In this document: piece by piece, positions 1 to 61,407 of the stretch | How positions within the stretch are numbered: the stretch's first letter is position 1 | Layout of the letters: the number at the start of each line of letters is the position of its first letter | Virus record (IMG/VR): IMGVR_UViG_3300023174_000176 | Coordinates: 1-61,407 of that record | Source of the DNA: a virus | Lineage: Duplodnaviria > Caudoviricetes | Length of the DNA stretch: 61,407 bases | Reading direction: 5' to 3' (one strand) | The notes under the pieces: model-generated | What the model saw: only the letters and a program-made list of their open reading frames with translations | Databases searched by the model: none | What the model was told of the DNA's origin: nothing | Translations under genes and position numbers: made by a program

Positions 1-1
1 T

Positions 2-622
2 CTAAAACAATACATAACCGAAAGTCTTAAAAGTTACAACTATACTATAAAGATTGCTGGTGATGTGGATAAAAACTTTATAGATATGTTTAAATACAAT
101 CTAAACAAGTTTGATCCGATCCGAATCAGCGATCCAGTGAAAACACCTATACAGAAAGATCCATATGGATTTCCTAATTTAGCAAATCAATCTGTAACTA
201 TTATTAAAGCAGACTTTAGATACCCAGCTACTGAACCTATGATTCAGCAAATTGCTCAACTTCTAGGATACAACGTTAACATGGTTCGTGTTATCAGCAG
301 TCAATATGATGATAGCATTAATAGCGAAGCTGAAGGCTATGCTAATGAAATGAAAGATAGCCCACTACTTACACATGAAGAAATGGGTGAGCAACCAGGT
401 GCTAAAGAAGCAAATAAAGCATACGGTGATAGTTATCTATCAAGTATCAAAGACCAAATGAAGGGTTCAACTATTGATATCCCTTATGCAGGACAAAAAA
501 CACCAAACTCGTTTGATCCATTCAAGCCATATTTGGATGATGAAAAAATGGGCGATAAGAGTCCAATGAGTACAATTAAACGCCCACCAAAGCCAGCAAC
601 TGGCGCTAGCGTATCAAAATAA
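2..622 (+). CDS. Putative head/internal virion protein, 5'-truncated by the window edge
   Basis: The frame of ORF 65..622 is open back to base 2 (LKQYITESLKSYNYTIKIAGD). LKQYITE resembles T4-type capsid-targeting N-termini. Confidence 0.6.
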   Translation, partial: LKQYITESLKSYNYTIKIAGDVDKNFIDMFKYNLNKFDPIRISDPVKTPIQKDPYGFPNLANQSVTIIKADFRYPATEPMIQQIAQLLGYNVNMVRVISSQYDDSINSEAEGYANEMKDSPLLTHEEMGEQPGAKEANKAYGDSYLSSIKDQMKGSTIDIPYAGQKTPNSFDPFKPYLDDEKMGDKSPMSTIKRPPKPATGASVSK

Positions 623-636
623 AAGGAACATATAAC

Positions 637-3000
637 ATGGATTTCAAAAGTTTATTATCACAACTAGACCAGTTGAACGAAGCAAAAGAAAAAACTAAAA
701 CTGGCTTAAAGCATACTGCTGAGCCAGGTGGTTACGGTCGTAAAGACGATGAAGATGATGAAGGCAATAAAGTTAAATCTACTGCTGTCAAAAAAGGCAA
801 AGGTCGTCCTAAGAAAGATGCTGATGATTCGGGCGAAACTAAAAAGTATGACTTCAGTGCATTTGGCGTTAAGTCCGGCAAAGATGTTAAACTACCTAAG
901 CATGATAAAAAGAAAACTACAGTAGTTAAAGGTAAATCACAAAGCCATGCCTCTAATAAAGTAGATGACGGTACTGATCCTGGTGAAGAACCTAAAACAA
1001 AGAAAAAAGGTCTAAAAGAATATTTTGATTCACTAGATAAAGCATTGAACGAAGCTGAACAGATTCAAATCAAACCAGCAAGTCAAATGCCTAAAATGCC
1101 TGGTCAGACTTCAATGGGTCAAAAGCCAGCAATGCCAGGTCAACCGCAACAAGTTGCCGGACAACCACAGAAGCAAACACAAGTTATTGCTCAAGGTAAC
1201 AAGACATTAGGCACAGTTGATAACCCACAACTAGCACAACAGATTAAACAATCTATTGGTAAAGGCGAAATGACTTTGATGCCAAATCAAATGCATGAAG
1301 AAGATATTGGTAAGCACAACAATGCTACTACAGGCTTTGACGCATTAGTTCGTAAACTAACACCTAAGTATGGTGCAGAGGCAGCTAAACGTATTGCAGG
1401 TGCACAACTAAAGAAAATCCGTGAAGCCGATCAACCACCAAACGATAGTTTGTTGAGTCCAATCAGTGAAGCACGTGCTAAAGCCGATGACAAAGCTGAA
1501 AAAGCAGGTAAGAAAGTTACTAAAGATTTAGAATACGATATGAAGCACAAAGGTAAGGATGACGATAAAGCCGAGAAAGCCGGCAAGAAAGTTACCAAAG
1601 ATATTGAGTATGATGAGAAACATAAAAAGACAGTAAAAGAAGCGGCTAAGCCAGACTTCTTAGACCTAGACAAAGACGGCAACAAGAAAGAACCAATGAA
1701 AAAAGCCGCAACAGACAAAAAGAAAGTAAAAGAAGGTATGGATCATAGATTAAAGGCAGCCCGCCATATGGGTAAAGCACATGCTCTTACTAAAGAAGGC
1801 TATAATTGCCGTTACGATGACATGGAAGAATCAAGACACTATCACGAAGGCTACAAAGAAGGTCTAGATGAGTGTTATGGTCAAATGCCAATTCAAGGTT
1901 ATGTAGGTGAAGCAAACAATGAAGTAGCTGATATGGCTAGTTATGGTGCACATACACCTACCATGGAAGATGAATTAGATGAAGTCAGCCGCGGTGAATG
2001 GATGAAGCAAAAAGCTAAATCTACCCCTGGAGATACCTTTAAAGCATTTGGACAAACTTTTAAAGATAAAGAAGTTGTAGAAAGTCCATTCTTTGAAGCA
2101 TGGGATAAAGAATTAAATGCTATTTTAGAAGGTAAAGACGTTACTGAAGGTATGACTGTATCTATCAGCAAAGGTCAACAAGGTATGCCCGATTCAGTAA
2201 GTGTTTCAGCACAAGATAGTGAAGCTGACCAATTATTAAGTATTATTAAACAATCTGGTTTAGGTTTGTTTGGTGGAGATGATGCTGGTCAACCTCAATC
2301 AGCACAACCAATGACAGTTGACGGTGGTGAAGGTCCTCAAGCTGATATTGCAGTAGTAGACGACCATGATGACATGTTATCATTAATTCGTAAGATGACT
2401 GGTCAAGGACCTGCACAATCAAACAGTGATTATGAAGAAGAAGGTGGTGAACCTGCTCATTCACATGAAGAAGGTGAAGAAGAACCCTGTAATGAATGCG
2501 GTGGTATGATGGAAGAAGGTCATGCATGTGGTGAAGCAGTTGAAGAAGATGAGTCAATGGATCAACGTGAGTATGAAGTTGCAGAAGAAATTAATCCTAA
2601 CAACAATGATGAAGCTGAAGAAGAACAATCAGATGCTACACGTGATGCCGCACTAGCAACAGCAGCCGGTAAAAACTTTGCTGATACTGATGCTCCGCTT
2701 GAAGAAGGTGGCGACGGTGGAGAAGCGTCTGATGCAGGTGCAGAGGGTGTGGATATAGCTGATGTAGCTGATGAAACACAAGAAGATTTAGAAGAATCAT
2801 TAGCCAATGGTAATGATGACACGTTTGAAACTGATATTGACTTTATGACTAAAGTTATTTCAGGTGGTTTAAACAAGCAAAAATCTACTGGTCAAACAAC
2901 AATTCCAGTTGTATCTACTCAAGTAAATCGTTTAGGTAGCCCAATGAAGGAATCTACTGATTTATTACATGATTGGAAGAAATTAAGTGGTATTAAGTAA
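637..3000 (+). CDS. Large acidic/lysine-rich low-complexity protein, putative prohead core or internal polyprotein
   Basis: 787 aa, AAGGA RBS. Many [ILV]-x-E sites, duplicated DDKAEKAGKKVTKD(L/I)EYD, a DLDKDG loop and a C-terminal KKLSGIK motif. Confidence 0.55.
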   Translation: MDFKSLLSQLDQLNEAKEKTKTGLKHTAEPGGYGRKDDEDDEGNKVKSTAVKKGKGRPKKDADDSGETKKYDFSAFGVKSGKDVKLPKHDKKKTTVVKGKSQSHASNKVDDGTDPGEEPKTKKKGLKEYFDSLDKALNEAEQIQIKPASQMPKMPGQTSMGQKPAMPGQPQQVAGQPQKQTQVIAQGNKTLGTVDNPQLAQQIKQSIGKGEMTLMPNQMHEEDIGKHNNATTGFDALVRKLTPKYGAEAAKRIAGAQLKKIREADQPPNDSLLSPISEARAKADDKAEKAGKKVTKDLEYDMKHKGKDDDKAEKAGKKVTKDIEYDEKHKKTVKEAAKPDFLDLDKDGNKKEPMKKAATDKKKVKEGMDHRLKAARHMGKAHALTKEGYNCRYDDMEESRHYHEGYKEGLDECYGQMPIQGYVGEANNEVADMASYGAHTPTMEDELDEVSRGEWMKQKAKSTPGDTFKAFGQTFKDKEVVESPFFEAWDKELNAILEGKDVTEGMTVSISKGQQGMPDSVSVSAQDSEADQLLSIIKQSGLGLFGGDDAGQPQSAQPMTVDGGEGPQADIAVVDDHDDMLSLIRKMTGQGPAQSNSDYEEEGGEPAHSHEEGEEEPCNECGGMMEEGHACGEAVEEDESMDQREYEVAEEINPNNNDEAEEEQSDATRDAALATAAGKNFADTDAPLEEGGDGGEASDAGAEGVDIADVADETQEDLEESLANGNDDTFETDIDFMTKVISGGLNKQKSTGQTTIPVVSTQVNRLGSPMKESTDLLHDWKKLSGIK
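1486..1614 (+). repeat. Two-copy coding repeat DDKAEKAGKKVTKDxEYD
   Basis: Copies at 1486-1539 and 1561-1614 with mostly synonymous divergence. Confidence 0.85.
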
Positions 3001-3012
3001 TTAATAGTACTC

Positions 3013-3044
3013 AAAAGTACCCGGCAATAGTCGGGTATTTTTTT
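3013..3044 (+). terminator. Intrinsic terminator
   Basis: AAAAGTACCCGGC-AATA-GTCGGGTATTTTT hairpin with T-tract just after the stop at 3000. Confidence 0.75.
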
Positions 3045-3081
3045 GGGCTATAGTCTTTATAAAAAAACGATAAATACTCTA

Positions 3082-3177
3082 TATGACTGTTCCCATTATG
3101 GAAAAATGAGAGTAAGTACAAATATGAAAAGATACCATATGAATAATTGTAAACAGAAAGAGAAGGTGGTAGGATGA
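3082..3177 (+). pseudogene. Remnant of a homing-endonuclease C-terminal zinc finger
   Basis: Translates YDCSHYGKMRVSTNMKRYHMNNCKQKEKVVG*. Matches the CxxC...(R/H)(W/Y)H..xCK tails of the endonucleases at 17911, 19726 and 23203, with the second Cys changed to Tyr. Confidence 0.6.
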
Positions 3178-5597
3178 CCCAGCAGTACATAGATTTTGGT
3201 ACCTTCCCGGATGATCCAGATGCGGATGCCATCAGAACGGCATTCCAAAAAGTACAAAATAACTTCAATGAATTATATGCAACAACAACTAGTGGTTCAG
3301 TAACATCTGTTAATGGTGGTGCAGGAGTTAGTGTTAATACACCTACCGGCAACGTTATTGTTTCTGCAAATATTGCATGTGTTCAAGTAGCAACATCATC
3401 ATTAAGTATAGGTATAGGTGGTAATGGACTTACTACTGCAATACTAAGTAACACTTCACAAACATTATATATAGATATAAACCCATCAAATGTTTTTTCA
3501 GCTAATTTTGCAGCCAATTCAAGTGGTGGATTAGCAAATATAACCGGAACACTAACAGCCGCAGCCAGTAGTCAGCCCAATCTAACAACCGCGGCCAATT
3601 TAACAACAATAGGTACACTAGGTAATTTAACTGTAACCGGCAATATAACTGGTGGTAATTTAGTAACAGCTAATTATTTAACAGGTGTATTAACTTCATC
3701 ATCTCAACCAAACATTACTACTATAGGAAATTTAGGTAATCTCGTAGTTACTGTTAATAGTAATTTAGGTAACTTAGCAACAGCTAACTTCTTTAGTGGT
3801 GATGGTGGATTACTAAGTAATATACAGGTTACAGCAGGAACCTCAATTATTAATGGTACAAGTAATGTAGTAGTGGGAGCAAGTAGTAATGTTAACATTA
3901 GTGTAGCAGGTAATACTAACGTTATTACTGTCACTGGCACCGGTGTAAATGTAACTGGATATTTAACATCATCTGGTAATATTACAGCAACTAATGCAAG
4001 TTTAGGTAATGCAGTAACTGCTAATTTCTTTATTGGTAGTGGTGCAAATTTAACAAATATTGCAGGTGCCAATGTATCAGGTACCGTAGCTAATGCAACA
4101 TATGCCGTGACAGCTGGTACCGCTAATTCAGTTAGTGGAAGTAATGTTTCCGGTGCAGTAAGTTATGCAACAACAGCAAATAGTGTAGCCGGTGCTAATG
4201 TATCAGGTGCTGTTAGTTTAGCTACATCTGCAACAACAGCAAATAGTGTAGCCGGTGCTAATGTATCAGGTGATGTAGCTAATGCTACATATGCAACTAG
4301 TGCAGGTAGTGCTACAAGTGCTACTACTGCAGGTACCGTAACAACTGCGGCACAACCAAATATAACAAGCGTTGGCACATTAAGTACACTAGCAGTTACA
4401 GGTAATATAACAAGTGAAAATGTAAATGCAACTGGTAATATTTCAGCGGTAAACTTTATTGGTAATCTTGTTGGAAATATTTCAGGTAATATCGTAGTTC
4501 CGGGAAGTAACACCGAAGTATTATTCAATAATAATGGATCTGCTGGTACAAGTAACGCTTTCACTTTTAATCAGTCTAGCAATGTAATGACATTGAGTGG
4601 AAATATTATTACTGGGAACGTATTTGCCAACTCAGGCACAATACGTGCCACAACAGTTACTGGTACATTAACAACTAATGCTCAACCAAATATTACAAGT
4701 GTGGGGACGTTAACTGGGTTAACTGTTAGTGGTGTAACTAATTTAGGTAGTAATAGTAATGTAATTATTACCGGCGGTAATGCTAATGCATTTTTAATGA
4801 CAAATGGTTCAGGTAATTTGTCATGGATTTCTGGTACAGTATCACCTGTACCGGGTAGTAATACACAAGTTGTCTTTAACGAGGCGGGCAGTTTCTCAGC
4901 TAATTCTGGGTTAACATTTAATAAAACAACAAGTACATTATCTGTTGCTAACATCACCGGAAATCTGACAACTAGTACACAAGCTAATATCACTGAAATA
5001 GGTACATTAAAATATTTAATTGTTAGTACTGCAAATGGTGGTACAGGTAATATTAATGCAATTAATGTTATTGGTACACATTATGGTGCGGCAACTGGAT
5101 TAACTTCTATACCCGGAGCCAATGTATCAGGTACTGTAGCTAACGCTACATATGCAACTAGTGCAGGTAATGCTACTACCGCAGGTACTGTGACTACTAA
5201 TGCTCAACCAAATATTACAAGTGTTGGTACGTTAGCTAATTTAACAGTAGGTAATACAATTACATCCAATGGTACTTCTGTATTATCAGTATTTTCTAGA
5301 CGAACAAGTATATCGGTTACTACAAATACAATAATTGATACTTTCCCTACAAATTCATACCGAGTAGCAAAATATACAATACGTGCTTCTGATACAACCG
5401 GCTATCAGGCTATTGAGGTTCTGTTAGTCCATAACGGAATAAATAGTACTATAACTGTATATGGAAGTTTATCAACTACAAATAATGATATTATAACAAT
5501 TAGTACAGATATTAGTGCTGGAAATGTAAATGTTTATGCCAATGCTGTGGGTTCTAGTACAACGGTAAATTTAATAGGAACTTATGTTCCAGATTAA
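3174..5597 (+). CDS. Tail fibre, baseplate-proximal
   Basis: N-terminal FPDDPDADAIRTAFQKVQNNF resembles T4 gp9/gp10-type anchors. Contains AQPNITSVGTL repeats and a C-terminal IDTF..YR.AKY domain. Confidence 0.7.
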   Translation: MTQQYIDFGTFPDDPDADAIRTAFQKVQNNFNELYATTTSGSVTSVNGGAGVSVNTPTGNVIVSANIACVQVATSSLSIGIGGNGLTTAILSNTSQTLYIDINPSNVFSANFAANSSGGLANITGTLTAAASSQPNLTTAANLTTIGTLGNLTVTGNITGGNLVTANYLTGVLTSSSQPNITTIGNLGNLVVTVNSNLGNLATANFFSGDGGLLSNIQVTAGTSIINGTSNVVVGASSNVNISVAGNTNVITVTGTGVNVTGYLTSSGNITATNASLGNAVTANFFIGSGANLTNIAGANVSGTVANATYAVTAGTANSVSGSNVSGAVSYATTANSVAGANVSGAVSLATSATTANSVAGANVSGDVANATYATSAGSATSATTAGTVTTAAQPNITSVGTLSTLAVTGNITSENVNATGNISAVNFIGNLVGNISGNIVVPGSNTEVLFNNNGSAGTSNAFTFNQSSNVMTLSGNIITGNVFANSGTIRATTVTGTLTTNAQPNITSVGTLTGLTVSGVTNLGSNSNVIITGGNANAFLMTNGSGNLSWISGTVSPVPGSNTQVVFNEAGSFSANSGLTFNKTTSTLSVANITGNLTTSTQANITEIGTLKYLIVSTANGGTGNINAINVIGTHYGAATGLTSIPGANVSGTVANATYATSAGNATTAGTVTTNAQPNITSVGTLANLTVGNTITSNGTSVLSVFSRRTSISVTTNTIIDTFPTNSYRVAKYTIRASDTTGYQAIEVLLVHNGINSTITVYGSLSTTNNDIITISTDISAGNVNVYANAVGSSTTVNLIGTYVPD

Positions 5598-5626
5598 TCA
5601 ATAAAAATAATTTCAAAAGGTAAAAA

Positions 5627-8272
5627 ATGACTACAAAAAATTTCGTTGTTAAAAATGGTGTTACTACAGGTAATATTATTTTAGATGCGGCCACGGGTAA
5701 TATAACATCAACTAATGCTAATTTAGGTAATGCAGTAATTGCTAACTACTTTATAGGTAACTTTCAGGGTAATCTTCAAGTAGCAGGTGGAAACACACAA
5801 GTAGTATTTAATGATGATGGTAATGCAAATACAAGTGCAGCCTTCACGTTTAATAAAACTAATAATACTGTAAGTATATCAAATGTATTATCGGTAACTG
5901 GTAATATTACTGGTGGTAATGTAAATACTACTAGAGTAACTGCTAGTACCTTAGTAAGTAATGTTGCGACAGGTACTGCACCTTTTACTGTTACAAGTAC
6001 AACACAAGTTGCTAATTTAAATGTAGCCACTGCAGGTACAGCAACTTCAGCTACAAATGCAGCCGCATTGTTACAGAACACATCAACTGCTACCACTGTT
6101 TACCCAACATTCACTACTTCATCTGCAAATGGAAATTCATCAGTAGTTATTAATACATCCATTAATGCTAATTTAGGTAATGCATCAATTACTGCTACCA
6201 CATTTGTTGGTGCTTTATCTGGTGCAGCTACAACAGCAACAACAGCAGGTACTGTAACCACTAATGCTCAACCAAACATAACAAGTACCGGTACATTAAC
6301 AAGTTTAACTGTATCAGGTACATCTAATTTAGGTCCTGTTGGTAATGTAACTATTACTGGTGGATCATCCGGTCAATATTTACAAACAAATGGTTCAGGT
6401 ACATTAACTTGGGCAGCCGTACCAACTGGTACAGGAATTAGTAGTGGTACAAGTAATGTAAATATTCCAGTAGCTAATGGCAATATTAACATGACGGTTG
6501 GCGGAAATGCAAATATATTAGTAATAACTGGTACTGGTGCAAATATTACAGGTACATTTAGTGTTTCTGCAAATGCTAACGTTGGTAATTTGGGTACTGC
6601 AGGTTTGATTACTGCTACCGGCAACGTATCTGGTGGTAATTTAACTACAGCCGGTGCAGTAGCCGCTACTGGTAACGTCTCAGGTGGCAATCTAACTACA
6701 GGTGGCGCAGTAGTTGCTACTGGTAACGTGTCCGGTGGTAATCTAACTACAGCTGGTATATTAAGTGTAACTGGTACAGGTGTCAGTAGTATTGCTGGTA
6801 ACCTAGACATGACTGGTAACACGATTATCAATCTCGCAACACCAACTAGCTCAACTGATGCAGCCACAAAACAATATGTTGATGATGTTGCTCAAGGATT
6901 GAATATACATGATGCGGCCGCGGCAGCAACACCGGCTACATTAGCATCTATTACTAGCGGAACAATTACTTATAATAACGGAACTAGTGGGGTTGGTGCA
7001 ACATTAACAACATCAACATCATATACAACTATTGATAGTGTAAACATAGCTACTATTGGCACAAGAATTCTTGTTAAGAACGAAGCAAACGCAGTACATA
7101 ATGGTGTCTATACTTACTCAAGTAGTACAGTACTTACACGTGCAACTGACTATGACTCTGTTCCAGAAGTAGAAGCAGGTGATTTCATATTCGTAACCGG
7201 CGGTACATTGTATGATAACACCGGCTGGGTACAAACTTCTACAGTAACAGCAGTTGGTACTGCTGGTAATACAATTGACTTTACACAATTCTCAGGTGCA
7301 GGCACTTATCAAGCAGGTACTGGTTTAACACTAACTGGTTCAACATTTAGCGTAAATGCTAGCCAAACTCAGATTACTACTGTAGGCACATTGGGTACAC
7401 TAACGGTAAGTGGTAACGCTAACGTTGGTAATTTGGGTACTGCTGGACTAATAGTAGCTACTGGTAATGTATCTGGTGGTAATCTAACTACAGGAGGCGC
7501 AGTAGTTGCTACTGGTAATGTCTCAGGTGGCAATGTTAATGCAACAACTGCGGTAGTAGCAAGTACGTTAACTTCAAATGTAGCAACAGGTACAGCCCCT
7601 ATTACAGTAAGTAGTACAACACGTGTTAATAACTTGAACGTTGCTTATGCTAACGTTGCTGACTTCACTAATGTTACAACACAAACTAGCGGTAATGCAT
7701 ATCTACTGTTAGGTAATGCATTAACTGGCAATATAGCTGAAACAGCAAATTCAGTATTTGTTGCTAATACTAGCAATGGTGCATTATATGCAACAACATT
7801 TGTTGGATCTTTCTCAGGAGCAGCAAGCACGGCAGCTACAGTAACAACTAATGCTCAACCAAATATTACAAGTACTGGTACATTAACTTCATTAACGGTA
7901 TCAGGTAATGTAACTTCAGGTAATTTGATTACAACTAACGCATTATTATCTAGTATACAAAGTAATAGAGCTAATGTATCAGTAACTACAAATACTGTTA
8001 TTGATCAATTTGCACCAGCTACATACAGATCGGCTAAATACGTTATCAGTGCTTCAAGTGCAAATGGATTTCAATCAGTTGAAGCAATATTAGTACATAA
8101 TGGAACCGATAGTTTTGTAACAATCTATGCTTCAGTATGCTCTAATGCAACAGCAGATATTGTTGACATTAGTAGCAATATTAACGGTGTGTCAGGGAAT
8201 ACTACATTATATGCTACTAGCTCAGGCGGTACAGCAACAGTTAATTTAGTAGCAACTTACTTAAAAACTTAA
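5627..8272 (+). CDS. Tail fibre protein
   Basis: N/T/G-rich, with AQPNITS and ATGNVSGGNLTT repeats and a DAATKQYVD fibre motif. C-terminal domain is homologous to that of 3174..5597. Confidence 0.75.
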   Translation: MTTKNFVVKNGVTTGNIILDAATGNITSTNANLGNAVIANYFIGNFQGNLQVAGGNTQVVFNDDGNANTSAAFTFNKTNNTVSISNVLSVTGNITGGNVNTTRVTASTLVSNVATGTAPFTVTSTTQVANLNVATAGTATSATNAAALLQNTSTATTVYPTFTTSSANGNSSVVINTSINANLGNASITATTFVGALSGAATTATTAGTVTTNAQPNITSTGTLTSLTVSGTSNLGPVGNVTITGGSSGQYLQTNGSGTLTWAAVPTGTGISSGTSNVNIPVANGNINMTVGGNANILVITGTGANITGTFSVSANANVGNLGTAGLITATGNVSGGNLTTAGAVAATGNVSGGNLTTGGAVVATGNVSGGNLTTAGILSVTGTGVSSIAGNLDMTGNTIINLATPTSSTDAATKQYVDDVAQGLNIHDAAAAATPATLASITSGTITYNNGTSGVGATLTTSTSYTTIDSVNIATIGTRILVKNEANAVHNGVYTYSSSTVLTRATDYDSVPEVEAGDFIFVTGGTLYDNTGWVQTSTVTAVGTAGNTIDFTQFSGAGTYQAGTGLTLTGSTFSVNASQTQITTVGTLGTLTVSGNANVGNLGTAGLIVATGNVSGGNLTTGGAVVATGNVSGGNVNATTAVVASTLTSNVATGTAPITVSSTTRVNNLNVAYANVADFTNVTTQTSGNAYLLLGNALTGNIAETANSVFVANTSNGALYATTFVGSFSGAASTAATVTTNAQPNITSTGTLTSLTVSGNVTSGNLITTNALLSSIQSNRANVSVTTNTVIDQFAPATYRSAKYVISASSANGFQSVEAILVHNGTDSFVTIYASVCSNATADIVDISSNINGVSGNTTLYATSSGGTATVNLVATYLKT

Positions 8273-8304
8273 TCTAACAATAATTTAACAGGGAAAATGG
8301 AACT

Positions 8305-10341
8305 GTGACTACAAAATACTTTAAAGCAATATACGGTTTTACTACCGGTACAGCAATCACTTTGGACGCAAGTTCGGGTAATATATCAGCAAATAATGCT
8401 AATGTAACTAATCAACTAATATCAACCGTAGCAACCGGAACTGCTCCATTAGCTGTAACTAGTACAACACGAGTTAATAACTTGAACGTTGCTTATGCTA
8501 ACGTTGCAGATAATATTAATGTAACTGCACCTGGTACGGGTACTGGTTATATTATATTTGCTAATGCAACTACAGGGAATGTTGCTGAATGGACAAGTAG
8601 CGGAATTACATCAAACTTAGCAAATAGCTCAATTACAGCTACTACATTTGTTGGTTCGTTAAGTGGTACTGCAACATCAGCAACTACTGCAACTACCGCT
8701 ACATCAGCAACAACAGCAACAAATGCATCAGCATTATTAACAACATTAACATCTACTGGTACGGCTTTCATTCCGTTTATAAGTGCAACAGCAAACGGCA
8801 ATTATGCACATTTATCCAATGCAAATTTTTCTGCTAATTTAGCAAATGGAGCCATAACTGCTACCACATTTGTTGGTGCTCTAAGTGGTGCGGCAAGTAG
8901 TGTTACTAATGCATTGACCATTGGTTCAGGGTTGGGAGGCACTAGCTATAATGGAAGTTCTGCTGTAACAATTACTAATACAGGTGTTACTAGTATAGTA
9001 GCCGGAACAAATATATCAGTAAGTGGTGCAACTGGCGCAGTTACTGTAAATGTATCAGGTACGGTCGCCAACGCAACATACGCAAATAGTGCGGGCACTG
9101 CTACATCAGCAACAACAGCAACAAATGCATCAGCATTATTAACAACATTAACATCTACTGGTACGGCTTTCATTCCATTCATAAGTGCAACAGCGAATGG
9201 AAACTATGCACATTTATCTAATGCAAATTTTTCTGCTAATTTAGCAAATGGAGCCATAACTGCTACCACATTTGTTGGTGCTTTATCTGGCGCGGCAACT
9301 AGTGCAGGTAGTGTAACTAATGCAGTAACATTTAATAATGGAGGTACAGGAGATGTATCAGGTACTACATTTAATGGTAGTGCGGCAAGAACTATATCAT
9401 ATAATTCAGTTGGTGCACCTAGTACAACTGGTACTAATGCTAGTGGTACCTGGAGTATTAATGTTACTGGTAGTGCAGGTAGTGCTACAACAGCAGGTAG
9501 TGCTACAACAGCAGGCACAGTAACAACTGCAGCACAAGGTAACATCACAAGTGTTGGTACATTAACTAGTTTGGGGATATCAGGTTCAATAACATCAACT
9601 GCGGCTACTTGTTTGACAACTACAGTAACTGGTACAAATAGCGCAAACTTGATCTATGGTAATATGGGTGACAACGATCAATTCCGTATTTTAGTTGGTG
9701 CTACTGCAACTAATGCAGGTTTTGTTGAAATTGCTACTGCAGATGATGGCACAGAGCCAATATATGTTCGTCAATATACTGGTGTATTCACATCATTAGC
9801 TCGTACTGCTACGTTGCTTGACGGTTCTGGCAACACTAGCTTCCCAGGATCAGTAACAGCAGGTGGATTTGTACAAACAACATCACTAACTACCGGGGCA
9901 ACAGCAACAGCAGGTACAATTACTGGTAATTGGTCGTTGGGTTCTGGCTCTAGACTAAATGCAACATACGCTGACTTGGCAGAAAAATATACTTCTGATG
10001 CTGATTATGAACCAGGAACAGTTTTAGTATTTGGCGGTGAACATGAGGTTACATTGTCAACTGATTCAGATTCATTCAGAGTAGCCGGTGTAGTAACAAC
10101 TAATCCGGCATATACTATGAACAATGATTGTGTAGGTGAATACGTTGCTACTATTGCTCTACAAGGACGTGTACCGGTTAAAGTAATCGGACCAGTCTAT
10201 AAAGGTGATTTGTTAGTATCATGTAATAATGGATATGCAGTTGCTAATAACATAGCACGTGCCGGTACTATCATTGGTAAATCATTAGAAAACTTTACAG
10301 ATGTTTCGGGCATTATTGAAGTAGCAGTTGGTCGCTTCTAA
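8305..10341 (+). CDS. Distal tail fibre with C-terminal intramolecular-chaperone (Peptidase G2-like) domain
   Basis: GTG start. C-terminus YADLAEKY...GRVPVKV...KGDLLV...IIGK is the pattern of auto-cleaving fibre chaperones. Confidence 0.7.
   Translation: MTTKYFKAIYGFTTGTAITLDASSGNISANNANVTNQLISTVATGTAPLAVTSTTRVNNLNVAYANVADNINVTAPGTGTGYIIFANATTGNVAEWTSSGITSNLANSSITATTFVGSLSGTATSATTATTATSATTATNASALLTTLTSTGTAFIPFISATANGNYAHLSNANFSANLANGAITATTFVGALSGAASSVTNALTIGSGLGGTSYNGSSAVTITNTGVTSIVAGTNISVSGATGAVTVNVSGTVANATYANSAGTATSATTATNASALLTTLTSTGTAFIPFISATANGNYAHLSNANFSANLANGAITATTFVGALSGAATSAGSVTNAVTFNNGGTGDVSGTTFNGSAARTISYNSVGAPSTTGTNASGTWSINVTGSAGSATTAGSATTAGTVTTAAQGNITSVGTLTSLGISGSITSTAATCLTTTVTGTNSANLIYGNMGDNDQFRILVGATATNAGFVEIATADDGTEPIYVRQYTGVFTSLARTATLLDGSGNTSFPGSVTAGGFVQTTSLTTGATATAGTITGNWSLGSGSRLNATYADLAEKYTSDADYEPGTVLVFGGEHEVTLSTDSDSFRVAGVVTTNPAYTMNNDCVGEYVATIALQGRVPVKVIGPVYKGDLLVSCNNGYAVANNIARAGTIIGKSLENFTDVSGIIEVAVGRF
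8698..9282 (+). repeat. Near-identical 183-nt direct repeat inside the fibre gene
   Basis: 8698-8880 and 9100-9282 both encode ATSATTATNASALLTTLTSTGTAFIPFISATANGNYAHLSNANFSANLANGAITATTFVGA. Confidence 0.9.
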
Positions 10342-10355
10342 TAAAAGGAAAATAA

Positions 10356-10979
10356 ATGGTAACAATAGAATTATTAACAGCAATGTGTCCAAAAACAAAA
10401 CGCTCTATATTAGAGAGTTATGTTGAACCATTAAACACAGTAGCAGAATACTACGAGATGTTTGAGAACCCTCGCCGTGTTGCAGGTTTCTTAGCACAAA
10501 TAGCACACGAATCAGGTGGCTTCAATGCCGTCATTGAAAATTTAAACTATTCAGCAAAAGGTTTGATGGGTACTTTTAAGAAGTATTTTCCTACAGAAGA
10601 ACTAGCAAAGCAATATGAACGCAAGCCAGAAATGATTGCTAATCGTGTTTATGCTAATCGTATGAAGAACGGTGATGAGAACTCAGGAGATGGATTTAGA
10701 TTCAGAGGTCGCGGATTAATTCAATTGACTGGTCGTGATAATTATACACGTTTTGCAGAAGCATTAGATATGAGTATTGAAGATACTGTAAGATATTTAG
10801 AGACACCAAACGGTGCTGTTGCTAGTGCTGGCTGGTTTTGGGATAATAACAAACTAAATCAGTTCTGTGATAAAGACGATTTCATTACATTAACTAAACG
10901 TATTAATGGTGGAACTATTGGTTTAGAAGATAGAAAACATCACTATCATTTAGCATTACAACATTTAGGCGCACATTAA
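10356..10979 (+). CDS. Glycoside hydrolase family 19 endolysin
   Basis: FLAQIAHESGGF, ENLNYSA, FRGRGLIQLTGRDNY and TKRINGG motifs. Confidence 0.9.
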   Translation: MVTIELLTAMCPKTKRSILESYVEPLNTVAEYYEMFENPRRVAGFLAQIAHESGGFNAVIENLNYSAKGLMGTFKKYFPTEELAKQYERKPEMIANRVYANRMKNGDENSGDGFRFRGRGLIQLTGRDNYTRFAEALDMSIEDTVRYLETPNGAVASAGWFWDNNKLNQFCDKDDFITLTKRINGGTIGLEDRKHHYHLALQHLGAH

Positions 10980-10980
10980 T

Positions 10981-13470
10981 ATGGCACAACCAATTTGGAA
11001 TACTCCAGCTGGCTCTATTGGAACATTCCCTGCTACTATATCAGCAGTAAGTCAATTATCGGCTTCCGCAGTATTGCCGGCAACAACAGTAACATACTTG
11101 CTAATTAGTGGTTCATTTCCACCAGGCATAGCGATGAATAGTGCTGGTTTAATAAGCGGTACCCCTAATTTAGTAACAGCAGATACTGTAAGTACATTTA
11201 CAATTAGAGCAACTGATAATTTATCTAATATACGTGATAGAACTTTTTCAATGCAAATTTCAGGAGTTGCTATACCTGAATTAACTACTCCAGCTGGTAG
11301 CATTTTAACTACACTTGATAGTGTTTGGGTAGAATTACCTATAACATATTCAAATCCTGATAGTACTAATGAAGTGATAATTGAACTACAAGAAGGCGCA
11401 TTACCTCCTGGATTAGAAATTAATGAAGCCGGTGTAATTAGAGGTTATGCAAATCCTCCTTTAGTTAATGTAACATTGAATGAAGTAGAAACTGTAGGAA
11501 GTATAACTGATAGCACAACTGATTTAATAACATGCACTAGTACAACCCAGTTTACAGTAGGTCGCCCAGTTGTTTTTACAAATACTGCTTTTGGTGGAAT
11601 AAATGAAGGGACTACCTATTATATAAAATCTATTAATAGCAATACTACATTTAGTATATCTATTACACAAAATGGTTCAACCTTTCCATTAACATCTAGT
11701 ACTGGCACAATGTTGATAACACTACCAGCTGTTTCTTCAGGTCAACCTACAATACGAACATATTCTTTTTTACTAAGATTAGTTAGTAGATTAGGTGGAG
11801 ATACAGCATTATATACTATTACTGTTAAAAATCAAAATGTTCCTTATAGTCAAGGAGGCCCGGGAACTGGTAATTTACCTAATACCCGCATACCTACAAT
11901 TCTTAATACTAGGCCGTTAACATACAATATTGATAATGATCCTTATTATGGTTATTATATATTACCACCGGTTAGTCCTTCAATAAATGCTACTATAGGT
12001 ACTATTAAAAGTGGAGAATATTTCTCATTTAAAATAATTGGTTATGATTTTGATGGTAATGATTTGACATATAGTTATATTAACTTACCTATAGGTTTAA
12101 CTGGTAATACAGCAACCGGATGGATTACTGGTACGCCTACACTAAATTCTATTGGATTAAGCACATATGCATTTAGTGTAAATGTATATAAAACTAATTC
12201 TCCCAGTATAGTGACTGCAAATTTTAACTTTACTTATAATTTAAGTAAGGAAATAACCGATAATATAGTTTGGATTAGTGATAGTGATTTGGGAACTATA
12301 TTTAACGGAACTATAAGTACTTTAAGTGTAAGAGCAGTAGCAGATACACAATTATCATATAGAATTGTTAGTGGTAGTTTACCACCTAATTTATTATTAT
12401 TATCTAATGGTGAAATAACAGGACGAGTAGCGGATCAACCAACTAACACACTATTACCTCAAAATGCTGAAACTACATTTACGTTTACTGTACAAGCATA
12501 TGCACCTTTATATCCGGTCGTACAATTATCAAAAGCATTTACTGTTACTGTATTACAAGAATTTGACCAACCTACTGATACTCTTTACATTAAGGCAGCA
12601 CTTAGTATTGAAGATAGACTTATTATTAATACCTTATTGACAGATACAAGATTAATCCCTGATGCAATGTTATATAGGCCCAATGACATTTATTTTGGTA
12701 AAGCAACTAGTGTAATATATGAACATGCTTACGGAATATATGCTAGTGGGATAGATGATTATTTAGCCGCAGTAACTCAAAATCATTATTGGAGAAATAT
12801 TACTTTAGGTGAATTAAAAACTGCTGTAGCAAAAAATAGTGATGGCGAAATCATATATGAAGTAGTATATAGTGAGGTTATTGATAATTTGGTTAATCCA
12901 GAAGGCATAAGTATACCACAAAGTATATATTGGCCAAGACCAATTGATTTGGGATTAGGCCCTTGGTATACAAGTATTACTGACATATATACTAGCTATG
13001 CAACAGTATTAGGACAACAATATTATACAAGTTTAACACCAGGATATGCTAGAACATTATATCCAAACAGTCTATACAATATGCGTAATCGTGTAGCACA
13101 AGTTATTGGTCAAGAATATGATAGTAGATTATTACCATTATGGATGACAAGCCAACAGGAAAATGGTGGTACATTAGGTTATACTCAAGCATGGGTTATA
13201 TGTTATGCAAAACCAGGATTTGCAAATGCTATAAAAGCTAATATAGAAGGTAATACTATTATTTGGCCATATACATTAAATCAAATTAACTTTAGAATTG
13301 ATAGATTTAGCGTAGATAAGAGTGAGACATATGATTATGATAACAACTTAAATCCACCTGCTTGGACAGAATTACCGAGTGCTACTCCGGTACCAAATCC
13401 ATTAGATAGTAAAGATTTTTATGTATTATTCCCTCGTGAAACAATTTTACCAGACCAATCACAATACTAA
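10981..13470 (+). CDS. Virion structural/baseplate protein with Ig-like repeats
   Basis: Repeated G(S/A)LPPGL...G.I.G(T)P motifs typical of putative Ig domains; lies in the tail module. Confidence 0.65.
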   Translation: MAQPIWNTPAGSIGTFPATISAVSQLSASAVLPATTVTYLLISGSFPPGIAMNSAGLISGTPNLVTADTVSTFTIRATDNLSNIRDRTFSMQISGVAIPELTTPAGSILTTLDSVWVELPITYSNPDSTNEVIIELQEGALPPGLEINEAGVIRGYANPPLVNVTLNEVETVGSITDSTTDLITCTSTTQFTVGRPVVFTNTAFGGINEGTTYYIKSINSNTTFSISITQNGSTFPLTSSTGTMLITLPAVSSGQPTIRTYSFLLRLVSRLGGDTALYTITVKNQNVPYSQGGPGTGNLPNTRIPTILNTRPLTYNIDNDPYYGYYILPPVSPSINATIGTIKSGEYFSFKIIGYDFDGNDLTYSYINLPIGLTGNTATGWITGTPTLNSIGLSTYAFSVNVYKTNSPSIVTANFNFTYNLSKEITDNIVWISDSDLGTIFNGTISTLSVRAVADTQLSYRIVSGSLPPNLLLLSNGEITGRVADQPTNTLLPQNAETTFTFTVQAYAPLYPVVQLSKAFTVTVLQEFDQPTDTLYIKAALSIEDRLIINTLLTDTRLIPDAMLYRPNDIYFGKATSVIYEHAYGIYASGIDDYLAAVTQNHYWRNITLGELKTAVAKNSDGEIIYEVVYSEVIDNLVNPEGISIPQSIYWPRPIDLGLGPWYTSITDIYTSYATVLGQQYYTSLTPGYARTLYPNSLYNMRNRVAQVIGQEYDSRLLPLWMTSQQENGGTLGYTQAWVICYAKPGFANAIKANIEGNTIIWPYTLNQINFRIDRFSVDKSETYDYDNNLNPPAWTELPSATPVPNPLDSKDFYVLFPRETILPDQSQY

Positions 13471-13493
13471 ATATATAACGGAACAGAAAGAAT

Positions 13494-14888
13494 ATGAGCA
13501 CAATTAACACAAACGGAATTAACGTAAATTATCCTGTACCCGGGGTCAACAATAATAGTCAAGGTTTTAGAGATAACTTTGCGGCAATTAAAACTAACTT
13601 GAATACAGCTGGTACTGAAATTACAGACCTACAAAATAAAGTAGTTGTTAAATCAGCATTGGCAAATTCTACTGTAAACAATGATATGGCTAATACTCTT
13701 ATTAGTAATGCATTAACACGTAGTTTCCGTGCTAGTACATACAATTTGGGTAACGCATTGTCTGGTGTAGTAGCAGTAAATGTATCATTAGGTGATGTTC
13801 AATATGGTACTATTGCAGGTAATACAACTATTCAATTTACTGGTTGGGCCCCTACTGGTACACAAAGTAATGTACAATTACAATTAGCTGTTGCTAATAC
13901 TAATGCAGGAAAACAAGCAGTAATCTCATTACCTAGTCAAGTTACCAATGGTGTAACATCATTGGAAAATTATGCAAATATTGCAAATACTAATACAGTT
14001 TCTATCCCATATGGAGTAACAGAATTAGATTACAGATTCAGCACATTAGATTGCGGAAATACAATTACAGTAGAGCCCTTCAATAATAATAGAATTGCAT
14101 CACAGGTTCAACAACGTACTCCTGCCCCAACTGGTTTTCAAGGTGATGTTGCCGGTGATATAGCAGTAGATGCGAACTATGCATATGTATGTACTGGATC
14201 ATTTAATTCAACTGCTGTAGTTAAATCTGTTACTGCAACTTACGCTGGTAATTTAATAAATTGTGGCTCTGTTACAAGTTTAGTAACAAATGCACCAATA
14301 GTATTTACCGGAAATACTTGGGGTAACATTGTTGCTAATACTGTTTATTATATTAAATCAATACCAGACTCTGCTAATATAACAATTTCTCAAACTGGAT
14401 TTAATGGTATAGCAGGTCCAGCATTCTCTGTATCAGCGGGTACCGGCACAATAGTAGCAACTAGCTATAACGGGACAGCTATATGGAAAACTATTGCCCT
14501 AACTGGAGCAAATTCTAACCAAACTATTAATGGTAACTTAACTATTGGTGGTTTCCTAGCAGTTAGTTGTAATGATAGTATCACAGCGGCAGGTACATTA
14601 CAATCAGATGCGACTCTGATAACAAATAATATTAACATAGTACAAACAGCACCAACTAATTCGGGTGTTAAATTGCCTATCGCTGTAGCAGGATATAGAA
14701 TAATTATTAGAAATAATTCAGCTAATACAATTCAAGTTTACCCAAATACAGATGCTAATATTAATAGTGGTTCTAATAATACAGCCGTATCGTTACCTAC
14801 TTTGGCGGCAATAGAATATTTTTGCTCAACTAGTGCTACAAGTAATTTAGGTGGACGCTGGTATACATTAAATTCATCATACGCATAA
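13494..14888 (+). CDS. Virion structural protein
   Basis: N-terminal YPVPGVNNNSQGFRDNF plus short coiled coil. Shares a PIVFT...YYIKSI module with the upstream gene. Confidence 0.6.
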   Translation: MSTINTNGINVNYPVPGVNNNSQGFRDNFAAIKTNLNTAGTEITDLQNKVVVKSALANSTVNNDMANTLISNALTRSFRASTYNLGNALSGVVAVNVSLGDVQYGTIAGNTTIQFTGWAPTGTQSNVQLQLAVANTNAGKQAVISLPSQVTNGVTSLENYANIANTNTVSIPYGVTELDYRFSTLDCGNTITVEPFNNNRIASQVQQRTPAPTGFQGDVAGDIAVDANYAYVCTGSFNSTAVVKSVTATYAGNLINCGSVTSLVTNAPIVFTGNTWGNIVANTVYYIKSIPDSANITISQTGFNGIAGPAFSVSAGTGTIVATSYNGTAIWKTIALTGANSNQTINGNLTIGGFLAVSCNDSITAAGTLQSDATLITNNINIVQTAPTNSGVKLPIAVAGYRIIIRNNSANTIQVYPNTDANINSGSNNTAVSLPTLAAIEYFCSTSATSNLGGRWYTLNSSYA

Positions 14889-14923
14889 AAATATTGATGG
14901 ATATATATCTGATAAATATTTGA

Positions 14924-15157
14924 ATGGAACACCCATTCATTTCATCACTATCTGACAAAACTCTTGAGGAGTTGCAGACTGTCATTTCCGAATTAACTAA
15001 AAAACTAAACTTTGCATATCGTATGCAAAATGGTGCCATGATTAATCAATTGAATATGGTTATGGCTAGTTATAAAGCTGAATATGGTCGCAAAATGGAT
15101 GAAATTCTTAAAAAACAGAGTGACCGAACTCAAATCAATATTCAAAAAGAAAGTTAA
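14924..15157 (+). CDS. Hypothetical helical protein
   Basis: 77 aa ORF after GATAAATA at 14911. Confidence 0.6.
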   Translation: MEHPFISSLSDKTLEELQTVISELTKKLNFAYRMQNGAMINQLNMVMASYKAEYGRKMDEILKKQSDRTQINIQKES

Positions 15158-15159
15158 AA

Positions 15160-15762
15160 TTGACTACACGAATAGAACGAGAATTTTCATTTCAAGCTGG
15201 CGTTTATTTTAAAGAAGAATTTTTAATGAACGTATATACAATTTCACTGTTTATGGAAGTTGAAACAGAATCCATAAGAGAACAAAACGTAGCAATGGAA
15301 AGAATTAAGTATTTTCTTAATGATTGTTTAGAGAATAGCATTTTTGTACAAAATACAGAACATAAAATTATTGAAAAATATACTTCATGTGGGTTTAAAG
15401 TTTGTACTGTACCAGAAGAACCATATGATCAAATAATAACATTATTATTGTTAACAAAGCTTAATAGTATTACTGAAGGAAGATTGATTATAACTGATAT
15501 TACATTAGGGTCACGTATGAGTGATCAGGTAAAATTTATATCTGATATTGAAAGCCCACGTGGGCCTTTAGAAATGCCTGGATGGTGGATGGATGCTAGT
15601 ACATCTATATCTGATCCAATTAAAGCAACAGTTAAAAAAGATAAAATTGTTAAATTATTTAAAGTCCCAACAACAGATTGGGCAGAATATAATCTGATTT
15701 GGAAAGACAAAGATACTGTTTCCAAAAGTGAAATAGTTTTTACCACTGAACAGGAAAAATAA
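15160..15762 (+). CDS. Hypothetical protein
   Basis: 200 aa ORF, TTG start 2 nt after the previous stop. Confidence 0.6.
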   Translation: MTTRIEREFSFQAGVYFKEEFLMNVYTISLFMEVETESIREQNVAMERIKYFLNDCLENSIFVQNTEHKIIEKYTSCGFKVCTVPEEPYDQIITLLLLTKLNSITEGRLIITDITLGSRMSDQVKFISDIESPRGPLEMPGWWMDASTSISDPIKATVKKDKIVKLFKVPTTDWAEYNLIWKDKDTVSKSEIVFTTEQEK

Positions 15763-15775
15763 GTATCCAAATCTA

Positions 15776-15804
15776 TTGTATTTTAGTTAGACAACTGCTA
15801 TAAT
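15776..15804 (+). promoter_or_regulatory. Sigma70-type promoter
   Basis: TTGTAT-17 nt-TATAAT with TG extended -10. Confidence 0.7.
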
Positions 15805-15810
15805 ACAACA

Positions 15811-16317
15811 ATGAAAACAGATTTGTATGGTCAATTAATATTCAATCAGAATGATTTATGTGAATTATTTTTACAAGATCCTACTCGTACAATAACTAAT
15901 GCATTAGTAGATACTAGTATTGAATTTAATGGGTTTCTTTCATTAGAAAACACACCCAAACTGACACAATATCAAGACCCTAATCTTTTAGTAGAAGAAT
16001 TTGATAGAATAAACCAATCATCATGGCACATGCCCAAAGAATACTATGAACTAGATATTGCTAAATGGGTATTAGATCAATGCAAAACTGAAGCAGAATT
16101 ACAACGTGCAGGTGATGAACTAATTAAATTCCAAGAACGTAATATGTTTGTATTATTACAATATTTAAAATACTTAGTTGATACAATGCGTAAGAATAAG
16201 ATAGTATGGGGTGTAGGACGCGGCAGTAGTGTAGCAAGTTTTGTATTGTTTTTGATAGGAATACACCGTATAAATAGTTTATATTACCAATTAGATATTG
16301 GTGAGTTTTTAAAATAA
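15811..16317 (+). CDS. Stand-alone fragment of DNA polymerase III alpha (DnaE) catalytic region
   Basis: YLKYLVDTMRKNKIVWGVGRGSSVASFVLFLIGI matches the DnaE G.GRGS..gS motif; only 168 aa. Confidence 0.75.
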   Translation: MKTDLYGQLIFNQNDLCELFLQDPTRTITNALVDTSIEFNGFLSLENTPKLTQYQDPNLLVEEFDRINQSSWHMPKEYYELDIAKWVLDQCKTEAELQRAGDELIKFQERNMFVLLQYLKYLVDTMRKNKIVWGVGRGSSVASFVLFLIGIHRINSLYYQLDIGEFLK

Positions 16318-16327
16318 GGAAAATACT

Positions 16328-16678
16328 ATGGCTAATTATAGAACAGCAATGGGCAAAACTGTTGATATGGCAGCATTAACTGCTAAAAATGAAAAAACTA
16401 GGGCAGTGGGCAATATGAAAGTTAATGCACGAGGTGACACAATTGATGCACACGGTCGTGTTATTAAAACAGCTACAACTAAAGTTAATGATTCTTACAA
16501 TAGAACTGTAGGAAATCGTTCTGCACAGCCAGTACGTAACAAACCAAATACTTCTACACCTCCAAAGCCAACAATTGACTTGAGTGAATTGAATGAAATT
16601 GAACGTGAAATAGAAGAAAATTTAGGAGATGAACTTGAAATTGAAAAAATTAAATTACAGGAACTTAAAAAGAAATGA
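16328..16678 (+). CDS. Hypothetical protein
   Basis: 116 aa, AAGGA RBS. Confidence 0.65.
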   Translation: MANYRTAMGKTVDMAALTAKNEKTRAVGNMKVNARGDTIDAHGRVIKTATTKVNDSYNRTVGNRSAQPVRNKPNTSTPPKPTIDLSELNEIEREIEENLGDELEIEKIKLQELKKK

Positions 16679-17052
16679 ACCAATACAGTAAACCGGCATT
16701 TAGCCCAACTAAAGTAGATTCAATGAGATTCTTTAAGAATCATGTTATTGTATCTGAAATGCATTTTGATGAACGTATCAGTAAAGGCGGTATCATTATA
16801 CCTGATGACGATAAGAAAAGTTCGGGCATTCGTCCTCGTTGGGCAAAGATTTATGGTTTAGGTCCGGATCAAGATGATCCTCAATTAGAGATTGGTAAAT
16901 ATATTCTTATCAGTCACGGTCGTTGGACAAGGGGTATTACAGTTGAAACACCTTCGGGTAAACAAACATTGCGTAAAGTTGATTATAATGATATACTCTT
17001 AGTATCGGATGAGCCGATGGAAGATGAAACAATGGGTGATAAGGTATATTAA
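16675..17052 (+). CDS. groES: Co-chaperonin GroES-like protein
   Basis: Mobile-loop motif ISKGGIIIPD, GLGP and terminal NDILLV. Confidence 0.75.
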   Translation: MNQYSKPAFSPTKVDSMRFFKNHVIVSEMHFDERISKGGIIIPDDDKKSSGIRPRWAKIYGLGPDQDDPQLEIGKYILISHGRWTRGITVETPSGKQTLRKVDYNDILLVSDEPMEDETMGDKVY

Positions 17053-17053
17053 A

Positions 17054-17551
17054 ATGGCAATTTGGACAATTAGAACACACTATAAAAAATCTTGTGAACA
17101 ACGAGAATTATTCGTTCAGCGTAAAGGTGATGGAAAAATTACAGTCACAGATGGATTTCGTAGATGCGAATATACAATTGAAACTAATGATGATGAGTTT
17201 CCTGATATTCAATTTAGTGAGATGCCCAATGGGGACGGTAAGAAAGACAGCATTGACTTAAACAGTTTGATCGGTGATAACATTGAAAGTACTGAGCTTG
17301 TTGAAATGTTTGACGGTGGTTGCTGGGGAGAGGTTGAGTTTGAAGGTCTTACCCTAGAACAAGAAGAAGAACTAGAAGAATTCATCAATGAAAACGGCAC
17401 ATACGCACTAGAAGATGAAGGTGATTGGTACTTAGAAGATACCGAAGTTTGGGTATGGGGACCATTAGAAGTAGAAGATGAAGATGGTAATGTACGTATT
17501 ATCATTGCTGATAATGATGGTAATGTTATTGATTTTGTTGAGGAAGAATAA
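17054..17551 (+). CDS. Hypothetical acidic protein
   Basis: Start moved to ATG 17054 (MAIWTIR), directly after the groES stop. Confidence 0.6.
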   Translation: MAIWTIRTHYKKSCEQRELFVQRKGDGKITVTDGFRRCEYTIETNDDEFPDIQFSEMPNGDGKKDSIDLNSLIGDNIESTELVEMFDGGCWGEVEFEGLTLEQEEELEEFINENGTYALEDEGDWYLEDTEVWVWGPLEVEDEDGNVRIIIADNDGNVIDFVEEE

Positions 17552-17844
17552 TGAGAAATTGGCTAAGACAAAAACTACAAAACTTTTTGTATCCAATGGA
17601 TAATGATTGTGTAGTAGAAACAAAATCTGCTAGAAGAGGTGCTCTTGTTAGTCGTGGTTCACATCTTGACAGTAGAGGAATGAGTTTTACTATTCATATG
17701 GCTAATGGAGGTTATGTATTAGAATACTCATCTTATGATGAAAAAACTGATAGACACAATCACAACTTACATATCATCACATCTGACCAAGATATGGGTC
17801 AAGGTATCGCACATATTATCACACTGGAACTTTTGCGTAAATGA
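17551..17844 (+). CDS. Hypothetical protein
   Basis: 97 aa, TAATG-coupled to the previous gene. Confidence 0.6.
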   Translation: MRNWLRQKLQNFLYPMDNDCVVETKSARRGALVSRGSHLDSRGMSFTIHMANGGYVLEYSSYDEKTDRHNHNLHIITSDQDMGQGIAHIITLELLRK

Positions 17845-17913
17845 TAAATAAGAGTGTAGTTCACGGAACGGGAATTCCCAACTACTCTAATGCTATGGAG
17901 AGCAATCAGCATG
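17843..17913 (+). promoter_or_regulatory. Late promoter plus structured leader of endonuclease gene (copy 1)
   Basis: GATAAATA, then stems GTAGTT/AACTAC, GGAA/TTCC and TGCT/AGCA enclosing the GGAG RBS. Confidence 0.7.
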
Positions 17914-18522
17914 ATTATTTATTCAAAATTAAATCCACCGACGGGTTTCTATGTATACGCATATCTAAGAGAAAACGGCACGCCTTACTATATTGGAAAG
18001 GGGTCTAATCAACGTGCTTGGCGGAAAAGAAAATGCGAAATTCGTCCTCCAAAAAACAAAGATAGAATTATGATATTAGAATCAAACTTAACAGACATTG
18101 GTGCATTGGCGCTTGAGCGTAGAATGATACGATGGTGGGGACGGAAAGATTTAAGTACCGGAATATTGCACAATAGAACTGATGGCGGAGACGGAGCATC
18201 AGGGCAGATTCAGTCAATTGAAACTAGGATTAAACGAAGTCAAACAATGTTGAATCGGGTGCGTACATTAGAACATAGCCTAAACATAAGTTTAGGTAAA
18301 AAAGGAATCCCTCAATCAGTTGAATCTAATTTGAAACGCAGTATAACCCAAAAAGGTCAAAAAAGAGACCCGAAAGCTACTCTTAAAATGAGTATTAGTC
18401 AAACTGGTAAAAACAAATCACCACATATAAGACTAACATGCCCCTATTGTTTAAAAGAAGGTGGTGCATCAGGGATGAAACATTATCATTTTGAAAAGTG
18501 TAAATTTAAGGAAAATAAATGA
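17911..18522 (+). CDS. Free-standing GIY-YIG-type homing endonuclease
   Basis: [39 protein letters not shown]3-like repeats and C-terminal CPYC..H..C. Start placed at MIIYS by alignment with the paralog. Confidence 0.8.
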
Positions 18523-19448
18523 AGAATACATTATGGGTTGAGGCCTACAGACCACAAACAGTAGCAGACTATGTGTTTGTTGATGACCGACAAAAGAATC
18601 AAGTAGAGGGTTGGGTTAAAGATGGTAGCATTCCTCATCTATTACTATCAGGTGATCCGGGTACTGGTAAGACAACTCTTGCTAAAGTATTAATTCACGA
18701 ACTTGATGTAAGTGAATATGATGTATTGGAAATCAATGCATCACGTGAGAATAGTGTAGATGTGGTGCGTAACAAAATTGTTAACTTTGTACAAACGATG
18801 CCTTTTGGTAACTTCAAAGTTGTATTACTTGATGAAGCGGATTATTTAACACCAGCTGGGCAAGCGGCATTACGTAATGATATGGAAGCATATCATATGA
18901 CAGCACGATTTATTTTAACTTGTAACTATCAGCATAGAATCATCCCTGCATTGAAATCACGATGCCATGAGTTTCACATTACAAAAACAGATAAAACAGA
19001 GTTCACTGCGAGAGCGGCAACTGTGTTGGTAAGTGAAAACATTGATTTTAATTTAGATGATTTAGATAGTTATGTACGTGCTACATATCCAGACTTGCGT
19101 AAATGCTTGAATCAATTACAAGTTAATAGCAGTAGTGGTAAATTATTAGCACCTCAAAGTGTAGGTTCAGGTGAAGATGAGTTATTAGTAGAAGCAACTA
19201 ATTTGTTTAAAGCAGGAAAGATCCTTGAAGGTAGACAGCAACTATTACAATATATTGCATTGTATCCTACACGTATTGAAGATACATATGTTTGGATGTA
19301 TCAGAATTTAGATTTATGGGGTAAGTCTAATGAACAACGTGATGCTAGTATTATTGTTATTAGAAATGGTTTAGCAAACTTAAGTATGGTTGGAATTCCC
19401 GAAATATCATTGGCAGCTACATTGATTGAATTGACAGGAGATTTATGA
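18519..19448 (+). CDS. Clamp loader AAA+ subunit (RFC/T4 gp44-like)
   Basis: LWVEAYRP, Walker [20 protein letters not shown] and SRC motifs. Confidence 0.9.
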
Positions 19449-19717
19449 GATATTTATTAATTACATTTATGAGAAAGCCTAATGGGCAAATTGATGAACA
19501 AGTTGCAGTAGCAAAGAAAGTTAAGCCTAGTGATTTTCAGACCTGCAATGTCATTTTAGATTATGCAAAGAAAAAAATAGATAAATGCGTAATTGAAGGT
19601 AAAGCGTTAGATAGAGAGTGGGACAAGATGCATGAATATTATGTACGGATTTATCCTAATCTAATTGCACAACTTGAAAAAGAAGCAAGTATTACTGAAA
19701 AAACAAATGGGGCCTAA
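19445..19717 (+). CDS. Hypothetical protein
   Basis: 90 aa, GGAG RBS. Confidence 0.6.
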   Translation: MRYLLITFMRKPNGQIDEQVAVAKKVKPSDFQTCNVILDYAKKKIDKCVIEGKALDREWDKMHEYYVRIYPNLIAQLEKEASITEKTNGA

Positions 19718-19726
19718 GCCCCATTT
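19705..19726. terminator. Bidirectional intrinsic terminator
   Basis: AAATGGGGC-CTAA-GCCCCATTT between convergent genes. Confidence 0.8.
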
Positions 19727-20412
19727 TATTTAATACTTTTACATTTATTACCGTGCCAGCGAGTAAAGTTACCTTTATCTACTTTCTTTTGACAATGTAG
19801 ACAAGTTAAACTAGATTTTAACATTCCTATTTTTATCTTGTTACGTTCTTCTTCGGACCATTTTTTGCCAAACATGTGATGATCCTGACCAAACTTTTTA
19901 CTCTCTTGTTTTTGAGTTTTACCGTACATAGGGTTATTTGATCCATGTTTATCTAACTGATTAACCTTCATCAAATCAATTGATTTTTTAGAATGTTTCT
20001 TACCAAACATACCATTTGCTTGTCCCTGTAGTCTTACACCAAACATGCTATTATTTTCTCCGGAACACCCTTTTTTCTTGCGTGTTTCTATAGAATCGGA
20101 GCTTGAACCTTCACCTCCGTCTGTTTTATTTCTTAATATACCTGTACCTAAATCTTTACGACCATACCAACGAATATATCTACGTTCCATTGCGAATGCC
20201 CATAACTCAGTAAGTCCACAGTGTGTAATGATAATTCGTGTGTGATCCTTAGGTGTATGTACACCTATTATTTTCCCATTGCGATTAATACGATGTTCTT
20301 CCCATGCTCTTCTGCCACTACCTTTTCCGGAATAATATGGGGTACCGTCTTCACGTAGATAAAGATAATGATAGAATCCTGGAGGTGGATTAGATTTGTT
20401 ATAAATAATCAT
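19726..20412 (-). CDS. Free-standing GIY-YIG-type homing endonuclease
   Basis: [32 protein letters not shown]3 N.MFGK repeats and CLHC..H..C tail; paralog of 17911..18522. Confidence 0.8.
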
Positions 20413-20479
20413 GCTGATTGCTCCTTTTAGCATTAGAGTGAGTGGGCACTGGTAATGCCGCGACTCACATCTATTTATC
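20410..20479 (-). promoter_or_regulatory. Late promoter plus structured leader of endonuclease gene (copy 2)
   Basis: Minus strand: GATAAATA, then stems GTGAGT/ACTCAC, GGCA/TGCC and TGCT/AGCA over the AGGAG RBS. Confidence 0.7.
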
Positions 20480-20483
20480 TTAA

Positions 20484-21266
20484 TTAGTCATACATATTAA
20501 GTATTGGACCAATCAATCTATGACGTTGAACATCTTTTAGTTCAAATGTACATAATTTTATACCAGGAATCACCTCCTTCCCCAACCTATTTTTCAAATC
20601 CATTAGCCCGTTGTCTGCTGTTTTTCTATCTGTTTGTTCTATGTCACCACCTATAACAATTTTACTGCCTACGCCGATTCTGGTCATAATCATTTTGAGT
20701 TGACCCGGGGTTGCGTTTTGTGCTTCGTCTAATACTACCCAACTATGTTTGAAATTTCGTCCTCGACAAAATGCTAGAGGTGCTATTTCCACTATCTGTT
20801 CTTCTAGCATGTGGGCTATTTCCTTTGTGGTGTAGTACTCACGCAGAACGTCTAATAATGGTCTAGTCCATGGTTCCATCTTTTGATTGATATCTCCTGG
20901 TAAAAAACCGTGTTGTTCATCATCAACACCTACTGCTGGTCTAGATAATATGATTCTTTCACATTCACCATTACGCATAGCTTTTATGGCTGCAAGCATA
21001 GCTAAGTAAGTTTTACCAGTACCCGCAGGACCTGTGACTACGACAATATCTGTCTGCTCGTCCAGTAGTGCGAGGATATAATTTTCTTGGTTAACTGACT
21101 TGGGGATAAGTTGAACGGGCTTTTTATTGACCCGCATTTCCCTTTGTGCTTGTGCGAAATCTATCGTTTTTGATTCATGTGTGTAAAAAGTTTGATTATC
21201 TTGTTTTTTATTGTGTGAAAACCGTGTGTCTTGTGTACGTAATGCGCTAGTTTTTCTTTTGCTCAA
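20484..21266 (-). CDS. phoH: PhoH-family ATPase
   Basis: [34 protein letters not shown] and MTRIG. TTG at 21266 follows an AAGGAG RBS. Confidence 0.9.
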
Positions 21267-21436
21267 GTTAATTCTCCTTTGTAGAGCGTGAGTTCTCATA
21301 ACACTCAAGACTATTTACGGTCAATATATACCATCATAGTAGCATACTTATTGTGTAGTAACCTAGCATAAATATTAGGCTACGGTATAAATTATTGTTA
21401 TTTGATGTATTCAAACTACAAAAGATAAATATATAT

Positions 21437-22045
21437 ATGAAAACCGCAGACGAATTTTTTGACAACGTTGATTATGTAAGCATAATTGACACCGTAAAAG
21501 GTATATTTACCAGCGACGGATCAATGTCCGTTCTACTAGACTATGAGCGAGTTCTAGATGAAGCCGACTTATATGCATTTAAAAACTGGGAATTGGGCGA
21601 ATTAGTTCAGGGACCTGACGTTAAACGCTATACAGTAGCATGTATATTCATGTATCCCTATAAACTAATGCCTGACCCACGTGGTGCTAAACGTTTGGCT
21701 AGTGTGGGATGTAAAATCAAGTTTAAAAAAACTAAGATTAAAGTTCCTGTAGCTGTTGAAAATCCAGATGATTATATCCCTGGTACAAGATATCCAAAGA
21801 CTGCTATGCGTGAAGTATGGTTAGTTTACATAGAAATGCCTAAAGAATTGATGGATGATATACGTGAAGGTTCTATTGACTTAGCTGGTCAGAATATTGA
21901 CTTGAATGAGTTAGATGATGCTTATGATGACGATTTAGATAAAGAAGATACCGGTGAAGAGGACGATCAACAACAAGATATGATGGATCAAACCGGTACT
22001 GCAGCTCCTAGCATGGGAATGCCTCCTCCATTACCGGCAATGTAA
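21437..22045 (+). CDS. Hypothetical late protein
   Basis: ATG at 21437 after GATAAATA at 21424; acidic tail. Confidence 0.6.
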   Translation: MKTADEFFDNVDYVSIIDTVKGIFTSDGSMSVLLDYERVLDEADLYAFKNWELGELVQGPDVKRYTVACIFMYPYKLMPDPRGAKRLASVGCKIKFKKTKIKVPVAVENPDDYIPGTRYPKTAMREVWLVYIEMPKELMDDIREGSIDLAGQNIDLNELDDAYDDDLDKEDTGEEDDQQQDMMDQTGTAAPSMGMPPPLPAM

Positions 22046-22046
22046 T

Positions 22047-22604
22047 ATGACAAATAAAACTATATTAAATGAAGGTTTAGACTATCATGACCTTGAAGGT
22101 CAAATGCTTCCAGTTGTAACTGTAGATGAATATGCGGCTCATATGGGTGAAGATAGTGAAATAGTAACATTAGCATTTACTGTTAAAAGTGAAGCTGCCG
22201 GAAATGATTTAGCCGATTGGTTTGAACGTGGCTATGATTGGGTACTTGATTCACAAGTAAGTGAAGGAGAAGTTAAACCCGGACAATATTTAGTATTTGT
22301 TGAAATGAATCGTAGAACTAGTGTACCTAAACGTATTATTGAATTAATAGATGATTTAGAAACATTAACAGCATTACCAATAAAAGACTGGACTATTATA
22401 GTTGATGATGAAGAACATGCTCCGGAAGAAGATATTTTAAAACAAGTTATTACTATCAGTCCTCATGATTATCGTGAAACTGAAGAAGTTGAAGAAGAAG
22501 AAATTAATGAAATGCGTGAACGTGCCGGATTAGCAGTTAAAGCAATTCATATAGATAAACAAGATGCAGAAATTAAAGCATTCAAATCAATGGCAGGATT
22601 ATAA
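22047..22604 (+). CDS. Hypothetical protein, possibly head-associated
   Basis: N-terminal ILNE; C-terminal ERAGL and SMAGL motifs. Confidence 0.6.
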   Translation: MTNKTILNEGLDYHDLEGQMLPVVTVDEYAAHMGEDSEIVTLAFTVKSEAAGNDLADWFERGYDWVLDSQVSEGEVKPGQYLVFVEMNRRTSVPKRIIELIDDLETLTALPIKDWTIIVDDEEHAPEEDILKQVITISPHDYRETEEVEEEEINEMRERAGLAVKAIHIDKQDAEIKAFKSMAGL

Positions 22605-23206
22605 TGGCAACTATATTACCAAAAAAAACAGGTTTTGAAAAACCAATGGCATTAGACGATGACCATCATGAATTATTAGCGGCTGATCCTAGTATTTCAC
22701 AATTCCCTCAGGGAAGCACATTTGGAGATAACAATGGTTACAACACATTATCAAGCGGAAGTTCAACATTCGGCTCTACCAGTGGCTTTGGTTCATCAAC
22801 ATCAACGGGCTTTGGTGGAGGTTCAGGATTTGGAGCGCCAGCGTCTGGGTTCGGTAGCACCCAAAACGTTAACCAATCAAACAGCAACCAACCAGTACTC
22901 ACAGGAGCCGCCCCAACAAATGCCGCCAGTGGGGCAGATGTATTAGTAGCAAACGATAACACAGATTTCATAAATAAAAAATGGCGTCCATTAATGGCAT
23001 TTGTTTATATGATAACTTGTACTTGTGATTTTGTTATATTTCCAATATTATGGAGTTTACTACAGGCAATGAGTAAGGGTTCAGTAACGATGCAATGGCA
23101 ACCATTAACGTTACAAGGTGCTGGGTTATATCATATCGCTATGGGTGCTGTATTAGGTGTAGCAGCTTACGGAAGAACAAAAGAAAAATTAGAAGGAAAA
23201 CAATGA
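22604..23206 (+). CDS. Holin-like membrane protein (GTA 3TM holin family-like)
   Basis: WRP..., hydrophobic helices and terminal LG..AYGRTKEK; G/S/F-rich N-terminal linker. Confidence 0.7.
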   Translation: MATILPKKTGFEKPMALDDDHHELLAADPSISQFPQGSTFGDNNGYNTLSSGSSTFGSTSGFGSSTSTGFGGGSGFGAPASGFGSTQNVNQSNSNQPVLTGAAPTNAASGADVLVANDNTDFINKKWRPLMAFVYMITCTCDFVIFPILWSLLQAMSKGSVTMQWQPLTLQGAGLYHIAMGAVLGVAAYGRTKEKLEGKQ

Positions 23207-23898
23207 TACCATATACATATCTATTAGGTTGGCCGGAAATAGATAGATGGTATTACGGAGTTCGCTATGCTAAAACATGTCATCCTAGTGATTTATGGGT
23301 AACATACAAAACCTCAAGCAGGCATGTTAAATCAATTGTACAATTATATGGAGAACCGTCAATTATTGAAGTACGAAAAATATTTAATAATTCTATTTCT
23401 GCTAGACTTTGGGAACACCGAGTCCTAAAAAAAATGAAAGTGGTATACTCTAATAAATGGATTAATAGAACAGATAATATTTCTATTGCGCCATTATACG
23501 GATTAGATAACCCTGCAAAACGAGCTGACGTGCGTATATTAATTTCTAAGAATACTCCTAAAAAATTTGGAAATGATAATCCTATGAAAGATCCAGAAAT
23601 TGCATTAAAAGTATCTACTAAATTAAAAGGGAGAAGAAACTATTGGCAAGACGGTGATTCTAATCCAGCCAAAAGACCCGAAGTTAGAAAACAACTAAGT
23701 AAACCCGGCAATACTAATCCTTTTTATGGTAAAAAACATACGGATGCATTCCGACAACAAACATCTTTACGCTTTAAGGGAATTCCAAAAGAACAAGTTG
23801 AATGTCCACAGTGTGGAAATATTGGTGGTAAAAATACTATGGGTAGATGGCATTTTGACAATTGCAAAATAAAAGAAAAAGTAGCCGGGGTCGTATAA
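23203..23898 (+). CDS. Putative homing endonuclease (Seg-like GIY-YIG variant)
   Basis: PYTYLLGW...WYYGVRYA, Y.TSS, NP(A/M)K repeats, NPFYGKKHT and CPQC..H..C. ATGA overlap with the holin stop. Confidence 0.75.
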   Translation: MIPYTYLLGWPEIDRWYYGVRYAKTCHPSDLWVTYKTSSRHVKSIVQLYGEPSIIEVRKIFNNSISARLWEHRVLKKMKVVYSNKWINRTDNISIAPLYGLDNPAKRADVRILISKNTPKKFGNDNPMKDPEIALKVSTKLKGRRNYWQDGDSNPAKRPEVRKQLSKPGNTNPFYGKKHTDAFRQQTSLRFKGIPKEQVECPQCGNIGGKNTMGRWHFDNCKIKEKVAGVV

Positions 23899-23904
23899 TA
23901 AATA

Positions 23905-23933
23905 TTGAATTAACACACTAACTGTGTTACAAT
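23905..23933 (+). promoter_or_regulatory. Sigma70-type promoter
   Basis: TTGAAT-17 nt-TACAAT upstream of dnaJ. Confidence 0.6.
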
Positions 23934-23939
23934 AGTTAA

Positions 23940-24734
23940 ATGACAGATCATTATCAAATTTTGGGCGTAGCTAAAAACGCTACCCCCGATGAATTAAAAA
24001 AAGCATATCGCAGATTAGCAAGTATACATCATCCTGATAAAGGAGGTGATACCGCAACTTTCCAAAAGATAGAAGAAGCATATCGCATTCTTTCTGATCC
24101 ACAACAACGTCAACAATATGATAATCCAATGCCGAAAGGTAATCCATTTGGAGCACATACTGGAGGATTCCATTTCAATATGAATGGATTCAATATGGAT
24201 GATCTATTTGGACAAATGTTTAGACAACATCATCATCATAATAGTAATGTATTCCGAACAACATTTTGGATTAGTTTAGAACAGGTATATAATGGCGGAG
24301 AAGAAGTATTAAAATTACAAACTCCTACAGGAATGCATATGGTACGTGTTAATATACCAAAAGGTATTATGGATGGCGGACAAGTTAGATATGAAAAAGT
24401 AATTGAATCAAATGATTTAATTGTAGAATATAGAATACATAATCATTTAAAATATGAAAGAAGAATGAACGATTTATATTGTAATCATTCTATCTCTGTA
24501 TTGGATCTTATAGTAGGTTCTAGTTTTGAATTTACTACTATTAGTGGAAAAACATTAGAAGTAACAGTACCTCCTAAAACACAACCATTTATGCATTTAA
24601 AATTAGCAGGACAAGGAATGCCTATACACGGTACTACTGCATATGGCGACCAAATCATCTTGTTAAAATCATTTATACCTGATATAATTGATAGTCGTAT
24701 AACTGATAGCATTTTGCTAACTAAAACAAAGTAA
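23940..24734 (+). CDS. dnaJ: DnaJ/CbpA-like co-chaperone
   Basis: J domain with HPD, G/F region and C-terminal substrate domain; no zinc finger. Confidence 0.9.
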   Translation: MTDHYQILGVAKNATPDELKKAYRRLASIHHPDKGGDTATFQKIEEAYRILSDPQQRQQYDNPMPKGNPFGAHTGGFHFNMNGFNMDDLFGQMFRQHHHHNSNVFRTTFWISLEQVYNGGEEVLKLQTPTGMHMVRVNIPKGIMDGGQVRYEKVIESNDLIVEYRIHNHLKYERRMNDLYCNHSISVLDLIVGSSFEFTTISGKTLEVTVPPKTQPFMHLKLAGQGMPIHGTTAYGDQIILLKSFIPDIIDSRITDSILLTKTK

Positions 24735-24758
24735 ATATTATTTTTAAAGGAACTGGAT

Positions 24759-27035
24759 GTGAATAATTCACCCGAAATTGAAGCCATTATTGAACAGGCA
24801 ATTGATTTTTCAAAACAGCGTAAACATCAATATTGTACTATTGAACATTTGTTATTGTCTCTAATAACACATACCCCATTTAAAAAATGTTTAGATAGCT
24901 TTGGGTGTGATACTCAAACTATGACACAAGAAGTTACTGCATACATTGATAGTTTACATGCTATTGTTGCAAAAGTAGAACCTGAGGTTCAAGTTCAACC
25001 ACGCAAAACAAATAGCTTAGAACGTGTAATGAATCGTTCAGTTACTCAAGTACTATTCACCGGACGTAGACAAGTTACAACTATTGATTTATATCTTTCT
25101 ATTTCCAGTGAAGGTAATAGTCATGCACATTACTTTTTATTAAAATATGGTATCAATAAAAATGATTTTGTTGCTCATTGGCAAAAAACATACAAGGGTG
25201 CAGAATTCACTACTAAACTTTCAGAAAATCAAGCTGATGAAATCTTAGAAGAATATACTACTAATCTAACCGATCTAGCACGTAATGGAAAATTAGAACC
25301 ATTAATCGGCAGAAGCAAAGAATTAGATGACATTGTTAATGTTCTTGCTAAAAGATTTAAATCAAATGTGTTAATGGTAGGTGATCCAGGTGTGGGTAAA
25401 ACAGCAATTGCTGAAGGTTTAGCTACAATGATTGCCGACAAAACTGTACCTGAATTCTTACATGACCATGAACTTTATTCACTTGAAGTGGGTGCATTAC
25501 TTGCGGGTAGTAAATATCGTGGGGATTTTGAAGAAAAAGTTAAAGCTGTATTAGATGCATTAAACACAAAAAAGAAATCAGTATTGTTTATTGATGAAGC
25601 ACATACTATGAAAGGTAGTGGTTCCTCAAGCAATGGTTCTATTGATTTTGCTAATATGATTAAGCCTGCAATTACTAAAGGCACATTGAAAGTTATTGCA
25701 AGTACCACTTGGGAAGAATATTACGAGAGTTTTGAAAAGGATCGTGCATTGATGCGTAGATTCTATCGTGTATCAATTGACGAACCATCACATGATAGTA
25801 CAATTCGTATCCTTAAAGGATTAAGCACACGGTTGAATGATTTTCATGAAGTTGAGATCAGTGAAGAAGCGGTAACTGCGGCTGTAGATAGTTCTGCACG
25901 TTATATTCATGACCGTAAAAATCCAGACAAATCAATTGATTTACTTGATGCGGCTTGTGCTAAACAACGTGTTGCAGGTAATAAAGGTGCAATCATTACT
26001 AAAGACCTAATACATGAACAAGTTGAACGATTTACTGGTGTGCCTGCTGACAAACTAAACGGTGACAACATGGATCGTATTCAAACACTTGAAGTTAACA
26101 TCAAGGGTAAACTGTATGGACAAGATGAAACCGTTGAACAAGTCTTAGAACGTGTTTATGTTAGTTTTGCTGGCATTGGTAATGAATCTAAACCAACAGC
26201 AAGCTTTATCTTCTTAGGCCCAACAGGTACAGGTAAAACAGAATTGGCTAAGTTGTTAAGTAAAAATCTTGACATGCCATTACTCAAATATGATATGTCA
26301 GAGTATAGCGAAAAGCATTCAGTATCAAGTTTGATTGGTCCTCCCCCTGGCTATGTTGGCTTCGGTGATAGTCAAGTGGGCGGTGGACGATTAATCAATG
26401 ACTTAAGTAAGAATCCACATAGTATTCTGTTGTTTGATGAGGTTGAAAAAGCACACCCGGATATCTTTAACATCTTCTTACAAATGCTTGATGAAGGACG
26501 TATTACCGGTAGTAATGGTAAAGAAGTTAACTGTAAGAATACTATCATTATTATGACAAGTAATTTGGGTAGTGCTGATAGCGAGAAAAACAACATTGGA
26601 TTTGGGAATCAAGAAAAGACAGGTGAAGATGATAAAGCTATCAAAGAATTCTTTAAACCAGAATTTAGAAATCGTGTTGATTTGATTTGCAAATTTAATA
26701 AACTTGATTTCTTGGCAATTAAGAAAATTGTTGTTAAGTTTACTGAAGAATTGAAGAAATCATTACTAGAGAAACATAACATTAGTTTGAACCTAAGTGA
26801 GCCGGTAGTTGATTATTTGGGTGACAAAGGCTATGACAAAAAGATGGGTGCTCGTCCATTAAGTCGTAAGATTGATGAGTTGATTCGTGTCCCGTTAAGT
26901 AAGAAAGTATTGTTTGAACGTATCAAAAATGCATCAGTAACCTGTGTGTTAATTGATGATAAGATTGAGTTTAATGTAGTACAAAAATCTATTGCGAAAG
27001 TAGGAGAAGATGGGATTATTGAAGTCAACCTATAA
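24759..27035 (+). CDS. clpA: ClpA-like AAA+ chaperone/protease subunit
   Basis: EHLLL N-domain, GDPGVGKT, GPTGTGKT, PPGYVG and ClpP-binding IGF loop. Confidence 0.9.
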   Translation: MNNSPEIEAIIEQAIDFSKQRKHQYCTIEHLLLSLITHTPFKKCLDSFGCDTQTMTQEVTAYIDSLHAIVAKVEPEVQVQPRKTNSLERVMNRSVTQVLFTGRRQVTTIDLYLSISSEGNSHAHYFLLKYGINKNDFVAHWQKTYKGAEFTTKLSENQADEILEEYTTNLTDLARNGKLEPLIGRSKELDDIVNVLAKRFKSNVLMVGDPGVGKTAIAEGLATMIADKTVPEFLHDHELYSLEVGALLAGSKYRGDFEEKVKAVLDALNTKKKSVLFIDEAHTMKGSGSSSNGSIDFANMIKPAITKGTLKVIASTTWEEYYESFEKDRALMRRFYRVSIDEPSHDSTIRILKGLSTRLNDFHEVEISEEAVTAAVDSSARYIHDRKNPDKSIDLLDAACAKQRVAGNKGAIITKDLIHEQVERFTGVPADKLNGDNMDRIQTLEVNIKGKLYGQDETVEQVLERVYVSFAGIGNESKPTASFIFLGPTGTGKTELAKLLSKNLDMPLLKYDMSEYSEKHSVSSLIGPPPGYVGFGDSQVGGGRLINDLSKNPHSILLFDEVEKAHPDIFNIFLQMLDEGRITGSNGKEVNCKNTIIIMTSNLGSADSEKNNIGFGNQEKTGEDDKAIKEFFKPEFRNRVDLICKFNKLDFLAIKKIVVKFTEELKKSLLEKHNISLNLSEPVVDYLGDKGYDKKMGARPLSRKIDELIRVPLSKKVLFERIKNASVTCVLIDDKIEFNVVQKSIAKVGEDGIIEVNL

Positions 27036-27735
27036 CATACCCGGCATTGATTTTTACGATTACCGTGATAGTGATTACTATGGTAAATACAAGTATCGTG
27101 TAAGATTTTCTTTAGAGGGTGTTAGATATGCTATGTATGAAAAAAACTTTGACGGGCTAATGAAGCGATATAATCTCTTAACTGGTTGGAAAAAGATTAA
27201 AGACGCAGATAGACCAATTGTTACAGAGAATCTAGAGGCTCTACAGAAGTTTATAGATTTTCGTAATATGCTTAAGGAAAACAATACTGGATTAGTTCGT
27301 ATTGAATCTAGTAAGATATCAATCTTTAGTAATGATTTAGCCGTATTAAAGACAAGTGAAAGTATTAAAGATAGTATCTCTTATGATTATACAGAAGTTC
27401 AAACAAATAATTTTGTAGGAATAAAGTCGTTTGTCAACGATCCTAAACATAAGTATAGGGTTTATTTAAAATCTAAAATGATTAAAAACTCATTTATAAC
27501 GCAATTAGATGAGTTATTAAAACGTTATAAAGAGTTACATCCTAGCCCGTCATTAAAATATTGGATACAGGGATACAATAATAATGCTCCTTCGTGGAGT
27601 TGGCGTTATAGATTTACAAATCCTAATCATTTCATTGATTATGATGACGAGAGTACATTGAGTTATTTGGCATTAATGCATGGCGAATATCTCGGAAAAC
27701 GCTATAAATTAGAAAAACGCCCTGAACCTATCTAA
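27010..27735 (+). CDS. Hypothetical protein
   Basis: 241 aa, AGGAG RBS. Confidence 0.6.
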   Translation: MGLLKSTYNIPGIDFYDYRDSDYYGKYKYRVRFSLEGVRYAMYEKNFDGLMKRYNLLTGWKKIKDADRPIVTENLEALQKFIDFRNMLKENNTGLVRIESSKISIFSNDLAVLKTSESIKDSISYDYTEVQTNNFVGIKSFVNDPKHKYRVYLKSKMIKNSFITQLDELLKRYKELHPSPSLKYWIQGYNNNAPSWSWRYRFTNPNHFIDYDDESTLSYLALMHGEYLGKRYKLEKRPEPI

Positions 27736-27770
27736 AATGATAAATACTCTAATAAAATGGAGTATTTACC

Positions 27771-27935
27771 ATGGCAAAGATTGTCGAAGACGTAATCGTC
27801 ATCAAATTTAGTAAAATCGTTAAGGACAGCGAACAGGGTTCTAGTATTGCTAGTTCTGAAGTACAGCTAGCCTTAGAACAAGTAGCCCAAGAATTAGTGG
27901 GCGATAGTGTAGTAGTTGAAGTGGTACAAGCATAA
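27771..27935 (+). CDS. Small hypothetical protein (54 aa), absent from ORF track
   Basis: MAKIVEDVIVIKFSKIVKD...VVVEVVQA; late promoter at 27739, GGAG RBS, TAATG coupling to the next gene. Confidence 0.75.
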   Translation: MAKIVEDVIVIKFSKIVKDSEQGSSIASSEVQLALEQVAQELVGDSVVVEVVQA

Positions 27936-28321
27936 TGAGCCAAACAACTACACTTATATTATTGCCGCAAACAGCATATCTTAATCCTGGCAATGGTGCA
28001 CCCTATACAGTTACGGGTAATAGTCAGCCTGCTGCCGCATATTATTTAGGTAATAGAGATTTACAAACAGTTAATATTAACTTGACAAATTGTACAGGTA
28101 ATATTACTATTGAGGCTAGTTTAGCTACTACTCCAACTAGTACTGATTGGTTTAAAGTATATGAGTTAGAAGCTAATGCTAATGCCGCTAGTAATAGTGC
28201 ACCGCAAATTGCTAGCAATGCTTCTGTGTATACAAATGTTAATGGCAACTTTGTTTATATGAGAGCAAGGGTAGTAGACTTTCAAGGTGGATTAGTTAAT
28301 TTTGTAAAATTAAGTTATTGA
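27935..28321 (+). CDS. Hypothetical beta-rich virion protein
   Basis: 128 aa; ITIEASL..WF..GNFVYMRA. Confidence 0.6.
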   Translation: MSQTTTLILLPQTAYLNPGNGAPYTVTGNSQPAAAYYLGNRDLQTVNINLTNCTGNITIEASLATTPTSTDWFKVYELEANANAASNSAPQIASNASVYTNVNGNFVYMRARVVDFQGGLVNFVKLSY

Positions 28322-28322
28322 T

Positions 28323-30287
28323 ATGCGTAAAATTGTTATTATGCCGGGAGGCTTTCATCCTTTTCATGCAGGCCATGCCGCACTATATAAAAGTGCAGTA
28401 ACGGCATTTAATGATGCCGATGTATATGTAGCCGCTACTAATGATACAAAAACAAGACCGTTCCCTTTTGCTATCAAAGAAAAGTTAGCAAAACTTGCAG
28501 GTGTAGCTGATAAACACTTTATACAAGTTAAAAGTCCCTTTCAACCTAGAGAAATAACCGATCACTATAATCCTGAAGAAGATGTATTAATCTTTGTTCG
28601 TAGCGAAAAAGATCGTAATGAAAGTCCTAAACCAGGTGGCACAAAGAAAGATGGCACACCAGCTTATTTTCAACCATGGACTGGGAAAAATGTACAACCA
28701 TTTGGTAAACAAGCATATATTGCTTATTTACCTACAGTAGAGTTTGGTCCTGGTATAACAAGTGCGACTGAGATACGTAATGCTTGGCCTACATTGAATG
28801 ACAAACGTAAGACCGCAATGGTTATGAGTTTATATCCAGTAACTCAAAAGAATCCTAAGCTTGCTGATAATGTTGTTAAGATGTTAGATATGGGTATGGG
28901 TAATGAGTTAGCAGAAACTATTAAAAAAGTTGAGCCGATATCACCGTTTGTACCTATACAACAAACAATAATACAACCTAAACAACATGTACACAATCCT
29001 CTTGAAAAGAAAACAACTCCTGCAGTAGTAAATCATATTAAACCAAAAGAAGTTAAAGAATTTGCTCCTCCTAGCGGTGATGGCGGTGGTGAAAATGAAA
29101 GAAGTCGTAGAATAAGAAAACTATTAGAAATTGCTATACAAGTAGCAAAAGAAAAAAATGTTGACGAATTAGGCATGATACATGCTATGAATATGATAGC
29201 AGGTGATGACTTTTTCAATACAGCGGTTGAAGGTATACTACCAGATATAACAGATAAAGAATATATGTTTGTGCTACAGAGTGCTTATAAAACAGTAAAG
29301 CAAGGTTTAGCAGAAGGAAAGAGAAAAAAGAAAAGTAGAAAACGTAGTCTTGGAAGATACTTCTTTCCGGGTTATAGTTACTACGGTGGTAGTGGGGAAT
29401 CCGGTGAGGGTGGAGGAGATGGCGGTGGTGAAGGTGTGGCGGAAGGTGATGTTGTACCATTCAAACAACCATCAAAAACATTGACGTGGCAACAATTACC
29501 TAGAGATATTTTATTACTAGCTAATGATTGGTTCTGGGCAAGTGAAGATAACTCAGGACTTGCCGCTACTATAGATCCTGAAGGCTTTGGTAATGGTACT
29601 GCTAATGATGTAAAATATTTAACAGCAAAACTTCAACAAAAAGGTTGGACAATAGATTTTAATGATGAATATGATGGTCCAGGCGAGTTCAATCTAAGAC
29701 TTACTAATAAGCGTGGTCAAACTATATTGTTGCCTATTGAAGATGCTCAGACCTTTACTGGCTGGGCGAAGGGTACTAGTCAGTATGATTTAGAAGAAGG
29801 TCCTGTAGTTAAACGTATTGTTAATCCTACTATGATTAATATATATGTAAGACCAGGTGGTAACAAACCTCCTTTACTTGTTGCAACAGATATTCCTTAT
29901 AAAATATTTGATAAGTATGTAAACAAAGCTATTCAGAAATACCCACAGTTTAAACAAACTGATTTCTCATTTAAATCATCAGATAAAATAACTGAGTTTG
30001 CTCCACCGGGCAGTAATGATAGAGAGCCTGATGAAGAAAAAGTTCTACGTAAATTAGCCGCACAGTGGTGGAACGGCACGGAACAACAAATGATTAAAGC
30101 TGAACGAACATTAGAAGCAATGGGTTGGGAAATAGGTCAAGATGAGTCCGGTGACGATGATGCAGGTGTATTTGTAATACGTGCAGGTGATGAGAACGGT
30201 GATACTTACATTGCATTTACGAATAGTGAATTGCAGTTGGATGAAGTACGTTTGTCCGAAAGTGCTGATTACTTAGAAGAAAAATAA
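28323..30287 (+). CDS. Cytidylyltransferase-like (HxGH) domain plus modular polyprotein extension
   Basis: MPGGFHPFHAGH and TSATEIR; downstream modules separated by LAE, VKE, VAE, LEE and ITE. Confidence 0.75.
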   Translation: MRKIVIMPGGFHPFHAGHAALYKSAVTAFNDADVYVAATNDTKTRPFPFAIKEKLAKLAGVADKHFIQVKSPFQPREITDHYNPEEDVLIFVRSEKDRNESPKPGGTKKDGTPAYFQPWTGKNVQPFGKQAYIAYLPTVEFGPGITSATEIRNAWPTLNDKRKTAMVMSLYPVTQKNPKLADNVVKMLDMGMGNELAETIKKVEPISPFVPIQQTIIQPKQHVHNPLEKKTTPAVVNHIKPKEVKEFAPPSGDGGGENERSRRIRKLLEIAIQVAKEKNVDELGMIHAMNMIAGDDFFNTAVEGILPDITDKEYMFVLQSAYKTVKQGLAEGKRKKKSRKRSLGRYFFPGYSYYGGSGESGEGGGDGGGEGVAEGDVVPFKQPSKTLTWQQLPRDILLLANDWFWASEDNSGLAATIDPEGFGNGTANDVKYLTAKLQQKGWTIDFNDEYDGPGEFNLRLTNKRGQTILLPIEDAQTFTGWAKGTSQYDLEEGPVVKRIVNPTMINIYVRPGGNKPPLLVATDIPYKIFDKYVNKAIQKYPQFKQTDFSFKSSDKITEFAPPGSNDREPDEEKVLRKLAAQWWNGTEQQMIKAERTLEAMGWEIGQDESGDDDAGVFVIRAGDENGDTYIAFTNSELQLDEVRLSESADYLEEK

Positions 30288-30338
30288 TTTGACTCACTTG
30301 TTTTGATGTAAATAATACTATCTTAACAAGAGGATCAA

Positions 30339-31319
30339 ATGGCAACAAAGAAAACAACTGAAAAGGCAATTGCTAAACCAGCAAAAGCCGCAACAAAAAC
30401 ACCTGCTACTAAAGCACCAGCAAAATCAACTAAAGCTACTAAAGAACCTAAAACTGTTCCGGTAGAAAAAGTACAAGAAATTGCTGACCAAGCTCAGGCA
30501 GCACAAAATCAAGCACCTACTCCCGGTCAAGTACAAGTTAACGTAGACTTTTTACGTACAACTAAAGTACATATTGCTATGCCATGTTATGGTGGTATGC
30601 TAACAGAATCAACATTCATGTCATTCATCAAGTGGGCTAATACTGCCCGTCAACTTGGTATTGATTGGACATTAGAAACAATGGTTAATGAATCACTCAT
30701 TAGCCGAGCACGTAATACACTAACTGCAAAGTTCTTGGACATGCCAGATGCAACACACTTATTCTTTGTTGACGCTGACATTGGCTGGGAACCATGGCAC
30801 TTGTTAGTATTACTAAACCGTGATGTTGATGTTATCGGTGGATTATATCCGATGAAGACAATGCCAATCAAATGGGTTGTTAATGGATTTGAAGGTGCAG
30901 AAGAAGGCACTGATGGATTGCAAGAAGTATCTAAAGCAGGTACAGGTTTCTTGTTGATGAAGAAACATGTATTTGAAAAGATGAAGTCTCATCCTGCAGT
31001 TAAACAATATAAGAATGACATTGGTTTAGATCCAAAGTTTGATCAACACTTAAAGACTTACTTTGATACGGCAGTTCGTCAAAATCGCTATTATAGCGAG
31101 GATTGGACGTTCTGCGAGAACCATAGAGATTTGGGAGGTAGAATTTGGGTAGACAAGCGTGTATTATTGCGCCACAGTGGTAGTTATGTGTTCTGCCAAG
31201 AGAACCAAGAACACTTGATGAAAACAATCGGACCTATGTTCTTAGAACAGCAACAACAGGCTGGTTTAAAACTAGTTGACAAAGACGGCAACGAAGTTAA
31301 ATCAATTAAAGTGCAATAA
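30339..31319 (+). CDS. GT-A fold glycosyltransferase-like protein with K/A/T/P-rich N-terminus
   Basis: IAMPCYGG, SLISRARN, FVDADI, GTGFLL and SEDWTFC; paralog of 43506. Confidence 0.7.
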   Translation: MATKKTTEKAIAKPAKAATKTPATKAPAKSTKATKEPKTVPVEKVQEIADQAQAAQNQAPTPGQVQVNVDFLRTTKVHIAMPCYGGMLTESTFMSFIKWANTARQLGIDWTLETMVNESLISRARNTLTAKFLDMPDATHLFFVDADIGWEPWHLLVLLNRDVDVIGGLYPMKTMPIKWVVNGFEGAEEGTDGLQEVSKAGTGFLLMKKHVFEKMKSHPAVKQYKNDIGLDPKFDQHLKTYFDTAVRQNRYYSEDWTFCENHRDLGGRIWVDKRVLLRHSGSYVFCQENQEHLMKTIGPMFLEQQQQAGLKLVDKDGNEVKSIKVQ

Positions 31320-31322
31320 AAT

Positions 31323-31345
31323 AAAGCCCCGAAAGGGGCTTTTTT
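31323..31345 (+). terminator. Intrinsic terminator
   Basis: AAAGCCCC-GAAA-GGGGCTTTTTT. Confidence 0.9.
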
Positions 31346-31394
31346 AATGTACATATTGTCATATGTTTGTCACAATATTCCAAATAAATACAAG

Positions 31395-32258
31395 ATGAAA
31401 ACATATCGCAGTATCTTTGTTAGTGATGTTCACCTTGGTACCAAAGATAGTCAAGCTGGTAAGTTAAACAATTTTCTTAAACACAATAGTTGTGACACAT
31501 TATATCTAGTAGGAGATATAATAGATGCTTGGAGAATACAACAAAACAAATGGCGTTGGAAGCAAAGCCACACCAATGTGGTACGTAGGGTATTGGGGCA
31601 CGCCAAGCGTGGTACCAGAGTTGTTTACATAGCAGGCAATCACGATGAGTTTCTTAGACCAATGATTCCATATGGATTTAGTTTTGGTCTAGTAGAAATA
31701 CACAATCAAATAGAACATATAGGGGTTGATGGTAAACATTACTTAGTTACACACGGTGATTTGTTTGATGGTATTACAAGACTTGCACCGTGGATAGCAT
31801 TTTTAGGAGACAAAGCATATGATTTCATTTTATCGCTCAATAGTAAGTTCAATTGGATCCGTCATCGCATGGGTTTTGGGTATTTTAGTCTTAGTAAATA
31901 TCTTAAATACAAAGTAAAAAAAGCCATAGATTTTATGTTTCAGTTTGAAAAAAATCTTGCTGGCTATTGTAAGAAGCGTGGCTTTGATGGTGTGATTTGT
32001 GGACATATACATCATGCTGAAATAAAAACTATAGATGGTATCACATATATGAATGATGGTGACTGGGTTGAAAGTTGTACAGCATTAGTTGAACATCATA
32101 ACGGTAATTGGGAAATAATCACATGGACTAAGGAGAGTGACAATGTGGATATTGATAATAATGGCAGTTCACTTAAACGACTCAAAAGACGTGCCGGGAC
32201 GGATAGAACTGACGTTCCAAGATCAACAGTCTTGCCAACAGGCATTAAGTACAATTAA
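31395..32258 (+). CDS. Metallophosphoesterase, UDP-2,3-diacylglucosamine hydrolase-like
   Basis: SDVHLG, GDIID, GNHD, HGD, GHIH and NDGDWVES. Confidence 0.85.
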   Translation: MKTYRSIFVSDVHLGTKDSQAGKLNNFLKHNSCDTLYLVGDIIDAWRIQQNKWRWKQSHTNVVRRVLGHAKRGTRVVYIAGNHDEFLRPMIPYGFSFGLVEIHNQIEHIGVDGKHYLVTHGDLFDGITRLAPWIAFLGDKAYDFILSLNSKFNWIRHRMGFGYFSLSKYLKYKVKKAIDFMFQFEKNLAGYCKKRGFDGVICGHIHHAEIKTIDGITYMNDGDWVESCTALVEHHNGNWEIITWTKESDNVDIDNNGSSLKRLKRRAGTDRTDVPRSTVLPTGIKYN

Positions 32259-32313
32259 GTACAAGTTGAAGTTTGACAATTTTAAGGTAATAGCAGAATG
32301 CAAGAAACAATAA
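32143..32313 (+). CDS. Small membrane-anchored or secreted protein (56 aa), overlapping both neighbours
   Basis: AAGGAG RBS; MWILIIMAVHLNDSKDVPGRIELTFQDQQSCQQALSTIKYKLKFDNFKVIAECKKQ. Confidence 0.6.
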   Translation: MWILIIMAVHLNDSKDVPGRIELTFQDQQSCQQALSTIKYKLKFDNFKVIAECKKQ

Positions 32314-33014
32314 GTAATAAAATAACTATCGTAGTACCTTGCAAGAATGAAGAAGATTATATTCATCATTTGTTAGACGCACTACGCTTACAATATATTG
32401 GTGATACTAGAGTTATCATTGCTGACTGTTCTACTGATAATACTAGAAAAGTCATTAAAGATAATAGTTATTCATTGAATGTTGAAATCATCGATGGCGG
32501 ACCTGTTAGTATTGCTAAGAACAATGGGGCACGATTAGTTACTACCCCATACATACTATTCATTGATGCTGACGTTCGTTTCTTTAAGAATAATGTAATA
32601 AAAGATGCAGTTAAGGCAATAGAATCAAAAAACTTAGATTTGATTGGATTAAACATCAAGTCTTATGATAATGATATACGAGCAAGCATCGGGTTCACTA
32701 TTTTTAATATTATAAATCATATATTGAAATATTCCAGTCCATTCGCAATTGGAGCATTTATGTTAACCCGCAGAGATAAGTTTGAAGAATTAGGTGGCTT
32801 TCCTGAAAAGACTGTTACATCTGAGGACTATTTCTTATCCAGAATGTATAGTCCTAAAAAGTTTAAAATCGTTAATCATTATTTTGGACAAGATAGTCGC
32901 AGATTTAAAAAGATGGGATACTTTGGTATGGGGTGGTATCTCATTAAGAACTTTATCAATCGCAACAATAAGAAATATTGGGACAAATTAGATGGATCTA
33001 AATACTGGAGTTAA
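32298..33014 (+). CDS. Glycosyltransferase family 2
   Basis: IVVPCKNEE, STDNT, FIDAD, GGF and SED. Confidence 0.85.
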   Translation: MQETISNKITIVVPCKNEEDYIHHLLDALRLQYIGDTRVIIADCSTDNTRKVIKDNSYSLNVEIIDGGPVSIAKNNGARLVTTPYILFIDADVRFFKNNVIKDAVKAIESKNLDLIGLNIKSYDNDIRASIGFTIFNIINHILKYSSPFAIGAFMLTRRDKFEELGGFPEKTVTSEDYFLSRMYSPKKFKIVNHYFGQDSRRFKKMGYFGMGWYLIKNFINRNNKKYWDKLDGSKYWS

Positions 33015-33056
33015 AACGGACACAAAATAGCGTGTCGCTGGATTTGCGTAACCAGC

Positions 33057-33084
33057 AATAAGGGCCTTAGGGCCCTTATTTATT
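33057..33084. terminator. Intrinsic terminator
   Basis: Perfect 10-bp stem AATAAGGGCC-TTAG-GGCCCTTATT. Confidence 0.8.
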
Positions 33085-33117
33085 ACATGCTATAATATAA
33101 GTATTGATAAATACTTA

Positions 33118-34884
33118 ATGAATTTAAAAGAACTTGATTCCTTTCGTATCTCTGACGCCATTAGTTTCCATGACAAATTGAATCCTAAACTTTGGAATAA
33201 TAATAACCTACGCCCAGAAGTCAAAAAACAATTATTAATCATAGCAGAAGATTTTTTAGAAGAATTAGGCATTAGTGGTTTAGATGTAGCAGACATGACT
33301 ATATCTGGATCTAATGCCGCATACAGTTATACACCAAACAGCGACCTAGACTTACATATATTAGTTGATATGAGTAAGTTGCCAAACAATGAAGTTTATA
33401 AAGAATTATTTACAGCAAAAAAATCATTATACAATGACAGCCACGATATAAAGATACACGGGATACCAGTAGAGTTATATGTACAAGACGCCAGAGAACC
33501 AGTCGTAAGTCTAGGTGAGTACAGTCTCAAAAATGATAACTGGCTTAAAATCCCATCTAAGCGCAGAGCCAATTTTGACCAAACCGCCACCAAAACAAAA
33601 TATGAAAAGTTATTAACATTAATAGAGCTAGCCCTCAAATCCAGAAAATACAGTAAAGTAAGTAATATAATTAAAACAATTAAAAGATATAGACAATCAG
33701 GATTAGATAAGGGTGGCGAGTTTGGTCCTGAGAATTTAGCATATAAAGCATTAAGAGCACAAGGTTACATCACTAAGTTATATGATTTACGTGACAAATT
33801 ACATAGTGAGAAGTTAACTATTGAAACAATGTATCAGCCTATTAATGATGACTATGATCCAAATGGTCCTCCCCCTGGCCCTGAGTTCAAGCCTACAATG
33901 CCTAAGGGCACAGTACGTGTAGATGTTAGTGATGTATATGACTGGTATAAGTTAGGTCAGCATATTAGTAATCTACATGGTTTGGGTAAACATGACTTTG
34001 GTAAAGGACCTCCCAGTACTATATTCTCATTTGGTGATGAAGATACTGAACACAAATACATTAAAGATTTAGAAAAGACAGGATTAACAACAACTGATAT
34101 TGATCCAATTGATCCCAATCAACCTAAGGGAATGCCACGTCAGAAGATAGATCCTACCTATAATGTCAATGAAATTATAGATATGCCGCCGGTTACTAAG
34201 CGCATGGATATACAATCAATGTATAATGATATACAAACTAAACTTAGATATCATGAAGCAACTCAATTAGCACCAATAAATTTTCCAATAACTAACCGGA
34301 TATTTCGTGATGGACAGAACGTATTGAAGTTTTTCTTGTTTAACAAAGAAAATAAACCAGTCTACTATCTTAGTACAAGTAAATTTCATGACGGTTTTAA
34401 AACAGGTGCGGTCGCAGGTGACGCAGAAGTTCAGGGTCAGGGATTGGGCTGGAAATTGTATAAAGCAGTAAGTGATTATTTAGGTGTGCCTTTATATAGT
34501 GATAGTACACAAACTTCTGATAGTAAGAAGGGTATTTGGCAAAAACTAATTGACAACTATCCTAAACAAGTGGTAGGGTATGACCAGTTATCACGTAAAA
34601 ATGTACCTATTAATAACATATATCAGACATTGCCGCCGGATCAATTAAAACATGTAGATGATGATACTAGAAAAAATACATTGTTATTAAAGTTTTTACC
34701 AGGTGTAATACAAGAAGCTAGCGGTTATATTCCATCTGAAAAAGAGAAGAATGACCCGCGTTTTAGTACAGCATTAACAGTAGATGTTAAGCCAGATAGT
34801 ATTAAAAAGAACGCAAAAGCATTCTATTGGAATACTAGTAGAGCCGGTATTCCCCCAACAGCGAAGCCATCAGGCAAAATCTAA
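33118..34884 (+). CDS. Pol-beta-like nucleotidyltransferase plus GNAT-like module (polyprotein)
   Basis: ISGSNA...SDLDLHI...VELYVQ (GS, DxD, E). Later VQGQGLGWKLY resembles an acetyl-CoA binding motif. Late promoter at 33106. Confidence 0.7.
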   Translation: MNLKELDSFRISDAISFHDKLNPKLWNNNNLRPEVKKQLLIIAEDFLEELGISGLDVADMTISGSNAAYSYTPNSDLDLHILVDMSKLPNNEVYKELFTAKKSLYNDSHDIKIHGIPVELYVQDAREPVVSLGEYSLKNDNWLKIPSKRRANFDQTATKTKYEKLLTLIELALKSRKYSKVSNIIKTIKRYRQSGLDKGGEFGPENLAYKALRAQGYITKLYDLRDKLHSEKLTIETMYQPINDDYDPNGPPPGPEFKPTMPKGTVRVDVSDVYDWYKLGQHISNLHGLGKHDFGKGPPSTIFSFGDEDTEHKYIKDLEKTGLTTTDIDPIDPNQPKGMPRQKIDPTYNVNEIIDMPPVTKRMDIQSMYNDIQTKLRYHEATQLAPINFPITNRIFRDGQNVLKFFLFNKENKPVYYLSTSKFHDGFKTGAVAGDAEVQGQGLGWKLYKAVSDYLGVPLYSDSTQTSDSKKGIWQKLIDNYPKQVVGYDQLSRKNVPINNIYQTLPPDQLKHVDDDTRKNTLLLKFLPGVIQEASGYIPSEKEKNDPRFSTALTVDVKPDSIKKNAKAFYWNTSRAGIPPTAKPSGKI

Positions 34885-34939
34885 TAAGTTTCCTTATTAT
34901 GGTATTTTGATAAATACACTATTAGTATGGAAATCCGTT

Positions 34940-35767
34940 ATGAAAATCAAACAAATCACTGAAACTACAACATCAGGCTCAATAGCTACAATAAATTCAC
35001 CATTAGGTGGTACACAATCTAGGGGAAATCCTAGCATATATGGTGGAAAGAAAGTAGGATCTTTATTCAAGGGTAAAAAAACTAGTGCTCCATATGCCAA
35101 TAGCATCAATGAAAGTGCTGAACTTAGTGAAGCTGATTTAAGTGAACAAGATTTAATTGTTGTTCCTGGTCAGGGTCGCAAATCAAAGACAGGGTTTGTA
35201 CAACATGGTCAAAGTCGTATAGACCATGAAGTTGAAATGGCACGTAGTGATTTATTCAGTGCCGCACAGAATGCTCAAAAAGTTTATTCTATGATTAAAG
35301 ACCTCAGTGAAGAAGAAGGTCTTGAAGGCTGGGTACAAGAAAAGATTATCAAAGCTAATGACTATCTAAACACTATACGTGAATACTTAGAAGGTAAACA
35401 ACTTCAAGGTGTTGATGAAAGCATAGAGAATAATCCAGTAGCAAATGCACTCATAACTCATATAATGAAAAATCGTCCTGATTTATTAAAATATGGTGCT
35501 GATCGTGTAGGTGATGCAATTGATAGAGTTGCAAGTAATGTTAGACATATCAACTCTGATAATATAGGTAAAGTTATTAAACAAATTGAATATTATGTTA
35601 CAAGTAATAACAATGACATGTATGAAGGTGCTAAAGTAGATAGAATGGTTAAGCACATTGAAAAGTCAGAAGAAAAAGCTGGTAAAAGTAAAAAAGAAGC
35701 AGAGAACATTGCTTGGGCCACTGCTAATAAGCGTGGTATGTTAGATAACAAGAATAAGAAAGCATAA
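34940..35767 (+). CDS. Putative internal head polyprotein
   Basis: Starts MKIKQITE after the late promoter at 34909; modules bounded by INE, LSE, VDE and MYE. Confidence 0.6.
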   Translation: MKIKQITETTTSGSIATINSPLGGTQSRGNPSIYGGKKVGSLFKGKKTSAPYANSINESAELSEADLSEQDLIVVPGQGRKSKTGFVQHGQSRIDHEVEMARSDLFSAAQNAQKVYSMIKDLSEEEGLEGWVQEKIIKANDYLNTIREYLEGKQLQGVDESIENNPVANALITHIMKNRPDLLKYGADRVGDAIDRVASNVRHINSDNIGKVIKQIEYYVTSNNNDMYEGAKVDRMVKHIEKSEEKAGKSKKEAENIAWATANKRGMLDNKNKKA

Positions 35768-35768
35768 T

Positions 35769-38402
35769 ATGAGTAATATTCTTAAAGGTATATTAACCGA
35801 ATCTAATTCAGTATATGGACATAGTGATCCAGCTAGAGAATATGGAGCTGATGATCCAGTGTACAAAAAACGTGGAAGATATCCACAAGATGATACATTT
35901 GACGATGATGTAGCGTATTCTAAAAAAATGTATCAATTGGGTCAACAACAAAAGGCTGCTAAAGAAAAAGCACAACGTGATAGTGACCATGATAGATTAG
36001 CAACTGGTACTAATGAAGGGTTAGATGATCCGTGGGGAGATCAAGGTAATTTTGCAGGTAGTACTCCAGTTAATCTTGGTGGTGTCTCTATTAAGAACAT
36101 ACAGACAGGTGACAATGTTAAGTATCTAGGACAACCTGCAAAAGTAGTTGCTATGAGTAAGGATCGTAAACATTCTCGTATTACAATTTCTAAAGGTATG
36201 GGTAGTGTTACCCAAGATGTATTAACAAGTGATTTACAACAATTAGGTCGTGGTACAGCAATAGAAGAAAATGACAATACTAGAATGAGAATGAATGATT
36301 ACTATGATTTAGCCGATGCTATTCAGGAAAAGCTTAAACATGCAATACAATTAGGTAATAAAGAACTCATTCAAAAATTAAACAAAGAACGTGATGAGTT
36401 AGATGCACGTGTCAAACAATATGGATTAATGCCTGAATCACAACTAGATGAAATCTCTAATGAGAAATTATCACAATATAAAACAGCGGCAGCAGCCGAT
36501 GCTAAGAAAGCCGATAGTGAAGGTGACTACAAGCGTGGAGATAAACGTTTCAGTGGTATGGTTAAAGCAACTAAGAAACAGTTTGCCAATGATACAAAGA
36601 AATCTGGTATCAGTCAAGGTATAAATGAATTTTCTCCGGGTGCTACTGGTCCTAAAGGTCCTAAAGATTACGGTCAGCCTAACAGTTCACGTTATATAGG
36701 TGGTAACAAGTTTGTAGTAGGTACTACCAACAACTATATATTAACTGCAACAATAGACAAATGGGGATTAGAATGGGATGAGGATGATGAAATATGGTTC
36801 TTAGACAGTCCGGGTGCCGCACACATTGCTGATGCTAGTGAAGGTGAAATAGAATTACCTCCGCCCCGTGAACAAAGAAATCAAATACATGATTTAGTAA
36901 CTGATTACCTTAACGCTAAAAATTCTGCAGATTTACAAAAGGTAGCTGCATATTATGGTCATAGCGATGATGGTGAAATGGCAACAAATGAAGAATTCAG
37001 ACCCACATCCGGTCAAGCTAACAATATACGTAAACAAACTGCACAAAAAATGAATCCAGGCAATAATAAATTTGTTTGGAAAAGACCTAATCAAATAGGT
37101 GGCAGTCATACAGAGAACGAACTTAAAGCATTGAATTTTAAATATTCATCAAAACATAATGTTTGGGGCGGTACACAAGACATGTGGAATAGTTTGTCTA
37201 GTAACCTAGATGAGAATTTAGGAGATCAATTAAAATCTACGTCATTAGATGCATTAGTTAAAGTTAAATTAGCTATAGAGAAACAACGTGAGGATGAAAT
37301 AGAAGCTTGGAAAAGAGATTTTGAAAAGAATACAGTACGAAAAGCACAACAAGGTTTACGTAGAGAATTTGAACCAACACCAGTAGCACAACCTGGTGAA
37401 AAGCATTCAGTATTAAAAGCCAGACTAGCCCAATTGAATAGTGCTATAGAAAAACAAGCATTATTAGATAAGTTAGTTGATAAATTAGAACGTAAGGGTT
37501 TAATGACTCCGGCAATGCAAAATGATACTGATACAAGAATGCATGTTAGATATGGTGCAAAAGATAACTATCAATCATTAAATGCAAAACTAGACAATGC
37601 TATTAAAATGTTACAGGATAGATTATATATACGTAAAAAGTCAGGGTTAAAAGAAGGCTGGAGTCAAAAGTACAAGAGTAGTATCAACTGTAGTCATCCA
37701 AAAGGATTCTCACAAAAGGCACATTGTGCAGGCAAGAAAAAACACAACGAGAGTATTGATGATGTTATGGAAATGACTTGTCCTGATTGCGGCATGTGTG
37801 AAACTCACGGTGACAATTCAAAAGAACAACTTGATGAATTAAGTTGCTGGTCTGGCTATCATAGAGTTGCTGGCACCAAAGCAGGCTTCCCCGGTAGTTG
37901 TGCTAAAAATAAAACAAATGAACAAGGTGTGGCGGAAGAACAACATAGTTGCCCACATTGTGGTGGCGAGATGGTTAGTGAAGAACTAATGAATGAAAAG
38001 AAAGATGCTTGCTACTATAAAGTAAAGAGCCGTTATAAAGTATGGCCAAGTGCTTATGCTTCAGGCGCATTAGTTAAGTGCCGTAAAAAGGGCGCAAGTA
38101 ACTGGGGTACTGGTGGCAAGAGTAATGAAAGTTCTATCTTAGAAGGTATTAATCGGGCAGATGAAAGTTTACATGATTGGTTTAATAAAGAAAAGTGGGT
38201 TCGCATGGATACCAAAGGAAAGATTAAAGGTCCATGTGCAAGAGAACCCGGGGAAGGTAAACCAAAATGCTTACCACAAAGTAAAGCACATAGTTTAGGT
38301 AAGAAGGGTCGTGCAAGTGCCGCTCAACGTAAACGTAGAGAAGATCCTAATCCAGAACGCAGTGGTAAAGCCATCAACGTTAATACAAAAAAGAAAGACT
38401 AA
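35769..38402 (+). CDS. Large modular putative internal head polyprotein
   Basis: MSNILKGILTE start; many short modules, several Cys-paired basic ones (WSQKYK..C..C, CWSGY..C, DACY..PSAYASG..C, WF..C..PKCLP). Confidence 0.65.
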   Translation: MSNILKGILTESNSVYGHSDPAREYGADDPVYKKRGRYPQDDTFDDDVAYSKKMYQLGQQQKAAKEKAQRDSDHDRLATGTNEGLDDPWGDQGNFAGSTPVNLGGVSIKNIQTGDNVKYLGQPAKVVAMSKDRKHSRITISKGMGSVTQDVLTSDLQQLGRGTAIEENDNTRMRMNDYYDLADAIQEKLKHAIQLGNKELIQKLNKERDELDARVKQYGLMPESQLDEISNEKLSQYKTAAAADAKKADSEGDYKRGDKRFSGMVKATKKQFANDTKKSGISQGINEFSPGATGPKGPKDYGQPNSSRYIGGNKFVVGTTNNYILTATIDKWGLEWDEDDEIWFLDSPGAAHIADASEGEIELPPPREQRNQIHDLVTDYLNAKNSADLQKVAAYYGHSDDGEMATNEEFRPTSGQANNIRKQTAQKMNPGNNKFVWKRPNQIGGSHTENELKALNFKYSSKHNVWGGTQDMWNSLSSNLDENLGDQLKSTSLDALVKVKLAIEKQREDEIEAWKRDFEKNTVRKAQQGLRREFEPTPVAQPGEKHSVLKARLAQLNSAIEKQALLDKLVDKLERKGLMTPAMQNDTDTRMHVRYGAKDNYQSLNAKLDNAIKMLQDRLYIRKKSGLKEGWSQKYKSSINCSHPKGFSQKAHCAGKKKHNESIDDVMEMTCPDCGMCETHGDNSKEQLDELSCWSGYHRVAGTKAGFPGSCAKNKTNEQGVAEEQHSCPHCGGEMVSEELMNEKKDACYYKVKSRYKVWPSAYASGALVKCRKKGASNWGTGGKSNESSILEGINRADESLHDWFNKEKWVRMDTKGKIKGPCAREPGEGKPKCLPQSKAHSLGKKGRASAAQRKRREDPNPERSGKAINVNTKKKD

Positions 38403-38411
38403 AGGGTAATC

Positions 38412-38852
38412 ATGTTATCAGATAATTTAAAAGTATTATTAGCAAGTACACAAAGTTTTGCTATCAAGTCACAGAATTTTCATTGGAACGTGGAGGGAAG
38501 TAACTTCCCGCAATATCATGCATTCTTTGATACATTATACGGTGATGTAAGTGCAACTATTGATCCTATCGCTGAATACATCAGAATCTTAGGTCATTAC
38601 ACTCCTGGTAGTTTGTCACGTTATGCTGAACTAAGTATCATTCAAGACCAAACTAAGATTCCACGTGCTGAATTAATGTTTGCCGAATCATTGCAAGATT
38701 GTGAAACAATGCTTCAGTTAGTAACAGCAATGTTTGATGAGGCAGCTAATGAGAATCAACATGGTATTGAAAACTATATGGCTGAACTACAAGATTTGTA
38801 CGGCAAGAAAGCATGGTTCATTCGTTCTATATTAAAAAGAGAACGTGAGTGA
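38412..38852 (+). CDS. dps: Dps-family mini-ferritin
   Basis: NFHWNVEGSNFPQYHAFF and D.IAEYIR.LG. Confidence 0.85.
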   Translation: MLSDNLKVLLASTQSFAIKSQNFHWNVEGSNFPQYHAFFDTLYGDVSATIDPIAEYIRILGHYTPGSLSRYAELSIIQDQTKIPRAELMFAESLQDCETMLQLVTAMFDEAANENQHGIENYMAELQDLYGKKAWFIRSILKRERE

Positions 38853-38913
38853 GAGTTGAGGAACATCAGTGGATGATTTGTAGCATACTTAAAAATAGAG
38901 AATAGGTAATATT

Positions 38914-39840
38914 ATGCAATTTAGTGGAATGGTTTTAACTGGTGGATTTATTTATACTTCACCGCCCCCTCTTAGCGGACCAACGCAAAAGGCTATTTTT
39001 GGTTATGGTGGTACAAATGCAGGCAGATTATCAGTAACTAACTTGGTAAGTAATACAGGTGTAGTTAGTAATGATGTAACTGGAGTTGGTACTGCTAGAG
39101 ATGGCTTAGCGGCTGCAGGTTATGGTGGTGACAAAGCTATATTTGGATATGGTTTTTACTCTACATTAATTAATTTAGTATCAAATACGGGTGTTGTTGC
39201 TACTGATGGCGCAGGGATAGGTACTGCTAGAACTTATCTTGCGGCCGCAAGTTACGGAACTGATAAAGCTATATTTGGATATGGTATTAATGCGTCCGGT
39301 TTCAGTGTGTCATTGACTAACAAAGTATCAAACACAGGTGTAGTAGCCACAGATACAACTGGTGTAGGAACCGCTAGATATGGTATTGCAGCTGCCGGAT
39401 ACGGAACCGATACAGCTATATTTGGATATGGGGATACTGGATCTTCACAAGTGTCAATGACTAACTTAGTAAGTAATACAGGCGTTGTATCTGCAGATAC
39501 AACAGGTGTAGGTACTGCTAGAAGTTTACTTGCGGCCGCAGGTTATGGTACAGATAAAGCTATATTTGGTTTCGGTGGATCTTATTCAAATATAATGAAC
39601 AGAGTATCAAACACAGGTATAGTTGCTAATAATACTTCAGGTGTTGGTACTGGTAGGTCTCAGTTAGCAGCCGCAGGTTATGGAAGTGATAAAGCTATAT
39701 TTGGATATGGTGATACTACTAGTAGTGGTACAGTGTCAATGACTAACCTAATATCAAATACTGGTGTAGTTGCAACTGATACTACTGGCGTAGGTACTAG
39801 CAGATTTTCATTAGCAGCCGCAGGTTATTCATTTACTTAA
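38914..39840 (+). CDS. Six-repeat beta-propeller-like protein (KAIFGYG type)
   Basis: Six (K/T)AIFG(Y/F)G...N.VSNTGVV..D..GVGT.R..LAAA.YG repeats after a Gly-rich N-peptide and PPP. Confidence 0.75.
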   Translation: MQFSGMVLTGGFIYTSPPPLSGPTQKAIFGYGGTNAGRLSVTNLVSNTGVVSNDVTGVGTARDGLAAAGYGGDKAIFGYGFYSTLINLVSNTGVVATDGAGIGTARTYLAAASYGTDKAIFGYGINASGFSVSLTNKVSNTGVVATDTTGVGTARYGIAAAGYGTDTAIFGYGDTGSSQVSMTNLVSNTGVVSADTTGVGTARSLLAAAGYGTDKAIFGFGGSYSNIMNRVSNTGIVANNTSGVGTGRSQLAAAGYGSDKAIFGYGDTTSSGTVSMTNLISNTGVVATDTTGVGTSRFSLAAAGYSFT

Positions 39841-39844
39841 AATA

Positions 39845-41095
39845 ATGAGAGCAATAGAATTTATTATTGAAACTGATAACCAAGTAGCAGTTGATGCTCT
39901 GCTAAAAAAACATGGCTGGTCTATAGGTAAAACAGTTAACGGTGATCTTGCTATTACTTGGCAGGGAAGTACTTATGTGTTTTATGGTGAGCGTGTAAGA
40001 ATCACATTGCCTAATGGTAAGACTATTTCTGTTGTATGGGGTAAGAAGCCCGATTGGCGCGGCCGTAGCGATGATGAACTTAGTTTTGCACAAGCAGTAC
40101 AAAACAAATACATTACATTTGATTTACCTATTTGGCAACAATTGGATCGTGGTCAAATCAACGACTCACAGGCTATACAAAAATTTAAAATAGAGAATGA
40201 ACGTCAAGCTAGAGAAGCAATTGCACAAGGTGTGACTGAAGGCATTGTTGAACAACCAAATCCTAAAGTAGATTTGACACCTAACTATCCCAACTATCAA
40301 GTTTTAGTTGGTGAGTTTATTGGCATAAAAAAGAATAGAGCAAGATTTTTAATTGTAGCATCTGAACTTAAACCAGGGGTACGTGAGACCGATAATATAT
40401 TCAGAGCAAGAACAACTAATACACCAATCAGTATTGAGATTAGTAAAGTAAAAAATCGTACAGTATTAGAAGATTTAAGCCGTAGAGGATTCTTAGGTGG
40501 TTTAGGTGCCGCCGCATTAAGTTCAGCAGGTGTGGCACAAGCTAAACATACTCAACCCACCTCACAACAAAAATCAGAACCGATCAATTTGTTGAGTAAT
40601 CATCCTCAACATGAAGCAATATTACAACGTGCAGCCAAACAAGCTGGTATAAAAGGTATTGAATTAGCACAGTTTATGGCACAAACTAATCATGAATCAT
40701 GGGACTTCAGCAGATTAAAAGAAAAGAGCATAGGTAAAGGGTATTTTGCTAAAAAGTATGATCCTAAATATAGTCCTAAAACTGCAAAGATATTAGGTAA
40801 TAAACAGGTAGGTGACGGAGAAAAATTTCATGGGCGTGGATTTATTCAACTAACCGGCCGTGATAACTATCGTATGGCTAGTCAAGCATTAGGCATTGAT
40901 TTATTAAATCAACCTGACTTAGCAGAACGTCCTGATATTGCAGCCAAAATTGCAGTATGGTATTGGCAAACAAGAGTTAAACCACATATAAATAACTTTA
41001 ACGATACAAAAGCAGTAACAAAAAAGATTAATCCAGCACTACGTGGATTACAAGATAGACATGCAAAGTTTATTGATTACAAAAATATTTTATAA
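39845..41095 (+). CDS. Polyprotein ending in a GH19 muramidase preceded by an internal Tat-like signal
   Basis: MRAIEFIIE start; SRRGFLGG..AQA; AQTNHES, HGRGFIQLTGRDNY and TKKIN. Confidence 0.8.
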   Translation: MRAIEFIIETDNQVAVDALLKKHGWSIGKTVNGDLAITWQGSTYVFYGERVRITLPNGKTISVVWGKKPDWRGRSDDELSFAQAVQNKYITFDLPIWQQLDRGQINDSQAIQKFKIENERQAREAIAQGVTEGIVEQPNPKVDLTPNYPNYQVLVGEFIGIKKNRARFLIVASELKPGVRETDNIFRARTTNTPISIEISKVKNRTVLEDLSRRGFLGGLGAAALSSAGVAQAKHTQPTSQQKSEPINLLSNHPQHEAILQRAAKQAGIKGIELAQFMAQTNHESWDFSRLKEKSIGKGYFAKKYDPKYSPKTAKILGNKQVGDGEKFHGRGFIQLTGRDNYRMASQALGIDLLNQPDLAERPDIAAKIAVWYWQTRVKPHINNFNDTKAVTKKINPALRGLQDRHAKFIDYKNIL

Positions 41096-41105
41096 AGACA
41101 ACTAA

Positions 41106-41543
41106 ATGAAAAAAATAATAACAATCGCATTATTAGCAATATCTACTATAGCATTTGCACAAAAACAAAAACCAATGAATATATATGATTTTCCAATCAC
41201 TAGAGTTATTGATGGCGATACCGTAGCATTTCAAGCACCGTTCTTACCTCCACCATTAAAACAAGAACTAAGTATTCGTGTGTTTGGTGTTGATACACCT
41301 GAAAAAGGTCATAGAGCAATGTGTCCACAAGAAGACCAACGTGGACAAGCCGCTACAGCATTCACAAAAAATGCTATAACTAAAGCACAGAAACGTCAAG
41401 TAGCTATTATTGATTGGGATAAGTATGGTGGACGTGTATTGGGTGATATATTACTTGATGGGCAAAGTTTAAGAATGATGTTAATACAGAATGGATTTGC
41501 AAGAGAATACTACGGAGAAGCTAAGACTTCTTGGTGTAACTAA
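41106..41543 (+). CDS. Secreted thermonuclease (SNase-like)
   Basis: Sec signal peptide; RVIDGDT, GVDTPE and DKYGGRVLG. Confidence 0.9.
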   Translation: MKKIITIALLAISTIAFAQKQKPMNIYDFPITRVIDGDTVAFQAPFLPPPLKQELSIRVFGVDTPEKGHRAMCPQEDQRGQAATAFTKNAITKAQKRQVAIIDWDKYGGRVLGDILLDGQSLRMMLIQNGFAREYYGEAKTSWCN

Positions 41544-41625
41544 CACACCTTAGGACCGGTACTAGTTACCGTGGTGTAGGCGGCTTCTGCCTTAAGTTAT
41601 CCAATTCGCTACTGGACCTTATAAG
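41544..41625 (+). ncRNA. Candidate structured RNA
   Basis: GC-richer intergenic stretch with stems ACACC/GGTGT, CGGT/ACCG, AGGC/GCCT and TCCA/TGGA. Confidence 0.4.
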
Positions 41626-41642
41626 TGAGCATAAATACTAAT

Positions 41643-42218
41643 ATGAGAGCAATAGAACTATACGAATCAGCCGCAAGTGAACTAGCTAAGAAACTTCCTA
41701 GCTTAGAGAAACACGACTATAATACCATTGATAAACTAATGAAAAATATAGCAAAAAAACATCAGATAACTGGTGATGCATTGCATGACTTATTTGTTAG
41801 AAAATATCACAAAACTCCGGACAGTTGGATTAAAGATAAACTAGATGAGAGTGGACAAGAAGATTTAAATAGTAATCCTATTGTACAGAAGTTTTTAGCT
41901 TGGACAAGTAAGAAGTTAAATTTACAAAGTACACCAAAGATAGAGTTTAGCTATGATAGTAAAGAAGCACAAGAAGGACATCATACTGGTAGACATAATC
42001 CAGAGACGGGTGAAGTATGGGTTTATTGTGCTAATAGAAATTTAGTAGATATATTTCGTACAGTATTCCATGAATTAGTTCATGTACGTCAAGGTGAATT
42101 AAATATGATTAAGCCTGGTGATAGTTATCCAGGTAGTCCTATAGAAGCAGAAGCAGATATGATGGCTGGAAAATATATTAAAATATTTGGTAAAGCACAT
42201 CCCGAAATTTTTCAATAA
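41643..42218 (+). CDS. HExxH zinc metallopeptidase-like protein with capsid-targeting-like N-terminus
   Basis: MRAIELYE; RTVFHELVH...IEAEA; CATAAATA at 41630. Confidence 0.7.
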   Translation: MRAIELYESAASELAKKLPSLEKHDYNTIDKLMKNIAKKHQITGDALHDLFVRKYHKTPDSWIKDKLDESGQEDLNSNPIVQKFLAWTSKKLNLQSTPKIEFSYDSKEAQEGHHTGRHNPETGEVWVYCANRNLVDIFRTVFHELVHVRQGELNMIKPGDSYPGSPIEAEADMMAGKYIKIFGKAHPEIFQ

Positions 42219-42228
42219 AGAGTAACAT

Positions 42229-43224
42229 ATGTCAGTAACAATAACAGGCGGAATATCATTTGGTGGAGGAGTAGGAATAACTGCCGGACCACCGACAATG
42301 CCTACAGCAGGATGGTTTGGTGGAGGTTATAATCTTGGTCCAGGTAGTGCAGGTAGGTCAACCGTAGAACGTATGACTTTTGCGACAGATACTTCTGCAT
42401 TGACTATCACCGGTCCTTTAAGTCAAGCTAGAAGGCAGTTAGGATCAGCGGGTACCCCTACTGCCGGCTGGTTTGCAGGTGGATATATTTTAGGTGGCGG
42501 GCCCGGCATCTTGTCCAGAGTAGATCGCATTACATATTCAACTGATACAGCAACTGCTAGCGTTCGTGGACCACTGGCTAGTGCTAGATACTATATTGCA
42601 GGCACTTCAAATTATACTACTAATGGCTGGTTTGGTGGAGGTGGTAACTTTGGTTCACCGGTATCTGCTGTACAAAGTATTACATATTCTACAGATACTG
42701 CAACTGCCGTTTTACGAGGACCATTAAGCATAGCAAGAACAGCAGTAAACTCAACAGGTACTAGTAGTTACGGATGGTTTATGGGAGGAGCCTCGCCAGG
42801 CGTGGTGTCTACTATAGACCGTATTGACTATTCAAATGATACTGCAACAGCAAGTATACGTGGTCCATTAGCATCCGCAAGATATACAGGTGTAGGAGCA
42901 GTTACTGATTTTACTACATATGGTTGGTACGGTGGAGGTAATTCCGGACCAACATCAACTCTGATACAACGTGTAACTTTTGCAACAGATACCGCAACCG
43001 CAACTAATCGCGGAACGTTATCAGGAGGTGTAAATCAATTTGGTGGTTCTGTTAATAACGGCACGTATGGCTGGATTGCTGGGGGCGGCACCCCACCTAA
43101 TGGTGGTGCAGGGAGTTCAGTTATACAACGTATTACATATGCAAATGATACCGTAGGAACAACTAATGTGAGTAATTTAAGTCTAGGTAAAGCATTTTTA
43201 GCTGGTAATTCAGGCGTACAATAA
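42229..43224 (+). CDS. Six-blade Kelch-like propeller protein 1
   Basis: Six GW(F/Y/I)xGG...RITY.TDTATA..RGPL repeats; ends SGVQ. Confidence 0.75.
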   Translation: MSVTITGGISFGGGVGITAGPPTMPTAGWFGGGYNLGPGSAGRSTVERMTFATDTSALTITGPLSQARRQLGSAGTPTAGWFAGGYILGGGPGILSRVDRITYSTDTATASVRGPLASARYYIAGTSNYTTNGWFGGGGNFGSPVSAVQSITYSTDTATAVLRGPLSIARTAVNSTGTSSYGWFMGGASPGVVSTIDRIDYSNDTATASIRGPLASARYTGVGAVTDFTTYGWYGGGNSGPTSTLIQRVTFATDTATATNRGTLSGGVNQFGGSVNNGTYGWIAGGGTPPNGGAGSSVIQRITYANDTVGTTNVSNLSLGKAFLAGNSGVQ

Positions 43225-43235
43225 AGGTAATAAAA

Positions 43236-43469
43236 ATGGCAATAGTATTTAGTGGTGGATTTATAGCAAGTGGATTTACAATAGTAGCAGGACCGGCGGG
43301 ATCTCCACCTAACACAGAGGCGTGGTTTGGCGGAGGTAGAGATTACTTCGGAATCATATTATCAACAATAAACCGTATTACATATGCAACTGATACAAAT
43401 ACAGCATCTGTACGTGGTCCATTAAGTTCAGTCAAATATCAACATGCAGCCGCAAGTAATATTCAATAA
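43236..43469 (+). CDS. Single-blade paralog
   Basis: Own RBS, N-peptide, one repeat, ends SNIQ. Confidence 0.7.
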   Translation: MAIVFSGGFIASGFTIVAGPAGSPPNTEAWFGGGRDYFGIILSTINRITYATDTNTASVRGPLSSVKYQHAAASNIQ

Positions 43470-43505
43470 TATTTTCATCACTGATATCCCCCGCTAAATA
43501 TCTAC

Positions 43506-44162
43506 ATGTCAATATTAATAGGAATGCCTTGCTACGGCGGAGTAGTATCAGATAAAACAACTAATGCCCTCTTTAAATTGGGTAAACAATTAGTTAGAAA
43601 TAACATAGATCACGGAATGCTCACACTTGCAAACGAAAGTTTAATAAGTCGTGGTCGCAGTCGTATAGCTAACTTCTTCATAAACAATACTAATTTTGAA
43701 TATCTGTTCTTTTTAGATAGCGATGTTGGTTTTGAAGCTGATGATGTACTAAAACTTCTTAATCACAATAAAGAAATGGTATGCGGTGCTTACCCAATGA
43801 AAACAATACCACTAAAATGGAACTTCACACTCACAGAACCAAAACACCGTGAAGGTGATCTAGTCGCTATAGATAAAATTGGTATCGGTTTCAGTCTCAT
43901 TCACCGTAACGTATTCATTCGTATAGCAAAACAATACCCAGAACTTAAATATACACCAACAAACGAAAGTACAACACATAACCCAACTGAAGATGAATAT
44001 AATAACAGCTATCACTACTTCCATGAAATGCGTCAAGGTGATATATATTTACCAGAAGATTTAAGCTTCTTTACAAGAGCACGTAATGTAGGAATGCAAG
44101 CTTGGATGGATACTAGTATCAATCTATGTCACGTTGGTAGTCATGTCTTTCAGGAACTATAA
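43506..44162 (+). CDS. GT-A fold glycosyltransferase-like protein
   Basis: GMPCYGG, SLISRGRS, FLDSDV, PEDLSF and CHVG. Confidence 0.7.
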   Translation: MSILIGMPCYGGVVSDKTTNALFKLGKQLVRNNIDHGMLTLANESLISRGRSRIANFFINNTNFEYLFFLDSDVGFEADDVLKLLNHNKEMVCGAYPMKTIPLKWNFTLTEPKHREGDLVAIDKIGIGFSLIHRNVFIRIAKQYPELKYTPTNESTTHNPTEDEYNNSYHYFHEMRQGDIYLPEDLSFFTRARNVGMQAWMDTSINLCHVGSHVFQEL

Positions 44163-44776
44163 TGAAAACTAATATTGTAATTATTGATGACTTCCTAGAT
44201 GACCCTTATCAAATGCGATTAAACGCATTAAACTCAAATTATCCAGAACCAAAAGATCATACATATCCGGGAAAAAACTCTGATAAATCTTACTTCACAG
44301 AAGAAATGCTAGAGAAGGTACAAAATCGTTGGGGTGATTACTTAATCCCAGCAGAAGGTAGTAGTTGTGGCTATTTTAGAATTAGTTTAGCAACTGATAC
44401 CTTTGAACAAAATATACATATTGATCCAGGATGGGATGTAGGTGGCGTACTATATCTTAATACACCAAATCAATGTCGTCCAGAATCTGGAACACACTTT
44501 TATTATCATAACAGATTGGGTATAGAACGTGCACCAGCTACACCAGAAGAAGGTAAGTTCTTAGGATTTAGTTGTTATGAAGAAATACGTAAAAATATAA
44601 TATATGGTGATGGGCTTGATAAAAGTTTATGGACACGTTATGCATCTAGTCCAATGAAATATAATCGTTTAGTATTGTTTGATCCACTATTATGGCACAG
44701 TCATGGTGATAACTTTGGTGACTGTTTAGATAACGGCAGATTGGTTATGTTGTTCTTCTTTACTAAACAAAAATGA
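44162..44776 (+). CDS. 2OG-Fe(II) oxygenase-like protein (DUF6445-like)
   Basis: IIDDFLDDP, YPG, HID, GVLYLN, GTHFY, YNRLVLF..H and R.V.LFF. Confidence 0.7.
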   Translation: MKTNIVIIDDFLDDPYQMRLNALNSNYPEPKDHTYPGKNSDKSYFTEEMLEKVQNRWGDYLIPAEGSSCGYFRISLATDTFEQNIHIDPGWDVGGVLYLNTPNQCRPESGTHFYYHNRLGIERAPATPEEGKFLGFSCYEEIRKNIIYGDGLDKSLWTRYASSPMKYNRLVLFDPLLWHSHGDNFGDCLDNGRLVMLFFFTKQK

Positions 44777-45267
44777 AATCAGCTTACTACGTACCAAACT
44801 TCCCAATAAATCGTATCACGCAAACCGGTGAAGATGGTTGGTGTCATATGCCAAATCATCCACGTAGTCGTTATGATTATTTGGGTGCTATATTAGAACA
44901 TATGGATAACAGTAAACGTATTGACCCAATACAAATAATTATACATGATGAACAACAAGTACATGCTGGACCAAGTGGTGTATCCAGATTGTTTGCATTA
45001 ACACATCAAAGACAGTATACTCATATACCCTGTATCGTAAGTAGTGAAATATGTTATGAATGGTTTGGTGAAGATGTGGTTAAGATTAACACTACCGAAG
45101 AACTGTTAAGTTACTTTGATCCTAATTATTTACCTAAAAGCTATAGTTTAGATAACGGTGCATTTTGGCATAATGGTGCATGGAGTTATGAGGAACTAGA
45201 ACGTACTATGAATGTATCAGAAGCTACAAAATTACGTATGAAACAAATGATGACAGAAACAAATTAA
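44773..45267 (+). CDS. Hypothetical protein, weakly ParB/sulfiredoxin-like
   Basis: DPIQIII...G.SRLFAL...IPCIV pattern. Confidence 0.45.
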   Translation: MKSAYYVPNFPINRITQTGEDGWCHMPNHPRSRYDYLGAILEHMDNSKRIDPIQIIIHDEQQVHAGPSGVSRLFALTHQRQYTHIPCIVSSEICYEWFGEDVVKINTTEELLSYFDPNYLPKSYSLDNGAFWHNGAWSYEELERTMNVSEATKLRMKQMMTETN

Positions 45268-45268
45268 A

Positions 45269-46114
45269 ATGAAACAAGAATTCTTTTTTTATAGTGGATT
45301 ACCAAGAGCTGGTGGAACAATGTTAGCTTCGGTAATGAACCAACATCCAGACTTATATGTAAGCCCATTAAGCCCAACTGTAGAGTTATTGTATTACACA
45401 GAGAAATATTTTGATGAAGGTAGTGAAGCGTATAGTGCTAATCCACAACCGTTAGCTAAACAGAGTGTATTAGAATCATTACCAAGAGAGTATTATAAGA
45501 ATATACCTAAAAAGTATATTATGGATAACAATAGAGCTTGGCCTAACAATACTGATAGAATTTGTAGATTTATGACTACTAAGCCAAAGATTGTATGTAT
45601 TGTACGAGATATACCATCTATACTAGCTAGTTTTATTGATTTAGTAAATCGTAGTAATAATCCAGGAGAGAACTTCATTGACCGTTGGTTAGTAGATAAT
45701 CGTATGGAATTGAACACTAGAAATCGTTGTTATTATTTGATGCAACCAACTGGGATTGTGAATCAGAGTTTATGGAGTATGTATCAGGGTTACAACAATC
45801 CAAGTATAAAAGCTTGTATGCATATAGTAGAGTATGACAATTTGATTAGTAAACCAGAAGAAACGATGAGTAATATTGTTGATTTTTTAGATATTCCATC
45901 ATATAAATTTGTGTTTAACAAGATTGAGAATGTAACGCCTGTAGATGATGTAACTTACAATTTAGAGGGTATGCATAGTGTACGACCTAAGCTAGCTAGT
46001 AGGAATTTAGATCCTATGGAGATATTAGGCCCTGAGTTAGTTAAGCAGTATTCTGGTTTAGAGTATTGGAGAGAAGCTAAGAAACCGAGTAAAATCAAGC
46101 TGTTTAGTATATAA
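45269..46114 (+). CDS. Sulfotransferase-family protein
   Basis: 5'-PSB loop SGLPRAGGTML, 3'-PB motif VRD....LAS and VEYDNL...PE. Confidence 0.8.
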   Translation: MKQEFFFYSGLPRAGGTMLASVMNQHPDLYVSPLSPTVELLYYTEKYFDEGSEAYSANPQPLAKQSVLESLPREYYKNIPKKYIMDNNRAWPNNTDRICRFMTTKPKIVCIVRDIPSILASFIDLVNRSNNPGENFIDRWLVDNRMELNTRNRCYYLMQPTGIVNQSLWSMYQGYNNPSIKACMHIVEYDNLISKPEETMSNIVDFLDIPSYKFVFNKIENVTPVDDVTYNLEGMHSVRPKLASRNLDPMEILGPELVKQYSGLEYWREAKKPSKIKLFSI

Positions 46115-46146
46115 TATTTGATAAATATACTAACGAGAGATAAATT

Positions 46147-47100
46147 ATGCCAGTAACGATAACAGCAGGAGTAACATTTAGCGGTGGTGGATTGACTATG
46201 GCCTTTGCACCTACACAAGCAACAGCAAGTTGGGCGGCAGGTGGTTATCCTCCATTAACTAGGTCAACAGTAAATAGGATAACATATGCCACTGATACTG
46301 CTACTGCTAGTGTTAGAGGTTCATTAACAGGTAACAATCAAACAGCCGCAGGCACCGGAACTACTATATATGGTTGGTTTGGTGGAGGATACACAACAGC
46401 CACTTATTATAGCACTATACAACGAATAACCTACACAAATGACACTGTTACAGCAACAAATAGAAGTACACTAAGTAATTCTCCTTCTAGTTTAGCAGCA
46501 AGTACAGACGGAACAACATATGGTTGGTTTGGTGGCGGTGATACCCCTGGTGCCGGTAACACATCACTTGTACAACGTTTAACTTTTGCAACAGATACTG
46601 CAGGTACTACTACTAAGGGTCCATTAAGCCTTGCAAGAAGTCAATTTAATGGTATGGGTACTAGTAGTTATGGTTGGTTTGGTGGCGGAGCAGTGCCTGC
46701 ATCAGTATCCAGAGTAGATCGTATTGATTATGCAAATGATACTGCTACTGCTAGCGTCCGTGGTGCGTTAACATCGGCGGTATATGGTGCTGCCGCAATC
46801 AGTGACGGTAGTACTTATGGATACTTCATTGCAGGAATTCCGTATACTAGTGTTACACAACGTATTACTTTTGCAAATGATACAGGACTGGCAACTACTA
46901 GAGGTCCTTATTGGACTGTTATATACGGTGCATCTGGATCAGGTAATGACACATTTGGATATGTTACTGCAGGAAACACCGGTACACCAATCTCTACTGT
47001 AGGACGCATCACATATGCAACTGATACAGCAACCGCAAGTCAGCGTGGTCCTATGACTTATTCTGCCTTCAATATAGCATCAAGTGCAGGTATACAATAA
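46147..47100 (+). CDS. Six-blade Kelch-like propeller protein 2
   Basis: Six repeats; ends AGIQ; late promoter at 46120. Confidence 0.75.
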   Translation: MPVTITAGVTFSGGGLTMAFAPTQATASWAAGGYPPLTRSTVNRITYATDTATASVRGSLTGNNQTAAGTGTTIYGWFGGGYTTATYYSTIQRITYTNDTVTATNRSTLSNSPSSLAASTDGTTYGWFGGGDTPGAGNTSLVQRLTFATDTAGTTTKGPLSLARSQFNGMGTSSYGWFGGGAVPASVSRVDRIDYANDTATASVRGALTSAVYGAAAISDGSTYGYFIAGIPYTSVTQRITFANDTGLATTRGPYWTVIYGASGSGNDTFGYVTAGNTGTPISTVGRITYATDTATASQRGPMTYSAFNIASSAGIQ

Positions 47101-47107
47101 ACAACCA

Positions 47108-48928
47108 ATGATCTCTGGCGCTACCCAATCTGGGTTTCACTTTCTACAAGAACATATCAACTTCCCAACTGATACTTCAGTAGATTTTGACCCGCATAAA
47201 CTAATCAATAGCAATAAACAAATAAAAATACTATGGGCACACTATGCTCATGATCAACCAATATTCTTAAACGTTGATTGGACTAAAATAACACATATAG
47301 TATGTGTAAGTGATTGGCAACGACAACAATTCATTAAGTATCTTAATATACCAAAACATAAAATATCTGTAATACGCAACGGTGGTGCAGATTATTTTAC
47401 ATACAAAGAAAAAACAAACAAAACTCTTATATACGCTAGTACACCATTTCGTGGACTAAAATATCTACCCTATATCTTTAAACAAGTATTAAAACAACAT
47501 CCAGATGCTATACTAAAAGTATTCTCGGGTATGAAATTATACGGAGATAATGATACACAAGAGTTCAAACAGATATACAATGAACTAAAAAACACCCCAA
47601 ATACATTCTATAATGAACCAATAACTCATCAACAACTAGCTAATGAGTTTAGAGAAGCATCAGTATTGGTTTATCCGAATATATGGGAAGAAACAAGCTG
47701 TGTAACATTGATAGAAGCAATGCGTTCAGGATGTTACCCAATATTAAGTGATATAGGTGCATTACCCGAAACAAGTAATGGTTATGGAACAATAGTGCCA
47801 TTAGATGCAACATATCATCCAAGTGGATGGATACCAAGCAAACAGTTTTTAGATGTGTTTGCAGATAATATTTGCCAAGCATTAACTCAAACTAAATATC
47901 ATCATACAAAAGAACAAGCTGAGTGGGCTTGTGAATATTATAACTGGAATACTATTGCCATTCAATGGCATACACTATTAAACAAACTATCAACAAAAGG
48001 ATCAACAATGAAAAAGAAAATGGAAATATCTAATCTAACATCACATACAGGTGATAAGATTGTGCATGATGAGAAAGTACTAACCCAAGTATTTGATGAA
48101 ATATTCCGTTGGGAAGAAGCAGATAAAGAACATGCTCAAGGGCGTAGCAATTTCCAAATTGAAAAGTTTATTGCACTAGATAACTATACTATTCCAAGTG
48201 CGTTCAATGCTATGTTGAAGAATCGTAGAATTATGGCAGAAGGCTTATTCAGCAAAATTACTGAGATGAAAGAACATCAACGTGAGTTTGATTATAAGTG
48301 GAACAAGAAAAACAAAGAAGAACCAATTCAATGGCCAACTAAAGATGGTGGCACTAAGTTGTGCTGGTATGATTTGGATTATTTGAATCTACAAAACTTC
48401 TTAAAGAGTAGTGAGTTAGAGATTCGTGATCGGGTACAACAGATTGCTACGTTTGATAAGATATTAGATAGATTAGTAGAACAGAATGGTGGTCCAATCA
48501 CACGTGAACAGTTTGAGAGTGAAGACCATGTATATTGGGAGCGTAGATTAGCTAACCAAGCTATGGATGAGATGATTAGTCGTAACACTGGTATTGGTGT
48601 TGGTAACATTCACAGTATGCGTAGAGCCAGTGCTCCTACATTGATTTCTGGTGATGTAAATCGTGTTAAGAATGACTTCCCTGATTTAGGTAAAGCGTTG
48701 ACTGGTGGTGAACATAGTGTAGAGTTCTTATTAGAGTTACAGAAGAAAGTTGTTGCTGGTATTGAAGAAGTTACCAGTAGTGATATTTTATCATTAGCTA
48801 ATGAGAAGGTTACTGAGCGTATTGGCATTACTGAAAGATTAGATAGAATGCATGAGAAGCCATCAACACATAGTAAACCAGAAGTTTCTCCAAAAAGTTT
48901 GTTCAATGACAAATGGAATAGTAAATGA
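47108..48928 (+). CDS. GT-B (GT4-like) glycosyltransferase fused to a helical C-terminal domain
   Basis: VCVSDWQ, YASTPFRGL, ETSCVTLIEAM and GALPET. Start set to ATG 47108. Confidence 0.8.
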   Translation: MISGATQSGFHFLQEHINFPTDTSVDFDPHKLINSNKQIKILWAHYAHDQPIFLNVDWTKITHIVCVSDWQRQQFIKYLNIPKHKISVIRNGGADYFTYKEKTNKTLIYASTPFRGLKYLPYIFKQVLKQHPDAILKVFSGMKLYGDNDTQEFKQIYNELKNTPNTFYNEPITHQQLANEFREASVLVYPNIWEETSCVTLIEAMRSGCYPILSDIGALPETSNGYGTIVPLDATYHPSGWIPSKQFLDVFADNICQALTQTKYHHTKEQAEWACEYYNWNTIAIQWHTLLNKLSTKGSTMKKKMEISNLTSHTGDKIVHDEKVLTQVFDEIFRWEEADKEHAQGRSNFQIEKFIALDNYTIPSAFNAMLKNRRIMAEGLFSKITEMKEHQREFDYKWNKKNKEEPIQWPTKDGGTKLCWYDLDYLNLQNFLKSSELEIRDRVQQIATFDKILDRLVEQNGGPITREQFESEDHVYWERRLANQAMDEMISRNTGIGVGNIHSMRRASAPTLISGDVNRVKNDFPDLGKALTGGEHSVEFLLELQKKVVAGIEEVTSSDILSLANEKVTERIGITERLDRMHEKPSTHSKPEVSPKSLFNDKWNSK

Positions 48929-49629
48929 AAAACAATTTATTAACTAACATATTGATTGCACCCAATGTGATTTCCAAAGAGGGTGTAGCTTTTATTATAG
49001 AGCATGCCAAGAGACAGAAGAAAGTTGATTTATCTGTATTTGATCCAGAACAAAGTAACAAGAGTAAAGATACCAAGTTTAGTGTAGATAAGAAGGTTAG
49101 AGATACACAGATGATTGACCTAGAAGATATTGCTAGTGAGATTATTGATTTGTTTCGTAATGTTGTAACCAATGTTATTAATCCATTTTATGAGTTTGAG
49201 GTTAAAGATTCTGAGTTACCGCAGTTATTACATTATGGTATAGATGGGCATTATATGCCACATTGTGATGGAGAGTCGTTATGGAAGCCACCAGGAAATG
49301 AGCCATTAATTTGGCGTAAGAGTACTGATAGAGATTTGAGTACAGTATTATTTTTAAATGATGATTTTGAAGGTGGTGATTTTGTATTCCCTGAATTAAA
49401 AATTAGAGTTCGGCCAGAGCCAGGAATGTTAGTTTGTTTCCCCTCTACGCATGAGTATTTGCATGGTGTTGAGCCAATTACTAAAGGAACCAGATATAGT
49501 ATTGTTAATTGGATGACAGTTAAGGGTTTTCTAAGTATGGAAGAAGAAACTCAGATGATTAATCATAAATACAATATAGGTATTGATAAGCCTATTAATA
49601 AAAAGGAAAAAACATGGCTAAGTACATAA
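48925..49629 (+). CDS. Prolyl-4-hydroxylase-like 2OG-Fe(II) oxygenase
   Basis: HY.PHCD, STVLFLNDDFEGG, FPS...HGVEPITKGTRYSIVNW. Confidence 0.85.
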   Translation: MKNNLLTNILIAPNVISKEGVAFIIEHAKRQKKVDLSVFDPEQSNKSKDTKFSVDKKVRDTQMIDLEDIASEIIDLFRNVVTNVINPFYEFEVKDSELPQLLHYGIDGHYMPHCDGESLWKPPGNEPLIWRKSTDRDLSTVLFLNDDFEGGDFVFPELKIRVRPEPGMLVCFPSTHEYLHGVEPITKGTRYSIVNWMTVKGFLSMEEETQMINHKYNIGIDKPINKKEKTWLST

Positions 49630-50027
49630 AGCATTATTACGTAGATGGTGAGAATTTAGTAGAGTTCTTTGTTGATAAGAACATGGGACCAAATGGTAAG
49701 ACACATCCAAGAATTGATGGATTAGACGTTAAGTTTTGGTTTGTAGACAATAATGGAATTGATTATTGTATGAGTGTAGTACCGGATGAGACTATAATTG
49801 TTCCGACAAATGGATTAGGTGAAGGCACCTATGAGCAGTGGTCCAATGAAGTTGCTGGCCAATTTGAAGCACAGAGAGCAAGTGTAGCCAGTAATAGTGA
49901 TATGTTGACACGTTTGGGTAAGACTGAAGCTGAAGTATTAGCTATGAGTTTTGACAATAGTAGTGTTGATTCAATGTTAGCTAGTTTTGCTCAACTTGTA
50001 CCCGCACCTGAAAACTTAGGTAGTTAA
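49614..50027 (+). CDS. Hypothetical protein
   Basis: 137 aa, AAGGA RBS. Confidence 0.6.
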   Translation: MAKYIKHYYVDGENLVEFFVDKNMGPNGKTHPRIDGLDVKFWFVDNNGIDYCMSVVPDETIIVPTNGLGEGTYEQWSNEVAGQFEAQRASVASNSDMLTRLGKTEAEVLAMSFDNSSVDSMLASFAQLVPAPENLGS

Positions 50028-50050
50028 TTCTTGTTCTAAGCCATAGTAGT

Positions 50051-50070
50051 TATAAATAGTGTGATAAATA
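50051..50070 (+). promoter_or_regulatory. Tandem T4-like late promoters
   Basis: TATAAATA (50051) and GATAAATA (50063) before the propeller array. Confidence 0.65.
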
Positions 50071-50091
50071 CACTATGTTAAAGGAAAAGAT

Positions 50092-51048
50092 ATGGCGATT
50101 GAAATAGGACCAGGTTGGACAATAGGTGGTGGGATAACAGTTTCAACTCCGCCGCCATCAGAAGCAACTGCTGGTTGGTATGCAGGCGGTGCTCCTCCAT
50201 ACGTACTATCAACGATTCAGAGGGTTACTTTTGCAACAGATACAGCAACTGCTAGTAACCGCGGTCCGTTAACGGTAGCTCGTATGACTGCAGGAGCAGT
50301 TAGCACACTTACATATGGATGGGTAGCTGCTGGCTATTTTCCAGAAACATCAACTGTAGAACGTATTACTTTTGCAAGCGACACCGGTGCAACAAGTACA
50401 AGAGGCCCGGTTCTATCAAGAAATGCATTAAGTGGTGCAGGAAATGATACCTATGGTTGGTTTAGTGGATGGGACAATCCCCCACCCGGAAAATCAACAG
50501 TAGACCGTATTACATATGCAAACGATACCGCAACTGCAAGTGTGCGTGGTCCATTAAGCGCAGCCAAAAGGTATATGGGTTCCACTGGTAATAGTAGTTA
50601 TGGTTGGTGGGCCGGCGGCCTAGCCTCTCCAGGTACTACCGTATATGCTACTATGGACCGTATTGATTATGCAAATGATACTGCTACTGCTAGTGTTCGC
50701 GGAAGCTTAAATGTAGCAACGACAGGTTTATCAGCAACGACCGATACATCAACTTATGGTTGGTTTGCCGGTGGGTCAACTTCTCCGGGATCTATTGTAT
50801 CTAATATAGATAGAATGACATTTGCCAATGATACTGCAACTACATCTGCACGTGGACCATTAACACTAGCTAAAACTAAGATAGGCGGTACCGGAAATAC
50901 AACGTACGGATATTACGGTGGAGGAAATAGCCCGGCTGTATCTACTGTACAGCGTATTACATATGCAACTGATACAGCAACGGCCAGTACAAGAGGGCCA
51001 TTAGTTGCAGCCGCATATGGTACTGCTGCATGTTCAGGAATACAATAA
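50092..51048 (+). CDS. Six-blade Kelch-like propeller protein 3
   Basis: Six repeats; ends SGIQ. Confidence 0.75.
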   Translation: MAIEIGPGWTIGGGITVSTPPPSEATAGWYAGGAPPYVLSTIQRVTFATDTATASNRGPLTVARMTAGAVSTLTYGWVAAGYFPETSTVERITFASDTGATSTRGPVLSRNALSGAGNDTYGWFSGWDNPPPGKSTVDRITYANDTATASVRGPLSAAKRYMGSTGNSSYGWWAGGLASPGTTVYATMDRIDYANDTATASVRGSLNVATTGLSATTDTSTYGWFAGGSTSPGSIVSNIDRMTFANDTATTSARGPLTLAKTKIGGTGNTTYGYYGGGNSPAVSTVQRITYATDTATASTRGPLVAAAYGTAACSGIQ

Positions 51049-51063
51049 AATAAAGGTTAAATA

Positions 51064-52020
51064 ATGAGTATAACAATATCAGGTGGATTTACAATGGCAG
51101 GCGGTGGATTTACACTAGTTCCCCCACCCTCAACAAATCCAACTGCAGGATGGTTTGGTGGCGGATCATATGGCGGATACAAATCATTGGTAAACCGTAT
51201 TACATTTGCAACTGATACAGCTACTGCATCAGTTAGAGGTCCTTTGAGTTTGGCTAGAGGAGGTCTTGCTGGCACCGGTAATACAACATATGGTTGGTTT
51301 GGTGGTGGTACCGGACCAACTACTTCATTAGTGGACCGTATTACGTACTCAACTGACACCGATACTGCAACTACTAGAGGTCCGTTAACGGCTGTTGCTT
51401 ATGGACAGGGAGCTACTGGTACATCAACTAATGGCTGGTTTGGTGGTGGATTTGTTGGCGGTAACGTTTCTGCTGTTTATAGAATAACATACGTTACAGA
51501 TACTGCAACTGCAAGTTCACGTGGCCCGTTAAGTTCTGCTAGATATGGTTTGGCAGCAACTACAGATAATACTACATATGGGTGGTTTGGTGGCGGTGCT
51601 AACGCTGCTCCAAGATCAATAGTGGATCGTATTACATATGCAACAGATACTGATACAGCAAGCGTAAGAGGTTCACTAACTGAAGTTAGTAGATTTAATG
51701 CCGGTACCGGCACTACAACTTATGGATATTTTGCAGGAGGTTACTTTCCGGCAGCTCCTTACTATCTGTCTATTGTAAATAGGATAACATATGCAACTGA
51801 TACTGCTACTGCAACTGCACGTGGCCCATTAAGTCAAGCAAGGACTCAGTTAGCGGCTGTTGGCAATGATACTTATGGATATTTTGGTGGTGGAGATGGT
51901 TCCCCTGCTACTTCTACTATAGACCGTATTACATATGCAACCGATACTGCAACCGCTACTAGTGTAGGACCAATGAGTCAAGTAAATAGACTTTATGCAG
52001 GAACTTCGGGTATACAATAA
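51064..52020 (+). CDS. Six-blade Kelch-like propeller protein 4
   Basis: Six repeats; ends SGIQ. Confidence 0.75.
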   Translation: MSITISGGFTMAGGGFTLVPPPSTNPTAGWFGGGSYGGYKSLVNRITFATDTATASVRGPLSLARGGLAGTGNTTYGWFGGGTGPTTSLVDRITYSTDTDTATTRGPLTAVAYGQGATGTSTNGWFGGGFVGGNVSAVYRITYVTDTATASSRGPLSSARYGLAATTDNTTYGWFGGGANAAPRSIVDRITYATDTDTASVRGSLTEVSRFNAGTGTTTYGYFAGGYFPAAPYYLSIVNRITYATDTATATARGPLSQARTQLAAVGNDTYGYFGGGDGSPATSTIDRITYATDTATATSVGPMSQVNRLYAGTSGIQ

Positions 52021-52035
52021 AATAAAGGAATAAGA

Positions 52036-53007
52036 ATGTCAGTAACATTTAGTGGTGGAATAACATTTACAGGTGGTGGGTTTAGTTTTACAGCCGCACC
52101 TCCTTCATCAGCTACTGCAGGATGGTTTGGTGGCGGGTATGTATCATCTATTCCTTTCCCAAATAGACAGTTATCTACCGTTCAACGTATTACATTTGCA
52201 ACAGATACTGCAACCGCTACTATTAGAGGGCCACTAAGTGCCGGCCGACAATCAGGATCAGGTACAAGTACATTTACATATGGTTGGTTTGGTGGAGGAT
52301 ATAATGTACCTACTGCATTATCTTCTATTGACCGTATTACTTTTGCAAGTGATACTAGTACAAGTAGTACAAGGGGACCGCTAGCAATTGCAACTAATAA
52401 ACTAACTAGTACTGGTACTGATAGTTACGGTTGGTTTGTCGGTGGTTTTTTTCCGAGTGGTTTATTATCATCCAATGTACAACGGGTAGATTATGCAGCC
52501 GACACCGCCACTGCAAGTCAGCGAGGCAAGTTATATTCACCTTTTAGAAGTCAAGGGGGAGTAGGTGATACTACTTATGGCTGGTTTGTCGGAGGCACAA
52601 ATCCGGCTACTTCATACATACAAAGAATTATATATGCTACAGATACTGCAACTGGATCTTTAAGAGGTTCGTTAGATGCTAGCCGATATGCAATGGGTAC
52701 CGTTGGTACTAATACATATGGTTGGTTTGCCGGTGGGTTTCAGCCAGGGAAAGGGGGTGTATCTAGCATATCTCGTATGGAGTATGCTACTGATACTGCG
52801 ATCACTTCTAGTAGAGGGCCACTTACTGGCAGCCGCTATAATAATTCCGGGGTAGCGGATACTACATATGGTTGGTTTGGTGGAGATACAACACCAACAA
52901 CTAATATTAATCGTATTATATTTGCAACAGATACAGCTACTGCTACTAGTAGAGGGCCGTTAGCAACTGCTAGTGGTTATATGGGTTCCGTTTCAGGTAT
53001 ACAATAA
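52036..53007 (+). CDS. Six-blade Kelch-like propeller protein 5
   Basis: Six repeats; ends SGIQ. Confidence 0.75.
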   Translation: MSVTFSGGITFTGGGFSFTAAPPSSATAGWFGGGYVSSIPFPNRQLSTVQRITFATDTATATIRGPLSAGRQSGSGTSTFTYGWFGGGYNVPTALSSIDRITFASDTSTSSTRGPLAIATNKLTSTGTDSYGWFVGGFFPSGLLSSNVQRVDYAADTATASQRGKLYSPFRSQGGVGDTTYGWFVGGTNPATSYIQRIIYATDTATGSLRGSLDASRYAMGTVGTNTYGWFAGGFQPGKGGVSSISRMEYATDTAITSSRGPLTGSRYNNSGVADTTYGWFGGDTTPTTNINRIIFATDTATATSRGPLATASGYMGSVSGIQ

Positions 53008-53019
53008 AAAGGATTTATA

Positions 53020-53394
53020 ATGTCAGTAACATTTAGTGGTGGAATAACATTTACAGGTGGTGGGTTTAGTTTTACAGCCGCACCTCCACCTACTGCAACA
53101 AATGGTTGGTGGGCAGGCGGTGCGCCATCAAACTCTGCAGTATCACGTATTACTTTTGCTACTGATACAGATTCTGCTACTACTAGAGGACCATTAGCAT
53201 TTAGTCAATTTGATGGTCCTGGTTCAACTGGTAATGGTAATTATGGTTGGTTTGGTGGTGGCTACACTCCTGGACTAGGAACACTTAGTTCAGTTGACCG
53301 AGTAGATTATAGTAATGACACTATTACTGCATCTACTAGGGGTAATACCGGAAGATATGTGCAAGATTTGGGCGCTACAGCAAATATACCGTAA
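53020..53394 (+). CDS. Two-blade paralog
   Basis: First 68 nt identical to 52036; two repeats; ends ANIP. Confidence 0.7.
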   Translation: MSVTFSGGITFTGGGFSFTAAPPPTATNGWWAGGAPSNSAVSRITFATDTDSATTRGPLAFSQFDGPGSTGNGNYGWFGGGYTPGLGTLSSVDRVDYSNDTITASTRGNTGRYVQDLGATANIP

Positions 53395-53411
53395 AAAGGT
53401 ATCCAATAATA

Positions 53412-53440
53412 TTGCAACATATTTCATGTTATGCTATAAT
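53412..53440 (+). promoter_or_regulatory. Sigma70-type promoter
   Basis: TTGCAA-17 nt-TATAAT with TG extended -10. Confidence 0.75.
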
Positions 53441-53446
53441 GCATAA

Positions 53447-54043
53447 ATGATTAAGATTACAGTTCCATTACCCAAAAGTATCACAATCGCATTCAGTGGC
53501 GGTGTTGACTCTTGCGCTATCGTTGACTTTCTAAGTCGTAAACACGATGTCTCTTGTGCTTATTATCATCATGGTACTGAACATAGTAACAAAGCACTAG
53601 ATTTTGTATCTAACTTCTGTGAGGATAGAAATCTTCCATTATATTTAGGTGTACTAAATCGTGATAAACCTAAATCAATGAGCCAGGAAGAATTCTGGAG
53701 AGAAGAACGCTATAAATATTTCTCTACACTTGGTCCGGTTATTACCGCTCATCACTTGGATGACTGCGTAGAAACATATATCTGGTCAAGTCTTCATGGT
53801 ACACCCAAAGTTATTCCATTAACAAGAAACAATGTACTAAGACCATTTCTCACAACAAGAAAAGAAGATTTCATCTATTGGTGCGAAAGTCATAACATTG
53901 AATGGTGTGAGGATAAGTCTAATAAAAATAACAAATATATCCGCAATTACATTCGCAATGAACTAATGCCACACGCATTACGAGTTAACCCAGGTTTACA
54001 TAAAACGGTTAAAAAGATTGTAGAAGGTAAACAAAATACTTGA
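53447..54043 (+). CDS. tilS: tRNA(Ile)-lysidine synthase-like PP-loop ATPase (catalytic domain only)
   Basis: AFSGGVDS, R.ERY, TAHHLDD..ET, RPFL, EDKSN and RNYIRN. Confidence 0.85.
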   Translation: MIKITVPLPKSITIAFSGGVDSCAIVDFLSRKHDVSCAYYHHGTEHSNKALDFVSNFCEDRNLPLYLGVLNRDKPKSMSQEEFWREERYKYFSTLGPVITAHHLDDCVETYIWSSLHGTPKVIPLTRNNVLRPFLTTRKEDFIYWCESHNIEWCEDKSNKNNKYIRNYIRNELMPHALRVNPGLHKTVKKIVEGKQNT

Positions 54044-54068
54044 CTTCCCTGCACAATTCAAGTATACT
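54040..54068 (+). promoter_or_regulatory. Sigma70-type promoter
   Basis: TTGACT-17 nt-TATACT. Confidence 0.7.
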
Positions 54069-54091
54069 AACTAATTATTTAAGGAGAAACT

Positions 54092-54358
54092 ATGTCGGAT
54101 TATAACAGAACGTTTAATGGTGAAGCAAAAATTAAGCTTACCCAAATCGTAAATGAAGGGATGCATGTACTACATGAAATTGATACATTGAATGGTGGAT
54201 TAAATGACACTATTAAAGCGGTGGCTGATGAGCTGGAAATTAAAGCCAGTACACTAAAGAAAGCAATTAAAATTGCACACAAGGCATCATTAGGTCAGAC
54301 TAACAAGGATCACGATGAACTCAACACAATCCTAGAAACTGTAGGGAAAACCCTTTAA
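54092..54358 (+). CDS. Small helical DNA-binding protein (T4 DsbA/GapR-like)
   Basis: 88 aa; LNDTIKAVADELEIKASTLKKAIKIAHK. Confidence 0.5.
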   Translation: MSDYNRTFNGEAKIKLTQIVNEGMHVLHEIDTLNGGLNDTIKAVADELEIKASTLKKAIKIAHKASLGQTNKDHDELNTILETVGKTL

Positions 54359-54747
54359 TGTCATATGTGGATGCTATTCACAGTAGGGATGAAGACCGTA
54401 TCTATGTAGTAGAAAGAAACAAAGACGGCAAAAGAGAATATAAAGAATATCCTACAAATTACGTATTGTATTATCCTGATCCTAAAGGTAAACATCGTAG
54501 CATATATGGTGATCCAGTCAGTCGTTTTAGTACTCGCAAACGACAAGAGTTTGAAAAAGAAAGACGCATCCACTCAAATAAAAAACTATTTGAGAGTGAT
54601 GTACCAGTCGTCTTCCGTTGTCTAAGTGAAAACTATCTTGGCATTGATGCACCTAAACTTCATACATGTTTCTTTGACATTGAGGTTGATTGGAAGCCCG
54701 CAGAGGTTGATGAAAATGTTAAGGTAAGGATACGTAAAAAAGAATAA
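54358..54747 (+). CDS. DNA polymerase B, N-terminal part
   Basis: LFESDV and Exo I motif FFDIEV, then a basic tail and TAA TAA. Confidence 0.85.
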   Translation: MSYVDAIHSRDEDRIYVVERNKDGKREYKEYPTNYVLYYPDPKGKHRSIYGDPVSRFSTRKRQEFEKERRIHSNKKLFESDVPVVFRCLSENYLGIDAPKLHTCFFDIEVDWKPAEVDENVKVRIRKKE

Positions 54748-54773
54748 TTATTTATTGATATTGAGGTAGTTTG

Positions 54774-54781
54774 TATAAATA
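54774..54781 (+). promoter_or_regulatory. T4-consensus late promoter for the HNH gene
   Basis: TATAAATA. Confidence 0.65.
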
Positions 54782-54798
54782 CTAGTATAAGGATTAAT

Positions 54799-55533
54799 AT
54801 GAATTACCACTCTATTTACTACAATTTGATAAATAATGCTCTTATATTAGGTCGCACTAAAAAACCAAACGATGGATTAGACCGCCATCATATTATTCCT
54901 AAAAGCTTAGGAGGTAGTAATGATGCATCTAATTTAGTTTTGCTGACAGGCAAGGAACACTATTTGGCCCATAAATTACTTGTTAAGATGCATATTGGAA
55001 CAAATCGTAAAAAAATGATTTATGCACTTTGGTGGATGTCTAAAACCAAGATTACAGGTAATCATTCAAATAAAACAAGAATTACTTCTAGGGATTACGA
55101 ACATTCTAGAAAATTATTTATTGAAGCCAATGTAAATAATGATCCTATCCGAAAAGCAAAGTTTAAAAAAAACAGGACAGATGGTCTATACAAGTATGAT
55201 AATGCTAGTATGGGTAAATCATTAAGCCGCACTCTTGCCAAATTATCCAAAAAAGATATGAAAGAAAGAATGTTAAATTCTACTATGACTGCTGACCATG
55301 AAGCAAGAGTATTAGCAATAAGAAGGGGTAAAGCTTCAACTATTGAAGTGATAGACTTAAATGGGATAACAGAAACTATATTTTCGGATCAGGTTGTGGA
55401 TAAATTAAATCTATCGTGGCCACAGATAAAATATCGTCTAAAAGCCCATAACGGTTTACTTTTAGACGGTAGAATAGTAAAATTAATAAACAAATATACA
55501 GGTGGTAATAAGTGGAAGAAGAAGAAAAAATAA
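54799..55533 (+). CDS. HNH homing endonuclease inside the polB locus
   Basis: HHIIPKSLGGSNDASNLVLLT.KEHYLAHKLL. Confidence 0.9.
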   Translation: MNYHSIYYNLINNALILGRTKKPNDGLDRHHIIPKSLGGSNDASNLVLLTGKEHYLAHKLLVKMHIGTNRKKMIYALWWMSKTKITGNHSNKTRITSRDYEHSRKLFIEANVNNDPIRKAKFKKNRTDGLYKYDNASMGKSLSRTLAKLSKKDMKERMLNSTMTADHEARVLAIRRGKASTIEVIDLNGITETIFSDQVVDKLNLSWPQIKYRLKAHNGLLLDGRIVKLINKYTGGNKWKKKKK

Positions 55534-58022
55534 TAACAGTCAAAGATTTACGATCATTGCAGAATAAACAGAATTTTGAAGTATGGGATGATCGTTTGGG
55601 TGGATGGGTTGATATTGAACATTCTACTTATATGGTCAAGGGAAAACATGCAGGATTCAGTCCTACTAGTGATCCATTCAATCCTGTAACAGCTATCAGT
55701 TGTTACTTAGATTGGCTAGACCAATTAGTTACATTAGTGATTGCTCCGAAACATATGTCTAGTGAAACAGCCCAAGAAATCACTAATGAGTTTGAGAATA
55801 CAATGCTATTCACAAACGAAAAAGAAATGTTTGACGTTTTCTTTCAATTAATAGATGATGCTGATGTACTAACTGGCTGGAACAGTGAAGGCTATGATAT
55901 TCCCTACATGGTGAATCGTGTTACTAGAGTAATGAGTAAGGATGACACACGCAAGTTCTGCTTGATGGGTCAACTTCCTAAAGCTAGAGAATACGAGCGA
56001 TTCGGTAAAACAGAAACAACTTACGACTTAGTAGGTCGTATTCACTTAGATTATCTACAACTATATAAGAAGTATAACTATGAATCACGCCATAGTTACA
56101 AACTTGATAGTATCGGTGAGATGGAAGTCGGTGAAAACAAAACACAATATGAAGGTACTCTTGACCAACTGTATAACAAAGACTTTAAAAAGTTTATTGA
56201 ATACAATAGACAAGATACTATGTTGTTGGTTAAGATTCACAACAAACTTAAGTTTTTAGAATTAGCTAATCAACTTGCACATGAGAACACAGTACTGCTT
56301 CCAACAGTTATGGGTTCAGTGGCAATGATTGAGATGGCAATTTTTAATGAAGCACACGAACGTGGCTTAGTAGTACCAGATAAAAAACGAAAGGTTGAAA
56401 ATGATGAAGAAGTACAGCAGGCAGCAGGTGCCTTTGTTGCTACGCCGAAAAGAGGCATGCATGAATATGTCGGAGCAGTTGACATTAACTCACTCTATCC
56501 CTCGGTTATTCGTGCCCTCAACATGGCAGGTGAAACCATCGTTGCTCAAGTCAGACAAACTATCACAGACCAATATATGCACGACAAGGGATTACGATTA
56601 GCAAGTGAAAAGAAACGTCACAAAGAAGGTGATGATGCTGTTACAGGAAGTATTCTATGGGAAAATCTGTTTGGTGCATTAGAATATACTGCTATTATGA
56701 ACCAAGAACGTGGTACAATTCTTACTGTTGACTACGAAGATGGTCGTAGTGTAGAAATGTCAGCCGCAGAAATATGGAAGATGATTTTTGATAGTCATAA
56801 GCCCTGGATGTTAAGTGCTAATGGTACAATCTTTACTTATGAAAAAGAAGGTGTCGTACCCGGTCTACTAACTCGCTGGTACTCGGATCGTAAAGAGATG
56901 CAGAAAAAACTCAAAGAAGCAACTACTACAGAGGATAGAGAGTACTGGGACAAACGACAACTTGTTCGTAAGATTTTACTTAACTCAGCGTATGGTGCAT
57001 TGTTAAATGAACATTGTCGTTTCTATGACAAACGTATTGGTCAATCAGTTACATTATCTGGTCGGCAAATTGTTAAGCATATGATGAGTACTATCAATGA
57101 AACAGTTGAAGGTATCTATTCACATGAAGGCAATGCTATTGTGTATGGTGATACTGACAGTTGTTACTTCACAGCTTATCCAACATTAAAGCCACAGATT
57201 GAATCTGGTCTATTAGAGTGGAATAAAGAAACTTGTATTGGATTATATGATGGTATTGCTGACCAAGCTAATGAATCGTTCCCTGCATTTATGGAGAAAG
57301 CTTTTCATGCACCACGTAAGAATGGTGCAATCATTAAAGCAGGACGTGAATTGATTGGTGATCGTGCTATCTTTATCGTTAAGAAGCGTTATGCTATTAA
57401 TATCTTTGACAAAGAAGGTAAACGTAAAGATAAAGACGGACAACTAGGTGATATCAAAGCTATGGGTCTAGACTTGAAACGTGCTGATACTCCCAAGTAT
57501 GTACAAGAATTTTTAATGAATGTACTACAGATGGTTCTACAACAAGGTAAAGGTCGTGATGAGGTTATTGAAGCAGTCAAGGATTTTAAACGTATATTAA
57601 CAGCACAGGATAGTTGGACTAAAGGTTCACCTAAAGGTGTAAACAAACTTACATACTATGGTGACTTAGAATCTAAGAGCATTACAGGTCGTGCAAATAT
57701 GCCCGGTCACGTTAGAGCGGCATTGAATTATAATTACTTACGTAGAGTCAATAACGATAATTATAGTCAAAAGATCATTGATGGTATGAAGGTTGTAGTA
57801 TGTAAACTTAAAAGTAATCCATTAGGTTTTACAAGTGTAGCATATCCAGTAGATGAATTACGTTTACCCAAATGGTTTACAGAATTGCCATTTGATGATT
57901 CAGCAATGGAACAAACGTTAGTAGACGAAAAGATTGATAACTTATTGGGCGTATTAGATTGGGATATTCGTAGTAATACAGATACTAACAGTACATTCAA
58001 TGATTTATTCAGTTTCGGTTAA
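55512..58022 (+). CDS. DNA polymerase B, C-terminal part
   Basis: GWNSEGYD (Exo II), YNRQD (Exo III), DINSLYPS, KILLNSAYG, YGDTDS and KKRY. GTG start with GGTGG RBS. Confidence 0.95.
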   Translation: MEEEEKIITVKDLRSLQNKQNFEVWDDRLGGWVDIEHSTYMVKGKHAGFSPTSDPFNPVTAISCYLDWLDQLVTLVIAPKHMSSETAQEITNEFENTMLFTNEKEMFDVFFQLIDDADVLTGWNSEGYDIPYMVNRVTRVMSKDDTRKFCLMGQLPKAREYERFGKTETTYDLVGRIHLDYLQLYKKYNYESRHSYKLDSIGEMEVGENKTQYEGTLDQLYNKDFKKFIEYNRQDTMLLVKIHNKLKFLELANQLAHENTVLLPTVMGSVAMIEMAIFNEAHERGLVVPDKKRKVENDEEVQQAAGAFVATPKRGMHEYVGAVDINSLYPSVIRALNMAGETIVAQVRQTITDQYMHDKGLRLASEKKRHKEGDDAVTGSILWENLFGALEYTAIMNQERGTILTVDYEDGRSVEMSAAEIWKMIFDSHKPWMLSANGTIFTYEKEGVVPGLLTRWYSDRKEMQKKLKEATTTEDREYWDKRQLVRKILLNSAYGALLNEHCRFYDKRIGQSVTLSGRQIVKHMMSTINETVEGIYSHEGNAIVYGDTDSCYFTAYPTLKPQIESGLLEWNKETCIGLYDGIADQANESFPAFMEKAFHAPRKNGAIIKAGRELIGDRAIFIVKKRYAINIFDKEGKRKDKDGQLGDIKAMGLDLKRADTPKYVQEFLMNVLQMVLQQGKGRDEVIEAVKDFKRILTAQDSWTKGSPKGVNKLTYYGDLESKSITGRANMPGHVRAALNYNYLRRVNNDNYSQKIIDGMKVVVCKLKSNPLGFTSVAYPVDELRLPKWFTELPFDDSAMEQTLVDEKIDNLLGVLDWDIRSNTDTNSTFNDLFSFG

Positions 58023-58029
58023 ATTGGTG

Positions 58030-58058
58030 TTGCAATTCGTAATATATTCCATTATAAT
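58030..58058 (+). promoter_or_regulatory. Sigma70-type promoter
   Basis: TTGCAA-17 nt-TATAAT. Confidence 0.7.
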
Positions 58059-58099
58059 ACGTATTACAACTACCTAAATAGTTAAAACAAAGGAAAAAC

Positions 58100-58831
58100 A
58101 TGAAAGATAATTTACAAGATTTAATTCAACACACACATGGCTTAGGCTGTATTGATTTGATTAAAGTCAGTGGGACTGACACAGAGACAACTGTAAACGC
58201 AGTAGCAGAAGATAAAAGTGTTATCGTTAGCGGTGTTCTTAAACATCCTAGCGTAGAGTTTATTGGAACTTTTGGTATGCCTAACTTAGGTAAACTTAAA
58301 ACAATTCTAAGCTTTGATGACTATGATGAACATGCTAAAATCAATGTTACACGTGTTAACAAAGATGGTGTAAGTGTACCAGAATATATTCACTTTGAAA
58401 CAAAAGCAGGTGATTTCGTTAACGATTATCGTTTGATGAGTAAAGCTATTGCTGATGAGAAAGTTAAGAATGTAATGTTTAAAGGTACTACATGGAATGT
58501 AGAGTTTGAACCTTCTATTGCTGGCATTCAACGACTAAAACGTCAAGCAAGTGCTAATAGTGAAGAAAAGAACTTTACTACTAAAACAGAAAATGGTAAC
58601 CTAATGGTTTACTTTGGTGACCCATCAACACACAGTGGTAACTTTGTGTTTCATCCCGGTGTTACTGGTTCATTGAATAAAGCATGGATGTGGCCCGTTA
58701 AAGAATTCTTAAGCATTATGGATCTTCCTGGTGATAAGATTATTCGTATTAGTGATGCTGGTGCTACAGAGATTGTAGTTGACAGTGGTCTTGCAGTATA
58801 TCGTTACTTACTTCCAGCACAAGCAAAATGA
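58100..58831 (+). CDS. Putative sliding clamp (gp45/PCNA-like)
   Basis: 243 aa, directly after polB; FG..NL..L and terminal YRYLLPA. Confidence 0.55.
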   Translation: MKDNLQDLIQHTHGLGCIDLIKVSGTDTETTVNAVAEDKSVIVSGVLKHPSVEFIGTFGMPNLGKLKTILSFDDYDEHAKINVTRVNKDGVSVPEYIHFETKAGDFVNDYRLMSKAIADEKVKNVMFKGTTWNVEFEPSIAGIQRLKRQASANSEEKNFTTKTENGNLMVYFGDPSTHSGNFVFHPGVTGSLNKAWMWPVKEFLSIMDLPGDKIIRISDAGATEIVVDSGLAVYRYLLPAQAK

Positions 58832-59190
58832 TAGACCATGTATACGGGGGTGAGTTTCTAGCTGTTACTAGTAGTAAGGGTTCAACTCCTTTTATTAACA
58901 ATAGTAACCCTATTACAGGTACGGTAGCATACGACTCTAATAGTCAGACGTTGAAAGTCTATGATGGACATAGCTTTCTAACATTAGGTGGCGGAGTTGC
59001 TAACATTCATTTGACACAAAATGCTATCAGTATCTTAAAGTGGGCTGAACAAAAAATGCTAGAAGAAGCCGAGCGCAACAAATTAGCAGAAACAACCCCC
59101 GCTATTAAAGACTTGATGGACCAGATCAAAGAAAAAGAGGAACAAGTTCGTATTGTTCAAACATTGTTAAAAGAAGAAATAAAAGTTTAA
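58828..59190 (+). CDS. Hypothetical protein
   Basis: 120 aa, ATGA-coupled; C-terminal coiled coil. Confidence 0.6.
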   Translation: MIDHVYGGEFLAVTSSKGSTPFINNSNPITGTVAYDSNSQTLKVYDGHSFLTLGGGVANIHLTQNAISILKWAEQKMLEEAERNKLAETTPAIKDLMDQIKEKEEQVRIVQTLLKEEIKV

Positions 59191-60740
59191 TGGAACAAGA
59201 TAATCTATCAGCAAAACAAAACCCTGAATGGGCATTGTTCTTACCTGCAGTCAGTAGTTTCTATATCTCTGGCTTAGGTAAACAACGTAAAGGTGAAGAG
59301 TACTTTGATAAGGCACGAATCCCTGCACAATTCAATGGTGATGTAGAGAAACTAAACTTCTTAAATAGTAATGAAGGTCTTTATTATTATAAATGGGGTT
59401 TGTATAGTGCTGGTCATGCTAACTTAGATACAACTGTAAACGATCCTAGTGAAAGTATCATTAGAGAACGTGAAGCTGGAACATTTATGTTGGGTGATTC
59501 TGGTGGATTTCAGATTCTTAAAGGTCAATGGCCAGCTGATTGGAAAGATCCTAATTGCCCTAAAGCTATGATTAAGCGTAAAGCAGTATTGAATTGGATG
59601 GATACTTATATGGACTATGGTATGGTCCTTGATATTCCTTCACAATCCTTAACTACCTTTCATATGAAAGATAAGAATGGTAATAGTCTTCATGGTATCA
59701 GCACTATTCAGGAAGCAATTACTGCTACTCATATTAATAACGAATACTTCATTAACAATCGTTCGGGTAAATGTAAGTTCCTAAATGTATTACAAGGTCG
59801 TACACATACACAGTCAGATGATTGGTATGCTGAAATGAAGAAATATTGTGACCCAAATATCTATCCAGATACTCATTTTAATGGTTGGGCATTTGGTGGT
59901 CAGAACAAGATTGATGTACATTTGATGCTAACTAGAATGGTTGATATTATCCATGATGGTTTGTTGCAAGAAGGTAAACATGATTTGATTCACTGTTTGG
60001 GTACTAGCATCTTAGAGTATGCTGTATTGTTTACTGATATTCAGAAAGCTATTCGTAAGTATCATAACCCAAAACTTCAGATTACATTTGATTGTGCAAG
60101 CCCATTCTATAGTGCGGCTAAGGGTTTAGCATATTTCAATACTAATATTGAGCATAATAAAAAATGGTCATACAGTATGGAAAAGACTGCCGAAAAGAAA
60201 GAATATGCAAGTGATACTAGAAAATATCGTGATGCTGTATTAGCTGAAGGTATCCATAAAGTCTTTACAGATAGTCCAGTTACTGATAAACTAGTGCTTA
60301 AGGACATGTGTTATAGGGGACATGGTTTCTTGGGACAGCATAACAAAGAAACTAAAACTAGTTGGGATACATTGAGTTATACATTAATTCAAAGTCACAA
60401 TGTTTGGATGCATATGAATGCTGTACAAGAGGCTAATCGTCAATATGAACAAGGTGTTGTTCCTAAGATGTTAATGAATGAACAGTTTGAACGTGTATTG
60501 TTCAAAGATGTTATTGATGAAATCTTTAGTAAGAAAACTAAACAGGAATCTATTGATTTGATTAATCAAAACAGTAGATTGTGGATGCAATTTCAATCAG
60601 GTAGTCAGGGTATTAGTGGTAAACGAACTGTTAATGCATTGAGTAAGTTTGAAGAATTATTTGAAGTTCAGAATGAACCAGAGTTTGAAGAAGTAATAGA
60701 GGATAGCGATGATGCTATGAATGAAATACTAGGAGAGTAA
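59190..60740 (+). CDS. TGT/DpdA-like guanine transglycosylase
   Basis: LGDSGGFQ, VLDIP, NVLQG, GWAFGG, HCLG and TFDCAS follow the TGT barrel motif order. Confidence 0.7.
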   Translation: MEQDNLSAKQNPEWALFLPAVSSFYISGLGKQRKGEEYFDKARIPAQFNGDVEKLNFLNSNEGLYYYKWGLYSAGHANLDTTVNDPSESIIREREAGTFMLGDSGGFQILKGQWPADWKDPNCPKAMIKRKAVLNWMDTYMDYGMVLDIPSQSLTTFHMKDKNGNSLHGISTIQEAITATHINNEYFINNRSGKCKFLNVLQGRTHTQSDDWYAEMKKYCDPNIYPDTHFNGWAFGGQNKIDVHLMLTRMVDIIHDGLLQEGKHDLIHCLGTSILEYAVLFTDIQKAIRKYHNPKLQITFDCASPFYSAAKGLAYFNTNIEHNKKWSYSMEKTAEKKEYASDTRKYRDAVLAEGIHKVFTDSPVTDKLVLKDMCYRGHGFLGQHNKETKTSWDTLSYTLIQSHNVWMHMNAVQEANRQYEQGVVPKMLMNEQFERVLFKDVIDEIFSKKTKQESIDLINQNSRLWMQFQSGSQGISGKRTVNALSKFEELFEVQNEPEFEEVIEDSDDAMNEILGE

Positions 60741-60741
60741 T

Positions 60742-60954
60742 ATGCCATATAAAAATCGTATTAAAATTTTAGAAGAATCACATAGATTAGTTGAGAATCA
60801 ACTTTTTCAATTAGAGAAATCTGGTAGTACTGATGTTGAAAAAATTAAAAACTTAAAAGAAGTTAAGGATAAGTATTTTAATGAATTGCGTGTATTGAAT
60901 AGAGCGCAATGGGATCATGACCATGAAAGGGTAGATTTAGATGATGACCGTTAA
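60742..60954 (+). CDS. Small coiled-coil protein
   Basis: 70 aa, GGAG RBS. Confidence 0.55.
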   Translation: MPYKNRIKILEESHRLVENQLFQLEKSGSTDVEKIKNLKEVKDKYFNELRVLNRAQWDHDHERVDLDDDR

Positions 60955-61168
60955 TCCATCACTTACAATGAAATCAACACTATCGTCTGACACAGAAGAA
61001 TCTACTATTTCATTTAAAGGTGGTTCCGATGAAATGTTACGTATAGCAAAAGATGGGTTTTACGTACGTGGTAAAAGGGTAAATCAGGATGACAAAGAAG
61101 CTGAATTAGTGTATAATACATTTCATCAGTGGTTAACATGGGCAACACTTAATAGGGATTATAAATGA
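60941..61168 (+). CDS. Hypothetical protein
   Basis: 75 aa, overlapping both neighbours. Confidence 0.5.
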   Translation: MMTVNPSLTMKSTLSSDTEESTISFKGGSDEMLRIAKDGFYVRGKRVNQDDKEAELVYNTFHQWLTWATLNRDYK

Positions 61169-61407
61169 TAGAACAACATAAACAAGCAATGACAGAGAAA
61201 CGTTCTCGGATTAAAGATAACGCATTACGTACCATCTTTGTACGTTTTCAAAAAGAAGGTATTCATAAATACCCAGCGGCCGCAACAGACCCAGCACTTG
61301 CTACAGGTGATGAGTATGATGTTAGCTTTTTAGCTACTCCACATAGACACATCTTTCATTTTGAAGTGTCTATTGAAGTATTTCACAACGACCGTGATAT
61401 TGAGTTT
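61165..61407 (+). CDS. QueD/PTPS-like T-fold protein, 3'-truncated
   Basis: Read manually: MIEQHKQ...VRFQKEGIHKYPAA...VSFLATPHRHIFHFEVSIEVFHNDRDIEF, an H...HxH metal-ligand pattern. Confidence 0.6.
   Translation, partial: MIEQHKQAMTEKRSRIKDNALRTIFVRFQKEGIHKYPAAATDPALATGDEYDVSFLATPHRHIFHFEVSIEVFHNDRDIEF

What the first reader, a model, noticed from the sequence alone, without database searches (positions are those of the whole stretch)
40463..41095. Cryptic internal twin-arginine signal in front of a GH19 muramidase
Seen: about 210 aa into 39845 the protein reads VLE-DLSRRGFLGGLGAAALSSAGVAQA-KH, with no start codon just before it. Established: S-R-R-x-F-L, a hydrophobic stretch and A-x-A define a Tat signal, which normally works at the N-terminus. 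Inference: cleavage after VLE unmasks the signal, so a folded muramidase delivered to the cytoplasm could use host Tat to reach the periplasm. A separate unsignalled GH19 lysin exists at 10356.
Basis: partly seen in the sequence, partly recalled or inferred. Interest (0 to 1): 0.8.

Follow-up and report, generated by a model that had tools for sequence, protein, structure and literature searches.

The report
Buried Tat signal before phage lysozyme
An uncultured giant T4-like phage encodes a cell-wall-cutting enzyme whose bacterial export signal lies mid-protein, just behind a head-protease-type cutting site, so the enzyme may travel in the phage head and be exported by the next host; nothing has been tested.

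Summary
ORF 39845-41095 (416 aa) reads V207-L208-E209 | D-L-S-R-R-G-F-L, then a Gly/Ala-rich stretch, A-Q-A | K, a linker and a GH19 muramidase. No ATG, GTG or TTG lies just upstream.

The motif is not chance:
- RR is kept in 160 of 160 motif-bearing cluster representatives.
- 119 of 120 close homologs have [V/I]-x-[E/D] | D-[L/I]-[S/T]-R-R, with a variable middle residue.
- It passes the NCBIfam Tat model but not the Pfam one.

The protein starts MRAIEFIIE, which resembles the T4 capsid-targeting sequence MKTYQEFIAE. Syntenic complete relatives of about 350 kb carry a T4 gp21-type prohead protease. Every module joint carries [LIV]-x-E.

Best reading (0.45): this is head-packaged cargo cut by the prohead protease, which exposes an export signal that the next host's Tat system uses. 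Rivals are a producer-cell membrane-tethered lysin and a membrane-inserting ejection protein.

Packaging, cutting and export are all untested, and the host is unknown. This scan has noted the same layout before on at least eight other genomes. My literature searches found no paper describing it.

The parts
39845..41095 (+). Whole gene, 416 aa plus stop: leader, domain A, domain M, Tat-like signal, linker, GH19
   Evidence: ORF list. Homologs at 73-91% identity over the full length. The AF2 model has three folded parts separated by low-confidence linkers at residues 131-139 and 207-247.
39845..39871 (+). Leader MRAIEFIIE (residues 1-9), resembling a capsid-targeting sequence and ending in I-I-E
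   Evidence: T4 IPIII and IPII start MKTYQEFIAE. 115 of 120 homologs start this way. Seven different ORFs of the relative G001 start MR-x-x-[E/D]-[F/I]-[I/L/V]-x-E.
39872..40228 (+). Optional N-terminal domain A (residues 10-128), fold unknown
   Evidence: pLDDT 64-87. Absent or replaced by other modules in many homologs. No clear structural match; best Z is about 4.
40229..40255 (+). Junction 1, G-V-T-E-G-I-V-E-Q (residues 129-137), with two [V/I]-x-E sites
   Evidence: Aligns with the leader end ...EFITE-Q of the short forms. pLDDT is below 50 at residues 131-139. The tally of joints before domain M shows [L/I/V]-x-E in nearly all.
40256..40462 (+). Domain M (residues 138-206), conserved small domain, missing in a few homologs
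   Evidence: pLDDT 72-82. Nearly invariant residues listed. Absent in P0059, P0069 and P0027.
40463..40471 (+). V207-L208-E209, putative prohead-protease site
   Evidence: In 119 homologs P3 is V (104) or I (15), P2 takes 8 different residues, P1 is E (108) or D (11), and P1' is D in all 119. It lies at the edge of the low-confidence segment 207-247.
40472..40543 (+). Tat-like signal D210-A233: D-L-S-R-R-G-F-L, Gly/Ala-rich h-region, A-Q-A. RR lies at 40481-40486.
   Evidence: TIGR01409 scores 19.4 bits on the fragment and 18.4 bits on the full protein, cut-off 16.7. Pfam PF10518 scores 12.8 bits, cut-off 22.7. RR in 160 of 160. Mean hydropathy 1.49, against 2.53 for the neighbouring Sec signal.
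40544..40585 (+). Linker K234 to about residue 247, rich in Pro, Gln and Ser
   Evidence: pLDDT 24-41. Length and sequence vary between homologs.
40586..41092 (+). GH19 muramidase domain (residues 248-416). Invariant E284 (40694-40696) and E293 (40721-40723).
   Evidence: PF00182 at 3.6e-16. phrog_181 endolysin at 2.6e-38. Phage GH19 endolysins 7r6s, 9eoi and 9ms7 at Z 12.2-12.7 and Foldseek E 1.9e-5 to 3.2e-4. Invariant columns.
41643..42218 (+). Neighbouring gene with the same kind of leader (MRAIELYE) and an H-E-L-V-H motif. Context only.
   Evidence: Its homolog is one module of the 1187-aa polyprotein in L021, which also ends in a signal plus GH19.
10356..10979 (+). Second GH19 (207 aa) without leader or signal, probably the ordinary lysin
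   Evidence: phrog_181 at 1.6e-74. 33% identical to the first GH19. 94% identical orthologue in G001.

Best explanation
The gene encodes a cargo polyprotein of a T4-like jumbo phage. I read its working in four steps, none of them measured.

1. Inferred: the nine-residue leader MRAIEFIIE acts like the T4 capsid-targeting sequence and takes the precursor into the prohead core.
2. Inferred: the gp21-type prohead protease cuts after [L/I/V]-x-E at the leader (E9), at the joint between domains A and M (E132 and/or E136), and after V207-L208-E209.
3. Follows from step 2: the last cut leaves a 207-residue product that starts D-L-S-R-R-G-F-L-G-G-L-G-A-A-A-L-S-S-A-G-V-A-Q-A, a twin-arginine signal now at the N-terminus, joined by a linker to a GH19 muramidase.
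4. Inferred: like T4 internal proteins, the product is ejected with the DNA into the next host's cytoplasm. There it refolds and the host Tat system exports it, and in this member signal peptidase cuts it at A-Q-A | K. A peptidoglycan hydrolase would thus reach the periplasm at the very start of infection.

What is shown is the sequence layout, its conservation, the GH19 fold, and the protease and T4-type head genes in syntenic relatives.

The purpose of an early periplasmic muramidase is unknown. Wall loosening for a giant phage in a small cell is one guess.
For: Leader:
- MRAIEFIIE compares with T4 IPIII and IPII MKTYQEFIAE.
- The review PMC9026906, section 2.6, which I read in full, says the first 10 residues suffice for head targeting. 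Residues 4 and 7 serve targeting, and residues 8 and 10 serve processing.
- Here F6, I7 and E9 match T4 F7, I8 and E10.
- The same leader heads 7 unrelated ORFs in G001, four of them consecutive and ending with the GH19 gene.
- It heads 115 of 120 homologs.

Protease and lineage:
- Pfam S77 (T4 gp21 family) is found in 3 of 4 related records that are at least 92% complete. G002 has no hit.
- In G001 it sits between portal, scaffold and a gp23-type capsid gene, PF07068 at 9.8e-100.
- 36 of 55 window ORFs have collinear tblastn hits in G001.

Cut sites:
- Only 8 [L/I/V]-x-E sites exist in the 416 residues. Four of them sit at the leader and the two joints.
- Both joints coincide with segments of pLDDT below 50.
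- The P3, P1 and P1' pattern is conserved while P2 varies.

Signal placement:
- In distant relatives the signal always follows a Glu.
- This holds whatever precedes it: a bare leader (about 212-aa forms with RR at residue 13, 31 of 33 with the leader), a HAD-like domain, an unknown 330-aa domain, or a 900-aa polyprotein.
- A second class has [L/I/V]-x-E | G-W-K-D-W plus a Gly/Ala-rich stretch and no RR, and so looks Sec-like.
- The same E | D-I-S-R-R-G-F-L signal also precedes other cargo in L021 and L024.

Tat character:
- RR in 160 of 160, although the pattern allowed K.
- TIGR01409 is over its cut-off here and in 61 of 138 family members.
- The h-region is far less hydrophobic than the Sec signal of the neighbouring nuclease, 1.49 against 2.53.

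Other lysins cover the usual roles:
- G001 has a 920-aa ORF with a T4-lysozyme domain next to the portal gene.
- It also has the 207-aa GH19 that lacks any signal.

A known analogue of the logic: chloroplast lumen proteins, where removal of the transit peptide exposes a Tat or Sec thylakoid signal (passages of PMC10267391).
Against: - There are no proteomic, expression or export data of any kind.
- The window itself holds no head genes. It is an 18% fragment.
- Pfam TAT_signal is below its cut-off, 12.8 against 22.7 bits.
- 77 of 138 family members do not reach E 0.01 with TIGR01409.
- AxA follows the h-region in only 69 of 119 homologs. Many read ...A-A-L-G-T-R-D-T-K-P or ...G-N-Y-N-S-Q instead.
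- 11 of 119 homologs have Asp at P1, and in T4 an Asp at that position blocked processing.
- L025 has Thr at P3.
- In the short forms the signal is already N-terminal enough (RR at residue 13) to work in the producing cell without any cut.
- G002, a relative with the Sec-like class, gave no S77 hit.
- The host is unknown, so a host Tat system is assumed. The phages encode no TatA or TatC.
- No benefit of an early periplasmic muramidase is known.
Confidence: 0.45

Rival explanations
1. Producer-cell lysin. The protein is not packaged. The Gly/Ala-rich RR segment works in the infected cell as an internal signal-anchor or SAR-like (signal-arrest-release) domain, inserted by Tat or Sec. The N-terminal modules stay in the cytoplasm and the GH19 sits in the periplasm, tethered or released at A-Q-A, as a holin-independent or pre-positioned endolysin.
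For: - The h-region is weakly hydrophobic and rich in Gly and Ala, as I recall for SAR domains.
- In the roughly 212-aa relatives the signal is effectively N-terminal, with RR at residue 13, and could act without cleavage.
- Internal Tat signals are known in dual Sec-Tat membrane proteins (PMC3471235 and PMC5449189, listing and abstracts only).
- The neighbouring nuclease with a plain Sec signal shows that these phages do send proteins to the periplasm during infection.
Against: - It does not explain why the signal always sits directly after [L/I/V]-x-E.
- It does not explain why all module joints carry that motif.
- It does not explain why unrelated soluble proteins share the leader.
- It does not explain why cytoplasmic-type enzyme modules (deaminase, GNAT, HAD-like, AIG2-like) are fused upstream in relatives.
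- The leader is kept in 31 of 33 short forms rather than drifting like an ordinary n-region.
- No transmembrane segment lies upstream, unlike the dual Sec-Tat proteins.
- A separate signal-less GH19 is available as the ordinary endolysin.
Confidence: 0.2
2. Packaged and cut as in the best explanation, but with no Tat step. The exposed hydrophobic N-terminus inserts into the host inner membrane as the protein leaves the tail, as ejection proteins do. The GH19 then widens the peptidoglycan hole during DNA entry.
For: - It rests on the same leader and cut-site evidence.
- The Sec-like class with G-W-K-D-W lacks RR but keeps the Gly/Ala-rich stretch, so the shared element is hydrophobic rather than Tat-specific.
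- Cell-wall hydrolase domains in ejected internal proteins are known, for example T7 gp16. This example is recalled and was not checked here.
Against: - It does not explain the strict S/T-R-R-x-F-L consensus with RR in 160 of 160, or the TIGR01409 hits.
- G001 already has a gp5-like 920-aa protein with a lysozyme domain for entry.
- The same signal precedes small non-hydrolase cargo domains.
Confidence: 0.15
3. Nothing special. The RR stretch is a flexible linker that happens to look like a Tat signal, or the C-terminal part is made separately from an internal start.
For: The AF2 model shows the segment as disordered, with pLDDT 24-41. Pfam TAT_signal is below threshold.
Against: - E209, D210, R213, R214, G215, F216, L217, G218 and G219 are nearly invariant, while the true linker after the signal varies freely.
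- The RR codons vary between loci.
- The motif occurs once in the window.
- There is no ATG, GTG or TTG in the preceding roughly 20 codons, and homologs have no conserved Met there.
Confidence: 0.05

Closest known systems
Phage T4 internal proteins IPI, IPII, IPIII and Alt: capsid-targeting sequence, gp21 processing, injection with the DNA
   Same: - A short N-terminal leader with E-F-I-x-E ending in a [L/I]-x-E site.
- A gp21-family protease and T4-type head genes in the lineage.
- Many unrelated proteins share the leader, as the reviews describe for T-even internal proteins (passages).
   Different: - The cargo here is a multi-module polyprotein with further internal sites.
- One released piece begins with an export signal and is a periplasm-acting enzyme. 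In what I read, T4 internal proteins act in the cytoplasm.
- Packaging and cutting have not been measured here.
Bacterial twin-arginine (Tat) signal peptides
   Same: An S-R-R-x-F-L motif, a moderately hydrophobic Gly/Ala-rich h-region and A-x-A. TIGR01409 is over its cut-off.
   Different: The signal lies 209 residues inside the precursor, flanked by Glu-Asp. Pfam PF10518 is below its cut-off. AxA is not conserved across the family.
Bipartite presequences of chloroplast thylakoid-lumen proteins
   Same: There is a first targeting element, and its proteolytic removal exposes a second Tat or Sec signal (PMC10267391 passages). Both Tat-like and Sec-like second signals occur in this phage family too.
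   Different: The first compartment here would be a virus capsid and the protease a prohead protease. The second step would take place in a different cell. There is no homology; the likeness is one of logic only.
Dual Sec-Tat membrane proteins with an internal Tat signal (actinobacterial Rieske protein Sco2149)
   Same: A functional twin-arginine motif that is not at the N-terminus (PMC3471235 and PMC5449189, listing and abstracts only).
   Different: In those proteins the upstream part consists of Sec-inserted transmembrane helices. Here the upstream part is soluble, with no hydrophobic segment.
Signal-peptide and SAR endolysins
   Same: A muramidase behind a weakly hydrophobic Gly/Ala-rich segment. 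The phage GH19 endolysin fold is matched at Z 12.7.
   Different: Those signals are N-terminal and, as I recall, Sec-dependent. My search on twin-arginine, endolysin and phage listed 15 of 39 papers, and none of those titles or abstract openings described a Tat-exported endolysin. This protein also carries a leader and pro-domains.

Membership tests
Glycoside hydrolase family 19 (phage muramidase type) | Match to the family profile above the curated cut-off | tested here: met
   PF00182 scores 60.1 bits against a cut-off of 25.5, residues 270-381. phrog_181 endolysin at 2.6e-38.
Glycoside hydrolase family 19 (phage muramidase type) | GH19 fold | tested here: met
   VIA-align Z 12.7 (7r6s_B, rmsd 3.3, 148 aligned) and 12.3 (9eoi_B, GH19 endolysin) over model residues 245-416. 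Foldseek gives SPN1S endolysin 4ok7 at 9.9e-5. The model's pLDDT in this domain is only 49-84 per 10-residue block.
Glycoside hydrolase family 19 (phage muramidase type) | Pair of catalytic glutamates | tested here: inconclusive
   E284 and E293 are invariant in 48 sequences, and E284 in 138. That these are the catalytic pair is recalled from GH19 literature. It was not checked by a residue-level structural alignment.
Tat (twin-arginine) signal peptide | S/T-R-R-x-F-L consensus with invariant RR | tested here: met
   S-R-R-G-F-L at residues 212-217. RR in 160 of 160, with S or T before it in 157 of 160.
Tat (twin-arginine) signal peptide | Curated HMM score | tested here: inconclusive
   TIGR01409 scores 18.4 and 19.4 bits against a cut-off of 16.7, so it is met. 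It hits 61 of 138 relatives at E 0.01 or better. Pfam PF10518 scores 12.8 bits against a cut-off of 22.7, so it is not met.
Tat (twin-arginine) signal peptide | Location at the N-terminus of the translated protein | tested here: not met
   RR lies at residues 213-214 of 416 with no upstream start codon. The feature would be met only after the inferred cut at E209. It is met in the 212-aa relatives, which have RR at residue 13.
Tat (twin-arginine) signal peptide | h-region of moderate hydrophobicity followed by a signal-peptidase site | tested here: met
   There are 19 uncharged residues with mean hydropathy 1.49, then A-Q-A | K. Across the family AxA is present in only 69 of 119.
Tat (twin-arginine) signal peptide | Export that depends on TatABC and on the RR pair | not testable with these tools
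   This needs a reporter assay in tat+ and tatC-deleted cells.
T4-type capsid-targeted internal proteins | N-terminal leader of about 10 residues resembling the T4 capsid-targeting sequence and ending in [L/I]-x-E | tested here: met
   MRAIEFIIE compares with T4 MKTYQEFIAE.
T4-type capsid-targeted internal proteins | gp21-family prohead protease in the same genome | tested here: inconclusive
   None in the window, which is an 18% fragment. Present in 3 of 4 related near-complete records, including the syntenic G001.
T4-type capsid-targeted internal proteins | Presence in the virion in processed form and ejection into the host | not testable with these tools
   This needs virion proteomics and N-terminomics.
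Dual Sec-Tat membrane proteins | Sec-inserted transmembrane helices upstream of the internal Tat signal | tested here: not met
   The hydropathy scan found no uncharged hydrophobic stretch in residues 1-209.
SAR endolysins | N-terminal weakly hydrophobic signal-anchor that releases on membrane depolarisation | tested here: inconclusive
   The composition fits, being rich in Gly, Ala and Ser, but the position is internal. Release behaviour cannot be tested here.

The most novel reading that the evidence does not exclude
Giant T4-like phages of lakes and seas use two-stage protein targeting. A capsid-targeting leader loads modular polyproteins into the head. The prohead protease cuts them at [L/I/V]-x-E joints, and pieces that then begin with a Tat-type or Sec-type signal are injected and re-exported by the new host's own translocases. 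This would be a class of virion-delivered effectors aimed at the periplasm: the GH19 muramidase, a small domain of about 70 aa, and others. In logic it is a viral counterpart of chloroplast bipartite presequences.
Probability: 0.4. Interest if true: 0.85.

Novelty: new variant of a known kind. Interest (0 to 1): 0.7.

Why it matters
If the reading holds, proteins injected by a phage need not stay in the cytoplasm. The virus could place an enzyme in the periplasm of a cell within moments of infection, before any phage gene is expressed, by borrowing the host's Tat or Sec machinery.

- It would extend the T4 internal-protein paradigm.
- It would give a natural example of a protease-unmasked signal peptide in bacteria.
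- It would explain a large family of uncharacterised "predicted chitinase" genes in aquatic viromes. Two searches returned 200 cluster representatives, 178 of them with a signal behind a Glu.
- It would suggest a design for delivering periplasmic cargo with engineered T4 heads.
- It can be tested directly with existing E. coli and T4 tools.

Tried and rejected
- **Internal start codon.** None of ATG, GTG or TTG occurs in the roughly 20 codons before D210, and homologs have no conserved Met there. Rejected.
- **T4 late promoter TATAAATA.** There are 7 matches in the window against 12.2 expected. I make no claim about late expression.
- **Complex prediction.** E. coli TatC with residues 210-262 gave no verdict, with score 0.00 in both runs and controls not run. 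This counts neither for nor against binding.
- **Folds of domains A and M.**
  - Foldseek against the PDB and the wide VIA-align search gave only GH19 matches of weight.
  - The best rows for residues 1-97 had Z of about 4, for example polo-box domains, KhtT N-domain and PliC. This is inconclusive.
  - The domains were not folded alone.
- **Cultured phage with this layout.**
  - tblastn of the whole protein against 50,697 phage records matched only residues 237 onward.
  - The 209-aa short form matched only from residue 31 onward.
  - The Synechococcus phage S-H34 endolysin has a different N-terminal part, with no leader and no signal.
  - Megablast of 20 kb of the window found nothing.
- **Phage-encoded Tat parts.** No TatC and no TatA/B/E in 4 related records.
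- **Other lysins in relatives.**
  - No SLT and no Amidase_2 in 3 records.
  - One T4-lysozyme domain in a 920-aa ORF of G001.
- **Names of relatives.** Cluster look-up of 5 homologs gave only "predicted chitinase" or "putative chitinase" and no organism.
- **Host identity.** Not pursued beyond this.
- **Literature.**
  - Twin-arginine + endolysin + phage returned 39 papers. None of the 15 listed titles or abstract openings described a Tat-exported endolysin.
  - Capsid targeting sequence + signal peptide + periplasm returned 0 papers.
  - Subscription journals are not covered by these searches.
  - Supplements were not opened.
- **Signal predictors.** SignalP and TatP are not available here.
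Full report
**What is there**

The window is a 61.4-kb fragment of an uncultured virus. CheckV estimates it as 18% complete, so the genome is about 350 kb. Its G+C content is 36%.

ORF 39845-41095 (+) encodes 416 residues. The protein has these parts:
- A leader, M-R-A-I-E-F-I-I-E (residues 1-9).
- A folded domain A (residues 10-128).
- A joint, G-V-T-E-G-I-V-E-Q (residues 129-137).
- A folded domain M (residues 138-206).
- V207-L208-E209, followed by D-L-S-R-R-G-F-L-G-G-L-G-A-A-A-L-S-S-A-G-V-A-Q-A (residues 210-233).
- A Pro/Gln/Ser-rich linker.
- A GH19 domain (residues 248-416).

No ATG, GTG or TTG lies in the roughly 20 codons before D210.

The GH19 assignment is firm:
- PF00182 at 3.6e-16.
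- phrog_181 endolysin at 2.6e-38.
- Phage GH19 endolysins at Z 12.2-12.7 over residues 245-416, and Foldseek E down to 1.9e-5.

The AF2 model has mean pLDDT 67.4. It shows three folded parts, and the only long segments below pLDDT 50 are 131-139 and 207-247, which are the two joints.

**Is the motif more than chance?**

- A scan of all six-frame ORFs for RR-x-[hydrophobic]2 plus 14 uncharged residues found this ORF alone in the window. In the 352-kb relative it found the orthologue plus four unrelated hits.
- Of the 120 best homologs, all from metagenomes, 119 keep the motif. Its position is 83-268 residues from the N-terminus.
- In those 119, P3 is V (104) or I (15). P2 takes eight different residues. 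P1 is E (108) or D (11). P1' is D in all 119.
- A second search, seeded with a short relative, brought the set to 200 cluster representatives. Of these, 160 match a pattern that allowed Lys or Arg at both positions, and all 160 have Arg-Arg.
- The Arg codons differ among loci, so the conservation is at the protein level.
- E209, D210, R213, R214, G215, F216, L217, G218 and G219 are at least 90% conserved in 138 sequences, while the linker that follows the signal is free to vary.

**Is it a Tat signal?**

The NCBIfam Tat model TIGR01409 scores above its cut-off of 16.7 bits in three tests:

| Sequence | Bits |
|---|---|
| Full protein | 18.4 |
| Fragment from D210 | 19.4 |
| Short relative (L024) | 22.2 |

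It hits 61 of 138 family members at E 0.01 or better. The Pfam model is below its cut-off, 12.8 against 22.7 bits.

The h-region is weakly hydrophobic, with mean hydropathy 1.49. The plain Sec signal of the nuclease gene next door scores 2.53. As I recall, weak hydrophobicity is typical of Tat signals and also of SAR domains.

A-x-A follows the h-region here, but in only 69 of 119 homologs.

**Why a protease cut is plausible**

The window has no head genes, but it is collinear with G001, a record that CheckV rates as complete. Of 55 window ORFs, 36 have tblastn hits there, in order, at 42-98% identity apart from one off-order match (34%).

G001 carries portal, scaffold, a gp23-type capsid protein (PF07068, 9.8e-100) and a T4 gp21-family prohead protease (Pfam S77, 8.8e-28). 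The protease is found in 3 of 4 related near-complete records. G002 gave no hit.

T4 IPIII and IPII start M-K-T-Y-Q-E-F-I-A-E. A review section that I read in full states that these ten residues suffice for head targeting. Positions 4 and 7 serve targeting, positions 8 and 10 serve processing, and an Asp at position 10 blocks processing (PMC9026906 section 2.6).

The leader here, M-R-A-I-E-F-I-I-E, keeps the Phe, the Ile and the final Glu. The same kind of leader heads 115 of 120 homologs. It also heads seven unrelated ORFs of G001, four of them consecutive and ending with the GH19 gene, and the window's next-but-one gene at 41643 (M-R-A-I-E-L-Y-E).

Only eight [L/I/V]-x-E sites exist in the 416 residues, and four of them sit at the leader and the two joints.

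The joint before domain M aligns with the leader end of the shorter homologs...E-F-I-T-E-Q against ...E-G-I-V-E-Q.

**The comparative picture**

The signal-plus-GH19 unit is found behind very different N-terminal parts, and each time directly after a Glu:
- A bare leader. These are forms of about 212 aa that read M-R-A-S-E-F-V-A-E | D-L-S-R-R-D-F-L..., with RR at residue 13. In 31 of 33 such forms the leader is kept.
- Leader plus domain M.
- Leader plus domains A or B plus domain M.
- A HAD-like domain.
- An unknown 330-aa domain, joined by ...G-V-A-E | D-I-S-R-R.
- Deaminase or GNAT fusions.
- A 1187-aa polyprotein in L021.

A second class replaces the Tat-like signal with [L/I/V]-x-E | G-W-K-D-W plus a Gly/Ala-rich stretch. 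It has no RR and looks Sec-like.

The same E | D-I-S-R-R-G-F-L signal also precedes other cargo. It precedes a domain of about 70 aa in L021 and L024, and an unknown domain plus a deaminase in L021.

So the constant rule is "cut-site motif, then signal", whatever comes before or after.

**Mechanism I think most likely (0.45)**

1. The leader loads the precursor into the prohead.
2. The prohead protease cuts at the leader, at the A/M joint and after E209.
3. The product starting at D210 is ejected with the DNA, as T4 internal proteins are.
4. It refolds, and the new host's Tat system exports it.

All four steps are inferred.

G001 already has other candidates for the usual lysin roles, which leaves room for a distinct role here. 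One is a 920-aa protein with a T4-lysozyme domain beside the portal gene. The other is the signal-less 207-aa GH19, which has a 94% identical orthologue in the window at 10356.

The phages encode no TatA or TatC, so a host system would be needed.

The closest analogy in logic is the chloroplast bipartite presequence, where removal of the transit peptide exposes a Tat or Sec thylakoid signal (PMC10267391 passages).

**Against this reading**

- Nothing has been measured.
- The Pfam model fails, and 77 of 138 members miss TIGR01409 at E 0.01.
- A-x-A is often absent.
- 11 of 119 homologs have Asp at P1, which blocked processing in T4.
- One distant relative has Thr at P3.
- In the short forms the signal could already work in the producing cell.
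- The host is unknown.
- I can name no clear benefit of an early periplasmic muramidase.

**Rivals**

| Rival | Confidence | Main weakness |
|---|---|---|
| Producer-cell lysin, tethered or SAR-like, using an internal signal-anchor | 0.20 | Does not explain the cut-site rule, the shared leader or the cytoplasmic enzyme modules upstream |
| Packaged and cut, but the hydrophobic end inserts into the membrane during ejection without Tat | 0.15 | Fits the Sec-like class but not the strict RR |
| Chance linker or internal start | 0.05 | Conservation, and absence of a start codon |

**Prior knowledge**

No cultured phage in the 50,697-record collection shows the layout. Two full-text searches found no paper that describes a Tat-exported endolysin or a capsid-targeted protein with a signal peptide. 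These searches do not cover subscription journals.

Internal Tat signals are known only behind Sec-inserted helices (listing and abstracts), which is not the case here.

Within this scan the same layout has been noted and followed up on at least eight other genomes, each time with the verdict "partly supported, untested". I had reached my reading before seeing those notes. They are not independent evidence.

**Verdict**

The feature is real and strongly conserved. It is a new variant of the T4 internal-protein system with an added export signal. Interest is 0.7. It is worth a bench test with standard E. coli and T4 tools.

Noticed in passing
window 41106-41543 (+): A 145-aa staphylococcal-nuclease-like protein (phrog_452 endonuclease at 7.9e-18; NucI model at 3.8e-10) with a plain N-terminal Sec signal lies directly after the GH19 gene. 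A signal-bearing secreted protein holds the same place in L002, L003, L009, L010 and L017, and lies upstream in L023. It may be a periplasmic nuclease made during infection.
   Followed up: partly
window 41643-42218 (+): This protein starts M-R-A-I-E-L-Y-E, a leader-like N-terminus, and carries an H-E-L-V-H motif that looks like a metallopeptidase site. In L021 its homolog is one module of a 1187-aa polyprotein. The listed ORF starts earlier, at a GTG at 41625.
   Followed up: partly
L021:4983-8534: A 1187-aa open frame (1183 aa from its ATG at 4983) strings together a nucleotidyltransferase-like module (homolog of window 33118), an HExxH module, a Tat-like signal plus an unknown domain, a deaminase-like module, and a Sec-like signal plus GH19.
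   Followed up: partly
L021:3016-3981 and L024:4628-6655: The same E | D-I-S-R-R-G-F-L-R-G signal precedes a shared small domain of about 70 aa with unknown function. In one case it follows an NMNAT-like module homologous to window 28323.
   Followed up: partly
G001:C1:9578-9952 (-) and G002:C1:20311-20637 (+): One relative has a 920-aa ORF with a T4-lysozyme domain beside the portal gene. Another has a 1092-aa ORF with a GH19 domain instead. This may be a swap of the lytic domain in a gp5-like tail hub.
   Followed up: no
window 38412-38852 (+): A Dps/ferritin-like DNA-binding protein (phrog_3636 at 2.1e-30), 90% identical in G001, sits inside the cluster of leader-bearing genes.
   Followed up: no
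window 38914-39840 and 42229-53394 (+): Many paralogous Gly-rich repeat proteins (A-I-F-G-Y-G and W-F-G-G-G types) are interleaved with enzyme genes. Most have no tblastn hit in G001, so this block is variable between relatives.
   Followed up: no
window 33118-34884 and 34784-35767 (+): Two long ORFs overlap by about 100 bases in different frames. The start of the second, or a frameshift, has not been checked.
   Followed up: no

Follow-up and report, generated by a model that had tools for sequence, protein, structure and literature searches.

The window analysed here, a stretch of 61,407 nucleotides from an uncultured freshwater jumbo phage, carries a PolB gene that is interrupted by a free-standing HNH endonuclease gene. 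Considering all observations, we regard it as probable that this PolB is a two-polypeptide enzyme whose halves associate non-covalently, and that the HNH gene homes together with a small protein module as one cassette of ~960 nt.

All features of the locus are on the plus strand. The upstream ORF (N-part, 54358-54747, 129 aa) ends with ...FFDIEVDWKPAEVDENVKVRIRKKE and a TAA stop codon and contains the beginning of the N-terminal domain, Exo I (FFDIEVD with D107 and E109) and, since the break lies just after this motif, a tail of 18 residues. The Mob-like HNH gene (54799-55533, 244 aa) follows after 51 nt (54748-54798), with TAAGGA located 5 nt upstream of its ATG. It overlaps by 22 nt with the downstream ORF (C-part, 55512-58022, 836 aa), which starts with a GTG, begins with (M)EEEEKIITVKDLRSL...GFSPTSDPF and comprises the remaining exonuclease domain with Exo II and Exo III and the entire polymerase domain. 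The translation start of the C-part (55500-55514) lies within the 3' end of the HNH gene and consists of AGGTGG at 55500-55505, a spacer of 6 nt and the GTG. The initial annotation had described a PolB fractured right after Exo I by an HNH gene, with a gap of 51 nt on one side, an overlap on the other and an own ribosome binding site and GTG for the C-part, and all of this was borne out by the three ORFs.

The C-part matched the Pfam families DNA_pol_B (1.6e-42) and DNA_pol_B_exo1 (4.9e-19) and was 44-48% identical to the PolBs of Rak2-like jumbo phages. The N-part matched PHROG DNA polymerase families (9.2e-11) and, by tblastn, unsplit PolBs of jumbo phages over their first ~114 aa. Exo I to III and the polymerase motifs A to C were all present across both parts, and A, B and C appeared intact by eye. 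DIE is found in the N-part translation, whereas the C-part contains NSEGYD, YNRQD, DINSLYPS, KILLNSAYG and YGDTDS, which we take to be the motifs of those names. The loci compared here come from metagenome contigs and may be chimeric; against this speak a 1083-nt contig of run X1, which is identical to the window and covers both cassette junctions, and four other loci with the same junctions.

The split gene was aligned with uninterrupted homologs, as had been proposed at the outset. In the unsplit polymerase of Sinorhizobium phage Phosso, the equivalents of residues 1-114 of the N-part and 48-835 of the C-part adjoin within 6 nt in one CDS. The segment is absent there and the polymerase is contiguous; the tails of the split PolB are therefore extra sequence. 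At the codon level, the cassette (54691-55652), consisting of the 5' part of the segment, the stop codon, the spacer, the HNH gene and the 3' part of the segment, takes the place of five codons (FDP-D/E-K) of insert-less alleles. The N-tail WKPAEVDENVKVRIRKKE (54691-54744) and the C-head of 47 aa (55512-55652) are the two halves of one segment of ~60 aa, 62-65 aa in total, and the HNH gene is positioned in its first loop. The N-tail aligns to the start of a continuous segment found in unsplit PolBs. One continuous homolog was folded by AF2 as a single small beta unit (pLDDT 81), in which the equivalent of the N-tail is the strand 11-16; the N-tail would thus be the first strand of the module, and the C-head would contribute strands 2-4 and a short helix.

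In 28 N-parts, V123 and R126 of the tail were invariant and I125 and K128 nearly so, and in 20 C-parts E5, L13, K19, E23, V24, W32, V33, S38 and G44 of the head were invariant. Purifying selection acts on the tails, since tail and head together have a dN/dS of 0.06-0.16. The complementary charges that had been noted for them are clear for the C-head, which is acidic (pI 5.2, net -3), and weak for the N-tail, where A115-E129 has a pI of 8.5 and a net charge of +0.8 and the basic residues are confined to the last ones, RIRKK. The acidic start (EE..) of the C-head is the one feature that looks specific to the split forms. The initial annotation had proposed that the tails may form a non-catalytic clasp, and had named beforehand their occurrence as an ordinary loop in unsplit homologs, not needed for association, as a finding that would contradict it. 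Since the same segment runs continuously in at least 18 unsplit PolBs, the tails are no adaptation created for the split; nor are they unique to the split form or brought in by the endonuclease. By sequence comparison, the segment is an accessory insertion module.

Four allelic states were observed at this one site. No insert was found in 94 of the 120 best matches and in 75 of 80 loci; these alleles include P0041 and P0101, the cores of which are 95.2% and 99.4% identical to split cores. The continuous segment in an unsplit PolB, with its at least 18 cases, occurs in L010/P0023, in the ten loci L086-L095, in the fragments P0182 and P0191 and in five distant PolBs (P0244, P0252, P0256, P0257 and P0259). 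The split form with an HNH gene is present in the window, L006, L008 and L009. In the fourth state, seen in L007, PolB is split without an HNH gene: the spacer of 82 nt is a remnant of the HNH 3' end (97% identical over 66 nt), and the C-part start stretch with AGGTGG, spacer and GTG has survived the deletion of the remaining HNH gene. The 120 listed homologs included 31 split N-parts of 128-133 aa, and 25 split C-parts with a head of 44-47 aa were among the 120 best matches; both extend down to 54-61% identity. In the close clade formed by these 120 best matches, 25 of the 26 module carriers are also split, and all 4 split loci with readable DNA have the HNH gene or its remnant.

The history of the cassette is discordant with that of the PolB body. 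The cassette of the window is 86-92% identical to the L006 cassette, whereas the PolB bodies of the two are just 68-78% identical; compared with insert-less alleles, the body of the window reaches 88-97%. Similarly, the insert-less P0101 and the split P0006 are identical at 780 of 785 core positions, P0004 and P0011 share 95.6% of their heads and 79.0% of their cores, and P0003 has a head identical to that of the window with a core identity of 89.6%. The borders of the discordant tracts coincide with the cassette borders, within the bins of 140-400 nt that were compared. Both alleles co-occur within lake samples, as in each of the runs X1 and X2. Contigs in the runs X1, X2 and X19 have 19-33 nt in place of 54683/9-55652/70, coding for DFDPEKGF or a closely similar peptide. 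In a FastTree phylogeny of 105 PolB cores, which is based on a recombining gene and has the segment in all basal rows, the split state requires 8 changes (at least 6 forced by starred branches), compared to a mean of 16.1 after shuffling. Loss by conversion from insert-less alleles, as well as gain, may explain part of this patchiness. Taken together, the sequences suggest that the module and the HNH gene behave as one mobile cassette.

The product of the HNH gene matched Pfam HNH with 24.1 bits (cut-off 21.4) and PHROG 655 (phrog_655), 'homing endonuclease', with 3.3e-33, and is 31-37% identical to annotated homing endonucleases of T4-like phages. It is the one HNH match in the window. L006 encodes an ortholog of 242 aa, and L008/L009 a variant of 329 aa with the same C-terminus as that of the window; the ORF and its motif are undamaged in the three variants. 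The spacer in front of the gene contains a degenerate copy of the Exo I coding site (54755-54773, in frame with the HNH ORF; 16 of 19 nt identical to 54674-54692). Allowing up to 3 mismatches, the site pattern occurs 3 times in the window, with 0.08 expected. The copy is kept in L006 and L008 and overlaps a promoter-like TTGATA-17-AATACT (54755-54783) that did not match better than shuffled sequences. In 52 unique insert-less sequences, the most conserved stretch is the 30 nt ahead of the insertion point, a conservation like that of a target site.

The two halves were then considered as a complex. The prediction for N-part and C-part scored 0.90, compared to 0.01 for the best control, which favours an association. 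Of 80 solved complexes, 58 attained this mark, as did 2 of 110 mismatched pairs. A pass is expected here: since the halves belong to a fold with many solved structures, the score may reflect likeness rather than binding. The runs shared at least 87% of the contacts, with a partner pLDDT of at least 88. The tails had been proposed to hold the halves together, and on co-folding both were indeed part of the predicted interface, but the most confident contacts were the native docking of the Exo I strand into the exonuclease sheet. In the RNA runs, no contig was found over the cassette. We infer that both halves are expressed and associate, and that the endonuclease is active on its target. Since the PolB gene is cut in two by the HNH gene, the proofreading site would have to be rebuilt from two proteins, with Exo I on one chain and Exo II and III on the other.

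In our preferred reading, the Mob-like HNH gene resides in the first loop of the accessory module, which some PolBs of this lineage have just after Exo I, and PolB would be expressed as two polypeptides, the N-part ending at the TAA and the C-part beginning at the GTG with its Shine-Dalgarno sequence in the HNH 3' end. The two would associate non-covalently: the exonuclease beta-sheet of the C-part would take up the Exo I strand of its partner, and the small module built by the C-head would receive its first strand from the N-tail. Module and HNH gene would move from one PolB allele to another, with homing into insert-less ones as the most likely route. Later on, the endonuclease gene may be lost while the split stays.

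We considered whether the interruption is instead removed, either by RNA splicing of a group I or II intron with an HNH ORF or by protein trans-splicing, to yield one polypeptide. HNH-encoding introns in phage polymerase genes (PMC10580990) and split inteins with HNH genes in a jumbo-phage PolB (PMC6892783) have been described. In the region 54000-56500, however, no intron family was found with Rfam at E<=10, which gave 5 chance-level matches, and the flanks of the HNH gene are codon-constrained and, in unsplit relatives, simply code for protein. In L007, the spacer has just 82 nt, too little to accommodate an intron. Sequenced joints over the cassette come from DNA runs, such that the replacements are alleles and not splice products. 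The tail starts with WKPA and the head ends with KHA followed by Gly, and neither a nucleophile (Cys, Ser or Thr) at position 1 or +1 nor a terminal His-Asn was present in any of the 25 heads. Cys/Ser1 and the terminal His-Asn had been described as lacking, which holds for the window, and with just 62-65 aa of extra sequence we regard splicing as extremely improbable. In a few relatives (P0121, P0146, P0138), Ser or Thr follows WKP. It is also very improbable that the split polymerase is a dead gene and another polymerase replicates the phage. The window covers ~18% of the genome, leaving room for a second polymerase elsewhere, but both halves are intact with every catalytic motif, the dN/dS on the tails is low, the split form occurs in many diverged lineages and samples, and L007 has retained the C-part start signals after losing the HNH gene. 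A small chance remains that the module is an old vertical feature of PolB, that homologous recombination during co-infection swaps the alleles and that the HNH gene joined late as a passenger and may be inactive. The presence of the module, unsplit and without an HNH gene, in distant PolBs and in all basal rows of the tree would fit this, as would the decay of the HNH gene in L007. Against it stand the coincidence of tract and cassette borders at the resolution of the bins, the almost complete co-occurrence of module, split and HNH sequence among the best matches and readable loci, and the undamaged HNH ORF and motif in three variants.

A further explanation, which does not conflict with the mobile-cassette reading, addresses where the tails come from and what they do. 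The segment may be a degenerate leftover of an atypically split (S1-type) intein that no longer splices, while its two pieces would still dock like IntN and IntC and clasp the split polymerase; we consider this possible, though on the unlikely side. The initial annotation had likened the joined tails to the first strands of a Hint domain. This likeness is weak but recurrent. Searching the PDB with a profile of the segment gave the VidaL intein (6vgv) as the best match (E 0.009, residues 4-41); it was 4th with an unsplit-only profile (E 0.1) and 2nd with a pooled profile (E 0.028), preceded in the latter two only by short matches to repeats or a weak one to gp119. The natural split of VidaL follows an IntN of 16 aa and lies directly behind strand beta2 (PMC13014065). 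If residue 4 of the chain is residue 1 of the intein, its break in ..VVQIRLTKKG/MIEEKKVTVQELREL.. would align with that of the window in ..VKVRIRKKE*/MEEEEKIITVKDLRSL.. In Foldseek against the PDB, the atypically split intein PolB16_OarG (8cpo, 8cpn) took the top two places and a Prp8 intein rank 5. The same idea was raised for the tails of phage Aeh1 by Crona et al. (PMC3045599). The top BFVD matches were topoisomerase 2 (E 0.017, TMq 0.58), ribonucleotide reductase, DNA polymerases and DnaB. These are kinds of protein that often host inteins, but the alignments may lie outside them.

Several results speak against an intein origin. None of the Foldseek matches, to the PDB or to BFVD, was significant (PDB inteins at E 0.68-1.0, TMq 0.42, rmsd 6 Å), and the Pfam Hint families gave no match at E<=10. 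In hhalign, the intein fragment at motif C of this same PolB lineage was matched with a probability of 0.4%, and single-sequence searches with two continuous segments found no intein. (Six of 120 proteins of the lineage end in this one 116-aa intein N-fragment, a real split intein.) A search of 1.84 billion representatives found the segment in PolBs and otherwise in just 7 repeat proteins. A Hint fold has blocks A, B, F and G and ~130 aa or more; the segment of 62-65 aa lacks blocks B, F and G, and among the relatives no longer, intein-sized insert was found at this site. AF2 folds the segment as a compact unit, yet no half of a Hint fold is known to do so by itself. We think it unlikely that the module is specifically a domesticated S1-type split-intein fragment without splicing chemistry, with the IntN/IntC docking serving as a non-covalent 'protein staple' of the selfish cassette. 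If true, it would be the missing link between split inteins and the non-splicing Aeh1 NrdA tails, and lake phage populations would still contain every intermediate state. In that case, the Exo I look-alike upstream of the HNH gene might act as a target-mimic operator, by analogy to I-TevI, for which such an operator is known.

The locus appears to belong to a known type, represented by nrdA/mobE of phage Aeh1 and by gene 43 of phages 25 and 44RR. Friedrich et al. 2007 reportedly described the splitting of Aeh1 nrdA by mobE, and the split gene 43 (PolB) of the Aeromonas phages 25 and 44RR is said to be the subject of Petrov et al. 2010. The break in gene 43 lies elsewhere in the gene than that of the window.

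Fractured genes, in which a free-standing endonuclease gene is flanked by split inteins (Dassa et al. 2009, PMC2677866), resemble the window in the order of host half, endonuclease gene and host half and in the additional in-frame residues to either side of the break; the jumbo phage MIJ3 has such a split intein with an HNH gene in its PolB (PMC6892783). In the window, however, the additional residues are far too few and contain neither intein blocks nor nucleophiles, so the product cannot be ligated. Closer in size are the atypically split inteins, with an IntN of 16 aa in VidaL (PMC13014065) and 15 aa in PolB16 OarG (PMC10189870). Here, too, a short upstream piece (15-18 aa) has a basic end, the downstream piece begins with M-x-E-E and the break follows the second strand, with a weak and never significant resemblance in sequence and fold. 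Those inteins, however, splice and have an IntC of ~130-170 aa with all motifs, and PolB16 is located at the SGDTD motif, unlike the window break at Exo I.

According to a review (PMC2988022), the halves of gene 43 of phages 25/44RR co-purify and are active. As in the window, a T4-type PolB is made from two cistrons, with an endonuclease gene between them in one phage and, as in L007, just a short untranslated spacer in a relative. It differs in having a Seg-like (GIY-YIG) endonuclease and in the additional involvement of a group I intron, and the passages of the review considered here describe no in-frame module that travels with the endonuclease. In Aeh1, the tails are needed for activity, and Crona et al. 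2010 suggest that such tails are perhaps general and perhaps intein-derived (PMC3045599). Both in Aeh1 and in the window, a free-standing Mob-type HNH gene fragments an essential replication-related gene beside active-site residues and overlaps with its downstream half, RNA and protein splicing are absent, and the two tails carry opposite charges, positive upstream and negative downstream. The Aeh1 tails matched nothing in the databases and were interpreted as foreign DNA that became fused on insertion. In contrast, the host gene of the window is a PolB broken after Exo I, its tails are halves of a module that is continuous in unsplit homologs, and the system comes with many natural intermediates.

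The PolB gene of the window is interrupted, and the locus consists of three ORFs on the plus strand. The N-part (54358-54747) encodes 129 aa and ends in FFDIEVDWKPAEVDENVKVRIRKKE before its stop codon, the HNH gene (54799-55533) encodes 244 aa, and the C-part (55512-58022) starts with a GTG and encodes 836 aa. The N-part ORF is followed by a gap of 51 nt, the HNH and C-part ORFs overlap by 22 nt, and an AGGTGG is found 6 nt upstream of the C-part GTG. Exo I is on the N-part, whereas Exo II, Exo III and the motifs A-C are on the C-part, and both ORFs are intact. The three-ORF split after Exo I with its spacing, overlap and start signals, as described in the initial annotation, is therefore present in the sequence in every detail. 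The C-part matched the PolB exonuclease domain (Pfam, 4.9e-19) and the polymerase domain (1.6e-42), and the N-part matched DNA polymerase families of PHROG. The middle ORF scored above the Pfam HNH cut-off and matched PHROG 655, 'homing endonuclease', with 3.3e-33. We conclude that a PolB brought into pieces by a free-standing homing endonuclease gene is a well-supported, real feature of this phage.

The window is a 61.4-kb IMG/VR viral contig. Its estimated share of the genome is 18%, so that a jumbo phage with some 340 kb of DNA is indicated. The closest cultured relatives are Rak2-like jumbo phages with 44-48% identity, and a megablast search of the locus against cultured phages gave no match. 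In Sinorhizobium phage Phosso, which has a single polymerase CDS, the matches to the N-part residues 1-114 and to the C-part residues 48-835 are 6 nt apart. Extra residues are therefore present at the N-part end (15-18, the N-tail) and at the C-part start (47, the C-head). Opposite charges had been noted for the two. The C-head is indeed acidic (pI 5.2), whereas the N-tail is overall basic in a weak degree (pI 8.5).

Several neighbouring genes were also inspected. Two genes upstream of PolB, at 53447-54043, a PP-loop ATPase of 198 aa is encoded (Pfam ATP_bind_3, 1.2e-31) that is syntenic in the related loci L007, L008 and L010. ATP_bind_3 is presumably the family of the N-terminal domain of lysidine synthase (TilS). 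A TilS gene is reported for a jumbo phage in the MIJ3 paper (PMC6892783). Further upstream, 51064-53394 contains three tandem paralogous ORFs of 318, 323 and 124 aa, which consist of repeats like RITFATDTATA..RGPL...YGWFGGG. A Pfam scan of the first gave no match, and the G+C content is 0.42-0.45 there compared to 0.31-0.37 in the polymerase region. Downstream of PolB, an ORF of 516 aa (59190-60740) matched neither Pfam nor PHROG.

The possibility of splicing was analysed at the level of protein and RNA. The extra residues sum up to 62-65, have no nucleophile at the first position, have a Gly at +1 and do not end in His-Asn, and no Pfam Hint family matched the tails or the segment that they form together at E<=10. 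On these grounds a splicing intein was rejected. A group I or group II intron was ruled out, since the Rfam scan of 54000-56500 (E<=10) returned five chance-level matches and no intron family. These results agree with the earlier proposal of non-splicing tails that lack Cys/Ser1 and His-Asn.

To find the origin of the tails, the first 130 residues of the C-part were searched against 5.8 billion proteins and the best 120 of 2852 matches were examined. Among these 120, 25 were C-parts with the same start and a head of 44-47 aa, with identities down to 61%, and 94 were unsplit PolBs of about 900 aa that read DIEVDFDPEKGFSP without extra residues. One protein, P0023 (958 aa, locus L010), is unsplit and contains the N-tail and the C-head as a continuous stretch of 63 aa. 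The search with the N-part gave 248 matches. Of the 120 that were listed, 31 were split N-parts, 128-133 aa long and conserved in their xVKIRKK end, among them a diverged subfamily with DIEVxMQPYAYP..VKIRKK, and two were unsplit fragments, P0182 and P0191, with a continuous segment. When viral contigs were scanned with P0191, ten loci (L086-L095) with a diverged, continuous segment were found, and their PolB ORF is 979-980 aa long where complete. In L087 and L088 the PolB ORF (4001-6388) stops at 795 aa, compared to about 980 aa in the sisters, and may be interrupted further downstream.

A profile of the segment was then searched against 1.84 billion representatives. This resulted in 19 matches, 12 PolBs and 7 long repeat proteins, and included five more distant unsplit PolBs with the segment (P0244, P0252, P0256, P0257 and P0259). 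Apart from the 7 repeat proteins, the segment was found in no family other than PolB among these representatives. In the repeat proteins just 16-29 columns were matched, in 6-9 stretches, corresponding to a short Kelch-like hairpin motif; the four of the seven that were scanned are of the peptidase C25/FG-GAP, C1q/S74, ankyrin and Kelch/Ig types. These matches were set aside as motif-level, like the Kelch matches in the PDB. Since the segment is continuous in unsplit PolBs, we conclude that the two tails together make up an accessory insertion module found in some PolBs, with the break in the first loop of the module. This contradicts the idea of a clasp that arose through the split. Only the acidic residues at the beginning of the C-head (EE, EEEE or EEKE) look split-specific, and the same loop is mostly basic or neutral in the unsplit forms.

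Is this module derived from a Hint domain? With the segment profile, the best PDB match was the atypically split intein VidaL (residues 4-41, E 0.009). VidaL was on rank 4 with a profile of unsplit forms only (E 0.1) and on rank 2 with the pooled profile (E 0.028); in both cases nothing ranked above it except repeat matches of the Kelch type or a weak match to gp119. The natural break of VidaL follows an IntN of 16 aa, directly after strand beta2 (PMC13014065), and this break, once aligned, would coincide with that of the window. With Foldseek, the top two PDB matches belonged to the atypically split PolB16 intein. The top matches in BFVD were enzymes of kinds that we take to be frequent intein hosts. 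However, no Hint match was significant (PolB16, E 0.68-1.0, TMq 0.42), and Pfam, single-sequence searches and the ESM Atlas gave no Hint match for the segment. Hhalign of the segment profile with the lineage's own motif-C intein fragment resulted in a probability of 0.4%, and a by-eye alignment of these two was dropped. In addition, no intein-sized insert was found at the Exo I site. An intein-derived segment is therefore rather doubtful in our view, and the assignment of the tails as halves of a PolB module is unaffected either way. Of the Hint-like strands once proposed for the joined tails, a faint resemblance to VidaL and PolB16 is left, which neither the Pfam Hint models nor the significance values support.

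Other searches with the segment gave a chance match to Myco_19_kDa only (Pfam, E<=10) and no usable match in the ESM Atlas when searched by features. Phmmer with two continuous segments against the PDB returned calmodulin, ArtA and AP2, and with E 0.4-4 these were regarded as chance matches. Among the 120 PolB relatives, six (P0012, P0018, P0053, P0054, P0076 and P0077) share an end consisting of a 116-aa intein N-fragment, which starts after the YGD of polymerase motif C. It resembles a canonical split intein like that of phage MIJ3. Since P0012 and P0018 also begin with the Exo I head, these polymerases would be in three pieces.

The tail, stop codon, spacer, HNH gene and head behave as a mobile cassette (54691-55652), which in a codon-level comparison stands in place of five codons, FDP(D/E)K, of the insert-less alleles. 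Between the window and the split locus L006, the identity of the cassette and of the host gene is discordant. The tail and spacer are 89%, the HNH gene 86-87% and the head 92% identical, whereas the PolB body is 68-78% identical. The insert-less loci have no cassette, and the window PolB body is 88-97% identical to L063, L073 and L064. At the protein level, the core of the window is 95.2% identical to the insert-less P0041, which has no head, 78.6% to the split P0011 (head 84%) and 89.6% to the split P0003 (head 100%). P0004 and P0011 are 95.6% identical in the head and 79.0% in the core. The insert-less P0101, without a head, matches the core of the split P0006 in 780/785 positions, and its N-terminus matches the split N-part P0121 in 109/110. 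Likewise, 109/110 positions agree between the insert-less L166 and the split N-part P0204, which belong to a second subfamily. A contig of the second split subfamily (P0204/P0107) was absent from the viral and metagenome scans, which returned insert-less relatives only (79 of 80 loci insert-less in one scan, no tail in the other).

The distribution of the split was followed on a tree of 105 full-length cores, calculated with FastTree and rooted with Phosso; 15 of the 120 proteins had fewer than 700 core residues and were left out. The split state requires 8 changes on this tree, and starred branches force at least 6 of these. After shuffling, the mean was 16.1 changes, and a value as low as 8 did not occur in 500 shuffles. 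Because the basal rows carry the module, the tree is compatible with either direction of change. In public sequencing runs the phage was found in lake, river and other freshwater metagenomes, with at least half of the sampled words in 18 runs and with any part in 20 runs from 11 studies. The DNA runs X1 and X2 contained cassette contigs, one of them of 1083 nt and identical to the window over both junctions. They also contained contigs with 21-33 nt, coding for DFDPEKGF, in place of 54683/9-55652/70. These joints are DNA alleles and not splice products, and both alleles thus coexist in the same samples.

The endonuclease gene was found in different states. It encodes 242 aa in L006, and in L008 and L009 a variant of 329 aa that shares the C-terminus and contains a Cys-rich insertion in its interior. 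In L007 the HNH gene is missing, and a spacer of just 82 nt lies between the N-part (129 aa) and the C-part (830 aa). This spacer corresponds to the HNH 3' end (97% over 66 nt) and still includes the AGGTGG and the GTG. This remnant shows that the split outlives the endonuclease gene, in parallel to the 44RR/25 pair described in the T4 mobile-element review (PMC2988022). In L007, just upstream of the PolB N-part and on the opposite (minus) strand, a 229-aa ORF (2703-3389) matched the homing-endonuclease PHROGs phrog_655 (2.5e-8) and phrog_314 (6e-6) and no Pfam family, and is a second endonuclease-like gene at the locus.

In the spacer of the window, 54755-54773 repeats the Exo I coding site in degenerate form (16/19 compared to 54674-54692), and the look-alike is also found in the spacers of L006 and L008. 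Its sequence agrees better with the consensus of the insert-less alleles than with the Exo I site of the window itself. It has the frame of the HNH ORF and overlaps a promoter-like site. The N-part and HNH ORFs share one frame with a single TAA between them. The look-alike may have been left by an insertion site used earlier, or may serve as an operator that mimics the target. With this exception, direct repeats flanking the HNH gene were short and chance-sized. In 52 unique insert-less sequences (L011-L085), conservation in the region is highest in the 30 nt that directly precede the insertion point (TTCTTTGACATTGAGGTAGACTTTGATCCT), with 0.95-0.97 overall and 0.84-0.92 at third codon positions. 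The other 15-nt bins are mostly at 0.6-0.8. TTCTTTGACATTGAGGTAGACTTTGATCCT is a candidate for the recognition site of the endonuclease.

Tail and head together have a dN/dS of 0.06-0.16 among the window, L006 and L007, a rough value since few codons are compared, and several columns are invariant in the tail (28 sequences) and in the head (20 sequences). For the N-part and the C-part residues 1-420, complex prediction with a separate alignment for each chain scored 0.90, compared to 0.01 for the best of 3 controls. Of 80 solved complexes, 58 attained this mark, and of 110 mismatched pairs, 2 did. At least 87% of the contacts were shared between runs, and the partner pLDDT was at least 88. The predicted interface comprises the N-part residues 101-128 and the C-part residues 3-50, 55-68 and 113-123, and the pairs of top confidence join the Exo I strand 102-109 to the C-part residues 61-68 and 117-121. 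The tails are in the predicted interface, as had been suspected. However, when many structures of a fold have been solved, its halves can pass because the predictor has learnt that fold, and the score shows likeness to an intact PolB rather than binding. The continuous segment alone was modelled as strand-strand-helix-strand-strand (mean pLDDT 81) with the break between strands one and two. The AF2 model of the whole P0023 (mean pLDDT 55) was too poor to show where the module lies with respect to the active site. When RNA evidence was sought, neither X19, which is probably a DNA run, nor X20 yielded a contig that covers the cassette, and the expression of both halves is therefore inferred. With the break at Exo I, the proofreading site of PolB would be composite and shared between two polypeptides.

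Taken together, the structural guess of the initial annotation was partly right, since the tails are one unit, non-splicing and of a faint Hint flavour, and wrong where it takes them for something made for the split. In closely related, abundant freshwater phages a natural series comprises the intact gene, the continuous module, the split with endonuclease and the split with the endonuclease lost. With this series it can be tested directly what the tails do, in which order the events took place and whether the segment is an intein remnant.

Genes in pieces are known from mobE in nrdA of Aeh1, from mobA in T4 gene 39/60 and from gene 43 of the phages 25 and 44RR with a seg gene and the IC-UTS, as outlined in the T4 mobile-element review (PMC2988022). 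How the enzyme fragments meet after a selfish gene has cut them is named there as an open question. According to Crona et al. (PMC3045599), one tail of Aeh1 nrdA is positively and one negatively charged, a degenerate-intein origin is suggested and more tail-bearing cases are predicted. The PolB of the jumbo phage MIJ3 has a real split intein and an HNH gene (PMC6892783). In cultured relatives PolB is split at other places, namely in Atu_ph07 (L001, 1147-4116, two CDS 18 nt apart) and in Klebsiella phage KP13-7 (L003, 1156-5919), where the 978-nt gene between the two pieces matched homing-endonuclease PHROGs (2e-9). A description of a PolB break at Exo I was not found in our literature searches. 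Compared to these systems, the break of PolB at Exo I with its predicted composite proofreading site is new, as are the tails as halves of a pre-existing foldable module that travels with the endonuclease gene and the full natural series of allelic states.
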